NCBI GenBank assembly: GCA_023144635.1
Contig: JAGLFH010000036.1
Span: 2,645 to 66,644, forward strand
DNA from: Candidatus Auribacterota bacterium
Lineage (GTDB): Bacteria; Auribacterota; JAFGBW01; JAFGJP01
Direction of reading: 5' to 3'
Length of the DNA: 64,000 nucleotides
Shown: in pieces, positions 1 through 64,000 of the stretch
Numbering within the stretch: the stretch's first letter is position 1
Layout: each line of letters begins with the position of its first letter
Notes under the pieces: generated by a model
What the model was told of the DNA's origin: nothing
The model's input: the letters and a program-made list of their open reading frames with translations, nothing else
Database searches by the model: none
Position numbers and translations under genes: made by a program

Positions 1-205
1 CTCGCCGAAGCAATCCTACCTACACACACTATGGCGAGCCCCCCCCTTCCAGCTTCATCCCGTACAGGGAGTTGTCCTTACAGGACTCACGTCCACGGCC
101 TCACAGCCGCAGCTTCCCGACTCTCCGTAGCCTCGGCGAAGGAGGTTATGCGTAGACACATGAAAGGTCTTATCGAGAGATACTATCCACAGAAAAAGCA
201 TTTTC
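1..205 (+). ncRNA. GC-rich structured RNA fragment, truncated at the window edge; best guess is the 3' portion of RNase P RNA
   Basis: About 170 nt at roughly 60% GC in a roughly 30% GC genome. The reading frame 31..219 has atypical composition. The segment acaTGAAagGtCTTATCG resembles the conserved RNase P P4 3' strand ACAGAAcccGGCTTATCG, and ttcatcccgtacagg resembles TTCATAAGGTACGG of P17/P6. Confidence 0.3.
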
Positions 206-262
206 CAGATATTTATTGACCCTAATCTGCATATTCACAGACTGATCGATAAAACATTATTG

Positions 263-1618
263 TTAAGATCCTTTCAACTTACTTATAAGTGTAGGGCGCG
301 AAATGTTCAGGATCTTTGCAGCATGAGACTTATTTTGATTAACCGCATCAAGAACATATTTTATATGACGCCTTTCGATCTCTTCTAAAGGAACAAGATC
401 TTCTTTCTTGTCTTCAAAAAAGTACTTCTGAAAATACATGGGTAGTGACTGCTTAGTTATCATATTTGTTTTTTCTATAGCAGCTGAAGATTTAATAATA
501 TTTTTTAACTCCCGAATATTGCCGGGAAAATTATACCGGTTTAAAAGCTCCATAGCCTTTTGATGAATTCCTTTGATCTTCTTTCTGTTCTTTTTATTGA
601 ACTCCTTAAGGAAAACATTTGCAAGCAGGCTAATATCTTCCCTTTTTTCTCTTAAAGGAGGAATTTCTACAATATGGGCAGATATCCTAAAATAAAGGTC
701 TTTCCTAAAAAGCCCTTTTTCCATCAAATGGAAAAGATTTTTATTAGTCGCGAAAACAAAACTGCAATTTACCTTTTTTACACGTGTATCACCTACAGGA
801 TAATATTCCTTATTCTCAAGCACTCGAAGAAGGCGAGATTGTACAGAAAGATCCAGATCACCTATTTCATCAAGAAAAAGAATCCCATTTTTAGTTACTC
901 CTATTATACCCTGACTCTCTGTCTGTGCACCTGTATATGCTCCTCTTGCATGCCCAAACAGCTCATTTGAAAGAAGTTCGTTCTGGTAAGAAGAAATATT
1001 GATTGCAGAAAATTTCTCATCTTTTCCAAAACGTATATCGTGCAAACTTCTCGCAAAAAGCTCTTTGCCTGTCCCCGACTCACCACAGATCAAAATGGGA
1101 TCATCTGTAAATGCAACTCTTTCAATTTGATGAAAAAGATCAAACATCTTACGGCTTTTGGTTATTATATTTTTAAAGACTTCCTTTTTTCCTATTTCAT
1201 GAGCTTTATCTTTAAGATTCTTTATTTTAAATAAAAGATCTTCTTTTTCAGAAATATGTTTTAGTGTAAGAATCAATTTTGAAGGATCAACAGGTTTTCT
1301 TAAATAATCATAAGCACCTATTTTTATAGCCTTTACAGCCATTTCAACATCATCAAGAGCAGTCAGCATCACACAGTCCATGTTTGGATACTTTCCGGCA
1401 AAAATTTTAAGAAGATCAACACCCAAAAGATCAGGAAGCTTTTGATCTATAACAGCAATATCAAAACCACCATTAGAACTTTCAGCAAATTTAAGAGCTT
1501 GCTTACCATTTTCTGCTGTTGTTACATTATAGATCTTTTCCTGAACAAGAAGCCTTTTAACAAAGCGTATGGTTGACGGATCATCATCAACAACAAGTAC
1601 TTCACTTTTTCTTAACAT
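263..1618 (-). CDS. Sigma-54-dependent response regulator, NtrC family (REC, AAA+ sigma-54 activation domain, Fis-type HTH)
   Basis: N-terminal REC with VVDDD. Walker A GESGTGKE. GAYTGA, a variant of the GAFTGA sigma-54 contact loop. C-terminal HTH AAKILNISRPTLISKLK. Confidence 0.9.
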   Translation of the reverse strand: MLRKSEVLVVDDDPSTIRFVKRLLVQEKIYNVTTAENGKQALKFAESSNGGFDIAVIDQKLPDLLGVDLLKIFAGKYPNMDCVMLTALDDVEMAVKAIKIGAYDYLRKPVDPSKLILTLKHISEKEDLLFKIKNLKDKAHEIGKKEVFKNIITKSRKMFDLFHQIERVAFTDDPILICGESGTGKELFARSLHDIRFGKDEKFSAINISSYQNELLSNELFGHARGAYTGAQTESQGIIGVTKNGILFLDEIGDLDLSVQSRLLRVLENKEYYPVGDTRVKKVNCSFVFATNKNLFHLMEKGLFRKDLYFRISAHIVEIPPLREKREDISLLANVFLKEFNKKNRKKIKGIHQKAMELLNRYNFPGNIRELKNIIKSSAAIEKTNMITKQSLPMYFQKYFFEDKKEDLVPLEEIERRHIKYVLDAVNQNKSHAAKILNISRPTLISKLKGS

Positions 1619-2270
1619 GAGCCGTTATCCTTTCGATCTCTTTAAATTTAGCAACAACATGCTTTATACGCTTACAACCTGTTTCTATATCAGATATCAT
1701 TTGAGGATAATCCTCCTTAAAAAATGGATAAACAAGTCTTGCTATTTCAAGATCAGGGTCATTGGAATAACATTCGTCAAGATGCTTTTTTATATCATTC
1801 CATGATTCTCTTAAAAAAGGGACATTTCCTATTACAAAAGTAGCTGAATTATTCATATCATGAATTATCTGGGTCAGAATACCCGAAATTGCAGAAAAGC
1901 TGTCTGTAAGTTCTTTACCAATAAGAAATAAATAATCCCTACCATGCAAACTTTCCCGTATTCCTGTCCACTCTAAATATAAAGTTTTATATTCTTTTGT
2001 TACAAAAATGCTTGTAAAAGGCTTAAAGGTCTTCTTTTTTAAATGAGACTTAAAAAAATATTCTCTAAAAACTTCTTGAGTCTCATGAAGGATAAAAGTA
2101 TCTGTAAAATTATTGCCGAATACCGAAGCCGCTTTGAGGCCTGTCATCTTTTCAGCCTGCTTATTAAAAAAGACAACGTTTTCATCTTCATCAAGAAGCG
2201 AAATAAAAAAAGGCATCTTTAGATACGAGCCAAGAGAATATTTTTTTATAAAATCTTTTTGATCTTTCAA
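1602..2270 (-). CDS. PAS plus HisKA-like (DHp, H-box) sensor protein with no HATPase_c domain
   Basis: N-terminal PAS-like fold. H-box-like IIHDMNNSATFVIGN, compare IAHDFNNILEIISGH in the hybrid kinase at 30545. The ORF ends about 50 aa after the H-box. Its stop overlaps the start of the NtrC-like gene by 17 nt. Confidence 0.55.
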   Translation of the reverse strand: MKDQKDFIKKYSLGSYLKMPFFISLLDEDENVVFFNKQAEKMTGLKAASVFGNNFTDTFILHETQEVFREYFFKSHLKKKTFKPFTSIFVTKEYKTLYLEWTGIRESLHGRDYLFLIGKELTDSFSAISGILTQIIHDMNNSATFVIGNVPFLRESWNDIKKHLDECYSNDPDLEIARLVYPFFKEDYPQMISDIETGCKRIKHVVAKFKEIERITAHVKKK

Positions 2271-2509
2271 TTTTTCCCACCCCTAAAGAAAAGATGACTA
2301 AAATTTTAATACATCTTAAAATCAACCGCAAGCAATAAAATAAAGATCCTTTTTTTATATTTTGCAGGGCTTGTCGCATCGTTTCATTGCCCGTAATAAC
2401 GATATTTTATGTTTTCCGTAGCCTTTCCATGCTTTTTCCGTAGTTAAATTTATAATAATCACACGAAGTGCTCCTTTAACGCACTACGCATAGTGTATAA
2501 CTATTTATG

Positions 2510-2537
2510 TTGCCAGTATAATTTTATTTGATATAAT
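2510..2537 (+). promoter_or_regulatory. Sigma70-like promoter for tRNA-Leu
   Basis: TTGCCA at 2510-2515, 16-nt spacer, TATAAT at 2532-2537, about 38 nt upstream of the tRNA. Confidence 0.4.
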
Positions 2538-2575
2538 AATCTTCATTTTTTTAGAATCTGCTTTATATTACTGAT

Positions 2576-2658
2576 GCGAGAGTGGCGGAACTGGCAGACG
2601 CGCTAGACTTAGGATCTAGAGCCTTTTGGTGTGGGGGTTCGACTCCCCCCTCTCGCAA
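2576..2658 (+). tRNA. tRNA-Leu, anticodon TAG
   Basis: Cloverleaf with acceptor stem gcgagag/ctctcgc. Anticodon stem ctaga/tctag with loop cTTAGga. Long variable arm. T-arm ggttcgactcc. CCA is not encoded. Confidence 0.9.
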
Positions 2659-2789
2659 AAGTTTTGCATGTTTAGTATGTTTTTAAGTTTTTCTTTCGCA
2701 ATAAGTTATGACAAATTCAATTATTTTATATAAAAAATTGTTGATTTAATATACTATTTTTTATACATTAAACATCTTTTTATGTATGA

Positions 2790-2864
2790 GCGAGCGTAGC
2801 TCAGCGGTAGAGCTCCACGTTGCCAACGTGGTTGTCGAGGGTTCAAATCCCTTCGCTCGCTCCA
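2790..2864 (+). tRNA. tRNA-Gly, anticodon GCC
   Basis: Acceptor stem gcgagcg/cgctcgc. D-arm tagctcagcggtagagc. Anticodon loop ttGCCaa. T-arm ggttcaaatcc. 3' CCA is encoded. Confidence 0.9.
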
Positions 2865-2893
2865 TTTTTATTTATAATGAACTGAGGTGAAAA

Positions 2894-4174
2894 ATGGATG
2901 TTAAAGCAGAAAAAAAACAAAGCTGTGTTCTTGAAGTAGATGTGAATATTCCTCAAAGTGAAACAGCAGGTGCAGAAAACGAAGCTGTAAATTATTTTCA
3001 ATCAAAAGCCAATATTCCTGGGTTTAGAAAGGGAAAAGCTCCAAAAAACATGGTCATAAACAGATTTAAACAGGATATTCAGCAATCTGTTCTAAGGCAA
3101 GTATTATGGAGTAAACTCTCTGAATATATTGAAAAAGAAAAACTGAAAATAACCAGCGACCCTATAGTTCAAGATATTAATTATAATTTTGGCGAAGATC
3201 TTAAATTTATTGCAACTCTCGAACTGGTCCCAGAATTTTCTCTACCTGAATACAAAAATATTTCAGTTGAAACAGAATCTAAGGAAATAAATAAGGAAGA
3301 AGAAGAAAAAGCCCTTAATGACATACGCGAAAAATATTCTCAATTCAAATCATCAGATGATGGGGTCATAAAAAAAGGTCACTTTGCTATCATAGATTAT
3401 GAATTGATCGTAGATGAAAACTCCATTGAAAAGAAAGATGCAACATGGGTAAAAATAACAGAAGATGCATATATAAAAGAATTTACATCTCAGCTTGCCG
3501 GTTTAAAAATAGGTGATGAAAAAGAAATAAAAGCAACACTGCCGGAAAATTATTTCCAGAAAGAACATGCAAATAAACAAGGCACTTTCCACGTAAAAGT
3601 AATAGATGCAAAAGAAAGGGTCCTTCCTGAACTTGATGATGCTTTTGCAAAACAAGTGGGACCATATGAAAATATTGAAGCATTAAAGAAAAACATTTAT
3701 GACCGACTAAAAGATTTTAAGGAACAAAATTCTAAAACTGTCATAGAAAATCAAATAAGTGACTATCTTTTAAACAGTACGAAAATGGATCTTCCTCCTA
3801 ATCTTTTACTTCAAGAAAAACAGGCCGTTATAAAGGAATCTATACAGCGCATGCATTACGGCGGACTTAAGGAAGAGGATATAAAAGGAAGGCTTCCGGA
3901 AATTGAAAAAGAATCAGAAAAAAAAGCTCCTGAAAATCTCATATTACACTTTGTTCTTGAAAAAATAATAGAACTTGAAAATATTAAATGCGAAGATGAG
4001 GATTTTGAAAAAGAATTTGAGAGGATGAGTACAGCATTTCACATGCCCGTAGAAAAAATAAAAGAACGTTTTTCAGAAGGTAAAGAAAAAGAAAGCCTTA
4101 CTGCTAGAATACGTAAAATAAAAGCTATTGATTTTCTAATAAATAGCGCTAATATAAAAGAAATAGCATCATGA
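2894..4174 (+). CDS. tig: Trigger factor
   Basis: Signature [13 protein letters not shown]. Length 426 aa. Conserved position upstream of clpP-clpX. SD gaggtg. Confidence 0.92.
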
Positions 4175-4178
4175 AAGG

Positions 4179-4811
4179 ATGGTCTTAATGACAATTAAAA
4201 ATGCACACATACCAATGCCTTTTGTTATTGAACAAGAAGGCCGTTTTGAACGTTCTTATGATATATATTCCCGGCTTTTAAAGGACAGGATAATTTTTAT
4301 AGGAACACCTATCGATGACACTGTTGCCAACGTAGTAATAGCTCAAATGCTGTTTCTCCAAATGGAAGCACCAGAGAAAGATCTTCATCTTTATATAAAT
4401 TCTCCTGGAGGTATTGTAACATCTGGAATGGCTATCTATGATACTATGCAGTTTTTGAAATGCGATATAACTACATATTGCATAGGACAAGCCGCAAGCA
4501 TGGGTGCGCTGCTGCTAGCAGCAGGAACAAACGGAAAACGTTTTTCTCTTCCGAACGCACGTATTATGATCCACCAGCCTGCCGGTGGGGCACAAGGACA
4601 AGCTATAGACATCCACATACAGGCTAAAGAAATTATGAGAATGAAACAAACGTTAAACGAAATTCTTGCAAAACATACCGGTCAGAAAATATCTAAAATA
4701 GAAAAAGATGTGGATAGAGATTATTTTATGAGTGCTGAAGATGCATGTAAATACGGTATTGTAGATAAAGTCATTTCAACATCAAAAGAAACAAAAAAAC
4801 AGCAAGACTGA
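4179..4811 (+). CDS. clpP: ATP-dependent Clp protease proteolytic subunit
   Basis: Catalytic-serine region [33 protein letters not shown]. Confidence 0.95.
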
Positions 4812-4815
4812 TATA

Positions 4816-6069
4816 ATGGCAAAAAAAAACAAAAATACTTTTGGCACTTACTGTTCTTTCTGCGGTAAAAGCCATGATCAGGTGAAAAAACTTATAGCAG
4901 GTCCAGGAGTATTTATTTGCGACGAATGCATAATATTATGCAAAGACCTTATTGACAGAGAAAACAAGCCTAAAGGAAAAGCCATAAAAGGGCTTGATAA
5001 ACTACGAATACCTTCTCCAAAAGAAATAAACTCTCTCCTTAATGAGTATGTTATAGGCCAGGAACATGCAAAAAAGGTTCTTTCTGTTGCTGTTTATAAT
5101 CATTACAAAAAGATCACATTAAATATGTCAGAAAGCGATGTTGATCTTGAAAAAAGCAACGTTCTTCTTATTGGTCCGACTGGAAGCGGAAAAACTCTTC
5201 TTGCAAGAACACTTGCAAAAATACTCGATGTACCTTTTTGTATTGCTGACGCAACAACACTTACTGAGGCAGGATACGTAGGAGAAGATGTAGAAAACAT
5301 CCTTCTAAAACTTGTTCAGGCAGCTGATTACAATGTAGACCGTGCTGAAGTTGGAATCGTGTATATTGATGAAATAGATAAAATCAGCCGCACAACCGAA
5401 AACGTATCGATAACTAGAGATGTATCAGGAGAAGGAGTTCAGCAAGCATTGCTAAAGATCCTGGAAGGAACTGTATCAAATATTCCTCCTAAAGGAGGAA
5501 GAAAACACCCTCATCAGGAATTTATTCAAGTTAATACTGAAAACATCCTTTTTATTTGTGGCGGAGCTTTTGACGGCTTGGAAAAGATAATTAAAAGACG
5601 ATTAGGAAAAAAAGTTATGGGATTTGCCGATAAGGACAAAACTGTAACAAAAATCCATGATCTTCTTCATAAAATCCAGCCAAAAGATCTAATAAAATAC
5701 GGATTGATCCCTGAATTTGCAGGAAGATTGCCTGTTATCTCATCATTATCTGAACTCTCAAAGCATGAATTAGGTCATATTCTTACAAAACCTAAAAATG
5801 CACTTGTTAAACAGTATAAAAAGATATTTGAGATGGAAGGATTGGAACTTGTTTTTGACGATAAAGCGCTTGAGGCTATTTCAACACTCGCTATGGACAA
5901 AGATACCGGAGCAAGAGCCCTTAGGTCAATAATAGAAGAAGCTTTACTTGATGTGATGTATTCCTTGCCTTATAAGAAAAATGTAAAACAATGTATTATC
6001 ACCAAAGATGTCATCCTGTCAAAAGCACATCCAACGCTTGTTGAAAATATAAAGAAGATGGCTTCTTAA
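4816..6069 (+). CDS. clpX: ATP-dependent Clp protease ATP-binding subunit ClpX
   Basis: N-terminal zinc finger CSFCGK...CDEC. Walker A GPTGSGKT. ClpX family length. Confidence 0.95.
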
Positions 6070-6159
6070 TAGATATTTGTTTTATTCACAAAATAAGTAA
6101 TTAGTAATTAATAATTTAAAATAAAAGCATGTTGTACTAACGGAAGGATATGGTTTTAA

Positions 6160-7440
<1,281 letters not shown>

Positions 7441-7479
7441 ATTTTTTAAATGCTTTTAACCTAAGAGATCTATTTATTT

Positions 7480-8751
7480 ATGCCTGATTTGGGAAATAAA
7501 ACTATTCTTATTGCTGATGATGAAGAAATCATTTGTAAACCATTAAGAATGTTTTTCGAAAAAAAAGGTTTTTTTGCTCTAACTGCTTTTGACGGTGAAG
7601 AAGCTTATAAAATATTACAGTCAGCTAAAGTAGACGTTATGTTGGCTGATCTAAAAATGCCAAAATTAAGCGGATTAGAGCTTATTAAAAAAGCAAAAGA
7701 AAGCATACCTCATCTTCCTATAGTAATACTTAGCGGAGGAGGATCAATAGAAGATGCCACTTTTACAATTAAATCAGGCGCTTTTGATTACATCCAAAAA
7801 CCTATAGAGAATATGGACGAGCTTGAGCGCGTTATTAATCGTGCTATAGAGCGAGGTGAACTCGAGAAACAGCAAGAAATACTTCAAAGGAACCTCCGGG
7901 AAAAAACACAAAAACTAGAAGAAAAGATCATAGAAGTAAATAAAGCAAAAGAACAGGTTGAAAAACAATCGTTTTATCTTCAACAGGCTCTTGAAATGAT
8001 AGAAGATCAAAATATTAAGATGGAGGAAGATCTAAAAAGCGCTCAACGCATACAAGAAGACCTTCTTCCAAAAGAGCTTCCTAACGGAGAACATTTTTCT
8101 TTTGCTTCAAAATATATTCCTTCAGGAAAAGTAGGAGGTGATATGTTTGATGCTTTTTTTGATCCTACATATAAAATAAACCTTTATATAGCTGATGTTG
8201 CCGGCCACGGGGTAGGAGCTGCTATGGTTACTGTTTTTTTAAAAAAAACAATAACTCCTTTTGAACAATATACCGATAGAAATACCACTCCAAAAGAAAT
8301 TTTGTCATTACTTAATCAAGAGCTTATTAAAGCAAGTTTTGGACGCATGCTTTTTGTTACAATGCTCTATGCAACATTCAATCCGTTATCGAAACAGTTT
8401 ACTTATGCATCAGCAGGACACCCACCCTTCATACTAAAAAGCCCGGGTAAAGAACCTGTAATGTTAAGAACTGACGGGATGTCACTGGGGTGGAAAAAAG
8501 ATCCTAACTTTATAGAAAACACTATTACTCTTGAGAAAAAAGACCGATTGATCTTTTTTACAGACGGGCTTGTTGATGCTATGGACCGCAACACCAATAA
8601 TCCTTATGGGATGGATAAAGTTTTAGCAACGGTTAATAATGAAAAGTATCATGACTTGCCACCGGATGATTTAATAAATGATATCCTTGCAGACATAAAA
8701 AAAGAGTGCGATATAAAAGATGATGTTTCCATTCTAGCACTGTCAATCTGA
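7480..8751 (+). CDS. Response-regulator receiver fused to a PP2C/SpoIIE-type serine phosphatase (RsbU-like)
   Basis: REC domain LIADDEEI...DLKMP. Central coiled coil. PP2C motifs DVAGHGVGAAMV and FTDGL. Confidence 0.8.
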   Translation: MPDLGNKTILIADDEEIICKPLRMFFEKKGFFALTAFDGEEAYKILQSAKVDVMLADLKMPKLSGLELIKKAKESIPHLPIVILSGGGSIEDATFTIKSGAFDYIQKPIENMDELERVINRAIERGELEKQQEILQRNLREKTQKLEEKIIEVNKAKEQVEKQSFYLQQALEMIEDQNIKMEEDLKSAQRIQEDLLPKELPNGEHFSFASKYIPSGKVGGDMFDAFFDPTYKINLYIADVAGHGVGAAMVTVFLKKTITPFEQYTDRNTTPKEILSLLNQELIKASFGRMLFVTMLYATFNPLSKQFTYASAGHPPFILKSPGKEPVMLRTDGMSLGWKKDPNFIENTITLEKKDRLIFFTDGLVDAMDRNTNNPYGMDKVLATVNNEKYHDLPPDDLINDILADIKKECDIKDDVSILALSI

Positions 8752-8980
8752 GACAAGTCAGAAATTAGAAGACAGAGGACAGAAAGCAGAGAACAGAGAA
8801 AAAAACAAAAAGCCTTCAACTCATTTTATATTAGCTCAAGTGTCCGGCTAAGCCCTTTAAATTCACGGTAAAACCATACCCCCTTAACGCCTTACCTTCT
8901 GTTGTTTTTAGATAACATCCATTTCTTTCGTGTTTATCCTTTAACAAAAAAATCTACCACTGTGAAACAGATCTCATGTC

Positions 8981-9026
8981 CGCTTTGCGCAGGATCCCGT
9001 GGTCGAAGCCACGGGATGACAACAAT
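8981..9026. repeat. REP-like palindromic repeat, copy 1
   Basis: ccgctttgcgcaGGATCCCGtggtcgaagccaCGGGATGACaac. Related copies at 14643, 38142, 51666 and 53578. Confidence 0.6.
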
Positions 9027-9087
9027 TTATCATTTTAAATTTCCTACATAAATCCGAATAAATTTCTGATAACAACAAAAATCAAAT

Positions 9088-9891
9088 TCACACTGGAACA
9101 GAGGCAAGCGTTAACCCGATAACTTCCCTAGCCCCATTCTGTTTTAGTATACGTGCACACTCGTTCATAGTCGCTCCTGTTGTTAAAACATCATCAACAA
9201 GTAGTATTGATGCTTTTTTAATATCAATTTTTTTATTAACAAAAAAAGCACCTTTTATATTTTTCTGCCGTTCATTTCTTTTAAGTGCTGTTTGACTTTT
9301 AGAAGAAAAATGACGTTCAATAACACTTATGGGTTTAGAAAGGAATAGTTTTTTTGAAATATGGCTTGATAGGATCTCGCTTTGATTATAACCCCTGTCT
9401 TTTAATTTTTCACGGGAAAGAGGCACGGGTACGATTAAAACATTTTCAAGCCATTTGCGTCTCTTTTCCTTTCTTATCTTTGATGACATAAAGCTGGATA
9501 AAAAATATCCATAGTGATCTTTTCCATGATATTTAAATGCATAGATCGCTTTTTTTAATTTTTCATTAAAGCAAAGAGCAGAAATAGAACGATCAATAAA
9601 GATCTTATTTTCGCGACATTGCAGGCATTTAAGCCCTTCCGGGTAAGTTGAATGCGTCATGGGTCTTCCACAAATTTTACAATTTTGGTTTTTATTAAAA
9701 TTAAGCTTTTTAAAACATTTTTTACAAAATCCCAGATAAAAAGATGTTTTTATTATTTTATTACATGAAAGACAATAGAATGGAAAGACCAGGTTTACAA
9801 CTGATCTTCCCACGCTAAATAGTCTATTGTAAATTATTTTAATGTAGCTCATTGCAGCTTGAAGTATAAAATAATCGCGAAAATAGCACAA
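9088..9891 (-). CDS. ComF-family protein (double zinc ribbon plus phosphoribosyltransferase domain)
   Basis: N-terminal CxxC pairs. IVPVPLSREKLKDRGYNQSE. PRTase motif ILLVDDVLTTGAT. Confidence 0.75.
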   Translation of the reverse strand: MCYFRDYFILQAAMSYIKIIYNRLFSVGRSVVNLVFPFYCLSCNKIIKTSFYLGFCKKCFKKLNFNKNQNCKICGRPMTHSTYPEGLKCLQCRENKIFIDRSISALCFNEKLKKAIYAFKYHGKDHYGYFLSSFMSSKIRKEKRRKWLENVLIVPVPLSREKLKDRGYNQSEILSSHISKKLFLSKPISVIERHFSSKSQTALKRNERQKNIKGAFFVNKKIDIKKASILLVDDVLTTGATMNECARILKQNGAREVIGLTLASVPV

Positions 9892-9941
9892 TCAATGCTT
9901 TTAAAACCTTCTAGGTTTCATCTCTAATTTTTCTGTTTATC

Positions 9942-9970
9942 TTGACAAAAACGGCCGTCTGCGATATAAA
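9942..9970 (+). promoter_or_regulatory. Sigma70-like promoter upstream of ileS
   Basis: TTGACA at 9942-9947, 17-nt spacer, TATAAA at 9965-9970. ATG at 10018. Confidence 0.45.
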
Positions 9971-10017
9971 GTTATATTTTTCATAACTAAAACACATAAA
10001 ATATTTTAGGAAAGAAT

Positions 10018-12792
10018 ATGGATTATAAAGCAACTTTAAATCTTCCTCAAACAAAGTTCCCGATGAAAGCATCTCTTACAAAAAGAGAACCGATGCGCCT
10101 TGATGCATGGAAAACAAATGATCTTTATGGAAAGATCAAAGACGCGTCAAGTTCAAAAAAACATTATATATTGCACGACGGTCCTCCTTATGCTAATGGT
10201 CACATCCACAGCGGTCACGTATTAAATAAAGTATTAAAAGATATTATTGTTAAGTACAAAACTCTAACTGGTCATTTTGTTCCATATGTTCCGGGATGGG
10301 ATTGCCATGGACTTCCGATTGAACTTAGATTATTAAAAGATCTTAAAGCAACTAAGAACGATGTAGATCAGCTGGACTTTCGTAAAAAAGCACATGATTA
10401 TGCATTAAAATGGGTAAATATCCAAAAAGAAGAGTTTCAGAAATTTGGTATTTTCGGAGAGTGGGAAAACCCCTATCTCACAATGGACCCAAATTACGAA
10501 AAATGCATCGTAGAAAGTTTTTATAAAATATATAACAGCGGACATGTTATAAAAGGGAAAAAACCCATTTACTGGTGTTATGATTGTGAAACTGCCCTTG
10601 CTGAAGCTGAAGTTGAATATGATAATTTGAAAGCCCCTTCTATTTATGTAAGGTTCAAGCTAAACCATAACGCAAATGACTTTGGTATAAATTCTGAAAA
10701 ACCTATTAATATAGTTATCTGGACAACAACACCATGGACACTTCCTGCTAATAAAGCAATAGCAGTCCATCCTGACCTTGAGTACATATTTGAAGAACTG
10801 GATCAAGAGATCATTATAATTGCATCTGACCTAAAAACATCCTTTCATAAAACAACTTCTCAAGATGAAGGGAATATCTTAAAAAAAGTTACAGGTAAAG
10901 ATCTTGAAAAAAAGACATATACACATTTTTTCACAAAAGAGGAATTACCGGTCATTTTATCTTCATTTGTTACAACTGAACAGGGAACAGGTTGTGTTCA
11001 CACTGCTCCTGGACACGGACAAGAAGACTTTATTGTAGGCAACAAATACGGGCTCCCCGTTTTTTCTCCTGTAGATGACAAAGGACGTTTTGATAAAACA
11101 TCCAGCGTCTTTGTAGGAGAACACGTTTTTAAAGCTGATTCAAAGATTGTTGAGCTCCTGAAAGAAAAAAATGTACTTGTTTATAATGAATATCTTGACC
11201 ATTCATACCCTCATTGCTGGAGATGTAAAAAACCGGTTCTTTTCCGTGCAACCGATCAATGGTTTATTTCCCTTGAAAAAGAAGGCTTGAAAGAAAAAGC
11301 CCTTGATGGAATAAAGGAAGTCACATGGATACCGGAATCCGGTGAGTCGAGAATAACAGGGATGATCAAAAACCGTCCTGAATGGTGCATATCAAGACAG
11401 CGCCTATGGGGTGTCCCAATACCTGTTTTTTATTGTTCAAATTGTAACGAAGTGGTCATAAATAAAAACATTCAGGAACAGGTGATTGACAAAATTGCTG
11501 CGGAAGGAACTGATATCTGGTTTAAAAAAGATGCTGATTTTTTCATACCTCAAGGCACAAAATGCCCGCATTGCGAAAATGATAAATTCAAAAAAGAAGA
11601 GGATATCCTTGATGTCTGGTTTGATTCAGGAGTAAGCCATCAGGCAGTATTAAAAGAAAATCCTCTGCTCAAATTTCCAGCTGATCTTTATATTGAAGGC
11701 TCTGACCAGCATAGAGGATGGTTCCAATCTGCTCTTCTTACTGCAAAAGCAGTAGGAGACGAAACACCATTTAAAAAGGTACTTACTCATGGTTTTGTTG
11801 TAGATGGCGACGGGTACAAGATGTCAAAATCTCAGGGTAATGTTATTGATCCCCTTAAGCTTATGAATAAATATGGAGCAGACATATTAAGGCTCTGGGT
11901 AGCATCTATGAATTACTTTGTAGACATACGTATTTCTGATGCCATGCTTAATCAGATATCCGATGCATATAGAAAAATAAGAAATACTTTCCGTTTTCTT
12001 CTGGGAAACACATTTGATTTTGATTCAAATATCCATAAAGTCTCATTTGAGAATATGTCAGAAATTGACTTGTACATTCTCTCACGTTATGAAGAATTAT
12101 TAAAAAACTGTTCTGAATATTATGAAAATTTTGAATTTCATAAAGTATACAGGAACGTATATCAATTTTGTACGGTCGATCTCAGTTCATTTTATCTGGA
12201 TATAATGAAAAATAAACTTTATACCGATAACGCTGATTCAGCTAAAAGACGCTCGTCTCAAACAGTAATGACAATTCTTGCAGATGGTCTTTGTAAAATA
12301 CTGAGTCCAATTATCCCTTTCACAACAGACGAAGTTTGGGAATACTTTCAAAAGGAAAAAGACAGCACCAGTATTCATATTACTGATTGGCCTCAAATAG
12401 AGATAAAAAAAGACATGACAAAAATCCTTGAGAAATACCGCATTCTTCTTGAGCTTCGTAACTCTGTTCTTATTCAACTTGAAGAATCAAGGAACAAAAA
12501 AATAATAGGATCTTCTCTTCAAGCAAAAGTGCACCTTTCTGTTGGAGAAGAAAAGATGTATAATTTCCTTAAGGAAATAAGTATTCAGGAATTAAAGGAA
12601 CTCTTTATTGTTTCCGGAGTAGAGATATCAAAGAATGATAAAGAAAAAGAGCTAAATATTCAAGTATCTAATGCAGATGGCTCTAAATGTACAAGATGTT
12701 GGCAATACAGCACAAGCGTAGGAGATGATAAAGAGCATATAGAGATCTGTAAGAATTGTTTAGAAGTTATTAGAAAAAGCAGCAACAGCTAA
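10018..12792 (+). CDS. ileS: Isoleucyl-tRNA synthetase
   Basis: HIGH motif as HIHSGH. KMSKS present. Length 924 aa with C-terminal Cys cluster. Conserved ileS-lspA neighbourhood. Confidence 0.95.
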   Translation: MDYKATLNLPQTKFPMKASLTKREPMRLDAWKTNDLYGKIKDASSSKKHYILHDGPPYANGHIHSGHVLNKVLKDIIVKYKTLTGHFVPYVPGWDCHGLPIELRLLKDLKATKNDVDQLDFRKKAHDYALKWVNIQKEEFQKFGIFGEWENPYLTMDPNYEKCIVESFYKIYNSGHVIKGKKPIYWCYDCETALAEAEVEYDNLKAPSIYVRFKLNHNANDFGINSEKPINIVIWTTTPWTLPANKAIAVHPDLEYIFEELDQEIIIIASDLKTSFHKTTSQDEGNILKKVTGKDLEKKTYTHFFTKEELPVILSSFVTTEQGTGCVHTAPGHGQEDFIVGNKYGLPVFSPVDDKGRFDKTSSVFVGEHVFKADSKIVELLKEKNVLVYNEYLDHSYPHCWRCKKPVLFRATDQWFISLEKEGLKEKALDGIKEVTWIPESGESRITGMIKNRPEWCISRQRLWGVPIPVFYCSNCNEVVINKNIQEQVIDKIAAEGTDIWFKKDADFFIPQGTKCPHCENDKFKKEEDILDVWFDSGVSHQAVLKENPLLKFPADLYIEGSDQHRGWFQSALLTAKAVGDETPFKKVLTHGFVVDGDGYKMSKSQGNVIDPLKLMNKYGADILRLWVASMNYFVDIRISDAMLNQISDAYRKIRNTFRFLLGNTFDFDSNIHKVSFENMSEIDLYILSRYEELLKNCSEYYENFEFHKVYRNVYQFCTVDLSSFYLDIMKNKLYTDNADSAKRRSSQTVMTILADGLCKILSPIIPFTTDEVWEYFQKEKDSTSIHITDWPQIEIKKDMTKILEKYRILLELRNSVLIQLEESRNKKIIGSSLQAKVHLSVGEEKMYNFLKEISIQELKELFIVSGVEISKNDKEKELNIQVSNADGSKCTRCWQYSTSVGDDKEHIEICKNCLEVIRKSSNS

Positions 12793-12893
12793 CCTGCATT
12801 TTTCACAAATTGTTGTAAGAGACGAAAGAAGTAACTGCATCTTACAGTTGATAATTTGCGAGAAATACGGGATAAATATCAGGGAGGTTATTA

Positions 12894-13271
12894 ATGAACA
12901 AGACTGAAGTAGAACAATACAAACAAAAGCTTATTGTGCTTAAAGAAAAAGTGGCAGGTGTGTTAGAAAATATTACCAGAGATAATCTGAATTCTGAAAT
13001 GAGAGATATTTCAGGAGATCTTTCTGGTTATTCAATGCACATGGCTGATGTAGGAACAGAAAACTTTGATCGTGAAGTATCATTAAACATAGCCGGACAC
13101 GAAAATGAAATAGTTCATCAAATTGACATGGCTATAGAGCGCATAGATGAAAAAAAGTTCGGTCTTTGTGAAATGTGTTCAGAATATATATCTTCAAAAC
13201 GTCTCGATGCTATACCTTATGCTCTAAACTGTATAAAGTGTGAGTCAGAACTTGAAAAAGAACGATCTTAA
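12894..13271 (+). CDS. DksA/TraR-family C4 zinc-finger protein
   Basis: C-terminal CEMCSEYI...x17...CIKC. Coiled-coil N-terminus. Confidence 0.75.
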   Translation: MNKTEVEQYKQKLIVLKEKVAGVLENITRDNLNSEMRDISGDLSGYSMHMADVGTENFDREVSLNIAGHENEIVHQIDMAIERIDEKKFGLCEMCSEYISSKRLDAIPYALNCIKCESELEKERS

Positions 13272-13755
13272 ACATTTTATCTTAATAGTTTTTCTTTTCT
13301 TTTCTGACAGAATATCTAAATATTTTTTTAATGCCTATATGTCTCCGGGAGAAAGCATCTCCTTATGGAAAGAAACTCTACTTTTAACTCTTGTATATAA
13401 TAAAGGAGCCGCCTTCGGAACAATGCAGGAAAACGGATGGCTCCCTGCTTTTATTTCAATTATTGTTTTATTTCCTTTGCTTTATATTTTCTTTAAGACC
13501 CCATTAAAAGATAGTTTAACCAGGCTTGGATTATCTTTTATAATATCAGGTGCACTTGGTAATATTTACGATAGGATCGTATACGGCTACGTTATAGATT
13601 TTATAGATATAGATATACCTGACATTATAAAAACTTTACCACGATGGCCTGTTTTTAATTTTGCAGATAGTTGTATAACGATAGGAATGATACTTGTGAT
13701 TATTAAGATACTCTTTAACCAAAAGGAATCTGTTGATGCACCCAATAGCATTTAA
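13240..13755 (+). CDS. lspA: Lipoprotein signal peptidase II
   Basis: Motifs NKGAAFG, DRIVYGYVIDFID and FNFADS. GTG start overlaps the preceding gene by about 30 nt, so the exact start is uncertain. Confidence 0.88.
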   Translation: MSQNLKKNDLKHFILIVFLFFSDRISKYFFNAYMSPGESISLWKETLLLTLVYNKGAAFGTMQENGWLPAFISIIVLFPLLYIFFKTPLKDSLTRLGLSFIISGALGNIYDRIVYGYVIDFIDIDIPDIIKTLPRWPVFNFADSCITIGMILVIIKILFNQKESVDAPNSI

Positions 13756-14539
13756 AATTTTAGGTTTAAATATTTATTCTTATGGATTATTTATGGCAAT
13801 AGGAATACTTACATCCGTTTGGATAGCTTCTACTATAGGTAAAAGGGAAAATCTTGCAACAGATACGGTTTATGATTTTTGTTTTATTATAGTTATTTTT
13901 GCTTTACTTGGTTCAAGAATATTATATGTGATAGTAAATCTGAAATATTTTATAAATAATCCTGTTGAAGTATTATTTTTGAATAGGGGAGGGTTTATTT
14001 ATTATGGGGGCTTTATTGGCGGCTTCGCAGCAGCTATCTTTTACTTAAAAAAGAATAAGCTTCCTCTTTGGGGAATGGGAGATATCATCTGCTGCGTGCT
14101 TCCTCTTGGACAGGCCTTTGGTAGATTAGGTTGCTTTTTAAATGGATGCTGCTTTGGAAAACCGGGACTTTATCACTGGTGCGTTCAATTCAGATCAGGT
14201 CTTCCATTCGAGCACTATCAAGAATTTGTACCGATTCACCCTGTTCAGCTTTATAATGCTGCTTTAAATTTTATCATCTTTCTTGTACTTTATTTTATAT
14301 TTGAAGATAAAAAGTTTAACGGACTTATTATAGTTTTATACGGCGTGCTTTATTCTTTTTCACGGTTTATAACAGAATTTTACCGCGGCGATGTACCTTT
14401 GTTAGGGTCTTTTACACTTGCTCAGTGGACAAGCATTATAATTTTTATTCTTTCAATTTTTCTATATCAGCATTTATCTCAAAAATATCAGAAACATCTG
14501 GAAATCTCTGAGCCGCATATTTCTAAAGAACCAAAGTAA
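13736..14539 (+). CDS. lgt: Prolipoprotein diacylglyceryl transferase
   Basis: Lgt signature GGFIYYGGFIGG. Multi-pass membrane protein. ATG at 13736; the ORF track started at TTG 13733. Confidence 0.9.
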   Translation: MHPIAFKILGLNIYSYGLFMAIGILTSVWIASTIGKRENLATDTVYDFCFIIVIFALLGSRILYVIVNLKYFINNPVEVLFLNRGGFIYYGGFIGGFAAAIFYLKKNKLPLWGMGDIICCVLPLGQAFGRLGCFLNGCCFGKPGLYHWCVQFRSGLPFEHYQEFVPIHPVQLYNAALNFIIFLVLYFIFEDKKFNGLIIVLYGVLYSFSRFITEFYRGDVPLLGSFTLAQWTSIIIFILSIFLYQHLSQKYQKHLEISEPHISKEPK

Positions 14540-14588
14540 AAATAGTCCATAGAAAATATAAGAAGAAAGTAGGAAGTAATAAATATGT

Positions 14589-14712
14589 AGGGGAGGGGCT
14601 TGCCTCCTCCCGTGCAAAACCATAAACATTTTCCTTTCACCTGGATCCCGCGGTTTAACCGCGGGATGACGACTTTTTACTTTTTTTCAAGGGCGGTTCG
14701 TGAACCGCCCCT
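14589..14712. repeat. Cluster of three GC-rich hairpins after lgt, including REP-like copy 2 at 14643..14673
   Basis: gggagg..cctccc hairpin. GGATCCCGCGGtttaaCCGCGGGATGACGAC. GGGCGGttcgtgaaCCGCCC. Probably serves as the terminator region. Confidence 0.6.
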
Positions 14713-14783
14713 ACTAATTCATTACATAACATTTTCTAATTTTTCATTTTAAATTTTAAGATTGTAATGTAGTATAAATACTA

Positions 14784-15746
14784 ATGAAAACCACAAATAA
14801 ACGTATCCTTATCTCTCTTGAGAACAAAGGAAAAAGGCTGGATTCGTTTTTAGCCGAGCACCTTAGATTAAGTCGTTCATTTATTCAAAAAGAAATATCT
14901 AAAAAAAACATTCTTATTAACGGACATTTTCAAAGATCTCATTATCTTTTGAAAGAATCTGATGAAATACACGTTTCTTTTTTTGAAGAAGAAAAAGACT
15001 TGTCCATAGTACCTGTTCCTATGGACATAAAAATCATTTATGAAGATGATGAAATTATTATAATCAATAAAGATGCCGGAATTTCTGTCCATCCGGGTGC
15101 AGGGACAAAAGAAGACACGCTTGCAGCCGGCCTTCTTCATTATACGAAACATCTATCAAACCTTCCTGATAAAACCAGAAGAGGCATTGTACATCGTCTT
15201 GATAAAGACACATCTGGATGTATGGTAATCGCAAAAACAGATGAAGCATTTCTTAATCTTAAAGAACAATTCTTAAAACGAACGATAAAAAAAACTTATC
15301 TGGCAATTATTTACGGCAAACTTGAAAGACCACATTTAAAAGTAGATCTTCCAATAGGACGACATCCTGTAAACAGACAAAAAATGAGTGTTCATTCTTT
15401 AAAAAAAAGCAGAGCATCACTAACAGAACTGTTTCATATTGAGAACTTGGGAAGGTTTTCACTTGTAAAAGCTAAACCAATGACAGGCCGCACTCATCAA
15501 ATAAGAGTTCATCTTTGCGCTATAAAGCATCCCATATTAGGTGATAAAAAGTATTCCCGAGGCAGAAACCTGCCGATAAATATAGAAAAACCTGTTAGAA
15601 TGATGCTTCATGCTGTAAAGCTATCAATACAGCACCCAAAAAACTGTAATAAAATAGACTTCGAAGCACCACTAGCAAATGATTTTAAAGAAACACTAGA
15701 ATCCCTTAAGCTACATAAAGACAACATGTTACATGAATATAAGTAA
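14784..15746 (+). CDS. RluA/RluD-family 23S rRNA pseudouridine synthase
   Basis: N-terminal S4-like domain. Catalytic motif HRLDKDTSG. IIINKDAGISVHPG. Confidence 0.88.
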   Translation: MKTTNKRILISLENKGKRLDSFLAEHLRLSRSFIQKEISKKNILINGHFQRSHYLLKESDEIHVSFFEEEKDLSIVPVPMDIKIIYEDDEIIIINKDAGISVHPGAGTKEDTLAAGLLHYTKHLSNLPDKTRRGIVHRLDKDTSGCMVIAKTDEAFLNLKEQFLKRTIKKTYLAIIYGKLERPHLKVDLPIGRHPVNRQKMSVHSLKKSRASLTELFHIENLGRFSLVKAKPMTGRTHQIRVHLCAIKHPILGDKKYSRGRNLPINIEKPVRMMLHAVKLSIQHPKNCNKIDFEAPLANDFKETLESLKLHKDNMLHEYK

Positions 15747-15767
15747 TTTTTTGCTGCTGTTTTCAAA

Positions 15768-15796
15768 TTGACAACTATGTAATATAATGTTATAAT
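15768..15796 (+). promoter_or_regulatory. Consensus sigma70 promoter for the pilin operon
   Basis: TTGACA at 15768-15773, 17-nt spacer, TATAAT at 15791-15796, only about 10 nt before the ATG at 15807. This implies a very short or leaderless mRNA with no SD. Confidence 0.45.
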
Positions 15797-15806
15797 ATAA
15801 TATACA

Positions 15807-16307
15807 ATGCGCCCTAAAAAAAACAAAGGATATACTTTTATTGAACTAATCATGGTAATGGTCATTATTGGGATCATTTCTGTGGTTTCTGTAACCCGTA
15901 TTATTGAAAGCTCAACCTTGTCCTTTGGGATAAACCTTGCAACAATAAAAGATCATATAAGGTTTGCTGCAGATTACGCTCTTTCAAGAAGCGTAACAAC
16001 AGTTGTTTCCTTTGATGTAGCTAACAACCGATACTCGATTTTTAAAGAAGATCTTTCGGGACGCACCCTTTTAATAAATCCTGAGACCAATTCAGATTTT
16101 GTTATTCAACTGGGTGATGCAAATTTTGATGGTGTAATCCTTACGAATATAGATGTTAATAGTACAAATGAAATAAAATTTTATTCCTATGGTGTACCTT
16201 TTGATGCTAATGATATAAAAATAAGCTCACAAGCTTTCCTTGAAATAAATTCACAAAATGCTATCACTATTTATCCTGTAAGCGGTTATTGTTCGGTGCT
16301 GAAATGA
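15807..16307 (+). CDS. Prepilin-type minor pilin or pseudopilin
   Basis: N-terminal KGYTFIELIMVMVIIGII, the class III prepilin cleavage/methylation motif G/FT.IE followed by a hydrophobic helix. Confidence 0.8.
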   Translation: MRPKKNKGYTFIELIMVMVIIGIISVVSVTRIIESSTLSFGINLATIKDHIRFAADYALSRSVTTVVSFDVANNRYSIFKEDLSGRTLLINPETNSDFVIQLGDANFDGVILTNIDVNSTNEIKFYSYGVPFDANDIKISSQAFLEINSQNAITIYPVSGYCSVLK

Positions 16308-16834
16308 GAAAGAATAAAAAAAACATTAGAGGATTCACTCTTCCTGAAATAATTATGACTATTACTATTGGTACAATAATTATACCTCCTATAATCATTA
16401 TGCTGCTTGTCGCACTAAGAGCTCCAGTTGTAATATCAGGAGCTATCAAAGGAAATTCTCTTGCAAGTGACCTTATGGAAGAGATACTTTCAAAAAGATG
16501 GGATGAAGCATCTACAGGAACAGGCCCTATTGCTGATGGTATTAAAACACTTCCTGTTGATCTTGGATTAGAGGCAGGAGAGACCAGAATTAATTTCAAT
16601 GATATTGATGACTTTAATAATTATTCTGAAACACCGCCTCAAAATGCACAGGGAATCATAATAACTGATTTTTCCGACTACACGCGAAAGGTTGAGATCT
16701 TTTATGTCGAGGGAGGAAACTCTGAAGATTATGATACCGAACTTTCAAATGTTTCAAATTTTAAAAAAATCCTTATAACAGTAACAGGGCCAAACAGCAC
16801 AAACAGATTAGAAGCTATTACGTCAAACAGATAG
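16304..16834 (+). CDS. Prepilin-type minor pilin or pseudopilin
   Basis: RGFTLPEIIMTITIG N-terminus. ATGA start/stop overlap with the upstream gene. The ORF track began at an upstream TTG. Confidence 0.75.
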   Translation: MRKNKKNIRGFTLPEIIMTITIGTIIIPPIIIMLLVALRAPVVISGAIKGNSLASDLMEEILSKRWDEASTGTGPIADGIKTLPVDLGLEAGETRINFNDIDDFNNYSETPPQNAQGIIITDFSDYTRKVEIFYVEGGNSEDYDTELSNVSNFKKILITVTGPNSTNRLEAITSNR

Positions 16835-16875
16835 TAATTTAATTAAAAAATATTAAGAAAAATGTTGTTAAATCT

Positions 16876-17397
16876 ATGAAATATAAGAGAAAAAAAACTG
16901 ACTATTACAAAAAAGGCTACACATTAGTAGAAGTAACTATGTCTATTATGTTAATGGGTATTATTGCAAGTATTTTTGTATCAACAATTGTTGAAGGAGC
17001 AAGAACATATGTGTTTATTGAATCCCAAGCAGAAGCTGCAAATACAGCAAAGTTCTCTTTAAAAAGAATTTTAAGAGACTGCAGAAACGCTACTGTAATA
17101 TCTTCTGCCGATTCAACAAGCATAACATTTACAAATGCTTTTTCAGAAGACATGCAATTTGTTCTTTCCGGTAATGTACTTAACATAAGCGATGATAATG
17201 GTACAAACTTCTACCCTCTTGCAGAAAACGTACAATCTCTTTCTTTTTCTTATTATGATAATTTAAATAATTCTCTTGCTACACCTGTTGCAGACCCTAG
17301 TGAAATAATGTCTATCAGTATTGAACTTAAGACACAGAAGAACAATATATCTTTCCCTGTTAAAGGAAAGATATATTTAAGGATAAAGCCAAAATGA
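16876..17397 (+). CDS. Prepilin-type minor pilin or pseudopilin
   Basis: KGYTLVEVTMSIMLMGII N-terminus. Confidence 0.75.
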   Translation: MKYKRKKTDYYKKGYTLVEVTMSIMLMGIIASIFVSTIVEGARTYVFIESQAEAANTAKFSLKRILRDCRNATVISSADSTSITFTNAFSEDMQFVLSGNVLNISDDNGTNFYPLAENVQSLSFSYYDNLNNSLATPVADPSEIMSISIELKTQKNNISFPVKGKIYLRIKPK

Positions 17398-18233
17398 GAA
17401 TTAAAGCCGGAAGAAGTAATGGTATGACATTTGTAACAGCAGTTTTCACACTGCTTCTTTTCTCCGTTCTTGCCGGAGCCTTTGCATCACTTATCAAACG
17501 TCAATCAGTAAGCTCTGTAGAGTTTACTATGGATGAAGAACTCTTCTTTGCTGCAGATTCTGGAATTGAGATGTCAATCAACTGGCTTTATCAGGATGAC
17601 CCTACAACACTTGCTTGGTGGGACAATGCAGACCCAGCGAATAGAAGCCGTCTTTTACCAAATTATCAGGATATACCCCTTAAAGATAGCTTAATAGATA
17701 TAACATCACAATATGCAGCTACTAATCTTATAAGTGATATCGGGGTCGGCGAAACTTCAATTGAAGTAAACTCTACTACTGATTTTCCTGCAAACGGGGT
17801 TATTCTTATAAATACCGAGTGGATTCAGTATTTTGCAAAGACAGATACTGAGTTTTTAGGCTGTATAAGAGGATATAGCGTAAGTGATCCTGACACGCAC
17901 TCATCATCTACATATGTTTATCCTGCATGTGATCTCTCTGCTAATATAACAAGCACTGATACAACAATACCCGTCACAACAACGACAAAATTTCTTCCGC
18001 AAGGAACAATTTTTATAGGGAATGAAGCCATAAAATATAATTCAAAAGACTCTACGAATTTTCTGGAATGCAGTAGAGGAAGCTTTGATACAACACCACT
18101 TCCCCACCCGCAAAGCGAAAAAGTGTTTCCTGCTCCTTTTGAAATATACATCACATCAACTGCAAAAAAAAATTCTCGAGAAATAACAGTAGAAGCACTT
18201 TTGCAATACCAATACGGATCTAAATGGGAATAA
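17394..18233 (+). CDS. PilX-like minor pilin (pilin-like helix without the Glu at +5)
   Basis: SNGMTFVTAVFTLLLFSVLAGA N-terminus. ATGA overlap with the upstream gene. Position within the minor-pilin operon. Confidence 0.5.
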   Translation: MRIKAGRSNGMTFVTAVFTLLLFSVLAGAFASLIKRQSVSSVEFTMDEELFFAADSGIEMSINWLYQDDPTTLAWWDNADPANRSRLLPNYQDIPLKDSLIDITSQYAATNLISDIGVGETSIEVNSTTDFPANGVILINTEWIQYFAKTDTEFLGCIRGYSVSDPDTHSSSTYVYPACDLSANITSTDTTIPVTTTTKFLPQGTIFIGNEAIKYNSKDSTNFLECSRGSFDTTPLPHPQSEKVFPAPFEIYITSTAKKNSREITVEALLQYQYGSKWE

Positions 18234-18235
18234 TT

Positions 18236-20548
18236 ATGAAAAGAAAACAACTGATGTTTTTTCTTTTATTTGCTATTTTATTTATTCCGGCAAGACTTTT
18301 TGCCGCCGGAGCAACTTTTTCAGCAACCCTTCCGAACGATGCATCGGTAACAATGGATAACACAACAGGCACTATTTCCATTACAGTTACCAACACATCT
18401 TCTGTAAACAAAAAACTAAAATTTTTTCAGTTCCGTGTAAACAGTAACTTTTACAATTACAGTTCTAATAATACCCCTCCGATCAATTCAGGATGGATGG
18501 TAAAAGAAATTAATAATTCCGAAAGTACTGGAGTCGCTTTGCTGGAATTTTCGGCTGAAAAATCATGGGCTGAACTATCAATAGGAGATTCGGTAACTTT
18601 TGATATTATACTTACAGGACCAAACGGCGGTACTATTTTACAGGATAATACAGATAAAACAGATACATTTTTAAGTGTAAAAGCATATGAGAAAGGAACT
18701 GCTCCACCTCCCGGAATATATGGTGATGAGGCAACCCTTGACGGCTCAACTCCAACATGGACAAGACATGGACTAAAATGTGAGTTCTTTATATCCCCCA
18801 ATGCCATGCCTGTAGGAGAAACCCTTTACGGCAGTCTTTCCATTGTAAATGTTTCTTCAACAGATCAAAGCGTGATCGTTACACAAAATCTACAAAATAC
18901 AGGAACAGGCTCTGCAACACTTGTTAATGATTTTTCACCTTCTCCTGTTTCTCTTACTTCAAATGAAACAGTTATAATGGGAATAACATTTACGGCTGCA
19001 ACCGAAGGAAATATCATTTTTAAAGTGGACACTAATAATGCAAATGTAAGCTCAAAAACAACTTTTAGCAATGAGATAAATATAGGAAACTTTACTGCAA
19101 CTCTTAAAGTAACACCTGATGATGTAGCTGACGGAAATGAAGTAACAATAACACTTTCAACAACAAACAGCGGTACAAGCTCACTTCACAACATAACACC
19201 TTCTGCTACACCTGTTTTTTCAGGTTCTGCTAATGCAACACTTGTATCAGGGCCGGATCCGGCATCTCTTAGTATTCTTTCACCAGGAGAGACCTATTAC
19301 TTTTTTACCTACACTTACAGGATAACAGGGGATGCTGGAGATGATTATACTTTTTCTTCTGAAGCAACATGCGATGAAGGTCAAACAACTAATACAGCTA
19401 TAAGCAATACCGGGATCATTTCTGTATTTGCCTATTCGGTATATCCTGTAAGCATAAATTCAGGAAATGTTGATCAGACATTTACTTTTAATATTCAAAA
19501 TGGCGGCAAGGCAAAAATCATTTTAGAAAGTGTTGAAATTTTTCATCCAAGTTCTGATTTCATTTTTGGAAGTGCAAGCGGAGGTTATAACGTTAACTGG
19601 ACAGTTACTGATCTTACGGATCGTATACGTTTTGAAGCACCAACTGAATCAGACGCTATGCCCGGAGGGAATCAGATGGATCTTACAATAACATACAGTC
19701 AAACACCCTCTGTTGTATCTACAACTGACTACAGGTTTGATGCACTTCTTAATGGCGCAACGAATATCAACGTTTTTGGAACAGATAGTAAATTTGACTT
19801 TACAGAAAACAAAACTGAAACGATTTATGTTACAAATACTGTTATAGAACTTGAATATGAGCCAATAGATCTGAGCGCAGACGGAAATGCGGAAACAACT
19901 CTTACCCTTACTCTTTTAGATGGTGATATTGCAATGCCTGACCAGCCAATAGATTTTCAGTTTGTATTTACAGGCACATATGAACAAAATCCCTTCTGGA
20001 TAACAAAGGACAGCATAACTGATGAACAGGGACAGGCAACAGCAAAATTCCGAGCTCCTTATAATGCCTCAAGCTGCAGTGTTACTGTAAAAGGAGTGTT
20101 TGGAACAACCGAAAGTCAGATAGTAATACCCTTTATTGGATACGACAGACCGAATATTCTTTATTCCGGAAATCTCATCCCTATACAGGTAGATCCGGGA
20201 GCTACTGCACAATTTAGTGTTGATGTAAGAAACTCAAGTGAGAATTATGATATGAATTTAACAACCAATTCATACTTTCTTGTCTCCGACGTATCGCTCG
20301 GAGGCACTACTGAGTATAAAGCTTATCTCTCTTCGCCCACCAATATCCCGACAAATGAAGTAATCGTAACACTTACTTTTGAAATCAAGAATTTTCCTAC
20401 TTCATTCATGCAGGGCCAATTCAAGCCAAAGCTTTTCTTTACTGATGGTGATCCTGGCAATGATCAGATAAGGGAAGTTTCAGATAAATTAATCGTAGGT
20501 AGCGGCAATACTGGAATAAGAATAATTGATTGGAGAATAAAGCGATAA
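18236..20548 (+). CDS. Large secreted Thr/Ser/Asn-rich beta-rich protein, putative pilus-associated adhesin (occupies the PilY1-like position)
   Basis: Signal peptide MKRKQLMFFLLFAILFIPARLFAAG. Low-complexity T/S/N-rich repeats. Last gene of the pilin operon. Confidence 0.5.
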   Translation: MKRKQLMFFLLFAILFIPARLFAAGATFSATLPNDASVTMDNTTGTISITVTNTSSVNKKLKFFQFRVNSNFYNYSSNNTPPINSGWMVKEINNSESTGVALLEFSAEKSWAELSIGDSVTFDIILTGPNGGTILQDNTDKTDTFLSVKAYEKGTAPPPGIYGDEATLDGSTPTWTRHGLKCEFFISPNAMPVGETLYGSLSIVNVSSTDQSVIVTQNLQNTGTGSATLVNDFSPSPVSLTSNETVIMGITFTAATEGNIIFKVDTNNANVSSKTTFSNEINIGNFTATLKVTPDDVADGNEVTITLSTTNSGTSSLHNITPSATPVFSGSANATLVSGPDPASLSILSPGETYYFFTYTYRITGDAGDDYTFSSEATCDEGQTTNTAISNTGIISVFAYSVYPVSINSGNVDQTFTFNIQNGGKAKIILESVEIFHPSSDFIFGSASGGYNVNWTVTDLTDRIRFEAPTESDAMPGGNQMDLTITYSQTPSVVSTTDYRFDALLNGATNINVFGTDSKFDFTENKTETIYVTNTVIELEYEPIDLSADGNAETTLTLTLLDGDIAMPDQPIDFQFVFTGTYEQNPFWITKDSITDEQGQATAKFRAPYNASSCSVTVKGVFGTTESQIVIPFIGYDRPNILYSGNLIPIQVDPGATAQFSVDVRNSSENYDMNLTTNSYFLVSDVSLGGTTEYKAYLSSPTNIPTNEVIVTLTFEIKNFPTSFMQGQFKPKLFFTDGDPGNDQIREVSDKLIVGSGNTGIRIIDWRIKR

Positions 20549-20583
20549 TACTATAAAATATAAATAATAAAAGGGAGGTTTTT

Positions 20584-21567
20584 ATGCGGAATAAGTTTTT
20601 TTATGCTTTAATTTTTTTATTTATTCTATCAATGGTTCCTGCATCTATCCTAGCTAAAGAAAAGGATGATAGAAAAGACAGAGGTCATCATAACAAATAC
20701 TTTGAAAAAGACGAAAAAACAAAAGAGATCCGTTTTCAAAAAGACGTAAAAGAAAAAGTTGATAAAATCGTAAAAGGAGCTGTTAAATCCATGAAAGCTC
20801 CGGAACGTTCAAAAAAGGAAAAAAATCCTATCCCTGAAGCTTATCTTGATCAATACGATGAAGAAACCGAATATAATTACGATTACTCTAAAGAGTTCAA
20901 GGGCGATGAAGATGATGAAGACTTTGAACTGATAAACATCAAATCAAGCAAAATAAAAAAGCTGATAGAACAAAATGATAAAAAAAGAGATAAAGGATGG
21001 GGATGGTACTGGGATAAAAGCAACAAGGGTAAAAGAGATAAAAAACATGGCAAATGGAGCATACATCCAATTTTAAAAAAGATTGCATGGAAACATTACC
21101 GTATGGCTCTCAAATACCATGAACAGGAAAAATATGAGCAAGCTAAAAAACATCTTTTAAGAGCATTATGGTTCTGGCCTACATTTGTCGAAGCACACAC
21201 TCAGCTGGGGATCGAAAACCTTGCTCTTAACCTGCCGGATAAAGCTGAAATAAATTGTAAACGCGCTGTTAAAATTGATCCATATTATTGCAAAGCATAT
21301 TATATATTAAGCTTGATCTATCTAATAAAAGATCCTGTTGAACTTTTTAATTCTGTTGAAGCCTGTGAATATGCAAAACAGCTTAAATGTGATGTTGATG
21401 CTAATTACTATGAATTTCTTATGCTTATTTCAAAGCTTCCTCCACCAACAGATTCTGAGACGCCTCAGGAAGACCCAGTTGATGATGATCCTGCTGAAAC
21501 AGATCCTGTTGATGATGGTAAACCAGGACGCGGCCATGATAATAAGGGAAAAAAAGATAAAGACTGA
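20584..21567 (+). CDS. Secreted Lys/Asp/Glu-rich TPR-repeat protein
   Basis: Signal peptide. TPR-like helices YEQAKKHLLRALWFWPTF...AYYILSLIY. Acidic C-terminal tail. Confidence 0.6.
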   Translation: MRNKFFYALIFLFILSMVPASILAKEKDDRKDRGHHNKYFEKDEKTKEIRFQKDVKEKVDKIVKGAVKSMKAPERSKKEKNPIPEAYLDQYDEETEYNYDYSKEFKGDEDDEDFELINIKSSKIKKLIEQNDKKRDKGWGWYWDKSNKGKRDKKHGKWSIHPILKKIAWKHYRMALKYHEQEKYEQAKKHLLRALWFWPTFVEAHTQLGIENLALNLPDKAEINCKRAVKIDPYYCKAYYILSLIYLIKDPVELFNSVEACEYAKQLKCDVDANYYEFLMLISKLPPPTDSETPQEDPVDDDPAETDPVDDGKPGRGHDNKGKKDKD

Positions 21568-21592
21568 TTCTTTTTATATCAATTTAAATAAT

Positions 21593-21623
21593 GAGGCGGG
21601 CTATTAGCCCGCCTCAACTTTTG
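21593..21623 (+). terminator. Rho-independent terminator
   Basis: GAGGCGGGCtattaGCCCGCCTC followed by aacttttg. Confidence 0.6.
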
Positions 21624-21629
21624 AAACTT

Positions 21630-22301
21630 ATGGAATATAATTTTTTAAAATCAATTTCTAAAAGGAGAAAAGTATCGCTTCTTATTTCAATAATAATTCA
21701 TATTATCTTTTTTATTCCTCCAGTTCAGATATCCTTGAAAAATCTTTTTAAAAGAACTTCCCTGCAACCACATGCAGCAATGATAAGATTTCGTTTTTTT
21801 GCGCCTCAACCTCAAAAAGAAATACGTCCCTCAAAAAAAGAGCTCTTTAATGAACTCAAAAATAAAGAAATCCCGGAAAAGAAAAGATTAAGCAAGAAAG
21901 ATAAAAGACTTCAGGAACTTATTGAATCAGTGGAAAGCAAAAAAAAATCAAAGGCTTTAAAAACTATTGTAAGCAACAAACCTGTTGATGAAAAAAAAAT
22001 AGCCTGGGATTATGCTAATTTCATAAAAAAAGCAATAAACCGCCATACAGAATATCCTAGAGACGAATACGAAAAACGAATAGAAGATTCCGTAACTATT
22101 TCCTTTTGTATTGATATAGATGGAAAATTAATAGGCGTTCCTTCTATTTCAGATATACACCGTTCACGACATAATAATTTTAATAAAGCTGCCGTAAAAG
22201 CTGTCATAACTGCATCATCACAATTCCCACCACTACCCAAAGAACTTAAAAGGGATAGTCAATACTTTCATATAGATATTGAATTCAGCCGCATAGACTA
22301 A
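21630..22301 (+). CDS. TonB-family protein (N-terminal TM, Lys-rich linker, TonB C-terminal domain)
   Basis: C-terminal YPRDEYEKRIEDSVTISFCIDIDGKL...NFNKAAVKAV...FPPLP fits the TonB-C pattern. Start moved to ATG 21630, downstream of the terminator hairpin. Confidence 0.6.
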   Translation: MEYNFLKSISKRRKVSLLISIIIHIIFFIPPVQISLKNLFKRTSLQPHAAMIRFRFFAPQPQKEIRPSKKELFNELKNKEIPEKKRLSKKDKRLQELIESVESKKKSKALKTIVSNKPVDEKKIAWDYANFIKKAINRHTEYPRDEYEKRIEDSVTISFCIDIDGKLIGVPSISDIHRSRHNNFNKAAVKAVITASSQFPPLPKELKRDSQYFHIDIEFSRID

Positions 22302-22583
22302 TCTGCATCTTTTATGAAAAAAACCCAAGTCAAAAACATGTAAAAAAAAGCTTTCACCACAACATATAACTACTTGACACTTTTCACATTATAGCAACAT
22401 ACTAAATATACACATTTTCTAATATTTTTATTTTATTCTCTCTATATAACAAAGCTTCATATACTCATATTGTCAAGTTTATAATTTTTAATTATGTCAT
22501 TTTATCTAAAAAAACATACCCAATAATTTGATATTTACAAAAAAATATGTTAGATTTACTTATAAATATTAGCGGAGTTTTTT

Positions 22584-22844
22584 ATGAGTGACAAAAAAAA
22601 TCTTGTGGGCATATCCTGGTTTAGGCCCGAGCAATGGGATACTTTAAGAAAAATATCTTCTGAGTACGGAGGTTTCAAAGAAACCTATGAAGAATGGGAG
22701 CGCTCTGCTGCATCTCACTATAAAAAGCTTAAAAAACTTGGATTTAATGTCCAAAAAAAATACATCGATGCTTCAAAACTACATAAATGGTATGAAGACA
22801 GCAAAACTCTCATAGACAATATCCACAAAGAACATGCTTCCTAA
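22584..22844 (+). CDS. Hypothetical small protein (86 aa)
   Basis: ORF with SD agcggag. No recognisable motif. Preceded by a 280-bp AT-rich intergenic region. Confidence 0.4.
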   Translation: MSDKKNLVGISWFRPEQWDTLRKISSEYGGFKETYEEWERSAASHYKKLKKLGFNVQKKYIDASKLHKWYEDSKTLIDNIHKEHAS

Positions 22845-23078
22845 TCCTCAACTTCATTCAATTACTTAAAATCGATCCTTAAAAAGTCTTCTTTGACAGA
22901 ATAAACTTGTCCTGAGCGAACACAGTGATTCGAATAGAACAGGGAAGAGAGGGACAAAAACTTTTATTGATAGATAATACTACTTTCCTTCATTTATACC
23001 CTACTGGCATAACAAATGCTTTAATAGCTAAAAACTGCATTTTACAGTAAATGTTTAATTTTACAATAGGAGGGGTAG

Positions 23079-23768
23079 GTGAAAAGGATATTTACACTAT
23101 TATTTGTTGGATTTTTAATCTTAACATGTGCTGGCTGTAAAACACTGAATAACGTTGATCAGGCAATCGGCAGGAATCAAGTACGTATAAAAAAGTTTTT
23201 CGCAAAATTATTTCTTGCTGAAACAGAATCAGTTCATTTCGCTGTTAGGATCAGACATGAATTCTTCGTATATTTTCCGCCTGTTAACGAGAGTGCGGAT
23301 GGGTTCCAAGAATTATCAGATAAAATAAAAGAGAATCTCGCCGTTAGCCAGCTTGATACAGTACTTGATAAAGATCTTGAACATCAGGCTCAAAAACATG
23401 GCACAAGTGACATAAATTACTTGGAAACAAAAAATTACAGGGTATTTATAGAACCCCGCCTTATATCTTTTGAGTACAGAGACGGGATCCCTCCTGTATC
23501 AGCTATACTTGACAAAGGTAATTACGCGCTAAGCATGCAATCACAGATAATTATAAGAGACAAGAATACCGGACAGGAAGTATGGAGACACACAGTTGAT
23601 GCCATAAATGATCTTACTTATCGAACTTTAATAGAATTCGGCAATAAAAAAGATTTTGATTATGATCTAAAACATCTTGCAATGAAGACATCAGAAAAAA
23701 TATTGTTTATATTAAAGGACCAGAAGCCTTTTGAATCCTCTGGGAACAGGTTAGTTGCTTTTAAATAA
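23079..23768 (+). CDS. Hypothetical lipoprotein
   Basis: Signal peptide with lipobox LTCAGC. SD ggagggg. Confidence 0.55.
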   Translation: MKRIFTLLFVGFLILTCAGCKTLNNVDQAIGRNQVRIKKFFAKLFLAETESVHFAVRIRHEFFVYFPPVNESADGFQELSDKIKENLAVSQLDTVLDKDLEHQAQKHGTSDINYLETKNYRVFIEPRLISFEYRDGIPPVSAILDKGNYALSMQSQIIIRDKNTGQEVWRHTVDAINDLTYRTLIEFGNKKDFDYDLKHLAMKTSEKILFILKDQKPFESSGNRLVAFK

Positions 23769-23916
23769 CTAAAAACGTTTTGGGGTCTTTTTGTAGCCTG
23801 AAGCATCAGCTTCGGGCTACAAAGAGAAAAACAGGTCATCCTTCTTTAAAAATCCTTTTTAATTGATTATTTATTAATTTTTTTATAATCTATTACTGAA
23901 AAACCCTTAAACGACT

Positions 23917-25053
23917 ATGACCAATAATTACAAAGTTTTACTCATTACAGGAGCCGGTGTTTCGGCTCCTTATATACTTAGTGACTGCAAAAGCGCTCTT
24001 GAGGAAATAGGGTGCGAAGTCATGACAATGCCTGCATCAAATGACCCTTTGGAGTTTAGATCAATTCTTACCACTATTAAACCGCATTTTATTCTATCTC
24101 TTGACCATGCCGGAATTAACGATGAAATTATAGCACAGGAGAAGGTACCTTGTTTCTCTTGGTTTGTGGACAATCCTTTTTATTTTGTGAATGAATCCAA
24201 TAAAAAGCCTTATAGTTATTTCCTGGTCACAGATAAATCATATATTAAAGAATTACAGCACTATGGCTTTAATGATGTTTTTTATCTCCCTCTTGCAGCA
24301 AACCCAAAAAGAATGCATAATTTAAATTTTTCAAACATCAGACAAGCTGACATTTCATTTGTAGGCACTCTTAGTAAACGGCATACTGAGTGGAGAATCG
24401 AGCGAAATAGAGAAGCAACCTCTCCCACAAAAGAAATACTCGATCTTCTTGTTCATCTTAAAACACAGAAACCAAATATGACATTTGACGAGATGTTTAA
24501 GTTTTGTGATGAAAAATTTAAAGAACAGATACTCCAGAAGTTAGATATGAAAGCTCGTGGCTCTATTGAATACCGTATTGACATGGAAACAAGTTCTTAT
24601 TTCCGAGAAACTTATATACGCTCACTTGCAGATTTTAACGTTTCTATATTTGGAAATAATGAATGGAAAAAAGTACTCCCTGAACATCATTTTTTTGGAG
24701 GTAACATTGATTACGATAAAGATATAGGACACTTATACCGCATTTCAAAGATCAATTTAAACATTACCCGCACACAAATACAAACAGGCATAAACCAGCG
24801 CATTCTTGACATTGCAGCAACAGGTGCCATTTTTTTAACAGACTACAGAAAGACTACACAAGATTTTTTTGATTGTGATCTTCGATATCTAATGTACCAT
24901 AACGAAAATGACCTTAAGGAAAAAGTAGAATACTTTTTAAAATCCAAAGAAGTCCGTATATTTATCGGTAATGAGCTTTTTGATTCTATCAACAATAAAC
25001 ATACATATGTCCACCGAATGAAAGAGCTTATTGATATATACAAAAAAGTTTAA
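23917..25053 (+). CDS. CgeB-family (DUF3880-type) glycosyltransferase-like protein
   Basis: C-terminal YRISKINLNITR...GINQRILDIAATGAIFLTDY...HTYVHRMKEL matches the CgeB-like GT1 C-terminal pattern. Confidence 0.55.
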   Translation: MTNNYKVLLITGAGVSAPYILSDCKSALEEIGCEVMTMPASNDPLEFRSILTTIKPHFILSLDHAGINDEIIAQEKVPCFSWFVDNPFYFVNESNKKPYSYFLVTDKSYIKELQHYGFNDVFYLPLAANPKRMHNLNFSNIRQADISFVGTLSKRHTEWRIERNREATSPTKEILDLLVHLKTQKPNMTFDEMFKFCDEKFKEQILQKLDMKARGSIEYRIDMETSSYFRETYIRSLADFNVSIFGNNEWKKVLPEHHFFGGNIDYDKDIGHLYRISKINLNITRTQIQTGINQRILDIAATGAIFLTDYRKTTQDFFDCDLRYLMYHNENDLKEKVEYFLKSKEVRIFIGNELFDSINNKHTYVHRMKELIDIYKKV

Positions 25054-25068
25054 AATGAAAAATTAAAA

Positions 25069-25197
25069 GTTTCCGCCCGAGGCGGATCCGCCTTTGGCGG
25101 AAAAAATAAATGGCAAGATACCTGTAGGAGCAGATTCTTAATCTGCCTATTACAATACAAATAAAAGGGCGGGGTTTGGAATCCGCCCCTTCTAATA
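25069..25197 (+). terminator. Intergenic GC-rich hairpins (three), probably the terminator region
   Basis: tttCCGCCcgaggcggatccgcctttGGCGGaaa. gcagattcttaatctgc. GGGCGGGGtttggaatCCGCCCC followed by ttct. Confidence 0.45.
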
Positions 25198-25232
25198 ATT
25201 AATAGCTACTAACCAACTTTAAGGAAACTCGC

Positions 25233-26717
25233 ATGAAAATTTTGCTGGCAGGATACAACATTGACACCCAAGTACTAAAAGAATATGAAAACATTGCAGG
25301 TAAACGAGCCGATGCAACCCCGGAAACACTTTCAGCCTCATATGCAAGAATAAGCCGTGATCCGCGACCCATTGATGAGCTTAGAGACGATGCTCGGATA
25401 GAAATAGAAAAGTCCCGAAAATCAAACCGTGCCATAATCTTTAAAATGGGACATCACTCTGTTGCAGAACATGCTGTTTTTAACTTTGATATTATTGGTG
25501 TTTCCCGTTTTGCTATAGAACAGCTTGAAAAATTAAGACTTTGCTCTTTCACAGAAAAATCACAAAGATATATTACACTTGAGAATGACTTTGTCATACC
25601 TCAAGAAATACAAGAGACCGGTTTTGATAAGGAATATACTGATATGGTAAAAGAACAAAACCGTCTCTACCATGACATGAATGATAGACTGACAGAACAT
25701 GTGTTTAGTAAGCATAGCGAACTTGCTAAGGATCCTAAAAAAAGAACCCTACTTGAAGGATGGGCAAAAGAAGATGCTAGATATATTACATCACTTGCCA
25801 CAGAAGGTCAGCTCGGAATGACCATTAATGCAAGGAACCTTGAGCTTATGTTTAGACGCTTTGCATCACATCCTCTTAATGAAGTACGTACCATAGGTAA
25901 AAATATTTATACACTTGTAAAAAATGTGGCCCCATCTATCATTCTTTTTACTGATGCCAATGATTATGATGCAAAAACACTCAGCTCTCTTGAAGAATAT
26001 TTTAAGAACCGTAAGATGCAAAGCTCCGATGTAGCACCTTCAGCAGAAGTCCTTCTTCATCATTATACAAACAATGCAGATGATCAACTTGTAGCCTCTA
26101 TCATGCACCATGCGACAAGTAAAAGCTTCTCGGCTTGCCGCGATGAAGTAGATAAAATGACTCCTCAGGAAAAAACAGATATAATTAAAAAAACTTTCCA
26201 GTATATGGAGTTCTATGACTCTACTCTTCGTGAATTTGAATTTTTAAATCTCGTATATGAGCTTACGATCTCTTCAAGCTGCTTTGCCCAGCTAAAACGC
26301 CATAGAATGTCAACACCGGTAACACAAGACTATGATCCTTTACTTGGGCTTACAATACCTGATTCAATAAAAGAGATCGGCTTTGAAAAAAGGTTTCTTG
26401 ATGTAACAGACAAAACAGAAGAATTATACAGGAGAATAAAAAAAGTCTCTTCCACAGCCTCGCCTTATATTCTTACAAACGCTCATAGGCGACGTGTACT
26501 TTTTGGCGTAAACGCGAGGGAACTTTACCACATTACACGTCTTAGAGAAGATGCACATGCACAATGGGATATACAAAACATATCAAAAAAAATGAGGATT
26601 GAGGCTGAAAAAGTAATGCCTCTTACAATGATGTTTATAGGCTCAAAAGAAGTATATCCGATAAAATTTAAAGAGATCTTCGGAAAAGAACCAAAATTCA
26701 CTGAAATACCAGGATAG
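25233..26717 (+). CDS. Tandem two-domain ThyX-like protein (FAD-dependent thymidylate synthase family, Thy1 fold x2)
   Basis: Half 1: HHSVAEHAVFNF...LRLCSFTEKSQRY, where RHR is degenerate and SQRY is kept. Half 2: RHRMSTPVTQDY...NARELYHITRLREDAHAQWDIQ, where RHR and HAQWDIQ are kept and SGRY is lost. Confidence 0.7.
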   Translation: MKILLAGYNIDTQVLKEYENIAGKRADATPETLSASYARISRDPRPIDELRDDARIEIEKSRKSNRAIIFKMGHHSVAEHAVFNFDIIGVSRFAIEQLEKLRLCSFTEKSQRYITLENDFVIPQEIQETGFDKEYTDMVKEQNRLYHDMNDRLTEHVFSKHSELAKDPKKRTLLEGWAKEDARYITSLATEGQLGMTINARNLELMFRRFASHPLNEVRTIGKNIYTLVKNVAPSIILFTDANDYDAKTLSSLEEYFKNRKMQSSDVAPSAEVLLHHYTNNADDQLVASIMHHATSKSFSACRDEVDKMTPQEKTDIIKKTFQYMEFYDSTLREFEFLNLVYELTISSSCFAQLKRHRMSTPVTQDYDPLLGLTIPDSIKEIGFEKRFLDVTDKTEELYRRIKKVSSTASPYILTNAHRRRVLFGVNARELYHITRLREDAHAQWDIQNISKKMRIEAEKVMPLTMMFIGSKEVYPIKFKEIFGKEPKFTEIPG

Positions 26718-26736
26718 TAATAAGCAGCAAAAAAAT

Positions 26737-27108
26737 ATGAGTAATAACATTAAATTTATTACTAAATCCATTTCATTTAATGCAAAGTTAAACGATTGCC
26801 CTTGTGCTAAAGAAATATTTAATAATCTTCCAATAATTTCTACTGTAAGTACTTGGGGTGATGAAATATATTTTCGTACAAATCTGGATATATCCGTTGG
26901 CTTACCTACAACTGATGTTAATATAGGAGATATCGCTTTTTGGCCATCAGGAAAATGTATCTGTATTTTCTTCGGAAAAACCCCCATAAGCACTGGTTCT
27001 AAGCCGGTCCCTGCAAGCAATGTATTTGTAATTGGAAAAACTGACTGCTTACCAGAGGAATTAAGAAAAATAAGTGATTCAGAAGATATAAGTGTTGAGA
27101 AAGCATAA
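26737..27108 (+). CDS. Cyclophilin-like-fold protein (PF04126-like)
   Basis: WGDEIYF...GDIAFWPSGKCICIFFG pattern typical of the cyclophilin-like family. Confidence 0.5.
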   Translation: MSNNIKFITKSISFNAKLNDCPCAKEIFNNLPIISTVSTWGDEIYFRTNLDISVGLPTTDVNIGDIAFWPSGKCICIFFGKTPISTGSKPVPASNVFVIGKTDCLPEELRKISDSEDISVEKA

Positions 27109-27169
27109 ATAAATTAAAAATTAAGGTATAAAATTATACAAAGAATAATTTGGGTTTAAATTTTCGATC

Positions 27170-28885
27170 TTAGGGTTTTTCGCTTGAGTCCTGTGTCTTA
27201 AGTCTTGTGTCTGTACTTTTCCCGTTTCCTGTTAGCGGAGAAGCAATTGCTTTTAAAACATTAAAGAAAAAACCTGCAGCTTTTTTAGGTATACGCTCTA
27301 CTGACTCTTTACTAAACTTGGGATTTTCAATTGTACCATTTATCCTTAATGTAACTAGATGCTTTATGATCTCGTTTGAAATATCTCTGGTAATATCACC
27401 AACAAGAGGAATAGAAAGAAGTTTTGAACGGCTAAGTTCTGTAGTAAATAAAAAGTCCAACTTTCCGGAATTATCAACACTGCCTTCTCCATAAAAATTT
27501 ACATTTTTGCTCTCAATCTCTATTTCATTAAGATAAAGATCTCCTTTATTATATGACCAGACTGCATTTGCTTTTTTTGCTTCTTCCTTATCAGGAAGCT
27601 CAAAATTCAAAAAATTAAAAACCCCTGCAAAAAGCGGCAATTTAAATAGTTTTCCCTTTCTTATATGAGCTTTGCCCTTCGCATTAAACTCCCAATTATT
27701 TTTTTTAGAAGCTTTCAACACTGTATCAAGAAAGAATAATCCATCCATAGACTCACCCTTGTCTCTATATAAAGAAATTACATCCGGCAGACCAGCATTA
27801 CTAAAATTCAGCTCAATTTTATACAGATCATCAAACACAAAATGAACATTTCCTTTCATATCTCCATTTAGGGTTTTAGCTTGTATCTCATTAACATCCA
27901 GATACTTGTTATCAAAATGACTTTTTGCGTACAGACCCGTAAAAGGAAGCAGGATCTTTTTTATTTGCATAATCCCTTTTAGGTCTTCTGCCAAAATATT
28001 TTTCTTCTCAATATATATGTTTCCTGAAAGGTTTTTTACCCCGAGTGAATCTTCCTTTGCAAAAAAATTAAAATCTTTAAAATTAATATTATATTTTGGA
28101 GAGGTCCAAACACCCTTTGTTAAAAGCACAGGAATATCAAGGCCTAAAGACCCCTTGAATTTATAATGACTGATAAAAGGTAATATCTTTTTGATAAATC
28201 TTTTATTAAAGTCGTTTTTAAGAGAGATCTCAGAAAAAGAATTAACTGCATTAAAATCCTTATTTTTTAGACCAATATCACCTTTTGAGGAACAAATACC
28301 TATATTCTCCTCTTTTCCATTTACAGAAAAAAGTATTTTATCACCCAAAAGATCCAGTCTCGCAAAAATATCATTTAATCTGAAAGTATTGACCTCATTT
28401 TTAAGACTCAGCCTGATCTTGGAAAAAGAATCCTTTATAAAAAGTGTTCGAAATGGAAGTTTTATAGGTTTCCTGTGAGAGGTCTTTTTCCTTACGATAT
28501 TTTTTATAATATTCCATTCATTCTTTGAATTAAGCTCCAAATTCAGACTAAGACCACTTACTCTTATTTCTGGAATGGGACTAGTCAAATCATTGATCCA
28601 ATGATATGGCAATGGAATTTCAATTTTTTTTACACATAAAAGAGATCCCGGTTTAGGATCAAAAGCATCTTCTATCATTACATTTAGAAGATATATCTTA
28701 TCTATACGTATTCTAATATCTTTTATATCAACCTTACCATGAAATATTTTTTGGACTTCAGTAAGGACATACTGGTCAATGATATGCTTGCATTGCAGAA
28801 CAAGAAGTAATGTCAAAACAACGAGCAAGATCACTTCCAGCAAGTAAAATATTATTTTTTTTATACGCTTTTTCATACAGACCAC
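27170..28885 (-). CDS. Membrane-anchored AsmA-family-like protein
   Basis: N-terminal TM helix. Long beta-rich periplasmic region. C-terminal LRINGTIENPKFS resembles the AsmA/TamB C-terminal motif. Confidence 0.4.
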   Translation of the reverse strand: MVCMKKRIKKIIFYLLEVILLVVLTLLLVLQCKHIIDQYVLTEVQKIFHGKVDIKDIRIRIDKIYLLNVMIEDAFDPKPGSLLCVKKIEIPLPYHWINDLTSPIPEIRVSGLSLNLELNSKNEWNIIKNIVRKKTSHRKPIKLPFRTLFIKDSFSKIRLSLKNEVNTFRLNDIFARLDLLGDKILFSVNGKEENIGICSSKGDIGLKNKDFNAVNSFSEISLKNDFNKRFIKKILPFISHYKFKGSLGLDIPVLLTKGVWTSPKYNINFKDFNFFAKEDSLGVKNLSGNIYIEKKNILAEDLKGIMQIKKILLPFTGLYAKSHFDNKYLDVNEIQAKTLNGDMKGNVHFVFDDLYKIELNFSNAGLPDVISLYRDKGESMDGLFFLDTVLKASKKNNWEFNAKGKAHIRKGKLFKLPLFAGVFNFLNFELPDKEEAKKANAVWSYNKGDLYLNEIEIESKNVNFYGEGSVDNSGKLDFLFTTELSRSKLLSIPLVGDITRDISNEIIKHLVTLRINGTIENPKFSKESVERIPKKAAGFFFNVLKAIASPLTGNGKSTDTRLKTQDSSEKP

Positions 28886-29050
28886 TTAAATATAAACATT
28901 TAATATTACAATTTATTCAAGCTACTATTTCGTTTTATAAAAATGTTTGAATCTTATCTTTTTATGCGTATAATAGCCAGCTTATAAATTTGAGACTTTT
29001 TAGCTTTATTATTTATTCATTAATTTAAAATGAAAGGTTAAAAGTAAAAA

Positions 29051-29758
29051 ATGAAACCATTAAATAAAACATTAATTGGGGTAATTATTATTTACCTTGC
29101 ACTAACATCTTTATATTGTGGTAAATACAATAAATTCAGCAAAAACACAAAAGAAGATACACCTATAACTGTTTTAAGCGGTAACAAACTGCTTATAGAT
29201 GATCTTGAAGGAAACATCCTTACTGACAGCGGTTATGGAAACCGGGCAGAACTTAGTGTCAGCTTTATATTAAAAAAAGACTGTTCTGAAGATATACATA
29301 CAGGAAATCAAGCTATAAAACTTACATATGATAAGACATATGGCGGATATATGTATTGCGCAAGAGGTTTTGGGCTAACACCTTCGGTAAAGATACCTCA
29401 GGAAAAACTAATTTGGACAGTTAAGCCTGATGAGATTGATTTTAATAAATATAATGCTTTTGGATTTTATATAAAAGGTGATAATACCGGAAATACTATT
29501 GCTGTAGATCTATTTGACAAAGACAAAGAAGTCTTTCGTTACATGATTACAGATGATTCAAAATCATGGAAAGAAATAGTGATACCTTTTAATAAATTCA
29601 TCAGTAGAAATGATTATCAATCAAACTCCAGTAAAAGCAATAAAAAAATTGACTTTCCAATACTTACATATCAGTTTGAGCCTTTTGGCGGAAAAGGAAA
29701 AGAAATAAAAGGTAATATCATAATTGACACTGTTCATTTTGATATTACAGAGCTATAA
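29051..29758 (+). CDS. Secreted hypothetical protein, possibly a carbohydrate-binding beta-sandwich
   Basis: Signal peptide. No catalytic motif. The C-terminal NIIIDTVHFD resembles CIA30/CBM-like domains only weakly. Confidence 0.35.
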   Translation: MKPLNKTLIGVIIIYLALTSLYCGKYNKFSKNTKEDTPITVLSGNKLLIDDLEGNILTDSGYGNRAELSVSFILKKDCSEDIHTGNQAIKLTYDKTYGGYMYCARGFGLTPSVKIPQEKLIWTVKPDEIDFNKYNAFGFYIKGDNTGNTIAVDLFDKDKEVFRYMITDDSKSWKEIVIPFNKFISRNDYQSNSSKSNKKIDFPILTYQFEPFGGKGKEIKGNIIIDTVHFDITEL

Positions 29759-29819
29759 AATGCATTTTTTTATTCTGATCTCTTGAATCATTTAAAAAAT
29801 AAGTTAAAATAATATAGTT

Positions 29820-30464
29820 ATGAGATTAAAAACCACATTTTTTATTTGTGCTTATCTTATTTTTTTTCTTTTATCAGGCTGCAGCAAGCCTCCCACAATA
29901 ACAAAAACATCAAATAGTGACTTAAAACCAGGAAATCCACCTTATCAAAAAAAATATAACCACACAAACAAGAATTTCGTCAAATCTCTTTCAAAGGGAA
30001 CATGTACAATAAAACCGCTTTATGAATATAAAGTACTTGCCCGTGTAGTAGCTAAAAAGAATTATCATTCCGGATGGCAGGGTGAAGTTGCTCCTTGCGA
30101 CCTTGCTTTAGCATGGGAAAAACTGGCAAAGCCAGAATATCATAACTGTGTTTCATTTTCTCAAAGAAATAGGTGGTATTACTTTCGACTAAAATCAGGA
30201 GCACCATTTGATCTTGATTTTGTATACAAACGTTCAAGCAATAATCATATTATCCCTCACAATGAAAACATCTTAAGAGCACTGAAAAAAATACGTAAAA
30301 ATGACATGGTCTATATTCAAGGATATCTTGTCCGAGCGGACGGAACATGGGGAAACGGTACAAGATGGTGGAACAGCTCTACTTCAAGAGATGACCGCGG
30401 TGATGGTTCCTGTGAAGTTATTTATGCAACTTCTATTCAAATTGGAAAAAACATATATAAATAA
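29820..30464 (+). CDS. Hypothetical lipoprotein
   Basis: Signal peptide with lipobox LLSGC. Confidence 0.5.
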   Translation: MRLKTTFFICAYLIFFLLSGCSKPPTITKTSNSDLKPGNPPYQKKYNHTNKNFVKSLSKGTCTIKPLYEYKVLARVVAKKNYHSGWQGEVAPCDLALAWEKLAKPEYHNCVSFSQRNRWYYFRLKSGAPFDLDFVYKRSSNNHIIPHNENILRALKKIRKNDMVYIQGYLVRADGTWGNGTRWWNSSTSRDDRGDGSCEVIYATSIQIGKNIYK

Positions 30465-30544
30465 TTTTTTTATGAAATATATGTTAAAATATATTTATAT
30501 TATATCCGACTAAAAAGCGATTTTAACAGCTAAAGACTTATCTT

Positions 30545-33500
30545 ATGTCACAGACTCAAAAGAAAAGGAAAAAATCAGCATCAAAACCTGAAAAGCCTCC
30601 TTTTAGCACTGAAACCATTAATGCTGTTTTTGATCAATCTCCTGTAGGCTTTGTTCTATATGATAATACAGGTTTGTTCTTAAAGACCAATTCCAGCTGT
30701 TTAAAGATCTTTGGCTGTAAAAAAGATACTTTTTTAAAAAAATATTCTCTTTTTAAAAACCCGATATTCCCTAAAATATCAAAAAAACATCTCAATAATA
30801 ACACTTCTATTTTTGAGATGATCTTTGACCCATCTACTAAAAATATAGCAAGTACTCTAAAAAACATTATCTATCTGAAAGTACAAATAACTATTTTAAA
30901 GAACCCTTCACTAAAATTAGAAAATTATCTCTTAAATATTGAAAATATAACAGACCAAAAAATAGCTGAAAAAATACATAATGAATCGGAAAGGACCCTT
31001 GATACTATTCTTAGGGCATCGCCTGTTGGAATTGGACTTGTAAATGAAAATAGAAAACTTGGGTGGGCAAATAATCTTTTACTGAAAATGACAGGTTATA
31101 CGCAAAATGAAATTTTAGGGAAAAGCGTATCTATCTTTTATGACAAAAGAAAAGAATTTATCCGTGTAGGCAAAGAACTTTATGCTGATATGCGCAAACA
31201 CGGCATGGGCGAAATAGATACCGTTTGGAAGCAAAAAAACGGCACCCTTTTTAACGTTCATATCCACATACAGCCTATTTTCCCTAAAAAGCCTTCTTAC
31301 GGTATTATTACCGCTGTTATGGATATTACAGAACGATTAAAAGCAGTAGAAAAAGTAAAACAAAGTGAAGAATTTCTTTCAAATATTTTTAGAAGTATTA
31401 CTGACCCTCTTTATGTTATTAATAAACAATATAAAATTGTTCGTTTAAATTCTGCTGCTTCAAAAATCTATGACTATCCTACAGATAAAGGTCCATCACA
31501 TTTATCATGTTACTCTTCACTACATAAAAAAAGATACCTTTGTCAAGATTGTCCTGCAGAAGAAACTTTTCGAACAAAAAAGCCTGCTATTCGTTTTCAA
31601 GAAAATATTCTTTCAGGGGGAAACCGGATTTGGACAGTTACGCAAGCTTATCCTATATTTGATGAAAGCGGAAATTTAAAACAGGTTGTTATATATGTAC
31701 GAAATATAACTAAGCGGAAAAATATTGAAGAACGCCAAAACCTGACACTTGAAATACTCCATCACCTGAATCTTGGCGGTAAGGGAAAAGACGTTCTAAA
31801 AGAAATTGTTTCACTTGTAAAAGCATATTCACATTGTGATAGCGTGGGAATACGCCTTAATGAAACACAGGGTTGTTATTACATTACTAACGGCTTTTCC
31901 AGGCCTTTTCTGGAAAAAGCTAATGATATTAAAACATATGATAAGTTTGGTAATATCCTGGTTGATAAAAAGGGAGATCCACTTCTTCGCTGTATCTGCG
32001 GAGACGTTTTAACAGGTAAATTTGCCACTAATAGAAATTATTTTACAAAAGGCGGAAGTTTCTGGACAAACTCATTATCCAATCATGCAAAAGATACCTT
32101 TTCAAAGAAATCAAAAAACTATGCTGTGCTTTGCAGGCGTGAAAATTTTGAATCACTAGCGCTTATACCTTTAAAAGCAGAAGGAAAGATAGTAGGTCTA
32201 CTTCAAATGTTGTCCAAAAAAAATGGTATCTTTAATAAGAATCTTATTGATTTTTATGAACGTCTTGGAGAAAGTATAGGTGTTGCTTTACAAAGAATAC
32301 ATTCAAGCCAATCCCTAATTGAATCTGAACAATTTCTATCAGCAATTACAGATCAAAGTCCTATAAGCATGTGGATATTAGACCAAAACGGAAAAATTGT
32401 AAAAATGAACCATGCATCACAGGAGCTTTTTGGTATAAAAAATGAAAAAGATATAATGGAAAAATATAATATTTTTCAAGATGAGGTTTTTTTAAAGGGA
32501 GGTCAAAAAACCTCAATAGAAAAAGTTTTTAAAAAAGGAGAAAAAGTCGAATTTAGAATCAATTATGATCTTGAAAAAGTATCTCATATTGCTTTTTCTG
32601 AATCAAACGCTCTTGTACTTGATATAACGATGTCTCCAATTAAGGAATCACGCGGAAGCGTAAGCCATGCTGTTATTATGCATAAAGACATAACTGAAAT
32701 ATCACACCTTGAGACACAGTTTAGACAATCCCAAAAAATGGAAGCAATAGGAAGGCTTGCAGGAGGCATTGCACATGACTTCAATAATATCCTTGAAATA
32801 ATAAGCGGTCATGTTGATCTTACCCGTATTTCTGACAACCAGGAGACTACCGAGGAATCACTGAATATAATACAGCAATCTGTAAAGCGAGCTGCTGATC
32901 TTACAAATAAATTACTCGGTTTTGCAAGAGAGGGTAAATACAGATCAGAACCGTCAAATGTTCGCACTCTTATTGAAGACGTATATATCCTTATAAGCCA
33001 GACATTTGATAAGCGAATTAATATAACTCTCAACATATCACCAAATATTCATCTTATAGAAGGAGATAAAGGACAACTTGAACAATCACTCCTTAATCTT
33101 TGTTTAAATTCAAAGGATGCGATGCCTGATGGAGGAAAAATAATCCTTGAAGCCCAAAACTGGATAATAGATGAAGAATTTGTTAAAAATCATATCGGTG
33201 CAAAAAAAGGACTTTATACTGTCATACGCGTAACAGATACAGGCACAGGAATAACAGAAAAAATAAAACCCCATATTTTTGAGCCTTTCTTTACAACAAA
33301 AGAAAAAAGTTACCATTCAGGAATGGGACTTTCCATGGTATATGGAATCATAAAAAATCACGGTGGATATATCGATGTTTGGTCAGACAGCGGTAAAGGT
33401 ACTACGTTTGAAATATTTTTACCGGCTCTCGAGCAAAAGAAAAGTATTAATCACTTTTCACATAAGAAAAAGACTAAAAAAGGTACAGGTACTATTTTAC

Positions 33501-33853
33501 TTGTAGATGATGAAGACCTTATTAGAGATCTTATTAGAAAGATTTTGGAAGCAAATGGATATAATGTACTTACTGCAGAAGATGGATTTGCTGCTGAAAA
33601 AACACTAAAAGCACATCTAAAGACAATAGACCTCATTGTACTTGACCTTATAATGCCTCATATGTCCGGCAAAGAGGCTTTTGAAAAGCTTCAAGCTATT
33701 TCATGCGACATCCCTATAATTATTGTTTCAGGCTTTAGCCTTAATGATGATTCTCAAGAACTCATTAGCAAAGGGGCTGCTGATTATTTGCAAAAGCCAT
33801 TTGATCTTGTTAAACTGCTTCAATCTATAAGAGTATCACTACTACCTGACTAA
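30545..33853 (+). CDS. Multi-PAS/GAF hybrid sensor histidine kinase with C-terminal receiver
   Basis: Several PAS segments. H-box GIAHDFNNIL. HATPase motifs DTGTGI and GMGLSMV. C-terminal REC ILLVDDEDL...DLIMP. A Cys triad CYSS...CQDC sits inside one PAS domain. Confidence 0.9.
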   Translation: MSQTQKKRKKSASKPEKPPFSTETINAVFDQSPVGFVLYDNTGLFLKTNSSCLKIFGCKKDTFLKKYSLFKNPIFPKISKKHLNNNTSIFEMIFDPSTKNIASTLKNIIYLKVQITILKNPSLKLENYLLNIENITDQKIAEKIHNESERTLDTILRASPVGIGLVNENRKLGWANNLLLKMTGYTQNEILGKSVSIFYDKRKEFIRVGKELYADMRKHGMGEIDTVWKQKNGTLFNVHIHIQPIFPKKPSYGIITAVMDITERLKAVEKVKQSEEFLSNIFRSITDPLYVINKQYKIVRLNSAASKIYDYPTDKGPSHLSCYSSLHKKRYLCQDCPAEETFRTKKPAIRFQENILSGGNRIWTVTQAYPIFDESGNLKQVVIYVRNITKRKNIEERQNLTLEILHHLNLGGKGKDVLKEIVSLVKAYSHCDSVGIRLNETQGCYYITNGFSRPFLEKANDIKTYDKFGNILVDKKGDPLLRCICGDVLTGKFATNRNYFTKGGSFWTNSLSNHAKDTFSKKSKNYAVLCRRENFESLALIPLKAEGKIVGLLQMLSKKNGIFNKNLIDFYERLGESIGVALQRIHSSQSLIESEQFLSAITDQSPISMWILDQNGKIVKMNHASQELFGIKNEKDIMEKYNIFQDEVFLKGGQKTSIEKVFKKGEKVEFRINYDLEKVSHIAFSESNALVLDITMSPIKESRGSVSHAVIMHKDITEISHLETQFRQSQKMEAIGRLAGGIAHDFNNILEIISGHVDLTRISDNQETTEESLNIIQQSVKRAADLTNKLLGFAREGKYRSEPSNVRTLIEDVYILISQTFDKRINITLNISPNIHLIEGDKGQLEQSLLNLCLNSKDAMPDGGKIILEAQNWIIDEEFVKNHIGAKKGLYTVIRVTDTGTGITEKIKPHIFEPFFTTKEKSYHSGMGLSMVYGIIKNHGGYIDVWSDSGKGTTFEIFLPALEQKKSINHFSHKKKTKKGTGTILLVDDEDLIRDLIRKILEANGYNVLTAEDGFAAEKTLKAHLKTIDLIVLDLIMPHMSGKEAFEKLQAISCDIPIIIVSGFSLNDDSQELISKGAADYLQKPFDLVKLLQSIRVSLLPD

Positions 33854-34142
33854 AAAAATAGTGAGTTCTGCGTAATGAGCAGAAATTATTTTAAGATTTT
33901 GTTTCCCTAAAAACCCATTATTGATAATTTTTTTCATTCTTTTACTCTATAATCTTCACACTTAGTATTAATTTCACCCACAACCCATGACTCAAAACCT
34001 ATCACTAATAGATCAACAATAAAAGAAACTGCTACATTTTACTTTCCGTTACTTACTATATTTCTTTTTTTATTAATTCACAGTGTTTGACGAAACATCT
34101 ATTTTTGGTTAATATGTAAGAAAAACAACTCTAAAAGGAATT

Positions 34143-35093
34143 ATGTCGCGTCCATTAAGAATAGAATTTCCTGGTGCATATTACCATATCCTTCATAAAT
34201 CAAACGGTAATGAAAAAATATTCAAAGGTCAAGAAGACTGCAATATTTTTTTTGAATATCTTCATAATACTATAATAAGATATGATATAAGACTTCACTG
34301 TTTTGTTATCCTCCCTAATGCATACCATCTGTTACTAGAGACCATTGATGCTAATTTAAGTCGTGCTATGCACTATCTAAGCACTGGGTTTTCAATGAAA
34401 TATAATGCTGCGCACAGAAGAGAAGGTCATGTATTTAGAGGCCGGTACAAATCTACAATAATACAACCCGGTGATTTTTTATGTTATATGAGTAGAAAGA
34501 TGCATCTTGAACCTCTTGAGAAAAAATTAGTTACAGATCCTACTGAGTATCCTTTTTCAAGCTATAAATATTATGTTGATGATTCTTCAACATTCCTTGG
34601 TTTAACAAAAGATACTGTTTTATCTTATTTTGATAAAGATCTTTCCTCCGCAGCAGTTCTTTATAAAAGGTTTGTAGAAGGTTCTATCGGTAAAAAAGAC
34701 CTTACTTTTGAAAAAAATCTTCACGGAGGAATAATACTCGGCTCAAATGAATTTGTAGAATGGATGAAGAAAAGCTTTATGGAAGGTAAAGATTCTTCAG
34801 AAATACCTGTACTTAATAAATTCAAGCCTCCCGGGCCTGATCCTGTAAGAATAAAAGAGATCGTAGAAAAAGAAATTTCCAACAAAAGATGGGCAAGAAA
34901 AATAGCTATCTATCTTATTAGAAAATATTCACAGCATAAGTTAAAAGACATAGCTAAACTTTTTGGTAAAATTACTGATGCAGGAATAAGTCAATCTTTT
35001 TACCGTACAGAAATAGAAAAAAACGAGAAAAATGAACTTAGCGAAAATATTCAAAAAATTGAAAGACTTCTTAAAACACTGCACATTATATAA
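34143..35093 (+). CDS. IS200-like Y1 HuH transposase-family protein (COG1943 type) with C-terminal DnaA-C-like HTH; the HuH motif is degenerate
   Basis: MSRPLRIEFPGAYYH. NAYHLLLET, where the consensus is NHYHLLLE and the first His is replaced by Ala. Tyr motif GHVFRGRYKS. C-terminal IAIYLIRKYSQHKLKDIAKLFG resembles DnaA domain IV. Confidence 0.8.
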   Translation: MSRPLRIEFPGAYYHILHKSNGNEKIFKGQEDCNIFFEYLHNTIIRYDIRLHCFVILPNAYHLLLETIDANLSRAMHYLSTGFSMKYNAAHRREGHVFRGRYKSTIIQPGDFLCYMSRKMHLEPLEKKLVTDPTEYPFSSYKYYVDDSSTFLGLTKDTVLSYFDKDLSSAAVLYKRFVEGSIGKKDLTFEKNLHGGIILGSNEFVEWMKKSFMEGKDSSEIPVLNKFKPPGPDPVRIKEIVEKEISNKRWARKIAIYLIRKYSQHKLKDIAKLFGKITDAGISQSFYRTEIEKNEKNELSENIQKIERLLKTLHII

Positions 35094-35115
35094 TAGTTCA
35101 AATTAATATAAATAA

Positions 35116-35592
35116 ATGTCTGCAAAAAAAATATTTCAAAATCATAAAAACATAGGCCTTTTTCTTATCCTTCTGGTATCTCTTTTAACGCAAGGATGCT
35201 TTTGGCCGTCTTCTCTTGAACGTAAAGCACGTAAAAAGCCTTACCAAAAGACTATTGCCATGCGTGTAACAGCTTATTGTTCTTGCGGCAAATGCTGTAA
35301 TTGGAAAAGAAAATGGTTTATCTGGCCAGTTGTTGCAAGTGGTGCTAATAAAGGAAATAAAAAAAGTGTCGGCATTAGCGCAGACGGAACAAAAGCAAAA
35401 AAAGGAACTATCGCAGCTGATACCAGATATTATCCTTTTGGAACTATTATGTATATTCCAGGTTATGGATGGGGAGAAGTTCACGATATCGGAAGCAAAA
35501 TAAAAGGCAAACACATTGATGTTTTCTTTGATTCGCATTCAGATGCTCTTGATTGGGGAAATCAACATTTAAGAGTAACTATATACAAATAA
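35116..35592 (+). CDS. Lipoprotein with a 3D (MltA-like) domain
   Basis: Lipobox LTQGC. C-terminal DTRYYPFGT...GKHIDVFFDSHSDALDWG carries the three conserved Asp of the 3D domain. Confidence 0.7.
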   Translation: MSAKKIFQNHKNIGLFLILLVSLLTQGCFWPSSLERKARKKPYQKTIAMRVTAYCSCGKCCNWKRKWFIWPVVASGANKGNKKSVGISADGTKAKKGTIAADTRYYPFGTIMYIPGYGWGEVHDIGSKIKGKHIDVFFDSHSDALDWGNQHLRVTIYK

Positions 35593-35623
35593 TTATGGTT
35601 AAATATAAAAAAAGGAGCTTATT

Positions 35624-36046
35624 ATGAAAAGAAAATCTTTACTCTCATTATTTACTGTATTATTTTTTTTTGTATCCGGATGCGCACCTTTACTTATAGG
35701 CTTAGGTGCACTCGGAGGATATGCCATAAGTCCTGATACTGTAGAAGGAATATATGAAGCAAAACAATCTGAAGCTTTCAGAATCAGCAAAGATATTATG
35801 ATGGAATGGACAACAGATCTTCTTGAAGACGAAGCCGAGACAGAGCTCATAGGAACACTTGATAAAAAACGCATTTGGGTATTTACAGAACAGCTTGACA
35901 ATAAAACAGTACGGATACGCGTTAAAGGAAGAAAATTCGGACTTTCAGATGTAAACAGAATAAATACTTATCCTCTTCCGGACATTAAGACTGCACAAAA
36001 TATTTTTGAAAAAATAGTAACACCTATTCATAAGAGAAAAAGATAA
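35624..36046 (+). CDS. Hypothetical lipoprotein
   Basis: Lipobox FVSGC. SD aaaggag. Confidence 0.5.
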   Translation: MKRKSLLSLFTVLFFFVSGCAPLLIGLGALGGYAISPDTVEGIYEAKQSEAFRISKDIMMEWTTDLLEDEAETELIGTLDKKRIWVFTEQLDNKTVRIRVKGRKFGLSDVNRINTYPLPDIKTAQNIFEKIVTPIHKRKR

Positions 36047-36055
36047 ATAAAATCA

Positions 36056-36197
36056 AGTGCCTAAAGTGTGCTAAAGTTTAAAGTGCCTAAAATTAAAGGT
36101 GCACTGCGTGCGATGAAATAAAAGTAACCACCACCTATAGTTTTCAAAGAAAACTTACATTGGTGGCTTTGCGGAAAAAACACGGAAGGGACACAGG
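36056..36197. repeat. Modular intergenic repeat containing three tandem approximately 11-nt gtgcctaaagt units plus an A-module fragment
   Basis: agtgcctaaagtgtgctaaagtttaaagtgcctaaaattaaaggtgcactg, close to 56337-56390 and 60852-60880. ggaaaaaacacggaagggacacagg matches 50347-50375. Confidence 0.55.
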
Positions 36198-36467
36198 AAA
36201 AAGCAAAAAGAAAGAAGCAGAAAATAAAAGAAGGATAGTCAATAAAAAGTAGAAGATAAAGAATAGAAAGCAGCAATGACGGATGAGGGACGATCTTTAA
36301 CATTTTACTTTTATCTGGTTCCTGCGGTTCCTCCCAGCAAGATGGCGGACAGGCAAATCACGCAGTCAAAAACAATTTTTATTTTAAACTAATTTGTTAC
36401 CGTAATTGTAAAAAACTACTCTCGGGAAGAAATCTACCTTTGGCAAAAATTATTGGCGTTTTTCTAT

Positions 36468-36848
36468 TTATTTCTTCTTTATATTAAAAGCCGTTGCCAT
36501 AACAGCAGCTACGGTCTCCAAGCCTCTTTTGACTTTCACAATGCATACTTTTGTCTGTCTTCCTTCTTTTATGATTTCAGAAGATGCTTCTAGAAGATCT
36601 CCTTCTTTTACAGGACTCAAATAATTTATATTCATCTCCATTGCAACAGCTACCTGTCCATTTTTATTAACACTGTGCGCAAAAGCCCTGTCTGCAAGTG
36701 TAAATATTGCACCCCCATGTGTATATCCATGTGAATTAAGATGATGTTTTTCAATTTTCAGTTTAAAAGTCTTTCCTTCATTATCAGTAGTTATGCCTAA
36801 AAGTCCGGCAAAAGCACTTTTAGTGTTTAAGAACTCATGATCTTTCAT
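36468..36848 (-). CDS. PaaI-family hotdog-fold thioesterase
   Basis: [15 protein letters not shown] motif. Length 126 aa. Confidence 0.8.
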
Positions 36849-37893
36849 TTTTTATGCCTTTCGAAGAAACCTTTTTCTTAAAAATCGAGGATTCCTCTGT
36901 AAACTTTATTACATTTTTCATCATCTCAACCGCCTCTACAGGATATTTACCTTTTGCTGTCTCTCCGGAAAGCATAATATAATCAGATCTGTCTAAAACA
37001 GCATTTGCAATATCAGATACTTCTGCCCTCGTCGGTCTTATATGATTCACCATATTTTCTAGCATCTGTGTTGCCGTTATATCTATCTTCTTTTTTCTGT
37101 TACATTTACGAATTATCATCTTCTGAAAAACAGGAACTTCATAGATAGGCATACTAACCCCCAGATCACCCCTCGCAACCATAATACCATCAGATACATC
37201 TATTATCTCGTCAATGTTATCAAGTCCCTCTTCATTTTCTATTTTTGCAATAAATTTACATTTAGGATGCTTATCTTTAACAGCTTCTTTAAGAGCCAAC
37301 ATATCATCTGCCTTTCTTACAAATGATTGTGCAATAAAATCTACTTTCTGATCTATCCCTAATAAAACATCCTTTTTGTCCTTGTCAGTAAGTCCTTCTA
37401 TGCGAAACCTTATTCCCGGCACATTAATACCTTTATGCTCATTTATATCCCCGCCAACAAGCACTTTTGCTTGTATTCTGTCTTTTAATATCCTGATTAT
37501 CTTTAAACAAATAGTTCCATCATCTATAAAAATATGCTCAAGATCTTTAAATGCTTCCAGAGAACCGTCAAAATCAAAAGGTATGATATTACCCTCTCCC
37601 GGTACAGGTTTAGCTGTCAAAAAAACCGTTTGACCATTTTTTACAGGTATTGGTTTATGTCGTTTAAAAGCACCTATTCGGATTCTGTAACCTTCTAGAT
37701 CCTGGAGTAATTTAATTTCTAAACCATGCTTTTTGTTTATTTTACGCACCATTTCCATTAGCCTAAGATGGTCTGCATGCTTACCATGTGAAAAATTAAA
37801 ACGCGCTACGGACATTCCGGCGTCCGCCATACGTTTTAGCACATCTTCTGTCTGGCTTGTCGGCCCAAGTGTACATATAATTTTTGTTCTCAT
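36835..37893 (-). CDS. Pyruvate kinase-like protein comprising only the catalytic barrel and B domains, with no C-terminal regulatory domain
   Basis: [11 protein letters not shown]...[27 protein letters not shown]. Only 352 aa. Its stop overlaps the PaaI gene start by 14 nt. Confidence 0.75.
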
Positions 37894-38141
37894 ATCTCTT
37901 AATTCCTATTTTTAGTTAAAAATAATATGTTAGCATAACATCTTTTCTTTTAAAGCAATATTTTTATCTGCCAAAACATTCTAAAGTCTTATTTGAAAGG
38001 TGAAAAACAGTTTCTAACCTGAATATTTCGCAGCGCAACGAAATTTTAAGCAATTTTCTAAACTAATCTTGGAAAATTATAGTCTAAAGCTAGTTGAGGT
38101 GGCAGATACTTCATAAGCCAAGTACAGTGTAGTCTCAAGGC

Positions 38142-38171
38142 ACCAAACATCGTTGTCATCCCGGACTCTGA
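38142..38171. repeat. REP-like palindromic repeat, copy 3 (reverse orientation)
   Basis: gttGTCATCCCGGactctgatCCGGGATCC. Confidence 0.55.
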
Positions 38172-38409
38172 TCCGGGATCCAAGTCATATACTGCAAATG
38201 TTTGGTAACGAAAAGAATGCACTGTAATCGGCTCACCATCGGTAAAAATATTCGAACTTAATATCCTAGTTCCCTATAAAAAACATGGTGATAACATGTA
38301 TCTACATATTTTTATAAAATATTTTTCTTTTTCTCTGATCATTAGCTTATTATAAACCCTTTCGAATTTTTTTATGAAATATGCAGGCTAATCAGTTATA
38401 ATCTAAGCT

Positions 38410-39525
38410 ATGGCTAAAAAGAAAAGTAAGTGGTATTTTTTTAGAATATCTATCTGGATATTGATAATAACTTTTCTTTCCCTTTATTTTGTTATTCCAT
38501 CTTTATTTTTAAACCGGCTTTTTTTTCTGAAAAAAGCAGAAGACTTGTGGGAAAAGAACATTGATAACTCACAGCTTTCTATTGGATCAATTAAATGGAA
38601 CAGCCTGGCTGATTTTTCTATACAGAATACTAATATATCCTTTTATGATAAAAAAAAGAAAAAATGGAAAGAAAAAATACATATTGGTGAAATACATTCC
38701 ACATTGCCTCCTGAAGCTTATCTAACTAAAGGCCTTCCGTTTACCAAAAATAATTTATCCTTTTTCCATATTCTATCAAAAAGCATCAACGCATCTCATG
38801 ATTCTATTAAAATAGATAATGCTTCATTTGACTTAAACGGATTTATTTATCCGTTACTGTTTTCCAAGCATAATATAGATCCTTTTCTTTTTGATTTTAC
38901 AGGAAAATTTTTTATTGAAAATCTAAGCTTTGATTCAAATAAAATAAGATCATTAAAAGGGACTTTCTCTAATGTTCCCGAAAAGTATCTTTACATAAAA
39001 GGTACAGTCTTATGGGAAAAAGCATCGTTTACATATGTTATTAAAGCATCTCATGATAAAAGCGAAATATATGCTACTGGGAAAAATATTGATCTGCAAC
39101 AATTTGTATCTAATAAAATTGTAACTGACAGCTTATTTAGAACTAATATTATTGTTAAGCTAAGAGGTAATAATATAACATCTTTTTCTGCTATCCTTGA
39201 TTCTCAAGATAAAGGTACTGTTGAAAATTTTGACTTTTATAGTATAATATCTATAATTCCGCAGGATCAAAGAAACAATATTAAAAATACTTTAGATAGT
39301 TTCCAAAAATATGAATATGCTAACGCTCAGATAAAGTTTATTTGGGAAAATTCAGTATTTTTTACAGACTATCACTTTTTTGGAAACCTAAAAGGGGATG
39401 AACGACATATAACTATACCATTACATACAGATTCTAACTTCAGTGAATTTATGGAAAGAGTTAAAATAGATATTTTTCCTGTTTTTTCAAAGGAATTAAA
39501 CAGTATAATACGTTATCTTAAATAA
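38410..39525 (+). CDS. Membrane-anchored hypothetical protein, possibly YdbH/AsmA-like
   Basis: N-terminal TM helix and a beta-rich periplasmic body. Immediately upstream of a YdbL-like lipoprotein gene, as in the E. coli ydbH-ynbE-ydbL arrangement. Confidence 0.35.
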   Translation: MAKKKSKWYFFRISIWILIITFLSLYFVIPSLFLNRLFFLKKAEDLWEKNIDNSQLSIGSIKWNSLADFSIQNTNISFYDKKKKKWKEKIHIGEIHSTLPPEAYLTKGLPFTKNNLSFFHILSKSINASHDSIKIDNASFDLNGFIYPLLFSKHNIDPFLFDFTGKFFIENLSFDSNKIRSLKGTFSNVPEKYLYIKGTVLWEKASFTYVIKASHDKSEIYATGKNIDLQQFVSNKIVTDSLFRTNIIVKLRGNNITSFSAILDSQDKGTVENFDFYSIISIIPQDQRNNIKNTLDSFQKYEYANAQIKFIWENSVFFTDYHFFGNLKGDERHITIPLHTDSNFSEFMERVKIDIFPVFSKELNSIIRYLK

Positions 39526-39538
39526 AAAGGAGATCTTC

Positions 39539-40078
39539 ATGAAAACAAGTCTGATTTTTACGTTGTTATTAGTTTCACTTTTTTTTATATCGGCCTGTAA
39601 AACAGAGCATAAAATAGCTGTTGAAACACCAAAACCCATAAAAATAGAGGCCCGGATCGATATTTATCTTCATGCAGCAAGTATTGAAGATATGGTATCA
39701 GGAAAAGCTCCTATTCCTAAAACACAAACACCTGATGATAAGGAAAGCTTTCTTAATAAGATAATAAAAGACGTTTTCTTTATAAAAGAAGCAACTGCTG
39801 AAGAAATTTCTTTTAAGAATATGACAAAGGATATGCAAGAGCTTATTTTAAGAAGAAAAAATCGATTTTCTGCAATAAGAACACTTATTGATCAGGGAAA
39901 ATTAAAAGAAGGAACAAACGGGTATCTAATAAAAACAGGTGATTTAGCAGATGATGAAAAGAAATTAATGGATGAAGAAAATAATGATAGAAAGTCTCTT
40001 TACAAAGAGCTTGCTAAACAAAACAATCTATCTCTTGAAAAAGTAGAAAAAGCATTTGCAAAAGCACATGACAAATAA
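39539..40078 (+). CDS. Lipoprotein, YdbL-like (DUF1318-like C-terminus)
   Basis: Lipobox FISAC. C-terminal ENNDRKSLYKELAKQNNLSL resembles the DUF1318 N-DR-LY signature. Confidence 0.4.
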   Translation: MKTSLIFTLLLVSLFFISACKTEHKIAVETPKPIKIEARIDIYLHAASIEDMVSGKAPIPKTQTPDDKESFLNKIIKDVFFIKEATAEEISFKNMTKDMQELILRRKNRFSAIRTLIDQGKLKEGTNGYLIKTGDLADDEKKLMDEENNDRKSLYKELAKQNNLSLEKVEKAFAKAHDK

Positions 40079-40122
40079 GAACCTTACAGTTATCAGTTTT
40101 CAGCTTTTATAATATTAATGTA

Positions 40123-40671
40123 ATGGCTATTAATAACTTATTAAAAGTCTTTATAGGTAAAACCACCATAGAAGTAATTCGAGGTGATATAACTTTATCG
40201 GAAACTTGCGCTATTGTAAATGCTGCAAACAAGGATCTACAACCTGGAGGAGGCGTTGCAGGCGCAATTCATAGTGCTGCAGGAAATAAACTTTATGAAG
40301 AATGTAAAAAAATAGGATATTGTGAAACAGGAGATGCAAAATTAACACGTGGCTATGACCTTTTAGCTCAATATGTCATACATACTGTAGGCCCTGTTTA
40401 TAGCTCCAGTCCAGATGATGCTACGGCATTAAGATCATGTTATATAAATTCTCTTTTACTTGCTGAAAAAAATGTGATCAGCTCTATTTCTTTTCCGGCA
40501 ATAAGCACGGGTATCTTTGGTTATCCGGTAAATGAAGCTGCACATGTCTCATTAACAGCAATTAAAGATTATCTCAAAAAAGATTCCTCTATTGAGCTTA
40601 TAAGAATTGTATTATATGATTATCTATCATTTGAAATATTTGAAAATATTTTTAAAAAAGTCTTTGTTTAA
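40123..40671 (+). CDS. Macro-domain protein (ADP-ribose / O-acetyl-ADP-ribose binding or deacylase, YmdB-like)
   Basis: RGDITLSETCAIVNAANKDLQPGGGVAGAI...HTVGPVY...ISFPAISTGIFGYP. Confidence 0.85.
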   Translation: MAINNLLKVFIGKTTIEVIRGDITLSETCAIVNAANKDLQPGGGVAGAIHSAAGNKLYEECKKIGYCETGDAKLTRGYDLLAQYVIHTVGPVYSSSPDDATALRSCYINSLLLAEKNVISSISFPAISTGIFGYPVNEAAHVSLTAIKDYLKKDSSIELIRIVLYDYLSFEIFENIFKKVFV

Positions 40672-40672
40672 T

Positions 40673-41299
40673 ATGAACCAAATAAAATACTTTGAATCAA
40701 TTTATATTCCCTTAAGGAAAGAAAAAATATATAAACGCCTCGGCTATAATAAGCATTTTACCCGTATTGATGAAAAACAAAAAAATCAACTTGAAGATTA
40801 TTTTGAAGAAGCCCTTCTGCTCCTTGAGCTAAAAGGCGCTGCAAAACGTATTTTAATTGAGAAAAACAATACTGAAAAAATATCTTTGTCAGGAAACATT
40901 TCTTTTGAAAGCAAAAAACTGGCTAATTTTCTGGAAGGATCCAGTGAAGTACTTATCATGGGTGCAACCGCAGGTAAAAAAATAATGGAAAGTATTGTAA
41001 AAGATTCGACAAGTGATAACTTAACCCGTGGTGTAGTCTTTGATGCAGTTGCAAGTGAAATGGTAGATGATTGTTTCCTATGGATGGTCAATTATTTTAA
41101 TACTGAACTTAGAAGAGAAAACAGACAACTCACAAAAAGACGTTTCTCAGCAGGATATGGTGATTTTGAGCTAAAAAATCAAAAACTGATCTATAATATT
41201 CTTGAACTTAATAAACTTGATATTACATTAAGCAATAGTTTTATACTTATACCCGAAAAATCAGTTACTGCTGTAGCGGGAATTATAAATATAGAATAA
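40673..41299 (+). CDS. Stand-alone methionine synthase activation (AdoMet-binding, Met_synt_B12) domain protein
   Basis: RRFSAGYGDFELKNQ matches the RxSPGYGD reactivation-domain signature. True ATG at 40673; the ORF track started inside the macro gene. Confidence 0.65.
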   Translation: MNQIKYFESIYIPLRKEKIYKRLGYNKHFTRIDEKQKNQLEDYFEEALLLLELKGAAKRILIEKNNTEKISLSGNISFESKKLANFLEGSSEVLIMGATAGKKIMESIVKDSTSDNLTRGVVFDAVASEMVDDCFLWMVNYFNTELRRENRQLTKRRFSAGYGDFELKNQKLIYNILELNKLDITLSNSFILIPEKSVTAVAGIINIE

Positions 41300-41378
41300 G
41301 GTATATCAACAAGGAAGAAGAAAAACAGATAGGAAACAGAATGAAGTTTATTGACCGAAAAACAAGTAGTGAACAAAA

Positions 41379-43013
41379 TTGAAAGAGTTTTATTTTATAC
41401 AAAACTCCGTGCGGCTTTTCATTTGCTTTTGCCTTTTTATAGCTGTGGGAGGTTGTACAACAGCTGAAAAAAATAGCCGGCAAAGCTGGAGCAGTCTGTT
41501 TGAACCAGACCGTCCTTTTTTTGCTGAAGATAAAAATCAGGCTTATGACCAGGAACATCTTGAAAAGGATTATGTCCGTCTGGGTGAGCTTTTGGAGGAA
41601 CTGGATGAGCTAGCTAATGAAATGGCAAAGATAAAAAGGAATTTTGCCTTAAGTGAAAAGCCTTATTTAACAGATAAGAATAATGAAGAGATTCAATTTT
41701 TGATGTTTCGTTATCTGAATGCACAGGATGCGCTCTGGCAGATTGCTGACTATTACCGCTCAATCGGAGCTGAAGATACTGTAATGGATACAAAAGGCGC
41801 GGTTCTTGGGATGAGCGCTGGCCTGAATCTTGGCTATTACAGTTCCAAGTTTATTGCTTTTTTTGTAGAGAACAATGAAATTATCCAGCTGATTAATTCC
41901 GCACATCCCCGCTATGAAATCCAGCGGGGTATGTTTGATCAATTATTTCATGATGTCACTTCCGTAGATAATCTTGAGTTTCTGCAAGTGGCCTGGTATC
42001 TTATCGGACGGGAACTGGCTGACAAGAATAGCCGGCTTTCTCAATTGCAGCTATCAGACCCTCTGTACAACGATCTAATCAAGAATATGGATCGTTTACA
42101 TGCTGATACGCTTCTTCAAACGAAATTTATTCTATATGCAAGCCGACATGATCTTCCGAATATCAGCAATCGTCTGCGTCACAGCCGCATTGTTAAGTTG
42201 GGCGAAGAAGCGATCGACAGAATCGGGCAGAATTTATACAAGGCGCGCGGTATTTTGTTCAAGAAAGTAGCACGTATTAAAAGACCAAATGCTCATCTGA
42301 CACAATTTTCTGAAGATCAGGTGCAAAAGATCAAGGCTATGCTTGAACCAGGCGATATTTTGCTGACCTATACAGCCGGGTATTTGGGGAATATTTTTCT
42401 GCCTGGAACATTTAAACATGGGATTACGTATATCGGCACCGTAAATGAAAGACGGCGTGTTGGTTTGGTAGATGATGTGCTCGCCAAATATGCTGTTTCT
42501 AAGAAACAGAGCCAGGAACTTATTAAACTCGTGAATTATGAGCGAATCCCATCAGGCCATGAGGCCAATATTATTGAAGCTGTAGCTGAAGGTGTACGGA
42601 TCTTTTCGCTCGATGAATTATTGGAAACACATATTAATTATTTGCTTGTTCTCCGTCCAAAATTATCGAACAAAGAGCGCCTGAAACAGCTGATATCAAC
42701 CATGCAGTATGTGGGAGTGGGCTATGATTTTAATTTTGATTTTATTGATGATACGAATCAAAGCTGTATGGAACTTATATACCGTACAATAGGAGCCACC
42801 GGAGCAATTGATCTTTCTCTTGTGGATCTGGATGGCCGCTGGGTCCTGGAGGCTGATAATATTGTGAATAATTATCTTGCGGGCACTCCGGATGCTTTTG
42901 ATTTTGTTTTATTTGCGGAAGAAACCTCTAAAGGCAAGGACTATAATGCAGTAGTCCATACAGGACACAATGGCAAAGCTAGACTGCGAGAACTAATGGC
43001 TGTGACACAATAA
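41379..43013 (+). CDS. Lipoprotein with a possible YiiX/C92-like permuted papain fold; noticeably higher GC and CTG-rich codon usage
   Basis: Lipobox AVGGC. PGDILLTYTAGYLGNIFLPGTFKHGITYIG. Roughly 40%+ GC by eye against roughly 30% in the flanks. Confidence 0.45.
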   Translation: MKEFYFIQNSVRLFICFCLFIAVGGCTTAEKNSRQSWSSLFEPDRPFFAEDKNQAYDQEHLEKDYVRLGELLEELDELANEMAKIKRNFALSEKPYLTDKNNEEIQFLMFRYLNAQDALWQIADYYRSIGAEDTVMDTKGAVLGMSAGLNLGYYSSKFIAFFVENNEIIQLINSAHPRYEIQRGMFDQLFHDVTSVDNLEFLQVAWYLIGRELADKNSRLSQLQLSDPLYNDLIKNMDRLHADTLLQTKFILYASRHDLPNISNRLRHSRIVKLGEEAIDRIGQNLYKARGILFKKVARIKRPNAHLTQFSEDQVQKIKAMLEPGDILLTYTAGYLGNIFLPGTFKHGITYIGTVNERRRVGLVDDVLAKYAVSKKQSQELIKLVNYERIPSGHEANIIEAVAEGVRIFSLDELLETHINYLLVLRPKLSNKERLKQLISTMQYVGVGYDFNFDFIDDTNQSCMELIYRTIGATGAIDLSLVDLDGRWVLEADNIVNNYLAGTPDAFDFVLFAEETSKGKDYNAVVHTGHNGKARLRELMAVTQ

Positions 43014-43236
43014 GTTGATACAAATATCAAGTACTCCGAGAGCTATAAGGAGATAACACTCTTAAATCCCAATAATTTCCTTCTTCGTTTAGTTGTTTAC
43101 AATATTGGTAACAAAAATTTCACGCAATAATCCTGTCAAATAATTTTATCTTTTGCATTTTTTTATTATTGGAAATAAATCATCTGCTTCCTAAAGAAGC
43201 TCCATAAACACATCACTCACTACGCATAACGCACAA

Positions 43237-43461
43237 CTATTTATGAATGGGCGGTTTTGCAGCAAGCATAATACCAGCGAATATCCCTATAAGAACTGTT
43301 GTAAATGCATTACTTGTTAAAGGACATGTTCCTGTTGTGCATTTTGTGATCAAACTTAAAATATAACCTGCTCCTGCACCAATTAAAGCACCTATTACAT
43401 AACGCATATATACACCTTTTTTCATAAACATATAAACATTATACAAATAAAAAATATTCAT
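43237..43461 (-). CDS. Small hydrophobic membrane protein with a Cys pair; start uncertain
   Basis: VIGALIGAGAGYILSLITKCTTGTCPL...IGIFAGIMLA, two TM segments. Confidence 0.35.
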   Translation of the reverse strand: MNIFYLYNVYMFMKKGVYMRYVIGALIGAGAGYILSLITKCTTGTCPLTSNAFTTVLIGIFAGIMLAAKPPIHK

Positions 43462-43530
43462 TTTTATCTTAATATAGTAACAAATTCCAACTCATGTTAT
43501 AATTTATAAAAAAAAATAAGGATTTTAAAA

Positions 43531-45930
43531 ATGGACACAAAAAGAAAAATATTAAATATTATCAAAAAAAGAATACTTATACTTGATGGTGCAACAGGAA
43601 CAGAACTTCAAAAGCGGGGATATCCAGGAGGAATTTGTCCTGAAAAATGGACAATAGATCATCCTGATGTTCTTAGTTCTATTTATTCCGATTACTGCAA
43701 AGCAGGTTCTGACATTGTTTTCACATCAACATTTGGAGCTAACAGGCTCAAACTTTCCGAATATAACATAAGTGACGTAGTTGGAACTAATAAAAAACTT
43801 GCCAGTTTAGCAAAAAAAGCTGTCACAAAAAACACTTTTGTTGCAGGAGACATAGGACCGACCGGGCATTTTATAGAACCATTTGGAAATATTAAATTTG
43901 AAGAAGCTGTTAATATTTTTAAGGAACAGGTTAAGGGACTTCTTGAAGGAGGAGTAGATCTTTTTGTAATAGAGACTATGATGGATATTCAGGAGGCACG
44001 CGCAGCTTTAATCGCTGTAAAAGAACTAACTGATTCTTTTACAATGGTAACGATGACTTTTGAAAAAGATGGAAGGACCTTAAACGGAACAAACCCTGCT
44101 GCAGCACTTATAACCCTTCAAAGCTTGGGGGCAGATGCTTTTGGCTGTAATTGTTCCACTGGGCCTCTTGGAATGCTTCCTTTTATTGAATCTATGAAAC
44201 CCCTTGCAACCATACCTTTAATAGCAAAGCCAAATGCCGGACTTCCTAAACTGTTAAAAGGAAAAACCGTTTTTGAAATGTCTCCTAAAGATTTTGCCCA
44301 AAGCACAAAAAATATTGCTTCAGCAGGAGCTAATATATTAGGCGGATGCTGCGGAACGACACCAAAACATATAGCACATTTAGAAAAAATATTAAAAAAT
44401 AAAAAGCCCCAAATGCCACTTAAAAAAAGTATAAGCGCACTCAGTTCTTCTAAAAAATCATTTATTCTAACTGAAAATGATCCATTAAAAATAATAGGAG
44501 AGCGTATAAATCCAACCGGCAAAAAAGCGCTTCAAGAAGAACTTTTAAACGGCAAAACCTCCTTAATACGCAGCTTTGCAAGAGAACAAAAAGAAAAAGG
44601 AGCATCTTTACTGGATGTTAATGTAGGTGTTCCGGACATCGATGAAGTAAAAGTCCTAAAAGACACTATAAATATGCTTTCTATAATAACAGATCTTCCT
44701 CTTGTCCTTGATTCTTCAAATATTAAAGCCTTAGAAAAAGCGCTAAGGATATATCCGGGACGTGCTCTTATAAACTCCATTTCCGGTGAAAAAGAAAAAA
44801 TAGAAAAGCTTCTTCCGATAGCTGCAAAATATGGAGCTATGTTCATATTGCTTCCATTAACAGATAAGGAAATACCTGCAACAGCTATAAAAAGAACAAA
44901 AATAATACAAAGCATTTATGGACATGCGAAAAAACTTGGATTTACCAAACAGGATATTGTTGTAGATTGTCTGGTAATGACTGTTTCATCTGATCCGCGT
45001 TCTGCTATTGAAACTTTAGATACAATAAGTTGGTGCAGAAAAACTTTTAAAACAAAAACAGTAATAGGTCTTTCAAATGTATCCTTTGGTATGCCGCAGA
45101 GAAAGTGGATAAATGCAAGTTTCCTTTCTCTTGCCGCCTCAAGAGGCCTTAACATGGCAATTGCAAATCCATCTCTTGAAACATTTATGAATATTAAAAT
45201 GGCATCAGATGTCCTCCTTAACAAAGATCCTGATGCTTCTAAATATATACAGCATTTTACAGATTCAAAACCACTTGATAAAAAAGAAGCTTTAGTTTCT
45301 ACTCCTGAAAAAAATGTATCCGCAGCCATTTTGGAAGGTAATAGAGAAGAAATAACCGAATTCATTTCAAAAGCACTTTCTACGATAACTCCTGAAGAAT
45401 TGGTAAACACTTATATGATACCTTCTATAACAAAAGTAGGTGATCTTTTTGAGAAAAAGGAGTATTTCCTTCCGCAATTAATAGCAAGTGCAGAAACAAT
45501 GAAAAAGGGATTTAACTACCTTCAGCCTTTATTAAAAAAGAGCCAAAAAACAAACAAGAGTTCTTCAGTTATCCTGCTTGCTACTGTAAGAGGTGATATT
45601 CATGATATCGGTAAAAACATTGTTGCTTTGATGCTTAAAAATCATGGATTTAAAGTAATAGATCTTGGAAAGGACGTTTCAACCGAAACTATACTAAACA
45701 AAATAAGAGATAATAAACCATCTATCGTAGGTCTTTCTGCATTAATGACAACAACAATGGTAAACATGAAAGAAGTTATAACGCAAGCTCGTAAAAAAGG
45801 TTTTAAATGTCATTTCATAGTAGGCGGTGCTGTTGTAACCAATTCATATGCAAAGTCTATTGGGGCGCAATATGCTAAAGATGGCGTTGAAGTAGTTAAG
45901 GCTGCAAAAATACTTATTAAAAATACCTAA
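43531..45930 (+). CDS. metH: Cobalamin-dependent methionine synthase (Hcy-binding, pterin-binding and B12-binding domains) lacking the activation domain
   Basis: Zn ligands CNCSTGP and GGCCGTTP. B12 motif GDIHDIGKN. 799 aa, so no C-terminal AdoMet domain. Confidence 0.9.
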   Translation: MDTKRKILNIIKKRILILDGATGTELQKRGYPGGICPEKWTIDHPDVLSSIYSDYCKAGSDIVFTSTFGANRLKLSEYNISDVVGTNKKLASLAKKAVTKNTFVAGDIGPTGHFIEPFGNIKFEEAVNIFKEQVKGLLEGGVDLFVIETMMDIQEARAALIAVKELTDSFTMVTMTFEKDGRTLNGTNPAAALITLQSLGADAFGCNCSTGPLGMLPFIESMKPLATIPLIAKPNAGLPKLLKGKTVFEMSPKDFAQSTKNIASAGANILGGCCGTTPKHIAHLEKILKNKKPQMPLKKSISALSSSKKSFILTENDPLKIIGERINPTGKKALQEELLNGKTSLIRSFAREQKEKGASLLDVNVGVPDIDEVKVLKDTINMLSIITDLPLVLDSSNIKALEKALRIYPGRALINSISGEKEKIEKLLPIAAKYGAMFILLPLTDKEIPATAIKRTKIIQSIYGHAKKLGFTKQDIVVDCLVMTVSSDPRSAIETLDTISWCRKTFKTKTVIGLSNVSFGMPQRKWINASFLSLAASRGLNMAIANPSLETFMNIKMASDVLLNKDPDASKYIQHFTDSKPLDKKEALVSTPEKNVSAAILEGNREEITEFISKALSTITPEELVNTYMIPSITKVGDLFEKKEYFLPQLIASAETMKKGFNYLQPLLKKSQKTNKSSSVILLATVRGDIHDIGKNIVALMLKNHGFKVIDLGKDVSTETILNKIRDNKPSIVGLSALMTTTMVNMKEVITQARKKGFKCHFIVGGAVVTNSYAKSIGAQYAKDGVEVVKAAKILIKNT

Positions 45931-45973
45931 TTAAATTTTATCTTCTAAAATTTAATAAAATTTTTAAGCCCTA

Positions 45974-46843
45974 TTATAAACTCAAAAAAGTGAATTCTAA
46001 AGTTTCGTCCGGCACCACAATAGGAACAATTGAAAGATCATCTACTTCTATATCTTTTTCAGCAGCATCTTTTCCATCTTTCTCAAGATCAAAAAACTCA
46101 GGCGGCTCTGCAGATACAACAATACCCTTAGTGCTCAGACTTGCACAGATATGGCCAATTACAATATTTACAAACTCTTTAACCGCATCTATAGAAATAT
46201 CATCTACCTCTTCAATATGAGTTTTAAGCATCTTAGTCGAAATACTATAAAAAATCTCTTTTGAAAAACTTAAAATATAATATCCGTTTATTTCTTCTTT
46301 TAATTTTTGCCTTACTGAAAAATGCAGATTTCTCTGATTAATATGAGTTTTTTGGCATCCGCCTATTTTCCCGGATAAATCGACGATCCTTCGAAACAGG
46401 CTAAGTGTAACTGAAAGCATAATATCCATATGCTTGATATCGCTTATATTTTTCAAAGCATCCATCATGATCTGCATGTCTTTTTCCTGAGTATCTTTAT
46501 AATCATTTAAATTCATCTCAAGCTCTTTAAGATTCAGGAAATTCTTTTCGACAAGAGCTTCTCCAAGATATACACGATCACTTTTTTGCTGATGCAACAG
46601 GTCATCAAGAGTTTCTTTTGTCAGATATCCTTTTTCTACAGCAAGTTCACCAAAAAATTTATTTTCTTTTTTCTGAAGCTCTATTACTTCCGATACCTGC
46701 TCATGATTCATAAGACTTTTATCTATTGCTAAAGTACCCAGTTTGATGTTCACATTTTTTTGATATTCAACAGCCTCCAGCAACTGTTTTCGGGTAATGA
46801 CCCCCTTTTCTATCAAAAATTGTCCGAAGAATTTAATGCCCAT
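45974..46843 (-). CDS. Tandem MshEN-like c-di-GMP-binding motifs (x4) fused to a CheX/CheC-type CheY-P phosphatase domain
   Basis: Four 24-aa motifs fitting RLGxxLLxxGLIxxxxLxxxLxxQ: FFGQFLIEKGVITRKQLLEAVEYQ, KLGTLAIDKSLMNHEQVSEVIELQ, FFGELAVEKGYLTKETLDDLLHQQ and YLGEALVEKNFLNLKELEMNL. C-terminal active site D-x3-E-x2-N-x22-P, DAVKEFVN...P. Confidence 0.65.
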   Translation of the reverse strand: MGIKFFGQFLIEKGVITRKQLLEAVEYQKNVNIKLGTLAIDKSLMNHEQVSEVIELQKKENKFFGELAVEKGYLTKETLDDLLHQQKSDRVYLGEALVEKNFLNLKELEMNLNDYKDTQEKDMQIMMDALKNISDIKHMDIMLSVTLSLFRRIVDLSGKIGGCQKTHINQRNLHFSVRQKLKEEINGYYILSFSKEIFYSISTKMLKTHIEEVDDISIDAVKEFVNIVIGHICASLSTKGIVVSAEPPEFFDLEKDGKDAAEKDIEVDDLSIVPIVVPDETLEFTFLSL

Positions 46844-46873
46844 ATCTAAACTCCTTTGTGCAGGCAGCTGAGA

Positions 46874-47263
46874 TTAGTCTGCTTCTTTTGCCTCTATGAT
46901 CTTATTAAAAATTTCTACAATTCTTTCTTTTTCAATTGGCTTCATTATGAAATTCTCAGCGCCTTTTTTCAAACATTCAAGCACCTTTTCCTTTGTTCCC
47001 AAAGAAGAAAGCATGATTATTCTTGCATCTTTATCAAAAGAGATTATTTCCTCTAAAGTTTTATCTCCCGGCATATCAGGCATGATAATATCAAGAAAGA
47101 CCAAATCTGGTGAAAATTCTTTATATTTTTCAATAGCTTCAGCACCGTTAAGTGCTTCCTGTACATTATCTACTCCTTCATCTTCTAATATTTTTCTAAG
47201 CATCTGTCTGGCAATAATAGAATCATCCACTATTAAAACCTTAAGCTCAGTAGCACCTGGCAT
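46874..47263 (-). CDS. CheY-like single-domain response regulator
   Basis: 129 aa REC-only protein. LIVDDS...DIIMPDMPGD...K. Confidence 0.85.
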   Translation of the reverse strand: MPGATELKVLIVDDSIIARQMLRKILEDEGVDNVQEALNGAEAIEKYKEFSPDLVFLDIIMPDMPGDKTLEEIISFDKDARIIMLSSLGTKEKVLECLKKGAENFIMKPIEKERIVEIFNKIIEAKEAD

Positions 47264-47299
47264 AAAAACCTCCTTGAATTATATTAACAATAAACATCA

Positions 47300-49063
47300 T
47301 TATATTACTTTTGCGTTTTTTAGTAAAAACATTTTTAACCCATTTACAATACTTGTCGCAATATGCCCCTGGAACTCTTCCTTTTTCAAAAGCATTTCAT
47401 GTTCTGGTACTATTATATATGCAGCTTCTATAAGTATTGAAGGCAAAAATGGATTCCTTAGAACTGCGAAATTACCGAAATGAACTCCTCTGTCAACAAA
47501 CCCTGTTGCAGAAACAAGCTCATTATGAACAAATTCAGCTAATATCTCTGATGAAGGAGTATAAAAATATGTCTCGGTCCCAAAAACATCATATGGATTT
47601 ACACTGTTTGAAACAGAGTTGTTATGTATACTTACAAAAATCCTGCTTTTTTTGCTGTTTGCAAAATTAACTCTTTCACGAAGACTTGCTTCATCTTTTT
47701 TGACTTTACGGGTCATAACTACTTTGGCACCATTTTTCTTGAGTATTTTACTTATTTTTGAGGCAATATCCCAATTTATGTCTTTTTCTTTTAATCTTGT
47801 CGGCCCTACTGCACCTGCACCAGGATTATGCCCTGCATCAATACATATGACCATATTTTTAAAAGGGGTCTCCTTTTTAATAACCGGTGGACGCTTTATA
47901 CTAAGTATCATCTTATTTTTTTCAAATAAGATATCCCATCCCCATATAGGCTGAAACGGCAGGATAACATCCATTTTCAACACATCCTGATCTATCTGCT
48001 GAAAAGATATGTTTTTTATATCTTTATAATGCTCATTTTGAACCTTGTCAATATTAGCGTGGGCAGAAAAAAAGGTGATTGAAAGAGTAGAATCACTAAT
48101 TTTCTCTTCAACAAGATACGGAACAGCCCTAGTACATGCTGAAATGATTTTTATATCATCTTTATCCTGCAAAACTTTTACATTACCTATTCGTGCATCC
48201 TGCAGCATACCGGTTTTTTCAACCTTTGTAATATCCTTTTTATTGACATAGACATTCTCTTTATCCGATAGATCAAGTTTTATATATGGACCTATTATGC
48301 CGGATGCTTTTAAACGAATCCCTTTATAAAGAAGAAGCCTGTAGCCACCATCAGGATAATTTCTTGCTTTCACATAATTTTCTTTTACTTCATAGTTATC
48401 ATCAAACAAAAAATTCTTTATCAAAATCGTATTAGGGCACTCTTTAATAGCAATTCTGTTTTGTTTATCAAATAGTTCAAAAATTATCTCTTTTGGCTTT
48501 TGGAACTCTTCTTTGAATGTATAGATTCCTTCATAAACGCCTAAATACCCCTTATACTCTATTTCTTTCATTTCAAAACGCATTTCTTCTTCTTTAAATC
48601 TGAAAAAAGCAGACTTTCCCGGTGTTCCCATAAAACGCATAATGACTTTCACCCCAGGATTAAGCACCATAGAAGTACTTGGTTCCATAAAAACACTTCT
48701 TATTTCTTTTGAATCAGGTAAAGAGCTTTTCAATTTACCCGATATTTTTACTGTTCGCTTATTTTCAAAAACATTCCCATTCAGCTCTGAACGTACCTGA
48801 AAAGTAAATGTTCCCTTTTCAACCGGAACAAACGAAAGAAAAGCACCATTTGAATGAACTTTTACATCAATTCCATTAACTGTGACCGTGCTTCCAGGCT
48901 TAGTGTTTCCAAAAATAAATGAATGACTAATAAAAGGAAAAGACTGATTTTCAACAGGAAAAACTATGTCAGGATATTTACTACTCTCAGCAGCAGTTAA
49001 ATAGCATTCAAATAAAAACAAAAAAATAAGAATAAAAAGAGACAGCTTTTTTGTCATAGCCAA
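47300..49063 (-). CDS. Secreted N-acetylmuramoyl-L-alanine amidase (Amidase_3 catalytic domain at the C-terminus, N-terminal beta domains)
   Basis: Signal peptide. VICIDAGHNPGAGAVGP...SIHNNS...ETYFYTP. Confidence 0.8.
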   Translation of the reverse strand: MAMTKKLSLFILIFLFLFECYLTAAESSKYPDIVFPVENQSFPFISHSFIFGNTKPGSTVTVNGIDVKVHSNGAFLSFVPVEKGTFTFQVRSELNGNVFENKRTVKISGKLKSSLPDSKEIRSVFMEPSTSMVLNPGVKVIMRFMGTPGKSAFFRFKEEEMRFEMKEIEYKGYLGVYEGIYTFKEEFQKPKEIIFELFDKQNRIAIKECPNTILIKNFLFDDNYEVKENYVKARNYPDGGYRLLLYKGIRLKASGIIGPYIKLDLSDKENVYVNKKDITKVEKTGMLQDARIGNVKVLQDKDDIKIISACTRAVPYLVEEKISDSTLSITFFSAHANIDKVQNEHYKDIKNISFQQIDQDVLKMDVILPFQPIWGWDILFEKNKMILSIKRPPVIKKETPFKNMVICIDAGHNPGAGAVGPTRLKEKDINWDIASKISKILKKNGAKVVMTRKVKKDEASLRERVNFANSKKSRIFVSIHNNSVSNSVNPYDVFGTETYFYTPSSEILAEFVHNELVSATGFVDRGVHFGNFAVLRNPFLPSILIEAAYIIVPEHEMLLKKEEFQGHIATSIVNGLKMFLLKNAKVI

Positions 49064-49635
49064 TTATAATCACATAAGTTAAGTGCGTCAAGAGACAGAA
49101 AGAATAAAAATAAAAATTTTAAATTACAAATGTGGAACCCTGCGGCCTTACACCCGTAACTTTATGCGGATGCGGGTAAAATTTAAGGAACGCTAAGAAA
49201 CATAGAAAAGCATGACCTTCATTCCACTCCCGGAGTGAAATGAAGCGGGATATGGTCAATCTAGCAGCATGACACAGATGTAAAAAACAGCAAAAAATTC
49301 AAAAGTATCCCCAAAATTATGCCGATATAAATAATAGAGGTGTTTAAGGATAATTTAGCTGGTATCCGGCATTTCCGGCTCATTCTATGATTATTCATTA
49401 TAGTCTGGAGTTATGGGTGTTATAGATACCAATAATAATTAAAGCAGGACTTTGTTAAATAGTAAAAAAGAAAAAAGATCAGAAAATAACACGGATTATA
49501 CACAGGACGAACAAACAAGCACCACTAGTAAAATATTTGATTAATACAATATTTTTTTGTTAAAAAAAACAGTTCTTTGCCGATATATAATAAAGCTGCC
49601 CCAAAATACTCTCATCCAGTGTTTTGATAATCCTG

Positions 49636-49668
49636 CCGATAAAGAGCCGGGTGGGTAGCCCGGCTTTT
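49636..49668 (+). terminator. Rho-independent terminator on the + strand inside a 650-bp divergent intergenic region
   Basis: GAGCCGGGtgggtaGCCCGGCTTTTTATTA. A TATAAT sits about 45 nt upstream at 49586-49591. Confidence 0.5.
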
Positions 49669-49714
49669 TATTATACTAATGGCTTTTACAAATTAATTAG
49701 CTTAGGATTAATTC

Positions 49715-50338
49715 ATGCAGCAGGAAGATCTTAAAGAAAAAGAAAAATATGAATCTGTGTGGAAACATGATGAATACAGGCATTTTTCACCCGGAGAACG
49801 TGCAATAGATAAATTTGGACTTATTGATCTTCTTAGGAAAAGCCAAGTAAAAACTATTTTAGATGCTGGATGCGGCTCAGGAAAACTCATGCAGAAGATT
49901 CTCGAAGAATGTGGAAGTGAATTTACTGTTCACGGGTTTGATATTGCAGATAACTGCCTTGATCCATATTTCAATAATATAAAAGATGATATACTCACGT
50001 TAGGTGTTCTATGGAATCCTGATGATTTTAATAAAAAGTACGATGCCATAATTTGTACAGATGTTTTAGAACATATTCCAACAAATAAAATTTCTCAAGT
50101 TCTCAATAATCTTTTTAGATGCACCAATACTTTTTGTTATCTCGCAATAGCCTTATTTCAAGATGGATTCGGTCCTGAAATTTTGGGTGAATCATTACAT
50201 CTTACTGTTAAAGAACCTGCATGGTGGCTGGAACAAATAAAAAATGCCGGGTTCAAAGAAATACATCCTTTAACTGAAAAGCACACAAGTGGTGCTGATG
50301 TCTGGCTGCATGTATTCCTTTTAAAGACGAGAGAATAG
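49715..50338 (+). CDS. Class I SAM-dependent methyltransferase
   Basis: Motif I ILDAGCGSGKL. Acidic post-I residue. Length 207 aa. Confidence 0.8.
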   Translation: MQQEDLKEKEKYESVWKHDEYRHFSPGERAIDKFGLIDLLRKSQVKTILDAGCGSGKLMQKILEECGSEFTVHGFDIADNCLDPYFNNIKDDILTLGVLWNPDDFNKKYDAIICTDVLEHIPTNKISQVLNNLFRCTNTFCYLAIALFQDGFGPEILGESLHLTVKEPAWWLEQIKNAGFKEIHPLTEKHTSGADVWLHVFLLKTRE

Positions 50339-50346
50339 AAGATTTC

Positions 50347-50375
50347 ACCACTGAAAAAACACGGAAGAGGACACA
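50347..50375. repeat. A-module repeat fragment
   Basis: ccactgaaaaaacacggaagaggacacag, similar to 36173, 56468 and 60784. Confidence 0.5.
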
Positions 50376-50452
50376 GATTAACGCTGATGTTTTAGATCAG
50401 AGGAGAGAAAAAAGTAAGTGGTTGCAGAAAATATAAAGTTCTTTTTTTATTT

Positions 50453-51622
50453 CTAATCTTTTTTAGCTTTAATATCAAAAACTGTTATTTCAGGTCTCGC
50501 TAAAAAACGCACCGGTGGTCCCCATGTTCCAGTCCCCCTGTTTAAATAAAAATAGGACGTGCCTACCCTATGTAAAACAGCCGGCTTTAAAGGAAAGACT
50601 AATCTTGTTATAAGACTAAATGGAAATATCTGTCCACTATGAGTATGCCCTGATAATTGAAGATCATAAAGCCCGATAGCTTCCTTATCAATAATAGGTG
50701 TATGCTTTAAAAGAACAGTAAATTTTTCTTTAGGAAGATCTTTCAAAATATCTTTTTCTGATACTTCAACTACCCCGCCATGCATTTTTCCTGCACGATC
50801 ATCAACACCTGCTATATTAAAAACACCTTTAACAGTTTTCCCTTCACCTCTTAATAGCTTAAAACCTGACATCTCAGTAAACCTTATTGCTTCCTCAAGA
50901 CCTGCATAAAACTCATGATTCCCTGTTACAGCATATTTACCATATTTAGGATTTATCTCTGCAAAAAGTTTTTCTAATCCATTTAAATACTTCATATTGC
51001 TGTCCACAAGATCTCCTGTGGAAACAAGAACATCAGGATTCTGTTCTTTAACTTTTTCTATAATAATTCTTAATCGCTTTTCGTTAACCATCATTCCTAA
51101 ATGTATATCAGATATTTGAACTATTCTTATTTCTCCATTTGCAGTATGGATCTTGGGAGAATATATCTCGACTTTATTTACTTCAATATTTTTTGCTTCA
51201 AAATATCCATAAATAATTATCAGAATAGAAAGCACGCTTGAAATATAAAAAGATATTTTTGAAGTCACAATATATAAAGCAAAACTTTTTTTGAGCATTA
51301 GACCGATCATTAGATTGATTAAATAGTATAAATCAAAAACAAGAGAAATCGAAAAAAACAAAAACAAAAAAGCCATCCAGAAAAAACCGGCATATGAAAG
51401 TAAACGTGATATACACTCTAATCCGTTTTTATCAAACATACGCGCAGCTATGGGAGAAAATGTCATAGAAACAAGAAAAAGCATTACAAAAACACGCCAT
51501 TTCATATTCATATTAAAAGCAGTTTTTGCTTTTAAATAAATATAAAGATGCATGCCGCCATAGATAACGACAAAAAGTAATATAAAAATAATCATTGAGG
51601 CTTTAAGTGAAGTGTTTTCCAT
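50453..51622 (-). CDS. Membrane-anchored calcineurin-like metallophosphoesterase
   Basis: Six N-terminal TM helices. GDLVD...GNHEF...GHTH motifs. Confidence 0.8.
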   Translation of the reverse strand: MENTSLKASMIIFILLFVVIYGGMHLYIYLKAKTAFNMNMKWRVFVMLFLVSMTFSPIAARMFDKNGLECISRLLSYAGFFWMAFLFLFFSISLVFDLYYLINLMIGLMLKKSFALYIVTSKISFYISSVLSILIIIYGYFEAKNIEVNKVEIYSPKIHTANGEIRIVQISDIHLGMMVNEKRLRIIIEKVKEQNPDVLVSTGDLVDSNMKYLNGLEKLFAEINPKYGKYAVTGNHEFYAGLEEAIRFTEMSGFKLLRGEGKTVKGVFNIAGVDDRAGKMHGGVVEVSEKDILKDLPKEKFTVLLKHTPIIDKEAIGLYDLQLSGHTHSGQIFPFSLITRLVFPLKPAVLHRVGTSYFYLNRGTGTWGPPVRFLARPEITVFDIKAKKD

Positions 51623-51665
51623 AGAGTAATAAAGATATTAGTATTTAGTTAAAGTTAAAAGAAAA

Positions 51666-51871
51666 GTTGTCATCCCGCGGTTTAACCGCGGGATCCATGC
51701 AAAATGTTTACTTTCTGCTTTTTATTTTTAACGGGGTTTGCCACGTCGTTTCGCTCCTCGCAATAACGATATTTTACGTTTTTCTTTCACACGGTTCAGG
51801 CAGGCCAGAACCCTACTCACATTTTACTTTTTTTTAATACTTTTCTACACGGGCGCAGTCAAGCGGCGCTG
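51666..51871. repeat. Composite mosaic repeat: REP-like copy 4 plus the cgtttc..aataacgatattttacg module plus a GGGCGC hairpin module
   Basis: gttGTCATCCCGCGGtttaaCCGCGGGATCC. cgtcgtttcgctcctcgcaataacgatattttacg, close to 2375-2422. cattttactttt..cgggcgcagtcaagcggcgctg, close to 53651-53691. Confidence 0.6.
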
Positions 51872-52006
51872 TATCCTATCAAAAATCCGCCAAGCTTTTT
51901 GGAGGACATACTTTTTGTTTTTCTTTGTTTCTTTTTATTCTTTGCGTCTTCGTGACTTTGTGGCTATTTCTTGCATTTCGCATCACTCACAACGCATTAC
52001 TTTTTT

Positions 52007-53515
52007 TCAGGCTCTTCCGTACTTTTTTGTCAATTCTGCAAGAAGTTTTGTTACAGATCTTGTGGTCTCATCACCTTTTAATCTCCACTTCCAATTATTT
52101 TTTATTGTTGCAGGTTTATTGATCCGGCTTTCTTCTCCTAAAGAAAGTATATCCTGAATAGGCACAATGGAAAGTTTTGCAACAGACATTAAAGACATTT
52201 TTACAAACTCTATGCTTATATCTTTAATTCCTACTTTGTATCCAAGATACTTGAAAAGTTTTTTCTTGGTTTCCTTTCCTGCATCATTTTTAAACCATCC
52301 TTTAACTGTGTTATTATCATGAGTACCAGTATAGACAACAGAGTTCTCTACATGGTTATGAGGAACATAAGGATTTGTAGCCAGATCATCTCCAAAAGCA
52401 AATTGCAGGACTTTCATTCCCGGAAGTCCAAAATAATCCATAACATCCCGAACATCCTGCGTAATAAACCCGAGATCTTCTGCAATAATAGAATTTTTAG
52501 GAAATCTTTTTAGTAATTTACTGAAAAAATCCTTTGCAGGTACTTTTATCCATTTTCCATTTAATGCTGTTCTTTTTCCTGCAGGAACTTCCCAATATGC
52601 AACAAAACCTCTAAAATGATCAATACGCACTCTATCAAAAAGATCAAAATTATGATGCATTCTCTTAAACCACCATGAATAATTTGTTTTTTTGAGTATG
52701 TTCCATTTGTATACAGGATTTCCCCAAAGCTGGCCTGTAGCGCTAAAATAATCAGGAGGCACACCGGAAAGTGCAGTCATCTTTTTTGTATTTTTATCTA
52801 GTTTAAATATTTTACTGTTAGACCATACATCAGAGCTGTCATAGTCAACATATATAGGAATATCACCTATTATGCCTATTCCTTTTTTATTACAATAATT
52901 TTTTAACTGAGCCCACTGTTTTAAAAAAACAAACTGTAATAATTTTTCTTTTTCTATTTCTTCTTTTAGCTCCAGTTTTAGTTGTTTTAAAACTGACTTC
53001 TTCCTGTCTCTTATTTCAACAGGCCACAAATTCCAACATTTATCATTAAATTTTTCTTTTAATGCCATAAAAAGAGCAAAATCATCCAGCCAAAAAGCAT
53101 GATGCAGACAAAATGATTTATAGCCTTCTCTTTTCTTTTCTCTTTTTTTGAATGTATTATAAGCTATATTTAAAAGCTGCTCTTTATACTTTACTACCAC
53201 TTTAAAATCTATTGTTCCTTTTAAAAATCTTGGTTTTTTTTGAAGGTCAGCCTGCTTTATAAAACCATCTTTAACCATTAATTCAGGACTTATAAGAAGC
53301 GTGTTCCCTGCAAATGCAGAAATACTGCTATAGGGAGAATAGCACCCTCCATGATGAGGGTGATTAAGAGGAAGTATCTGCCAAAAACTTTGTTTTGATG
53401 ATGAAAGAAAATCTGCAAATCTGTATGCAGCAGGCCCGATATCGCCTATTCCATAAGGAGATGGTAGAGACCTTACAGGTAATAATATTCCGCTAGATCT
53501 TTTCTTATCTTTCAT
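52007..53515 (-). CDS. malQ: 4-alpha-glucanotransferase (amylomaltase, GH77)
   Basis: GILLPVRSLPSPYGIGDIGPAAYRF. Length 502 aa. Confidence 0.88.
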   Translation of the reverse strand: MKDKKRSSGILLPVRSLPSPYGIGDIGPAAYRFADFLSSSKQSFWQILPLNHPHHGGCYSPYSSISAFAGNTLLISPELMVKDGFIKQADLQKKPRFLKGTIDFKVVVKYKEQLLNIAYNTFKKREKKREGYKSFCLHHAFWLDDFALFMALKEKFNDKCWNLWPVEIRDRKKSVLKQLKLELKEEIEKEKLLQFVFLKQWAQLKNYCNKKGIGIIGDIPIYVDYDSSDVWSNSKIFKLDKNTKKMTALSGVPPDYFSATGQLWGNPVYKWNILKKTNYSWWFKRMHHNFDLFDRVRIDHFRGFVAYWEVPAGKRTALNGKWIKVPAKDFFSKLLKRFPKNSIIAEDLGFITQDVRDVMDYFGLPGMKVLQFAFGDDLATNPYVPHNHVENSVVYTGTHDNNTVKGWFKNDAGKETKKKLFKYLGYKVGIKDISIEFVKMSLMSVAKLSIVPIQDILSLGEESRINKPATIKNNWKWRLKGDETTRSVTKLLAELTKKYGRA

Positions 53516-53577
53516 TTTTTCAAGTTTTTTCTGCTCGGAAACACAGGCTCCAGAATTTTGTATATTTACGTGGTTCC

Positions 53578-53691
53578 CCGCTTTCGCGAGGATGACGACT
53601 CTTTGTAACTCAAATGGTCGCCCCTATCTAAGAACCACCTTTTGAGGATTTGCATTTTACTTTTTATAACGGGCGGAGACAAGCGCCGCCC
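53578..53691. repeat. Composite mosaic repeat: degenerate REP-like copy 5 plus a GGGCGG hairpin module
   Basis: ccgctttcgcgaGGATGACGAC. gcattttactttttataacGGGCGGagacaagcGCCGCCC. Confidence 0.55.
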
Positions 53692-53815
53692 CTACATTCT
53701 TCCTATCTTTTATTCTCTCTTTTCTTTTAAAATCAGCGTCATCAGCGTTTATCTGCGTCCAATTTTATAATACCGCGCTTTAGCGCTCATTCAATTTGTC
53801 ATTTGGAATTTGCTT

Positions 53816-56242
53816 CTAATCTATCATTACACCAAGATATCTTCCGAGATTGTCAAAGACTTCAATCCACTCTTTAGCTTTGTCATCACCATTTTCAGAT
53901 TTTGTTTCTACACCGGGATAAATCTTTATCCCCATGTCAAAAAATATGTTCTGGGCTCTTGAAAGATCAAGTTTAAGAGGAAGAACTAACAATGTTTGTA
54001 AAATAAGTGTGAGCTTTGTTATAAGCATAATATCTTCGGGAGATTTTACTATTTCCTGCATAAGGCTATTTATTTTCTGGCTTGCTATATACCCTAGATC
54101 TTCTTTATCAAGCTGAAACTTCCATTTATCTATCTCTTCTGCAAGTTTCTGAAGCCCCTCTATATCATACTTATCAGCTTCTAAAAGTCGTTTAAGCTCT
54201 ATATTGAACATAAATTCTAAAGGTGCTGAGAGTGTTTTTGGAAGAGGCATATTAAGCTCTTTCATTACCTGCATTATAGGGTAATGCTCTTCATATATCC
54301 TTAAAGCAAAACCTTCGATTTCACTTGATGTTGCCTCAAGCAGTCCGTTCATTATTTTTCTTTGTTCATCTCTAAAAAGATGCCACAAAGAATAATTGTT
54401 TGATCCGAAATGTTCATGTATAAGACGGATCGTTCCAGGCATATCATTTTTCACAAAACTTTCTTTAATTGCATTCATCATTTTTTGGAATGCATCATCC
54501 TCCATATCTATCATCACACCACCATCCAAATTGTGATCTCCAAGATGCACAAAAGCAAAGCTTAACAGGCTTTCCTCCAGTGTAACTTTTGAAACAATAT
54601 GAGCTTTTCCTATAACAAGTTTTTGTTTACCTATTTCTTCTTTCTCATATATTTCTCTTTTAGCTGTGTAACAATATATATTTATATCATCCTCTATATA
54701 CTCTTCAAAAAGAGATGAAGCTCCAAAATGGGCTCCTACCCTTTGGAGATCTATAGATGATGATTTGATATATGCATTCCATATATCTTTTCCGTTTTTA
54801 AAATCTTTAACATTACTTGGGGCTTTTTCTATTATCTTAAGATATCCCTCACCCCAATCGACGCCATTAATATCTCTGGCAAGTTGTATCGCACGTGCAG
54901 CATACTGCATTATCTGAACAGTTTCAATTCCTGATATTTCATCAAAAAACCATCCGCAGCTTGTATACATAAGCTGCGCATGACGCTGCATTTCAAGAAG
55001 CTTTAATATTTTTATCTTATCTTCCGTTGATAATTCTTTTGAGATATTTTCCTTAAAGAATTTATCTATATTTGTTATGGATCTTTCAAGAATAATATTT
55101 ATATATTTATTTCTTATTCTCCAAGGATCATCTGTAAAATTTTTCATCTCCTGTTCAAATAAAGGAATCAATGCATCTCTTAAAAAATCCATTGCATTTC
55201 TTAACGGCTCTCTCCATTTTTGCGTCCAACCCTGCCCGCTTCCAATAGCACATCCACAGTCTTTTCTCCATCTGTCCACACCATGCGCACAGCTCCATGA
55301 GCTATTCTCAACAATTTCCACCTCAAATATAGGCGCTAATTTACTTAAGAATTCACCGTAAATCGTTAGCTTTCCTTTCCCGTTTGATTCTATATGGTGA
55401 AGACAGTAAGTAAGCGCCATCTCTCCAAAACGGTGATGATGGCCATATGTCTCCCCATCTGTAGCAATATGTACAAGCTGTGACTTCGGTCCATCCTTAT
55501 GAAAAAGTCCGGTAAGTCTGTCGGCAAACGTTACGCCATCTTTTAAAAGCCCGCTAAAAGCTATGTCATGAGATACCGGTCCATCATAAAAAAATACAGT
55601 TATAGTTCTTCCTGATGGTAAATTGCAAAGATACGGAAGTTTTGGATCAATACTTCCATTTGTTTTTTCCCATTTTTTCACACCTAGCTTTCTTTTTCTG
55701 AAAGCCTGATGAGGAGCAAGTATCGCAAATTTTATTCCCATTTCAGCCATAATATCAAGTGATTCAATATCTACTGCCGTCTCAGGAAGCCACATGCCTT
55801 CAGGGTGCCTTTTAAATCTGTATGCAAAATCTTCTATACCCCAAATTATCTGTGTTCTTTTATCTTTAGAATTAGCAAGCGGCATTATAATGTGATTATA
55901 AGCCTGAGCTATTGCAGAGCCATGGCCGGAGAAATTCTTCATACTTATTTTATCTGCTTCTAATATTGCCTTATATACATCCGGATCGTTCTTTTCCATC
56001 CATGAAAGAAGCGTAGGTCCAAAATTAAAACTCATCTTTGAATAATTATTAATAATATTTACTATTCTTTTTTTTGTGTCAAGAATGCGAGAAGCTGTAT
56101 TAGGGCCATAACATTCCGCTGTTATACGTGCATTCCAATCATGAAACGGGTATGCAGAATCCTGCAGTTCTACAGCCTCTAACCATGGATTCTCTCTAGG
56201 GGGTTGATAAAAGTGTCCGTGGATGCAAACATAGTTTGACAT
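53816..56242 (-). CDS. GH57-family glycoside hydrolase with a C-terminal DUF3536-like extension
   Basis: N-terminal YVCIHGHFYQPPRENPWLEAVE is typical of the long GH57 proteins. Adjacent to malQ. Confidence 0.6.
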   Translation of the reverse strand: MSNYVCIHGHFYQPPRENPWLEAVELQDSAYPFHDWNARITAECYGPNTASRILDTKKRIVNIINNYSKMSFNFGPTLLSWMEKNDPDVYKAILEADKISMKNFSGHGSAIAQAYNHIIMPLANSKDKRTQIIWGIEDFAYRFKRHPEGMWLPETAVDIESLDIMAEMGIKFAILAPHQAFRKRKLGVKKWEKTNGSIDPKLPYLCNLPSGRTITVFFYDGPVSHDIAFSGLLKDGVTFADRLTGLFHKDGPKSQLVHIATDGETYGHHHRFGEMALTYCLHHIESNGKGKLTIYGEFLSKLAPIFEVEIVENSSWSCAHGVDRWRKDCGCAIGSGQGWTQKWREPLRNAMDFLRDALIPLFEQEMKNFTDDPWRIRNKYINIILERSITNIDKFFKENISKELSTEDKIKILKLLEMQRHAQLMYTSCGWFFDEISGIETVQIMQYAARAIQLARDINGVDWGEGYLKIIEKAPSNVKDFKNGKDIWNAYIKSSSIDLQRVGAHFGASSLFEEYIEDDINIYCYTAKREIYEKEEIGKQKLVIGKAHIVSKVTLEESLLSFAFVHLGDHNLDGGVMIDMEDDAFQKMMNAIKESFVKNDMPGTIRLIHEHFGSNNYSLWHLFRDEQRKIMNGLLEATSSEIEGFALRIYEEHYPIMQVMKELNMPLPKTLSAPLEFMFNIELKRLLEADKYDIEGLQKLAEEIDKWKFQLDKEDLGYIASQKINSLMQEIVKSPEDIMLITKLTLILQTLLVLPLKLDLSRAQNIFFDMGIKIYPGVETKSENGDDKAKEWIEVFDNLGRYLGVMID

Positions 56243-56336
56243 TTGTTCCTCCCATCTATATTAAAACATCATAATTATTGTTATTACTTAAAAATTATTA
56301 TACCGCAAAATCATAAGATTATACACCTTAATAAAA

Positions 56337-56525
56337 AGTGTCTAAAGTGTACTAAAGTTTGAAGTGCCTAAAGTGAAAGGAGCACTTGCTTATAAAATCG
56401 TTGTTCGTCGTTCGTGAAGCGTGATTCGTGATTCGTGAAAGGAACGCTTTGCTTATACTATAATATTAACCACTGAAAAAACACGGATATGTATGGGAAA
56501 AGTAAAAAGATCTGTGAACCTGACA
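56337..56525. repeat. Modular intergenic repeat (B-module tandem gtgYctaaagt x3, a cgtgattcgtgattcgtg 7-mer repeat, and an A-module)
   Basis: Close to 60784-60901 but with the modules in the opposite order, and to 36056-36105. Confidence 0.6.
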
Positions 56526-56538
56526 GTATAAAAAAAGC

Positions 56539-56585
56539 ACCTGAAATGGTATTGTTTTTTGAAAAAAAACAATACCATTTCAGGT
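56539..56585 (-). terminator. Perfect 22-bp inverted-repeat terminator for the 1196-aa gene
   Basis: acctgaaatggtattgtttttt / aaaaaacaataccatttcaggt. On the minus strand the hairpin is followed by GCTTTTTTTATACTG. Confidence 0.6.
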
Positions 56586-56693
56586 TTACACCCATAAAAG
56601 TTATGGGCTAATAATTGAAAATACAGTTCTTTATGTTAGAATCTTTTTTCGAATATTTTTAAATTATCTAAAATATTAATTATTATTTTAATA

Positions 56694-59600
56694 TTAAGAA
56701 ACATTAAAACTATTTCGAATAAACTCAATATCTTTCAGAAGTAAATCAGCTGCTCGCTCTGTTAGACCGTCACCTTTATCTCTGAGTATTTTATTTTCTA
56801 TTTGATCCAACATTCCATGATAAAAGCCCGGATTTTGTGTTTTGAAGCTATCAGCATTCAAGGCATGATTTTTAAGAAACATATACATATTTTTTTGTGT
56901 GATCTCATTCATACTGTATAACTGATCAACTGTCTGAGCAAAGCCTGATAGATCTGCTTTTAATGCATACTGTGCTGTTTTTGTTGTTTTATGGCCTGCA
57001 TTATCAATTGCCGTTACAGTTAAGGTATAAGTTCCAAGAGGCTGCCAGAATAAGTCAATTGTATAGCCGCTTTTGACTTCTTGATTATTATACAATGCCG
57101 TATAATTGCTAATTCCTGAGCCTGGTGAGGGATCAATTACTGAGTAAGACAAAGATGCTGTTTCCACTCTGGTGTAGGAAAACTGGCTGAATGATACTTC
57201 AACTTGAGGAGGAACCATATCAATTTTTAATTCTATGCTTCGAATTTGACTTTTATGATAAGAGTTATCCATTGCCCGATAAAAGATTGTAGATTCTCCA
57301 TTAATATCAAAAATAAAAGGTTCTTCATAAGTATTCCATACTGATTTATCCAGTGAATATTCAATCAGTTTGATTCCTGTCTGACTAAAATCTTCTGCTA
57401 TAAGTTCAATTTTAACAGGTGCTATCAACCAATCATTTTCACCATAGTTTGTTTCACTTAAATAATGGTGAACTTTAGGAGCTTCGGCTTCAATTCTTGT
57501 GCTTTCACCTGATTTCACAGTCACTTCTCCAACAACAATTTCTTCACTTTCCTTACCGTTTTTCACAACAATTGTCCCTGTTATATCGGGACCGTCTGTT
57601 TCAAAAACAGCTTCTTTACCGGCTCTTTTAACAGTAGCTTTAATACTTTGTCCTTTAATTAATTTCATATCACGAAATTCAATCCATTGTTCTTTATTTC
57701 CGGCTGCAAGAGTAATTGTTGCTAGGTTAGATTCCAAAGCTTCACTCGCAGTGTAGGTAATTGATGGAGTAGATTTTGTCTCATCCACTTTAATGCGGCA
57801 TGGAAACTCTCTTGATCCTTCACCAATGAGCTTTGCTCCAAAAGTTCCTGAATCCATACACCACTCAAATTCAGTTCCATCAGGAATATTTGCACGCAAG
57901 CGAAGGTCATATTTAAATGATCTGTTCTCACCCTCACCATAATAAAGATGAGCAACGGGCTCGTTTCCATCTGAATAATCACTCACTGGTATACCGGAAA
58001 AATCAGGTATTCTTAAATCAGGTTCTTCTTCAATTATGGTCTGATCAGGATTATCAGGATCAGCTTTATAGTATTGATTTCCATTTCCATCTTCAATTTG
58101 CGTTGCTTCTGCTGTATCACCAACAACTATAAACAATACTCCTGTAAGCAACTTCGATAAATATTCCATGGGAGATGGATTCTGCTTATTTACAAGATAA
58201 AAGGGTGTAGCTAACATTCTATAGCTGCCATCACTGTTCCCAAATTTATGTCCGTTAATACTATCATGAATAAAGGTATTATTAGCTTTATTGATAACTA
58301 CTTTATTCTTATTAGAATTCATATTGTTTCTATCAGAATTTTCGGGCTCACTGTTTACATAAGGAAGATTTGGATCAGCTATATAAATAACAAGCTCATC
58401 TCCATTCTCTTCCCATTTATAAGGCCTTAAAGCATGCCCACCTTTAATAATATTCGAGTCTATTATACTTAAAATGCAAGGTTCTCCTTTATCGTTCCAT
58501 TCTTTTGTCTTGTAAAACCAGTAAACAGCATCTCTGGTCCTGCCTGCAAAGAATGTTTCTATAAAATATGCTATAGAAGGCATTTGTAATTGATAACCTT
58601 GTTTAATAATTATTTCGTCTACCAAAGTCAGATGAACAGGATCACTCTGGTCAGGTCTGCTACCATCTTGCGTATCAAGCCAGTAACGATGAATGGGCTG
58701 AGATGCTAAAGATCGTCCAAGTTGAGCGTAGATTGATTCTAAACTCATCCCAAAACAACATCCGCCTTTTACCTTTGATTTGTATAGTATTTGATAAAAT
58801 AGATGATTAAAAGGATGAAAAATAGGTGAATCATCAAATTCTGCATCCGAAAAAGTAGCTGCATAATGGTTATAAGTTACGTTCTCTGCTGGAAAGTTGT
58901 TAAATGACCACCACATATTCTGCCGAAAAGCATCAATATTTCCACTCTCATAAGGAATAGGATTTTGCATGCTGTATGTGGCTCTAAAAACGCCATCTCT
59001 GCCTCTAACTTCTTTCACAGCATTTTCTAAAATTCCCCAAAGATTATCAATTGTGTATAAACGTTCAAGCTTACCCATATGATCATCCTTAGACGGCCAA
59101 TCCGCATCCCAGGCTTCCATTCTGACAGAAAGTTCAAAACCACCTGATAAACGTCCAATTGAAACAGTTTCATCTAAATTATGACTTCCATTACTCCAAT
59201 CACCACTGCTTGGACGTCTAAAATTGTTAACGTATCCTGTATTACTCGTTAATGCAATATTGACATAAAGATCGGCTGCACTTCCCCAGCCTCCACCGGC
59301 GCCTTCAAACCTTTGTATATAAAGATTGAGGTTTTGAAAAGCCCAAATATCGCCATTAGTTAGACGAACCAGAACTCCATTTTGAAAATCTACATAACGA
59401 ACTCCTGACGGCCTTGTAATTTCTGCACTAACAGGTAACCCTAGCCATCCCAACGCTCCATTATACTGATCAATGTAAGCGGATTGAATATCATTAGATA
59501 AATAATAAGTGTTATTGTTAGGGGGAAGGTAAATACTCCCATTTTCAAAATCCTGCACATATGCTTGATGAACATTACCTTTCTTTACATCCATCATTTC

Positions 59601-60284
59601 GGACATTGGCCATCCAATTTCGGAAGATCCGCCAAGACTATACCAGTATTCTCTTATAGGAGAAAAAACAGCGTTAAGTCCTAATGAAAAATGATAAATC
59701 AGATCTGCATTTTCAAATTTCTGAGAAAAAATTGCACCATTTTTGACTGAAGGTTCTATCGGTAAGCCTAATTCAGTTTGATGCGTGACATAATATGGAT
59801 AAAGTTCACCAAAAACAATTTCACCATTAAGTTCATCCGTATTAAAAATGACCATTCCTCTTTCAAATTTAGCATAATAAATGTTTCCATCTTGATTGTA
59901 CTCTTCAATGGGCTGGCCCAAATAGTTAATCATAGTTTGAGCAATCCTATTTAAAATTCTATTATCAAAATAATCCAGAGTTATCCAATAATCATAAAAA
60001 TCATTTGTGTGCAAAAAAGCTCCCCATGCCTCTGAGTAAAGAATTACACCGTTTTCAAATTTCTGTCTCTTTCCTCCGACGATAGAATCAGTTTCATTTT
60101 CAAGCGGCGCCCCCAAAACAGCCACTCCTCCAAGTTGAGTCCAAAGCTGGCCAATAGGAGCGCTTTGATCAACGATAAGACCGTCCCATTCAGGAAGACT
60201 TAAGCCATAAATGGAAGATAAAGGTAATAACAGAATGATAGTAAACATCAATAACATTAGACATTTCTTACTTTTTTTATTCAT
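56694..60284 (-). CDS. Large secreted surface protein: N-terminal LGFP-like repeats, a central Cys/His region that may be papain-like, and C-terminal Ig-like repeats
   Basis: Signal peptide. LGAPLENE...QKFENGVILYS, LGLPIEPS...QKFENADLIY and LGWLGLPVS...VDFQNGVLV repeats. GGCCFGMS followed about 100 aa later by GGHALRPY. Y.A.DNAGH-type Ig-like repeats. Confidence 0.6.
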   Translation of the reverse strand: MNKKSKKCLMLLMFTIILLLPLSSIYGLSLPEWDGLIVDQSAPIGQLWTQLGGVAVLGAPLENETDSIVGGKRQKFENGVILYSEAWGAFLHTNDFYDYWITLDYFDNRILNRIAQTMINYLGQPIEEYNQDGNIYYAKFERGMVIFNTDELNGEIVFGELYPYYVTHQTELGLPIEPSVKNGAIFSQKFENADLIYHFSLGLNAVFSPIREYWYSLGGSSEIGWPMSEMMDVKKGNVHQAYVQDFENGSIYLPPNNNTYYLSNDIQSAYIDQYNGALGWLGLPVSAEITRPSGVRYVDFQNGVLVRLTNGDIWAFQNLNLYIQRFEGAGGGWGSAADLYVNIALTSNTGYVNNFRRPSSGDWSNGSHNLDETVSIGRLSGGFELSVRMEAWDADWPSKDDHMGKLERLYTIDNLWGILENAVKEVRGRDGVFRATYSMQNPIPYESGNIDAFRQNMWWSFNNFPAENVTYNHYAATFSDAEFDDSPIFHPFNHLFYQILYKSKVKGGCCFGMSLESIYAQLGRSLASQPIHRYWLDTQDGSRPDQSDPVHLTLVDEIIIKQGYQLQMPSIAYFIETFFAGRTRDAVYWFYKTKEWNDKGEPCILSIIDSNIIKGGHALRPYKWEENGDELVIYIADPNLPYVNSEPENSDRNNMNSNKNKVVINKANNTFIHDSINGHKFGNSDGSYRMLATPFYLVNKQNPSPMEYLSKLLTGVLFIVVGDTAEATQIEDGNGNQYYKADPDNPDQTIIEEEPDLRIPDFSGIPVSDYSDGNEPVAHLYYGEGENRSFKYDLRLRANIPDGTEFEWCMDSGTFGAKLIGEGSREFPCRIKVDETKSTPSITYTASEALESNLATITLAAGNKEQWIEFRDMKLIKGQSIKATVKRAGKEAVFETDGPDITGTIVVKNGKESEEIVVGEVTVKSGESTRIEAEAPKVHHYLSETNYGENDWLIAPVKIELIAEDFSQTGIKLIEYSLDKSVWNTYEEPFIFDINGESTIFYRAMDNSYHKSQIRSIELKIDMVPPQVEVSFSQFSYTRVETASLSYSVIDPSPGSGISNYTALYNNQEVKSGYTIDLFWQPLGTYTLTVTAIDNAGHKTTKTAQYALKADLSGFAQTVDQLYSMNEITQKNMYMFLKNHALNADSFKTQNPGFYHGMLDQIENKILRDKGDGLTERAADLLLKDIEFIRNSFNVS

Positions 60285-60376
60285 TTCCCACCTCTTCGTT
60301 AAATTTTAAGACTAAATTCTTTATAATTTTCATAAAACCACACTTTTTTTTACAATTTAAAGTCCAAGCTTAAGAC

Positions 60377-60414
60377 ATGATACAGCAATATTACTAATTT
60401 GTCAAATGTGACAA
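60377..60414 (-). promoter_or_regulatory. Candidate sigma70 promoter for the 1196-aa gene, with a TGTCA-n4-TGACA palindrome over the -35
   Basis: On the minus strand: TTGACA (complement of 60400-60405), 17-nt spacer, TATCAT (complement of 60377-60382). The palindrome ttGTCAaatgTGACaa spans 60398-60414. Confidence 0.4.
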
Positions 60415-60484
60415 GAAAATGTTTTTACAAAAACTTTAAATTACTTGATTGCAAGCTATTGCAATTTATACTATTTTTTTAACG

Positions 60485-60507
60485 TTGACATAATTTAATT
60501 ATGTCAA
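60485..60507. promoter_or_regulatory. Perfect 10-bp-arm palindrome, operator-like
   Basis: TTGACATAAT tta ATTATGTCAA, located about 200 nt upstream of the 1196-aa gene start. Confidence 0.45.
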
Positions 60508-60783
60508 GTATTTTATAAAAAAACAATGAAAGAAAAGCAATGATTATATGAATTTCTGCTCCATTTTAAGATTCACTTATTACATAACTCTTTACACCGC
60601 TTACAGCAAATAACCTTTCCAGAAAGAAGAAGCGAAAAGCCAGGTAATAAGTCAAGATGTACTATCGTTTAAAAAATCGTGGTTCATGAACGGAACACTT
60701 CCGCCTTCGCCTCAGACTACGCACAAGACTTCGTCCATACAAGAAGGATTCGGCGAGACATATCATGCAATATTAATAAATTT

Positions 60784-60901
60784 AACCACTGAAAAAATAC
60801 GGATATGTATGGGGAAAGTAAAAAGATCAGTGAGTCTGACCGCATGAAAAAAGTGCCTAAAGTTAAAGGAACACTTGCTTATAAAATCGTTGTTCGTCGT
60901 T
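60784..60901. repeat. Modular intergenic repeat (A-module then B-module)
   Basis: aaccactgaaaaaatacggatatgtatggggaaagtaaaaagatcagtga...gtgcctaaagttaaaggaacacttgcttataaaatcgttgttcgtcgtt. Matches 56362-56525. Confidence 0.6.
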
Positions 60902-60941
60902 CTGCTTCTTCTGATCCTTTTAATCTGCGTTCATCTGCGTC

Positions 60942-61628
60942 CTATTTGTTTCTGTCTTCTGTTTTCTTATTTCCGTTTTCTGGCTTTTTATCATGTGAGC
61001 AAAACACGCATTCAGATTTATCTTTATCTTTTATAAATAGAAGAGGATAAGCAATATCGCTTATACAGCACGGCACCCATACAGCAATAAACAAAAACAG
61101 GAATATCATTATGTATATAAATGGATTCACTTCTTTACCAATAGCCATTATTATATGAAAAAGTGATGCCCACGTACTTATAAGAACGTGTCCTGTATGG
61201 GAAAACTTTGTAGAAGGCCTGAAATAGGCAATAGCAATTCCTGCAATTGCAAGCGGATTTATAAGCCACCATTTTTCAATAAAACCGATATGAACATGAC
61301 GGTGAGGAAGATCAAGCAGCACTTCCCCAAGATAAGGTATTAATGAATCACTAAGGGTTGCGATCCCTATTGAACCAGTATATCCGATTAAAAGCAATAT
61401 CCAGATATTACATTTTTTTCCATTCCCACCGCATTTGTGCACTTCATACATTGAAGTAGTCACAAGCGCACTTAAGACAACATGTATTGGATGTAAAACA
61501 TAAAAAATATTGCTTGCGGCTTCACGTGGAAGCTTCTGGAAAAAAAATATAATAAATATCCCGCTTATTGCCCCTAAAAAAGTAAAAGGAGCATGATGCT
61601 TAAGTTCATTAATTATTTTTTTCCACAT
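60942..61628 (-). CDS. Integral membrane protein with His-rich loops, function unknown
   Basis: Five to six predicted TM helices. HPIHVV and HRHVHIGF motifs. C-terminal CVFCSHD. Confidence 0.5.
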   Translation of the reverse strand: MWKKIINELKHHAPFTFLGAISGIFIIFFFQKLPREAASNIFYVLHPIHVVLSALVTTSMYEVHKCGGNGKKCNIWILLLIGYTGSIGIATLSDSLIPYLGEVLLDLPHRHVHIGFIEKWWLINPLAIAGIAIAYFRPSTKFSHTGHVLISTWASLFHIIMAIGKEVNPFIYIMIFLFLFIAVWVPCCISDIAYPLLFIKDKDKSECVFCSHDKKPENGNKKTEDRNK

Positions 61629-61970
61629 ACTTTCCCTTCCTAACTACTTACAATAAAGGCATTATCAACATATTTGCATTATATTCAATTATTGTTTTTT
61701 TTAAAGACTTAATTTCTTTTGTTTATACTTTTAAAAAACATCTTTATCCGGAAAATTAGCAATATATTTATTTTCTAAGTACTTAAAAAATAAATAATTA
61801 GTGCAAAAGAATAAGGGAAATCAATAAATTTCATTATTCTTTCTGTTTATTAGATAATGATTATTCTTAATTTATAGAACTCTTAGAGGAAGGGAATCTT
61901 GTTATTAAAAATATTTATTTTATTAAAAGAATTTTTCTATCTTTGTATTAATAATTTAAATTAAATAAAT

Positions 61971-62591
61971 TTAGGGAACTTCAATTAAATGGCTATGTTC
62001 TTCTAAAATATCTTTTTTACATTCAGGACAATATCCGTGAGTGAAACTCAAATCCATATACTTTTCAAAATATTCTTCGACTTCTTGCCAATATTCGTTA
62101 TCATTACGTATTTTCTTGCATTTAGAACAAATAGGCAAAACACTTTTCAACTCTATTAATTCACCGATATCTTCTAAAATCAACAAGGCAAACTTTTGTT
62201 TTTTATATTCAAAAGGAGATGTTGTGACTAATAAAAATATTTTTTTAATTTTATCTTTAAGGCGAAGCTCCATCTTTGTCTTTTCCCGAGTAACTCCGCT
62301 GCATTGAAAAGCTTTATTGACAGAGTTTCTTATTACGCAATCCTTACAAAATTCAGCCCTTCCACAACCTTGAAGAGATTCTGTAGAATGAATGCAATGG
62401 AGCAGATCGCCGCCGCGTCTTTTTATGATTGTCTCAGGAGGCGAAGAGAGCATGCGGGAAGCTGTTAAGTTGTACGCAAGGATCTTGACATCATCATCAA
62501 CTATAAAGACAGGTGATGGTATTGCATTGATGACGGTTTTAAATAATTCATCAAATTCTATATCATTATGTTGCAATATGTTTTCCCCCAA
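61971..62591 (-). CDS. PAS-domain protein with a Cys cluster in the PAS core and a C-terminal Cx2C...Cx2C zinc-ribbon-like motif
   Basis: PAS-like N-terminus. CIHSTESLQGCGRAEFCKDC (C-x9-C-x5-C-x2-C). C-terminal CSKCKK...CPECKK. Confidence 0.55.
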   Translation of the reverse strand: MGENILQHNDIEFDELFKTVINAIPSPVFIVDDDVKILAYNLTASRMLSSPPETIIKRRGGDLLHCIHSTESLQGCGRAEFCKDCVIRNSVNKAFQCSGVTREKTKMELRLKDKIKKIFLLVTTSPFEYKKQKFALLILEDIGELIELKSVLPICSKCKKIRNDNEYWQEVEEYFEKYMDLSFTHGYCPECKKDILEEHSHLIEVP

Positions 62592-62754
62592 TAAATTATA
62601 TTAACATAATGTAAAATTTTGTTCAAAGATTTTCATATTATTTTAAATATAAAATTTGCCAAAAGGGATGAACTGTTATATATAGCATAGAAACTGCAGA
62701 CTGAAAATAAATGTATTATTGTTTCAATAATCACAGCTATTTTTTTTATATTCA

Positions 62755-63093
62755 TTGCAGAAAAAAGTGTATAATAAAATACAAGGGATAGAAGTTTATT
62801 TGCCAATGAATCCAATCAAAACATATTTAAAAGTCAATTGCTGGGAATATAAAAAATGCGGATATGGCCCTAACGGCCATCAAAATTCCCGTACAATCTG
62901 TCCCGCAGCTTTAGTTGAAAAATATAATGGGATCAACAATGGAAATAATGCCGGCAGATACTGCTGGAAGGTGACAGGAGTACTATGCCATAAGAACGAT
63001 CTTCATTCATTGCCTGCAAAATTATCTTTTTGTCTTAATTGCGATTTTTTTAGGCTTGTCAGCAAACAGGAAGGAGATAATTTTGAAATATAA
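62755..63093 (+). CDS. Small Cys/Trp-rich protein with a paired CW motif (two-CW-like)
   Basis: NCWEYKKCGYGP...CPAAL...GRYCWKVTGVLC...CLNCDFF, with seven Cys and two C-W dyads. Confidence 0.45.
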   Translation: MQKKVYNKIQGIEVYLPMNPIKTYLKVNCWEYKKCGYGPNGHQNSRTICPAALVEKYNGINNGNNAGRYCWKVTGVLCHKNDLHSLPAKLSFCLNCDFFRLVSKQEGDNFEI

Positions 63094-63140
63094 TAAAAGA
63101 ACTTTATTTACAATTAAAAATGTTTAAATAGGATATTTAT

Positions 63141-64000
63141 TATGAAAAAAACATTAACGGTTTATTATTTTATTATTATTTCTTTGATCATAATAACAGT
63201 AGGATGCACAAAAAAACCTGATTCTCAAAAAAAGCCAATAAAAATAGCAATAAACAGTATCTGGCCAGGCTATGCGCATGTTTTTATTGCAAAAGAAAAT
63301 GGTTTTTTTGAAAAGAATAATGTCAGTGTTGTTTTAGTTCCCACAAAAGATGACATAGAATCGCGAACACTTTACCTACATGGTGAGGTGGATGGCCTTT
63401 TTAATGTATTTACAGACATTATTCAACTTAATTTAGAAGGGATTCTAACAAAAGTTGTTTATGTAGCTAACCATTCAGATACAGCCGATGTTATTGTTGG
63501 AAAAGGAGCATTTACATCTCTCTCTGATCTTAAAGGGAAAAACGTCAGTTTTGAAGGAGAAAACACCTTTTCGCATTTATTTGTTCTGCAAGCACTGAAA
63601 AAAGCAGGTGTGGAAGAATATGACATTCGTTTTTCTAATGTACGCGCGCAGGATGTTTTAGAGGCTCTTGAAAAAGGCAAGATCGATGCCGGCCATACAT
63701 GGGAACCTATTACCTCTCAAGCACTAAAAAAAGGATACAAAATACTTGGCAAAGCAGGTGATATTCCCGGTATCATTTCAGATATTCTGGCATTTAAATC
63801 AGAACTCATACAAAACAGGCCAGAGGATATTGAAAATATTGTTAAATCTATTCTTGAGGCTAGAGATTTTATCTATACTCATAGAGATAAAGCACTGACT
63901 ATTATGGCAAAAGCCGAAAAAATGTCTAAAGAAGAAATGGATCAGGGCATTCGCGGTGTTTATCAGCCGGACCTTAAAGGAAATCTTACAGCACTAAGAA
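63141..64000 (+). CDS. ABC-transporter substrate-binding lipoprotein (NMT1/SsuA/TauA-like), 3'-truncated by the window edge
   Basis: Open frame from ATG 63141 to the window end. Lipobox ITVGC. Alternating beta-alpha periplasmic-binding pattern. Absent from the ORF track because it has no stop. Confidence 0.5.

Follow-up and report, generated by a model that had tools for sequence, protein, structure and literature searches.

A tandem ThyX with active-site residues divided between its two domains, a predicted two-site thymidylate synthase

The gene at positions 25,233 to 26,717 of the window, i.e., the 64-kb stretch of DNA analysed here, codes for two ThyX domains with the ThyX fold in one chain, and the canonical active-site residues are divided reciprocally between these two domains in all 255 relatives examined. 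As judged from the sequence, the protein is quite likely a genuine flavin-dependent thymidylate synthase composed of two fused and diverged ThyX domains that would assemble into a two-site pseudo-tetramer. ThyX is an antibiotic target, the active site of which is hard to dissect, as every mutation strikes four sites simultaneously. A natural fused ThyX that places the flavin-side and the dUMP-side roles in separate domains would thus lend itself to asymmetric mutagenesis and to counting directly how many sites activity requires. A full-text literature search yielded no description of a tandem, fused or duplicated ThyX, and a tandem ThyX is mentioned neither in Stern 2010 nor in the Dictyostelium ThyX paper.

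The tandem gene and its family

The gene and its main parts are as follows:

25233..26717, + strand: tandem thyX for a flavin-dependent thymidylate synthase with two domains, 494 aa and a stop codon (open reading frame, two Thy1 stretches, TIGR02170)
25233..25982, + strand: half 1, aa 1-250, ThyX domain with dUMP-side residues and the His/Ser region (hhalign, alignment to Mycobacterium tuberculosis [Mtb] ThyX)
25983..26045, + strand: linker joining half 1 to half 2, aa 251-271, modelled with the lowest confidence (pLDDT block of about 75) and of variable length in the family
26046..26714, + strand: half 2, aa 272-494, ThyX domain with the RHR/flavin-side residues (hhalign; phmmer to Thermotoga maritima [Tm] ThyX 157-208)

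The reading frame extends from an ATG to a TAG without an internal stop, and since the N-terminus (MKILLAGYNID) agrees with the family consensus (MKV.LAGYN.D), the start codon can be considered correct. Pfam Thy1 (PF02511) matches the protein in two stretches (E 5e-61, 206 bits vs. a cutoff of 24.8), and the equivalog model TIGR02170 (thyX) is matched with 132.7 bits, the cutoff being 87.9. An NCBI protein that is 100% identical is named FAD-dependent thymidylate synthase and is present on 8 contigs. In profile comparisons (hhalign) with T. maritima ThyX, half 1 reached 97.7% and half 2 98.6%, the value for the two halves against each other being 97.3%, and half 1 aligns end to end with residues 64-227 of Mtb ThyX. 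The AF2 single-chain model (pLDDT 95.3, pTM 0.92) packs half 1 confidently against half 2, and a Foldseek search of the PDB with this model returned single ThyX chains only (E down to 2e-10), each spanning about half of the model, with a TM-score of about 0.7 by target length and about 0.35 by query length.

The description of a 494-aa protein with two Thy1-like halves in the initial annotation is thus borne out by the single open reading frame and the two PF02511 stretches. Its concern that two separate genes might lie behind the reading frame is dispelled by the lack of an internal stop and by the same uninterrupted tandem architecture in hundreds of independent assemblies. Together with the 8 contigs carrying the identical protein, these assemblies also refute the joining of two adjacent genes by a sequencing or assembly error, the probability of which is practically nil.

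The gene belongs to a large family that is already annotated, and its presumed job is unchanged. Members are present in at least 394 species genomes, and the family is, by sequence, likely to provide the thymidylate synthase of many uncultured lineages, among them Omnitrophota, Aminicenantes, Margulisiibacteriota, Syntrophales and some archaeal MAGs; the predicted two-site enzyme would help in reading the metabolism of these lineages.

Division of the active-site residues between the halves

Ordinary ThyX is a tetramer of identical subunits with four sites, each of which is built from three subunits (PMC6514825, PMC3498832, PMC11940539). In the Mtb enzyme, subunit A contributes the RHR motif and Arg199 to FAD and dUMP, subunit C contributes Arg87 and the Ser105-x-Arg107-Tyr108 loop to dUMP (PMC6514825), and the FAD/folate side receives Ser71 and Arg190 from subunit B, with the neighbouring His69 probably contributed as well (PMC6514825, PMC11940539). 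The corresponding features of the tandem protein are, first in half 1 and then in half 2:

25452..25460, + strand: H74-H75-S76, counterparts of Mtb H69/S71 (Tm H53/T55), i.e., of the 'third subunit' residues close to FAD/folate (conservation, published roles)
25506..25508, + strand: R92, equivalent to Mtb R87, a dUMP ligand of subunit C (255/255 members; role from PMC6514825)
25530..25571, + strand: KLRLCSFTEKSQRY, a degenerate RHR (K-L-R) followed by the intact active-site loop S110-Q-R112-Y113 (motif alignment)
25779..25781, + strand: R183, equivalent to Tm R147 / Mtb R172 (254/255 members)
25827..25835, + strand: N199-A-R201, the counterpart of Mtb N188/R190 (subunit B, ligand of the FAD phosphate) (conservation; role from PMC6514825)
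26289..26306, + strand: Q353-L-K-R356-H357-R358, an intact RHR and a Gln equivalent to Tm/PBCV-1 Q75 (conservation; roles from PMC3498832, PMC6514825)
26307..26333, + strand: MSTPVTQDY, a degenerate active-site loop, two residues shorter, with only the Tyr kept (alignment)
26511..26519, + strand: N427-A-R429, a second NAR copy (N in 246/255, R in 252/255 members)
26544..26567, + strand: R438-EDA-H442-A-Q-W445, with R438 as the counterpart of Tm R174 / Mtb R199 (dUMP activation) ahead of HAQW (conservation, published role)

Conservation was assessed in 255 full-length relatives that are 35-70% identical to the window protein. Half 1 reads KLR-x7-SQRY (aa 100-113), the SQRY, which here stands in a TEKSQRY context, being present in 248 of the 255 members. 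The initial annotation had placed LRL at the position of RHR, a register that was off, the aligned residues being K100-L101-R102. Across the family the equivalent triplet is KFR, HFR, RFR or others, with RHR outside the 12 commonest triplets tallied; its third Arg (R102) is invariant, K, H or R occupies position 100 in 77% of the members, and R209 is mostly kept. The residues assigned to subunit B are likewise retained in half 1, with H74 found in all 255 members, S76 in 250, N199 in 249 and R201 in 253. Mtb ThyX also has S-Q-R-Y in the alignment with half 1, and PBCV-1 ThyX has Ser88-Gln89-Arg90 at the positions of SQR (PMC3498832), so that SQRY is on alignment a normal variant of the ThyX loop. 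HAQWE is indeed absent from half 1, as had been noted. However, its absence is not diagnostic of a loss, as it had been read, because the active Mtb ThyX has EHADVEIR at this position.

Half 2 reads RHR-x5-TQDY (aa 356-367) and REDAHAQW (aa 438-445). RHR is found in 255/255 members, Q353 in 254 and R438 likewise in 254, the combination of R, H, Q and W in the latter motif being complete in 220. The loop retains Y367 and lacks equivalents of Ser88 and Arg90, an Arg at the latter position being absent from the commonest motif combinations tallied. Half 2 has S or A at the position matching R92 of half 1, its position 411, which matches R183, is variable, and R333, at the position of Ser71, is an invariant Arg in the family.

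The reciprocal split is kept in every one of the 255 members: a contiguous RHR-x7-S-x-R-Y is found in neither domain, and the motif is complete only when both halves are combined. When retention of a canonical residue is defined as its presence in 90% or more of the 255 sequences, half 1 keeps 10/10 of the residues with a B or C role and 1/5 of those with an A role, and half 2 keeps 5/5 of the A-role and 3/10 of the B/C-role residues (p = 0.004 and p = 0.026 for half 1 and half 2, respectively, post-hoc Fisher test). All A-role residues reside in half 2 and all B- and C-role residues in half 1, each with a conservation of at least 97%. Mapped onto the published roles, the full set of FAD and dUMP ligands is available to at least one three-subunit site. 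The proposed distribution, with SQRY in half 1 and with RHR, HAQW and TQDY for SGRY in half 2, therefore stands in the alignment of the 255 relatives, and neither half, when aligned to ThyX, retains a complete motif set.

In two homologues half 1 is split by inteins, exactly between GH and S and between R-L and C-S-F-TEKSQRY, the former, at the H74-H75-S76 site, in the homologue P0238. Essential catalytic motifs are typical sites of intein insertion.

Predicted architecture of the sites and alternative readings

The tandem protein shares with the canonical enzymes (T. maritima TM0449, M. tuberculosis Rv2754c, H. pylori, PBCV-1 A674R) the fold, the ligand residues and, by sequence mapping, the construction of each site from three subunits. 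In contrast to these proteins of about 220-250 aa with their four identical sites, it has two diverged copies per chain with partial residue sets, and at most two complete sites are predicted per pseudo-tetramer. Half 2 would be limited to the flavin/RHR role of subunit A and half 1 to the role of subunit C, the full residue set of subunit B also being located on half 1. Because the residue roles are permanently divided between the halves, two chains should pair as a two-site pseudo-tetramer, that is, as a homodimer mimicking the tetramer with two complete catalytic sites instead of four, each of which would consist of one C-terminal domain and one or more N-terminal domains; both reciprocal pockets would be without any dUMP ligand. 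The expectation that no more than two of the four canonical sites can be complete is hence upheld by the complementary retention of residues and the published three-subunit anatomy. We infer the dimer, the number of sites, the domain in role B and the enzymatic activity from the sequence. Half 1 is probably also the third, His/Ser-contributing subunit. However, the choice of the domain in role B is ambiguous, as half 2 keeps the invariant R333 and an invariant NAR; in a distant clade of tandem ThyX (see below) the NAR arginine survives in half 2 only.

That the substitutions in each half are tolerated and all four sites work is very improbable. Half 1 does keep R102 and usually R209, and half 2 keeps Y367, but the reciprocal site would have no equivalents of Arg87, Ser105, Arg107 and Arg172 and would be without two of the three RHR residues, and in T. 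maritima the S88A, R90A and Y91A mutants are strongly slowed in the dUMP-dependent step.

Since half 1 retains R102 and mostly R209 despite its dead-looking A role, the second pair of pockets may nevertheless not be simply empty. There is a small chance that the degenerate pockets have been repurposed and still bind a ligand with a phosphate group, e.g., a second FAD, NADPH or a regulatory nucleotide, giving two catalytic and two accessory sites. In line with this are the invariant pocket-facing residues R102, R333, N427, R429, H74, S76 and R201, the basic or His residue at position 100 in most members, and the finding that NADP+ can take the FAD site of Mtb ThyX in an FAD-like pose (PMC6514825). 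However, each of these residues may also owe its conservation to a function at the two catalytic sites or to folding, and the distant tandem clade has lost several of them. With a still slightly smaller chance, the fusion might have done more than halve the sites, the former dUMP pockets being kept as accessory nucleotide sites via R102, R333, N427/R429 and/or H74/S76/R201. If so, the accessory pockets would separate functions that overlap in the one pocket of ordinary ThyX.

Genomic context and other double-length ThyX

As the initial annotation had described, the gene sits between a glycosyltransferase-like and a cyclophilin-like gene, the upstream one having the domains DUF3880 + Glyco_trans_1_2 and the downstream one Cyclophil_like; membrane proteins are also encoded nearby. 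From this context a non-canonical function had been considered conceivable. A glycosyltransferase-like or cyclophilin-like neighbour was present beside the gene at none of the best 80 related loci (0/80, all from MAGs), on which ground a functional link to these neighbours is rejected. The recurrent neighbours at other loci of the family are housekeeping genes, e.g., purN, purL and tyrS. ThyX-like enzymes of secondary metabolism, e.g., of the polyoxin PolB type, are known, and by its neighbour genes the window locus is not located in a biosynthetic gene cluster. Within the 64-kb window, neither thyA nor folA nor a second thyX was detected by a six-frame motif scan and by tblastn, which agrees with the earlier statement that no thyA is visible; a thyA hidden in the window is thereby rejected.

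It is rather improbable, and somewhat less probable than accessory pockets, that the protein is a ThyX paralogue lacking catalytic activity or serving another purpose, e.g., the modification of another nucleotide, with dTMP supplied by a thyA or canonical thyX elsewhere in the genome. The window covers only 64 kb of the genome, its locus has neighbours unrelated to nucleotide metabolism, and an atypical Corynebacterium ThyX that is dispensable for thymidylate synthesis is present in the PDB (3ge9, 3fnn). However, these neighbours are not conserved, the composite site retains the whole canonical set of FAD and dUMP ligands, all strictly conserved, the score lies above the TIGR02170 equivalog cutoff, the family is widespread next to housekeeping genes, and Chlamydia has no thymidylate synthase other than a double-length ThyX. 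The suggestion of a non-canonical function hence finds no support.

The chlamydial enzyme, CT632 / CTL0897 of Chlamydia trachomatis, is a 529-aa, 60.9-kDa FAD-dependent thymidylate synthase that has been purified and assayed, and C. trachomatis, which lacks ThyA and Tdk, relies on it alone. CT632 and the window protein have in common twice the usual length and the annotation, the likeness being one of length and annotation only, and both Chlamydia and the source of the window DNA belong to the PVC group. With 494 aa and two Thy1 stretches, the window protein falls into the double-length class of about 500-530 aa, CT632 having been compared by length. Chlamydial ThyX has been reported as too divergent for ThyX trees, and it may therefore belong to a more degenerate 'FARYSRS-type' tandem clade rather than to the family of the window protein. 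No Chlamydia entry was among the top homologue matches listed, two look-ups of 20 cluster representatives gave only MAG and archaeal names, and a 46-aa probe comprising the chlamydial 'NLPEVVKGALFSRYSRS' region matched nothing but short fragments, which carry the annotation of a partial thymidylate synthase.

A reciprocal split was also found in four distant tandem ThyX from cultured bacteria, encoded on large plasmids of Parabacteroides distasonis, Euzebya pacifica, Miltoncostaea oceani and Bacillus spp. and all annotated as FAD-dependent thymidylate synthase. Like the window protein, to which they are only 22-27% identical, they have S-x-R-Y and an R147 equivalent in half 1, and RHR and an R174 equivalent in half 2. 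A duplicated and fused enzyme of nucleotide metabolism with an inter-subunit site and with its motifs divided between the halves is likewise represented by the monomeric herpesvirus dUTPase, which differs from tandem ThyX in its unrelated fold and in having one site per chain instead of two per dimer. Unlike the window protein, the Euzebya, Miltoncostaea and Parabacteroides proteins have Asp for His, no Arg87 equivalent and GQ for AR in half 1, and lack HAQW in half 2, whereas the Bacillus thuringiensis plasmid protein keeps these half-1 residues (His, the Arg87 equivalent and AR) as well as AQW. The Euzebya gene lies near dcd.

A single reading frame with two ThyX domains

The tandem thyX gene (window 25233-26717, + strand) is a single open reading frame of 494 aa that runs from ATG to TAG without an internal stop codon, and is thus not a pair of genes split by a misread stop, a possibility left open by the initial annotation. 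AAGGA lies a few bases 5' of the start codon, and the N-terminus MKILLAGYNID agrees with the consensus start of more than 100 relatives. In a Pfam search, Thy1 (PF02511) was matched in two stretches of the protein, which also passes the cutoff of the NCBIfam thyX equivalog TIGR02170 (132.7 bits vs. 87.9). In profile-profile comparisons half 1 (aa 1-250) and half 2 (aa 272-494) matched the Thermotoga maritima (Tm) ThyX at 97.7% and 98.6%, respectively, and each other at 97.3% with about 24% identity; the decisive stretches of the T. maritima sequence were verified against search alignments. As judged from the two PF02511 stretches and from these alignments, both halves are ThyX domains, as had been proposed, and are mutually homologous.

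An AF2 model of the whole chain reached a pLDDT of 95.3 and a pTM of 0.92, and because confidence is high throughout, the two halves are predicted to be packed as one unit. The closest solved structures are the single-domain ThyX of T. maritima, M. tuberculosis (Mtb), H. pylori and Corynebacterium; no tandem ThyX was found in the PDB, all Foldseek matches being single-domain chains that cover half of the model.

The NCBI entry 'MAG: FAD-dependent thymidylate synthase [Candidatus Aureabacteria bacterium]' is 100% identical, this lineage now being the phylum Candidatus Auribacterota of the PVC group, and the identical protein with identical neighbours occurs on several contigs of one metagenome set. 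Both gene and annotation were public beforehand; the family has many members, one double-length ThyX having been studied biochemically. An explicit account of three subunit roles permanently divided between ThyX halves was not found in the open literature that was searched. The tandem ThyX is a testable case of subfunctionalisation after fusion.

Active-site residues and their division between the halves

In published structures each ThyX site lies at the junction of three subunits (PMC3498832, PMC11940539), here called A, B and C. In the Mtb enzyme, R95-H96-R97 of subunit A contact the phosphates and ribityl of FAD, R95 and R199 of the same subunit also touching flavin and dUMP, S71 and R190 of subunit B contact FAD, and R87, the Q103 backbone, S105, R107 and the Y108 lid of subunit C contact dUMP (PMC6514825). 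In agreement, the PBCV-1 inhibitor structure has Gln75 and Arg182 from one monomer and Ser88/Gln89 from another (PMC3498832), and in T. maritima the conserved His53 resides on a third monomer (PMC11940539). The columns of these known ligands were followed in an alignment of 255 full-length tandem members that share 35-70% identity with the window protein.

Known ThyX ligand positions in the tandem protein, with their conservation among 255 aligned members
Half 1, H74 and S76 (= Mtb H69 and S71): 255/255 and 250/255
Half 1, R92 (= Mtb R87): 255/255
Half 1, T107-E-K-S-Q-R-Y113, active-site loop: SQRY in 248/255
Half 1, R183 (= Tm R147): 254/255
Half 1, N199 and R201, NAR motif: 249/255 and 253/255
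Half 1, aa 100-102, RHR position: KFR, HFR, RFR etc.; RHR outside the 12 commonest triplets
Half 1, aa 97, Gln75/Glu92 position: variable
Half 2, Q353 (= Tm/PBCV-1 Q75): 254/255
Half 2, R356-H357-R358, RHR: 255/255
Half 2, R438 (= Tm R174): 254/255
Half 2, H442-A-Q-W445, HAQW: 220/255 (counted together with R438)
Half 2, N427 and R429, NAR motif: 246/255 and 252/255
Half 2, aa 348, 364, 366 and 411, R87, S88, R90 and R147 positions: variable; canonical residue never among the commonest
Half 2, aa 331 and 333, His and Ser positions: hydrophobic; Arg in 251/255

If a residue counts as kept when the canonical one occurs in 90% or more of the 255 members, 1 of 5 A-role but 10 of 10 B/C-role residues are kept in half 1, against 5 of 5 and 3 of 10 in half 2 (p = 0.004 and 0.026, respectively, post hoc Fisher tests); the half-2 active-site loop is two residues shorter. 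At the level of sequence, the suspected division of catalytic motifs, with SQRY kept in half 1 and RHR in half 2, is real, exact and universal among the aligned members. SQRY itself is unremarkable, being normal for Mtb ThyX, with Ser-Gln-Arg at the corresponding positions of PBCV-1 ThyX. The LRL initially read at the RHR position of half 1 is in fact K-L-R, its last Arg being invariant in the family. Half 1 does lack HAQWE, reading SHPLNEVR, but this is no evidence of loss, since the active Mtb ThyX has EHADVEIR there.

Half 2 would accordingly be fit for role A alone, and half 1 for role C and not A, with an intact role-B set in addition. Since the A-C and A-B relations are reciprocal in the 222-symmetric tetramer, a dimer of the fused chain would have two sites with A from the C-terminal and C from the N-terminal domain; because each site needs three domains, the chain would have to dimerise for activity. 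Most simply, role B would fall to the partner chain's N-terminal domain, whereby every canonical residue would be present in the site. Alternatively, the partner's C-terminal domain might serve via R333 and R429, in line with a distant tandem clade in which the NAR arginine is left only in half 2 in three of four members. The remaining two pockets of the dimer (A from the N-terminal, C from the C-terminal domain) would be without any dUMP ligand. Several basic residues facing them are invariant; that these pockets are retained as accessory nucleotide sites is nevertheless improbable.

Function and gene neighbourhood

Several lines argue for canonical thymidylate synthesis. The composite site is complete and strictly conserved in the 255-member alignment, and the score against the thyX equivalog TIGR02170 lies above its cutoff. 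Inteins typically occupy catalytic motifs of essential proteins. The family homologue P0238 (795 aa) carries a LAGLIDADG-type insertion in half 1, read as an intein, at GHA/C...N/SVAEH, i.e., GH/S of the His/Ser site, and in the homologue P0173 (797 aa) a half-1 intein lies at HRL/C...N/CSFTEKSQRY, directly after the invariant Arg. Neither thyA, whose absence had been noted, nor folA or a second thyX was found within the 64-kb window.

Chlamydia trachomatis has ThyX and neither ThyA nor Tdk. Its CT632/CTL0897 is listed as an FAD-dependent thymidylate synthase of 529 aa and 60.9 kDa, detected in the proteome; the catalytic mechanism was reportedly published in 2005, and the enzyme was purified and assayed again in 2012. 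By analogy, a double-length ThyX being known to suffice in C. trachomatis would support a canonical function here, the comparison of CT632 with the window protein covering double length and annotation. One paper reported the chlamydial ThyX as too divergent for placement in ThyX trees.

Genes and reading frames around thyX (window coordinates)
23917-25053, + strand: gene with DUF3880 (also listed as YkvP_N) and Glyco_trans_1_2 domain matches
26643-27020, - strand: 125-aa ORF antisense to the 3' end of thyX and to most of the cyclophilin-like gene
26737-27108, + strand: cyclophilin-like protein, 123 aa, PF04126
27170-28885, - strand: protein of 571 aa; hydrophobic segment at the N-terminus, DUF748 matched below threshold only (21 bits vs. 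cutoff 50)

Both neighbours were named correctly at the outset: the upstream gene, 179 bp from thyX, has the DUF3880 plus Glyco_trans_1_2 architecture of a CgeB-like glycosyltransferase, and the cyclophilin-like gene starts 19 bp past the thyX stop and may be co-transcribed. The latter pairing occurs only on the same-organism contigs L081-L083, and a counterpart of either neighbour stands beside thyX in none of the best 80 related loci, which argues against the non-canonical function conceived from this context. Genes recurring near tandem thyX, as read from sequence, are purN, purL, tyrS, rtcB, archease and polX (PolX-type polymerase), found in 10-18 of the 80 loci (Aminicenantes and related lineages); the arrangement resembles lineage synteny with housekeeping genes and not a dedicated operon. 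The 125-aa opposite-strand ORF most likely arose by chance, the DNA being AT-rich.

Spread of tandem ThyX

The tandem family is large and old and no oddity peculiar to the Auribacterota genome. Among the database relatives, the best 120 all measure 484-529 aa, share 55-70% identity with the window protein and originate from Omnitrophota, Margulisiibacteriota, Saganbacteria, Latescibacteria and PVC MAGs. When 1.84 billion cluster representatives were searched exhaustively, 423 matched at E <= 1e-30. Two-domain proteins of 440-573 aa make up most of the best 150; the others are roughly a dozen shorter entries that seem to be truncated, and two proteins of 795-797 aa that carry an intein or homing-endonuclease insertion. 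A genome scan placed relatives in at least 394 species-level genomes, including Aminicenantes, Syntrophales/Smithella, Elusimicrobia, WOR-3 and some archaeal MAGs.

Searching plasmids by tblastn gave two-domain ThyX proteins of 516-567 aa, only 22-27% identical and all annotated as FAD-dependent thymidylate synthase, from Bacillus thuringiensis, B. licheniformis, Paenibacillus, Euzebya pacifica, Miltoncostaea oceani and Parabacteroides distasonis; phage matches were single-domain ThyX only.

Distant tandem ThyX genes on large plasmids of cultured bacteria (Bacillus, Euzebya, Miltoncostaea, Parabacteroides)
L084, 2752-4455
L085, 1324-2874
L086, 2414-3994
L087, 2231-3850

This clade likewise has S-x-R-Y and the R147 equivalent in half 1 and RHR and the R174 equivalent in half 2, so that the split either dates far back or evolved repeatedly. 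In the Euzebya, Miltoncostaea and Parabacteroides proteins, half 1 has Asp in place of His, GQ in place of AR and no R87 equivalent, and half 2 is without HAQW, whereas the B. thuringiensis protein retains the half-1 residues eroded in the other three as well as AQW. In E. pacifica the gene lies near dcd. The Euzebya, Miltoncostaea and Parabacteroides proteins have an N-terminal 'F-A-R-Y-S-R-S' motif in common. Many entries of 40-80 aa named 'thymidylate synthase, partial' (P0274-P0376) are N-terminal fragments of this FARYSRS type, from Actinomycetota, Acidobacteriota, Chloroflexus and Rokubacteria, and the distant clade is therefore widespread as well.

Follow-up and report, generated by a model that had tools for sequence, protein, structure and literature searches.

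What does a CheX-type phosphatase that carries predicted c-di-GMP sensors do beside a CheY-like receiver, at a locus that holds no other chemotaxis gene? We considered this question for a gene pair in a 64-kb stretch of DNA, here called the window, from a Candidatus Auribacterota bacterium. Judged from sequence and structural modelling, the pair is a real two-gene signalling module: a gene for a CheY-like receiver (REC) precedes one for a CheX-type phosphatase, in which two modules are predicted to bind c-di-GMP. We think it probable, though well short of certain, that in this conserved module c-di-GMP gates the dephosphorylation of the partner receiver by the phosphatase.

The gene pair and its chemotaxis-type domains

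Both open reading frames lie on the minus strand, at the coordinates read by an earlier note made from the DNA letters, and each has a strong Shine-Dalgarno site. The REC gene (46874..47263, 129 aa) is preceded by AAGGAGG at 47269-47275, and the second gene (45974..46843, 289 aa; stop codon at 45974-45976), which starts 30 bp downstream of it, by AAGGAG at 46851-46856. The 289-aa protein consists of MshEN_N module A (aa 5-57, 46673..46831), MshEN_N module B (aa 63-115, 46499..46657), a connector whose secondary structure is taken from an AF2 model (aa 116-136, 46436..46498) and a predicted CheX-type phosphatase domain (aa 137-289, 45977..46435), all encoded on the minus strand. The domain assignment in the earlier note, a CheY-like REC with (MshEN_N)2-CheX, is thus backed by profile matches, by a confident structure model, and by conserved catalytic residues and conserved Gly and hydrophobic motif residues. 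Upstream on the same strand, a gene for an N-acetylmuramoyl-L-alanine amidase (Amidase_3, Pfam 9.8e-43; 47300..49063, minus strand, 587 aa) ends 36 bp before the REC gene and is possibly co-transcribed with it. We rejected the amidase as a conserved partner: because this gene order is confined to close Auribacterota-like relatives (L001, L002 and L011), the adjacency is a lineage-specific synteny outside the conserved module. A terminator scan found none, and a promoter scan was uninformative, with 18 promoter-like sites observed versus 16.5 expected. When Rfam was scanned for a c-di-GMP riboswitch or other element near the operon, the window yielded two tRNAs only, and no second MshEN or CheX paralogue was found in it.

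The receiver matches Pfam Response_reg (PF00072, 5.9e-29), with the phospho-acceptor D58 encoded at 47090-47092. Its residues D13, D14, D58, S86, F105, K108 and P109 align with D12, D13, D57, T87, Y106, K109 and P110 of E. coli CheY. The earlier note had called this gene a single-domain CheY. The description of a single domain on the same strand stands, and every phospho-acceptor residue is present, but the CheY equivalog cut-offs are missed: the best NCBIfam matches, CheY_Halo (102.8 bits versus a cut-off of 200) and the CheB receiver, both fall under their equivalog cut-offs, and the E. coli-type CheY model gives 56.5 bits versus 189. "CheY-like receiver" is therefore, on these sequence scores, what the protein is best called.

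The C-terminal domain of the 289-aa protein matches both Pfam CheX (PF13690; 42.7 bits, E 6.2e-11, cut-off 27) and Pfam CheC (PF04509; 26.1 bits, cut-off 22). A profile of the protein family found the solved structure 3hm4 at 1.2e-14, and also 3hzh and 1xko, and the AF2 model (mean pLDDT 84.4; 81-96 over residues 141-289, save for a 10-residue block, 161-170, at 73) retrieved 1squ, 1xko, 3hzh_B and 3iic with Foldseek (E 1e-8 to 1e-10, target-normalised TM 0.76-0.80). The fold is thus common to this domain, the Thermotoga maritima CheX (1XKO/1SQU), the Borrelia burgdorferi CheX solved with CheY3-BeF3 (3HZH) and the Desulfovibrio protein 3HM4 (TM 0.76-0.80), at a sequence identity to solved CheX structures of only 13-20%. 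Because its score with the NCBIfam equivalog CheX_Thtogales (NF041094) is far under the cut-off (42.4 bits versus 280), we regard the domain as a distant CheX-type domain and not as an orthologue of the Thermotogales CheX. The solved CheX proteins, moreover, stand alone at about 150-170 aa, whereas the window protein adds a 136-aa N-terminal predicted sensor region.

As in the CheX CheY-P phosphatases, a single D-x3-E-x2-N...P motif is present on a long helix, and in the window protein it comprises D219, E223, N226 and P248. The catalytic helix DAVKEFVN is encoded at 46166-46189 and P247-P248 at 46100-46105, both on the minus strand. The spacing D-x3-E-x2-N-x22-P that had been read here is correct for D219, E223 and N226 but not for the proline, since 21 residues and not 22 lie between N226 and P248 (20 to P247); two chains of known structure, 3hm4 (CheX) and 3iic (a CheC domain protein by its deposition), have the same 21-residue spacing. 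Among 153 relatives, D is conserved in 92%, E in 94%, N in 98% and P248 in 98%. The ExxN residues, whose lack of conservation among homologues had been named as a refuting condition, are therefore strongly retained. The CheX profile match, the fold and the conservation of D, E, N and P at no less than 92% together support a predicted catalytic role.

Could the domain nevertheless be a non-catalytic adaptor that binds the phosphorylated receiver, so that the output of the c-di-GMP receptor would be sequestration or recruitment of the receiver and not its dephosphorylation? Three more distant relatives (P0058, P0059 and P0063) lend this idea some substance, as they keep the MshEN modules but have no CheX Pfam match and, as judged by eye, no clean D-x3-E-x2-N motif. 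The window protein, however, has the D/E/N/P constellation intact, as do 92-98% of the 153 relatives, and active CheX enzymes, among them that of the B. burgdorferi CheX-CheY3 complex, align with the domain over its whole length. We consider the adaptor explanation very improbable.

Two predicted c-di-GMP-binding modules

The earlier note did not recognise the fusion as a described architecture, and in this it was mistaken. CheX is named among the MshEN partners in the main text of Wang et al. 2016 (Nat Commun 7:12481, PMC5013675), who listed "(MshEN_N)2 - CheX" in Supplementary Table 4, with Geobacter lovleyi Glov_2742 (ACD96455) as the example and Deltaproteobacteria and Firmicutes as the range; Glov_2742 also appears in their Supplementary Figures 3b and 3c. 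The N-terminus shown in Supplementary Figure 3c, MAVKFFGQFLVEQ...LKLGEMAV...HLYIGEALV, bears the signature of the family. Although Glov_2742 comes from a different phylum, it has the domain order of the window protein, the KFFGQFL... and LKLG... segments, and third and fourth motifs ending in ...YIGEALV. By its sequence, the window protein is a member of this Glov_2742-type (MshEN_N)2-CheX family, and the fusion was already known. Neither Glov_2742 nor the family is found in the ITC table of the same paper, where the architecture is catalogued only (PMC5013675). Our search of the openly available literature for experimental work on MshEN-CheX proteins found the 2016 catalogue entry alone.

In the window protein, four 24-residue segments (aa 5-28, 34-57, 63-86 and 92-115), each followed by 5 residues, form a 29-residue period. 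Module A is composed of motif 1 (FFGQFLIEKGVITRKQLLEAVEYQ), the linker KNVNI and motif 2 (KLGTLAIDKSLMNHEQVSEVIELQ), and module B of motif 3 (FFGELAVEKGYLTKETLDDLLHQQ), the linker KSDRV and motif 4 (YLGEALVEKNFLNLKELEMNLNDY). The NCBIfam model NF053729 (c-di-GMP_motif, MshE-related; cut-off 38) matches the whole protein with 78.2 bits (E 3e-22), module A alone with 50.3 bits (profile positions 2-53 of 53) and module B alone with a borderline 38.5 bits (positions 2-47). Across this region the Pfam search gave no family above cut-off, and NF053729 alone matches there; the sub-threshold Pfam matches in the N-terminal half (FumaraseC_C, DUF4388 and Methyltransf_2) lie below their gathering scores, and we rejected them as helical look-alikes of the MshEN repeats. 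Module A aligns with residues 9-54 of Vibrio cholerae MshE, and residues 8-59 of MshE (5htl) are matched by the family profile over module B at 1.8e-6. In Foldseek superpositions, the model agrees with c-di-GMP-bound MshE (5htl) and PilF (8pfa/8pdk) to an rmsd of 0.7-1.0 A over 56-57 residues, at 24-32% identity. Two checks that had been proposed thus came out in favour of the assignment: the MshEN_N and CheX/CheC models all score above their curated cut-offs, and the predicted N-terminal four-helix module superposes on ligand-bound MshEN.

The 53-residue two-motif module of the MshEN receptors (V. cholerae MshE, 5HTL; Thermus thermophilus PilF GSPII-B, 8PDK; NfrB; EpsG), with its 24-residue motifs, 5-residue joint and Gly and hydrophobic positions, is shared by the window protein. 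The latter differs from these receptors in lacking both the MshEN_C/T2SSE_N1 subdomain and an output domain of the ATPase or glycosyltransferase kind, and in that its modules form a tandem pair. The consensus position-1 Arg is absent from all four motifs, being replaced by F5, K34, F63 and Y92. The relaxed pattern of Wang et al., [RKPN]hGxxhhxx[GAS]hhxxxxhxxxhxx[QNKRYWST], is accordingly matched by motif 2 only; motifs 1, 3 and 4 depart from it at position 1 (F, F and Y), and motif 4, the most degenerate, also departs from it at position 10, where N101 takes the place of Gly, and has Y115 in place of Gln. The four MshEN-like segments of the earlier note are therefore sustained in their 24-residue length and their pairing into two modules, as the profile confirms, but not in their RLG consensus.

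Is binding still to be expected? In MshE, G11 and G40 are essential, and their mutation abolishes c-di-GMP binding (Wang et al. 2016, PMC5013675). The equivalents in module A are G7 and G36, and the motif-position-3 Gly is present in all four motifs (G7, G36, G65 and G94) and is 88-98% conserved in family motifs 2-4 among the 153 relatives. The hydrophobic positions equivalent to MshE L10, L25, L54 and L58 are also kept (F6, L35, F64 and L93; L21/V25, V50/I54, L79/L83 and L108/L112). The position-24 Gln is 86-98% conserved in family motifs 1-3, and position 21 of motif 2 varies across the family (N, H, L or I). Since R9A in MshE changes affinity less than fivefold (PMC5013675), the missing Arg weakens the prediction of binding without excluding it.

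An explanation that has to be weighed here is that the repeats are degenerate, non-binding MshEN-like elements, which would give a constitutively active CheX a helical domain for dimerisation, scaffolding or localisation. The loss of the Arg from four of four motifs, the degeneracy of motif 4, the threshold score of module B and the lack of a c-di-GMP turnover gene in the window would fit such a role, and the MshEN homologues XpsE and Deinococcus geothermalis PilB_3 do not bind c-di-GMP (PMC5013675). However, in contrast to the small effect of R9A, the Gly and hydrophobic positions matter, and these are kept and conserved; the modules match ligand-bound structures to about 1 A, Glov_2742 was entered as (MshEN_N)2 by Wang et al. 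themselves (PMC5013675), and HD-GYP genes neighbour the module at four of 80 genome loci. We therefore judge this explanation unlikely.

A widespread family linked to a receiver

How general is the arrangement? A survey of related genomes, which the earlier note had proposed, gave 846 clusters of full-length (MshEN_N)2-CheX homologues at 50% identity (E<=1e-30), spanning more than 10 phyla-level groups, as against the Deltaproteobacteria and Firmicutes given for the Glov_2742 type by Wang et al. Among named relatives, Candidatus Auribacterota MAGs stand nearest to the window protein, and the protein fits the family pattern of a KFFGQ[FY]L N-terminal signature followed by two MshEN_N modules and one CheX domain. 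The module is carried by at least 235 species genomes. Of 80 such genomes whose loci we compared, about 72 have a dedicated receiver next to the protein or fused to it (about 48 with the REC upstream, 9 with it downstream and 14 with a fusion), and a REC gene lies directly upstream in all six metagenomic contexts. Fusions to REC occur at either end of the protein, and the fused REC of one relative (P0020) shows 49% identity to the window REC. The partner receivers resemble the window REC at E values of 1e-20 to 1e-39, versus 1e-7 to 1e-12 for the other receivers of the same loci.

We asked whether this is simply an ordinary chemotaxis pair, with a flagellar-motor CheY, che and flagellar genes elsewhere in the genome, and c-di-GMP tuning the swimming bias. 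Such a pair would be a cis version of the cross-talk between c-di-GMP and chemotaxis known from other bacteria. Some relatives do lie inside a complete che cluster (MCP-CheR-CheD-REC-CheB-REC-X-CheA-CheW-MCP), others adjoin an MCP or CheW gene, and che genes occur within 4 kb at about 20 of the 80 genome loci; the top NCBIfam matches of the REC are, furthermore, CheY and the CheB receiver. Against this, che genes are missing from the surrounding 4 kb at about 60 of the 80 loci, the kinases to which other members are linked or fused are of the classical PAS-HisKA type and not CheA, and the REC falls under the CheY equivalog cut-offs. In the window itself, neither a Pfam search of ORFs of 100 aa or longer nor a phmmer search of every stop-to-stop ORF gave a CheA, CheW, MCP, CheR or CheD homologue, which bears out the absence of cheA, cheW and MCP genes read earlier, and no flagellar genes were found. 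As for the phylum, Ca. Auribacter fodinae, the sole Auribacterota MAG compared in PMC9324843, was reported to encode flagella, whereas six Ace Lake Auribacterota MAGs lack them (PMC9324843). Taken together, a chemotaxis pair of the ordinary kind seems rather doubtful.

A possible mechanism and its wider meaning

In the best reading, c-di-GMP would control how a CheY-like receiver that lies outside any che cluster loses its phosphate, an inference strengthened by the conserved linkage to REC and by the REC fusions. The single-domain receiver would be phosphorylated by a kinase encoded elsewhere, and the CheX-family phosphatase would strip its aspartyl-phosphate through E223 and N226 on the catalytic helix. 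One c-di-GMP is predicted to bind to each of the two MshEN_N four-helix modules by way of the Gly and hydrophobic residues of the motifs, and a long helix is predicted to join the modules to the CheX domain. Bound c-di-GMP would then alter the phosphatase activity, by activation or inhibition, either allosterically or by dimerisation, so that the c-di-GMP level in the cell would determine how long the receiver stays phosphorylated. A regulated activity is to be expected, because a tethered phosphatase makes sense only if regulated. In the AF2 model, the connector prolongs the final MshEN helix (105-132 in the model) and runs on into the CheX domain; because this is the region of lowest model confidence (pLDDT about 63 for residues 121-140), the coupling between MshEN and CheX is a conjecture.

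Gating by c-di-GMP is favoured because both modules pass the NCBIfam cut-off, superpose on ligand-bound structures and keep the position-3 Gly. It is further favoured by the REC adjacency and fusions, by the HD-GYP neighbours at some loci, where REC-HD-GYP or GAF-HD-GYP adjoins the module, and by Aeromonas veronii CheA (EKB11881), whose inserted MshEN_N binds c-di-GMP as a stand-alone domain with a KD of 2.6 uM (PMC5013675). This CheA resembles the window protein in bearing MshEN_N on a chemotaxis-type two-component enzyme, but in the CheY phosphorylation cycle its sensor belongs to the kinase, and the predicted sensor of the window protein to the phosphatase. The reading is weakened because the position-1 Arg is missing, module B scores at the threshold and position 21 of motif 2 is variable, and also because non-binding MshEN homologues exist. 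The window, moreover, has no GGDEF, EAL or HD-GYP gene and no kinase gene adjoining the pair, and a crude regular-expression search found no GGDEF neighbours across the 80 genome loci.

More tentatively, and with the odds somewhat against it, REC together with (MshEN_N)2-CheX may act as an autonomous, portable timer or sink for phosphate, gated by c-di-GMP and serving ordinary histidine-kinase pathways as well as CheA pathways in many phyla. If so, a CheX-family phosphatase would be routinely at work outside chemotaxis, the lifetime of two-component signals would be set directly by c-di-GMP, and some lineages would have a feedback loop through a REC-HD-GYP phosphodiesterase of the same operon. 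Cross-talk between c-di-GMP and CheY-type phosphorylation is known mostly through trans-acting effectors such as YcgR, MapZ-CheR1 and the Cle proteins. In V. cholerae, according to Park et al. 2026 (PMC12799141), the c-di-GMP effector PlzC modulates a CheX-type CheY-P phosphatase and thereby tunes behaviour, and its CheX-dependent role in motility is separate from its role in biofilms, which depends on c-di-GMP binding. PlzC, a PilZ protein, acts on CheX in trans, whereas in the window protein the predicted MshEN-type sensor is fused in cis; with such cross-talk known mostly via trans effectors, a cis fusion of sensor and phosphatase would be its most direct link.

The window itself is of modest value, as it extends an already catalogued architecture by one Auribacterota-like member and by an orphan setting away from che genes. 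What is new here is the size of the family, its linkage to the receiver, its mostly non-che loci, and the rare members that carry a fused PAS histidine kinase or lie in operons with REC-HD-GYP. The family is large, occurs in many poorly studied phyla and keeps a tight association with a dedicated receiver. Even simple biochemistry, on whichever member, would provide a function for hundreds of proteins annotated as "hypothetical" or "CheX". Among the carriers of the pair are phyla that may lack flagella, for example Auribacterota, Planctomycetota such as Ca. Uabimicrobium, Elusimicrobiota, Binatia and Nitrospirota.

A CheY-like receiver gene and its MshEN-CheX neighbour

The pairing of a CheY gene with an MshEN/CheX protein, proposed in the earlier note, is real and far beyond chance. 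Both ORFs are present at the proposed position, 45974-47263, although the strand had to be corrected, as both genes lie on the minus strand. The receiver gene (46874-47263, minus; 129 aa) has AAGGAGG 5-6 nt 5′ of its ATG and is located, as had been claimed, directly upstream on the same strand of the gene for the 289-aa protein (45974-46843, minus; AAGGAG 7 nt 5′ of the ATG), from which it is separated by 30 bp. A same-strand gene encoding a 587-aa Amidase_3 protein (Pfam) ends 36 bp before the receiver gene, an arrangement conserved in close relatives only. On the other side, the convergent gene for a 799-aa MetH-type methionine synthase (43531-45930, plus; Pfam S-methyl_trans, Pterin_bind and B12-binding domains) ends 43 bp past the stop of the 289-aa gene; the C-terminal reactivation domain is not among its Pfam matches.

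The 129-aa protein consists of one receiver domain (Pfam Response_reg, 5.9e-29), in which D13, D14, D58, S86, F105, K108 and P109 align with the residues that form the phospho-acceptor pocket and the switch in E. coli CheY. Because its best NCBIfam matches, CheY and the CheB receiver, both fall under the equivalog cut-offs, "CheY-like receiver" is the accurate label.

The C-terminal half of the 289-aa protein matched Pfam CheX at 42.7 bits (cut-off 27), and also CheC. A profile of 45 homologues retrieved crystal structures of the CheX family (3hm4, 1.2e-14; 3hzh; 1xko) together with MshE (5htl) and PilF. In an AlphaFold2 model (mean pLDDT 84.4), eight short N-terminal helices form two four-helix modules, a long helix (residues 105-132), which includes the stretch modelled with the lowest confidence, acts as connector, and the C-terminus is a CheX alpha/beta domain. 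With Foldseek, this domain matched CheX of Thermotoga, Desulfovibrio, Borrelia and Vibrio and Shewanella CheC-like proteins (E 1e-7 to 1e-10; target-normalised TM about 0.74-0.80), and one N-terminal module superposed on c-di-GMP-bound MshE and PilF at 0.7-1.0 Å rmsd over 56-57 residues. The active site reads D219-x3-E223-x2-N226, as the earlier note had it, with 20 residues separating N226 from P247 and 21 separating it from P248, rather than exactly 22. Because profile-versus-structure alignments give the same 21-residue spacing in the solved 3hm4 and 3iic, the site is canonical. In an alignment of 153 sequences, D219 is conserved at 92%, E223 at 94%, N226 at 98% and P248 at 98%. These results show that the domain has the CheX fold and that its catalytic constellation is intact and conserved; that it serves as a non-catalytic adaptor is highly improbable, given this conservation.

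The N-terminal half matched NF053729 (NCBIfam; cyclic di-GMP-binding domain, MshE-related) in two stretches, at 78.2 bits (E 3e-22). Residues 1-60 alone scored 50.3 bits and residues 61-122 alone 38.5 bits (cut-off 38). In the 53-residue MshEN_N domain, a 5-residue linker connects two motifs of 24 residues, and each domain accommodates a single c-di-GMP (Wang et al. 2016, PMC5013675); the four segments of the 289-aa protein (5-28, 34-57, 63-86 and 92-115, each followed by 5 residues) repeat this pattern twice. The four-motif layout in the earlier note thus stands, whereas its leading Arg is absent from all four (F5, K34, F63 and Y92), motif 4 carries Asn instead of Gly at position 10 and ends in Tyr rather than Gln, and only motif 2 matches the published relaxed regex. 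Might the repeats then be degenerate, non-binding and used as a scaffold? We regard this as unlikely. In MshE, c-di-GMP binding is lost in the G11L and G40I mutants and weakened more than tenfold by substitutions at hydrophobic positions, but less than fivefold by R9A; therefore, the most important residues are those kept here. Conservation across the 153 sequences is 88-98% for the Gly at motif position 3 (motifs 2-4; the way in which the sequences were gathered biases the value for motif 1) and 86-98% for the Gln at position 24 (motifs 1-3); motif 2 varies at its position 21. The protein is thus shown to carry two modules of the MshEN_N type that retain the Gly and hydrophobic residues important for binding in MshE.

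A catalogued family and its receiver

The fusion had been thought undescribed, which proved incorrect. Wang et al. 2016 (PMC5013675) named "phosphatase CheX" among MshEN partners and listed (MshEN_N)2-CheX, represented by Glov_2742 (ACD96455) of Geobacter lovleyi and assigned to Deltaproteobacteria and Firmicutes, in their Supplementary Table 4. The Glov_2742 N-terminus in their Supplementary Fig. 3c (MAVKFFGQFLVEQ...LKLGEMAV...MKLGDLLVELG...HLYIGEALV) bears the signature of the family of the 289-aa protein. Glov_2742 is absent from their ITC table, which gives a c-di-GMP KD of 2.6 µM for the MshEN_N domain inserted into Aeromonas veronii CheA. Full-text literature searches found no experimental study of the MshEN-CheX architecture, and public annotations of family members read "hypothetical protein" or "CheY-specific phosphatase CheX". 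The 289-aa protein is therefore a new Auribacterota-like member of a catalogued, experimentally untouched family.

The survey of its spread that the earlier note had proposed yielded 846 clusters (50% identity; E<=1e-30) among 1.84 billion representatives, and a search with a single N-terminal peptide pattern found carriers in 235 species-level genomes. By record title, these include Auribacterota, Planctomycetota (including Ca. Uabimicrobium), Geobacter, Elusimicrobiota, Binatia, Nitrospirota, Sericytochromatia, Clostridia, Spirochaetia and Armatimonadetes, as well as Deltaproteobacteria-type MAGs (Polyangiales, Haliangiales, Syntrophobacter and Thermodesulfobacteriota). Among named relatives, the closest are MAG fragments of Ca. 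Auribacterota (75% and 58% identity); these paralogues lie on two contigs of one MAG (Zod_Metabat.284), the former in an amidase-receiver context and the latter without an adjacent receiver. The window holds a single copy. Three distant relatives (P0058, P0059 and P0063; 296-301 aa) keep two MshEN_N modules (NF053729 on P0058 and P0063, 1e-18 to 1e-19) and have no CheX Pfam match; by eye, P0059 and P0063 have no clean D-x3-E-x2-N motif. The three may be a non-catalytic offshoot.

In each of the six metagenomic contexts examined in which the protein is unfused, a receiver gene directly precedes it. Among 80 genome loci (ORF and phmmer tally), the receiver is upstream in about 48, immediately downstream in 9 and fused in 14; one locus has a weak match, seven have none and one is cut by a contig end. 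Fusions occur in both orders, REC-(MshEN_N)2-CheX and (MshEN_N)2-CheX-REC; in one (P0020), the receiver is 49% and the phosphatase part 39% identical to those in the window. The genetic coupling of a CheY-like receiver to the protein is thus shown. Because partner receivers score far better against the window receiver than do other receivers of the same loci, sequence comparison points to a dedicated receiver subfamily.

Predicted control by c-di-GMP and genomic setting

How might the pair work? The 289-aa protein would dephosphorylate its partner receiver, as CheX does CheY3 in the 3HZH complex. Each MshEN_N module would bind one c-di-GMP, and occupancy could alter phosphatase activity via the connecting helix or dimerisation, so that c-di-GMP would set the lifetime of the phosphorylated receiver; candidate outputs are the flagellar motor, pili or a phosphate sink. 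The natural receiver fusions argue for regulation, because a substrate tethered for good to an unregulated phosphatase could hardly signal. Dephosphorylation controlled by c-di-GMP is a reasonable reading, and is now somewhat strengthened.

We also considered an ordinary flagellar CheY/CheX pair with its che genes elsewhere in the genome, which is conceivable though doubtful; it would be compatible with the proposed mechanism, but not with a role outside chemotaxis. Pfam searches of ORFs of 100 aa or longer and phmmer searches of all stop-to-stop ORFs found no cheA, cheW or MCP gene in the window, in agreement with the earlier note, and no GGDEF, EAL or flagellar genes. Only about 20 of the 80 loci have che genes within 4 kb; one relative lies inside a complete che cluster, another adjoins an MCP gene and another follows a PAS hybrid histidine kinase. 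Flagella are lacking in six Ace Lake Auribacterota MAGs and are encoded by Ca. Auribacter fodinae (PMC9324843). The receiver linkage, family breadth and frequent non-che location are absent from Wang et al. 2016 and the other literature found.

Within the window, the sole candidate phosphodonor for the orphan receiver is a 1102-aa, receiver-containing multi-PAS hybrid histidine kinase (30545-33853, plus), 12 kb from the pair; other receivers occur in a REC-SpoIIE (PP2C phosphatase) protein (7480-8751, plus) and a sigma-54 activator (263-1618, minus). An operon in an Elusimicrobiota MAG (DAOVJB010000005.1, 3575-7901; Pfam) encodes REC-(MshEN_N)2-CheX, PAS-HisKA-HATPase, REC and REC-HD-GYP, and an unclassified bacterial MAG has the same ORF layout, with a kinase match and an HD-GYP regex match. 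By combining a kinase, three receivers, a phosphatase predicted to sense c-di-GMP and a c-di-GMP phosphodiesterase, this operon suggests a feedback loop. At two Nitrospirota loci, a GAF-HD-GYP gene lies 0.5-2 kb downstream. A single 700-aa match from the representative library (P0129) is a (MshEN_N)2-CheX-PAS-HisKA-HATPase_c fusion (Pfam), which, as read, places a classical histidine kinase and a CheX phosphatase on one polypeptide; it could be an assembly or gene-calling artefact.

Other features of the window

Positions 1-170, cut by the window edge, are GC-rich (roughly 58% by eye, versus about 34% in the rest) and had no Rfam match even at E<=1; candidate explanations are a foreign segment, an assembly join or the end of a structured RNA. 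At 25233-26717 (plus), a 494-aa ThyX (Thy1, PF02511) has two matched stretches; as ThyX proteins are usually about half as long, it would be a tandem-duplicated flavin-dependent thymidylate synthase. Five same-strand ORFs at 15807-20548 (plus) begin with a protein bearing a prepilin-type N-terminal methylation motif; the next four (181, 173, 279 and 774 aa) had no Pfam match. The run resembles an operon for pseudopilins or minor pilins, and genes for TPR and TonB-C proteins come after it.
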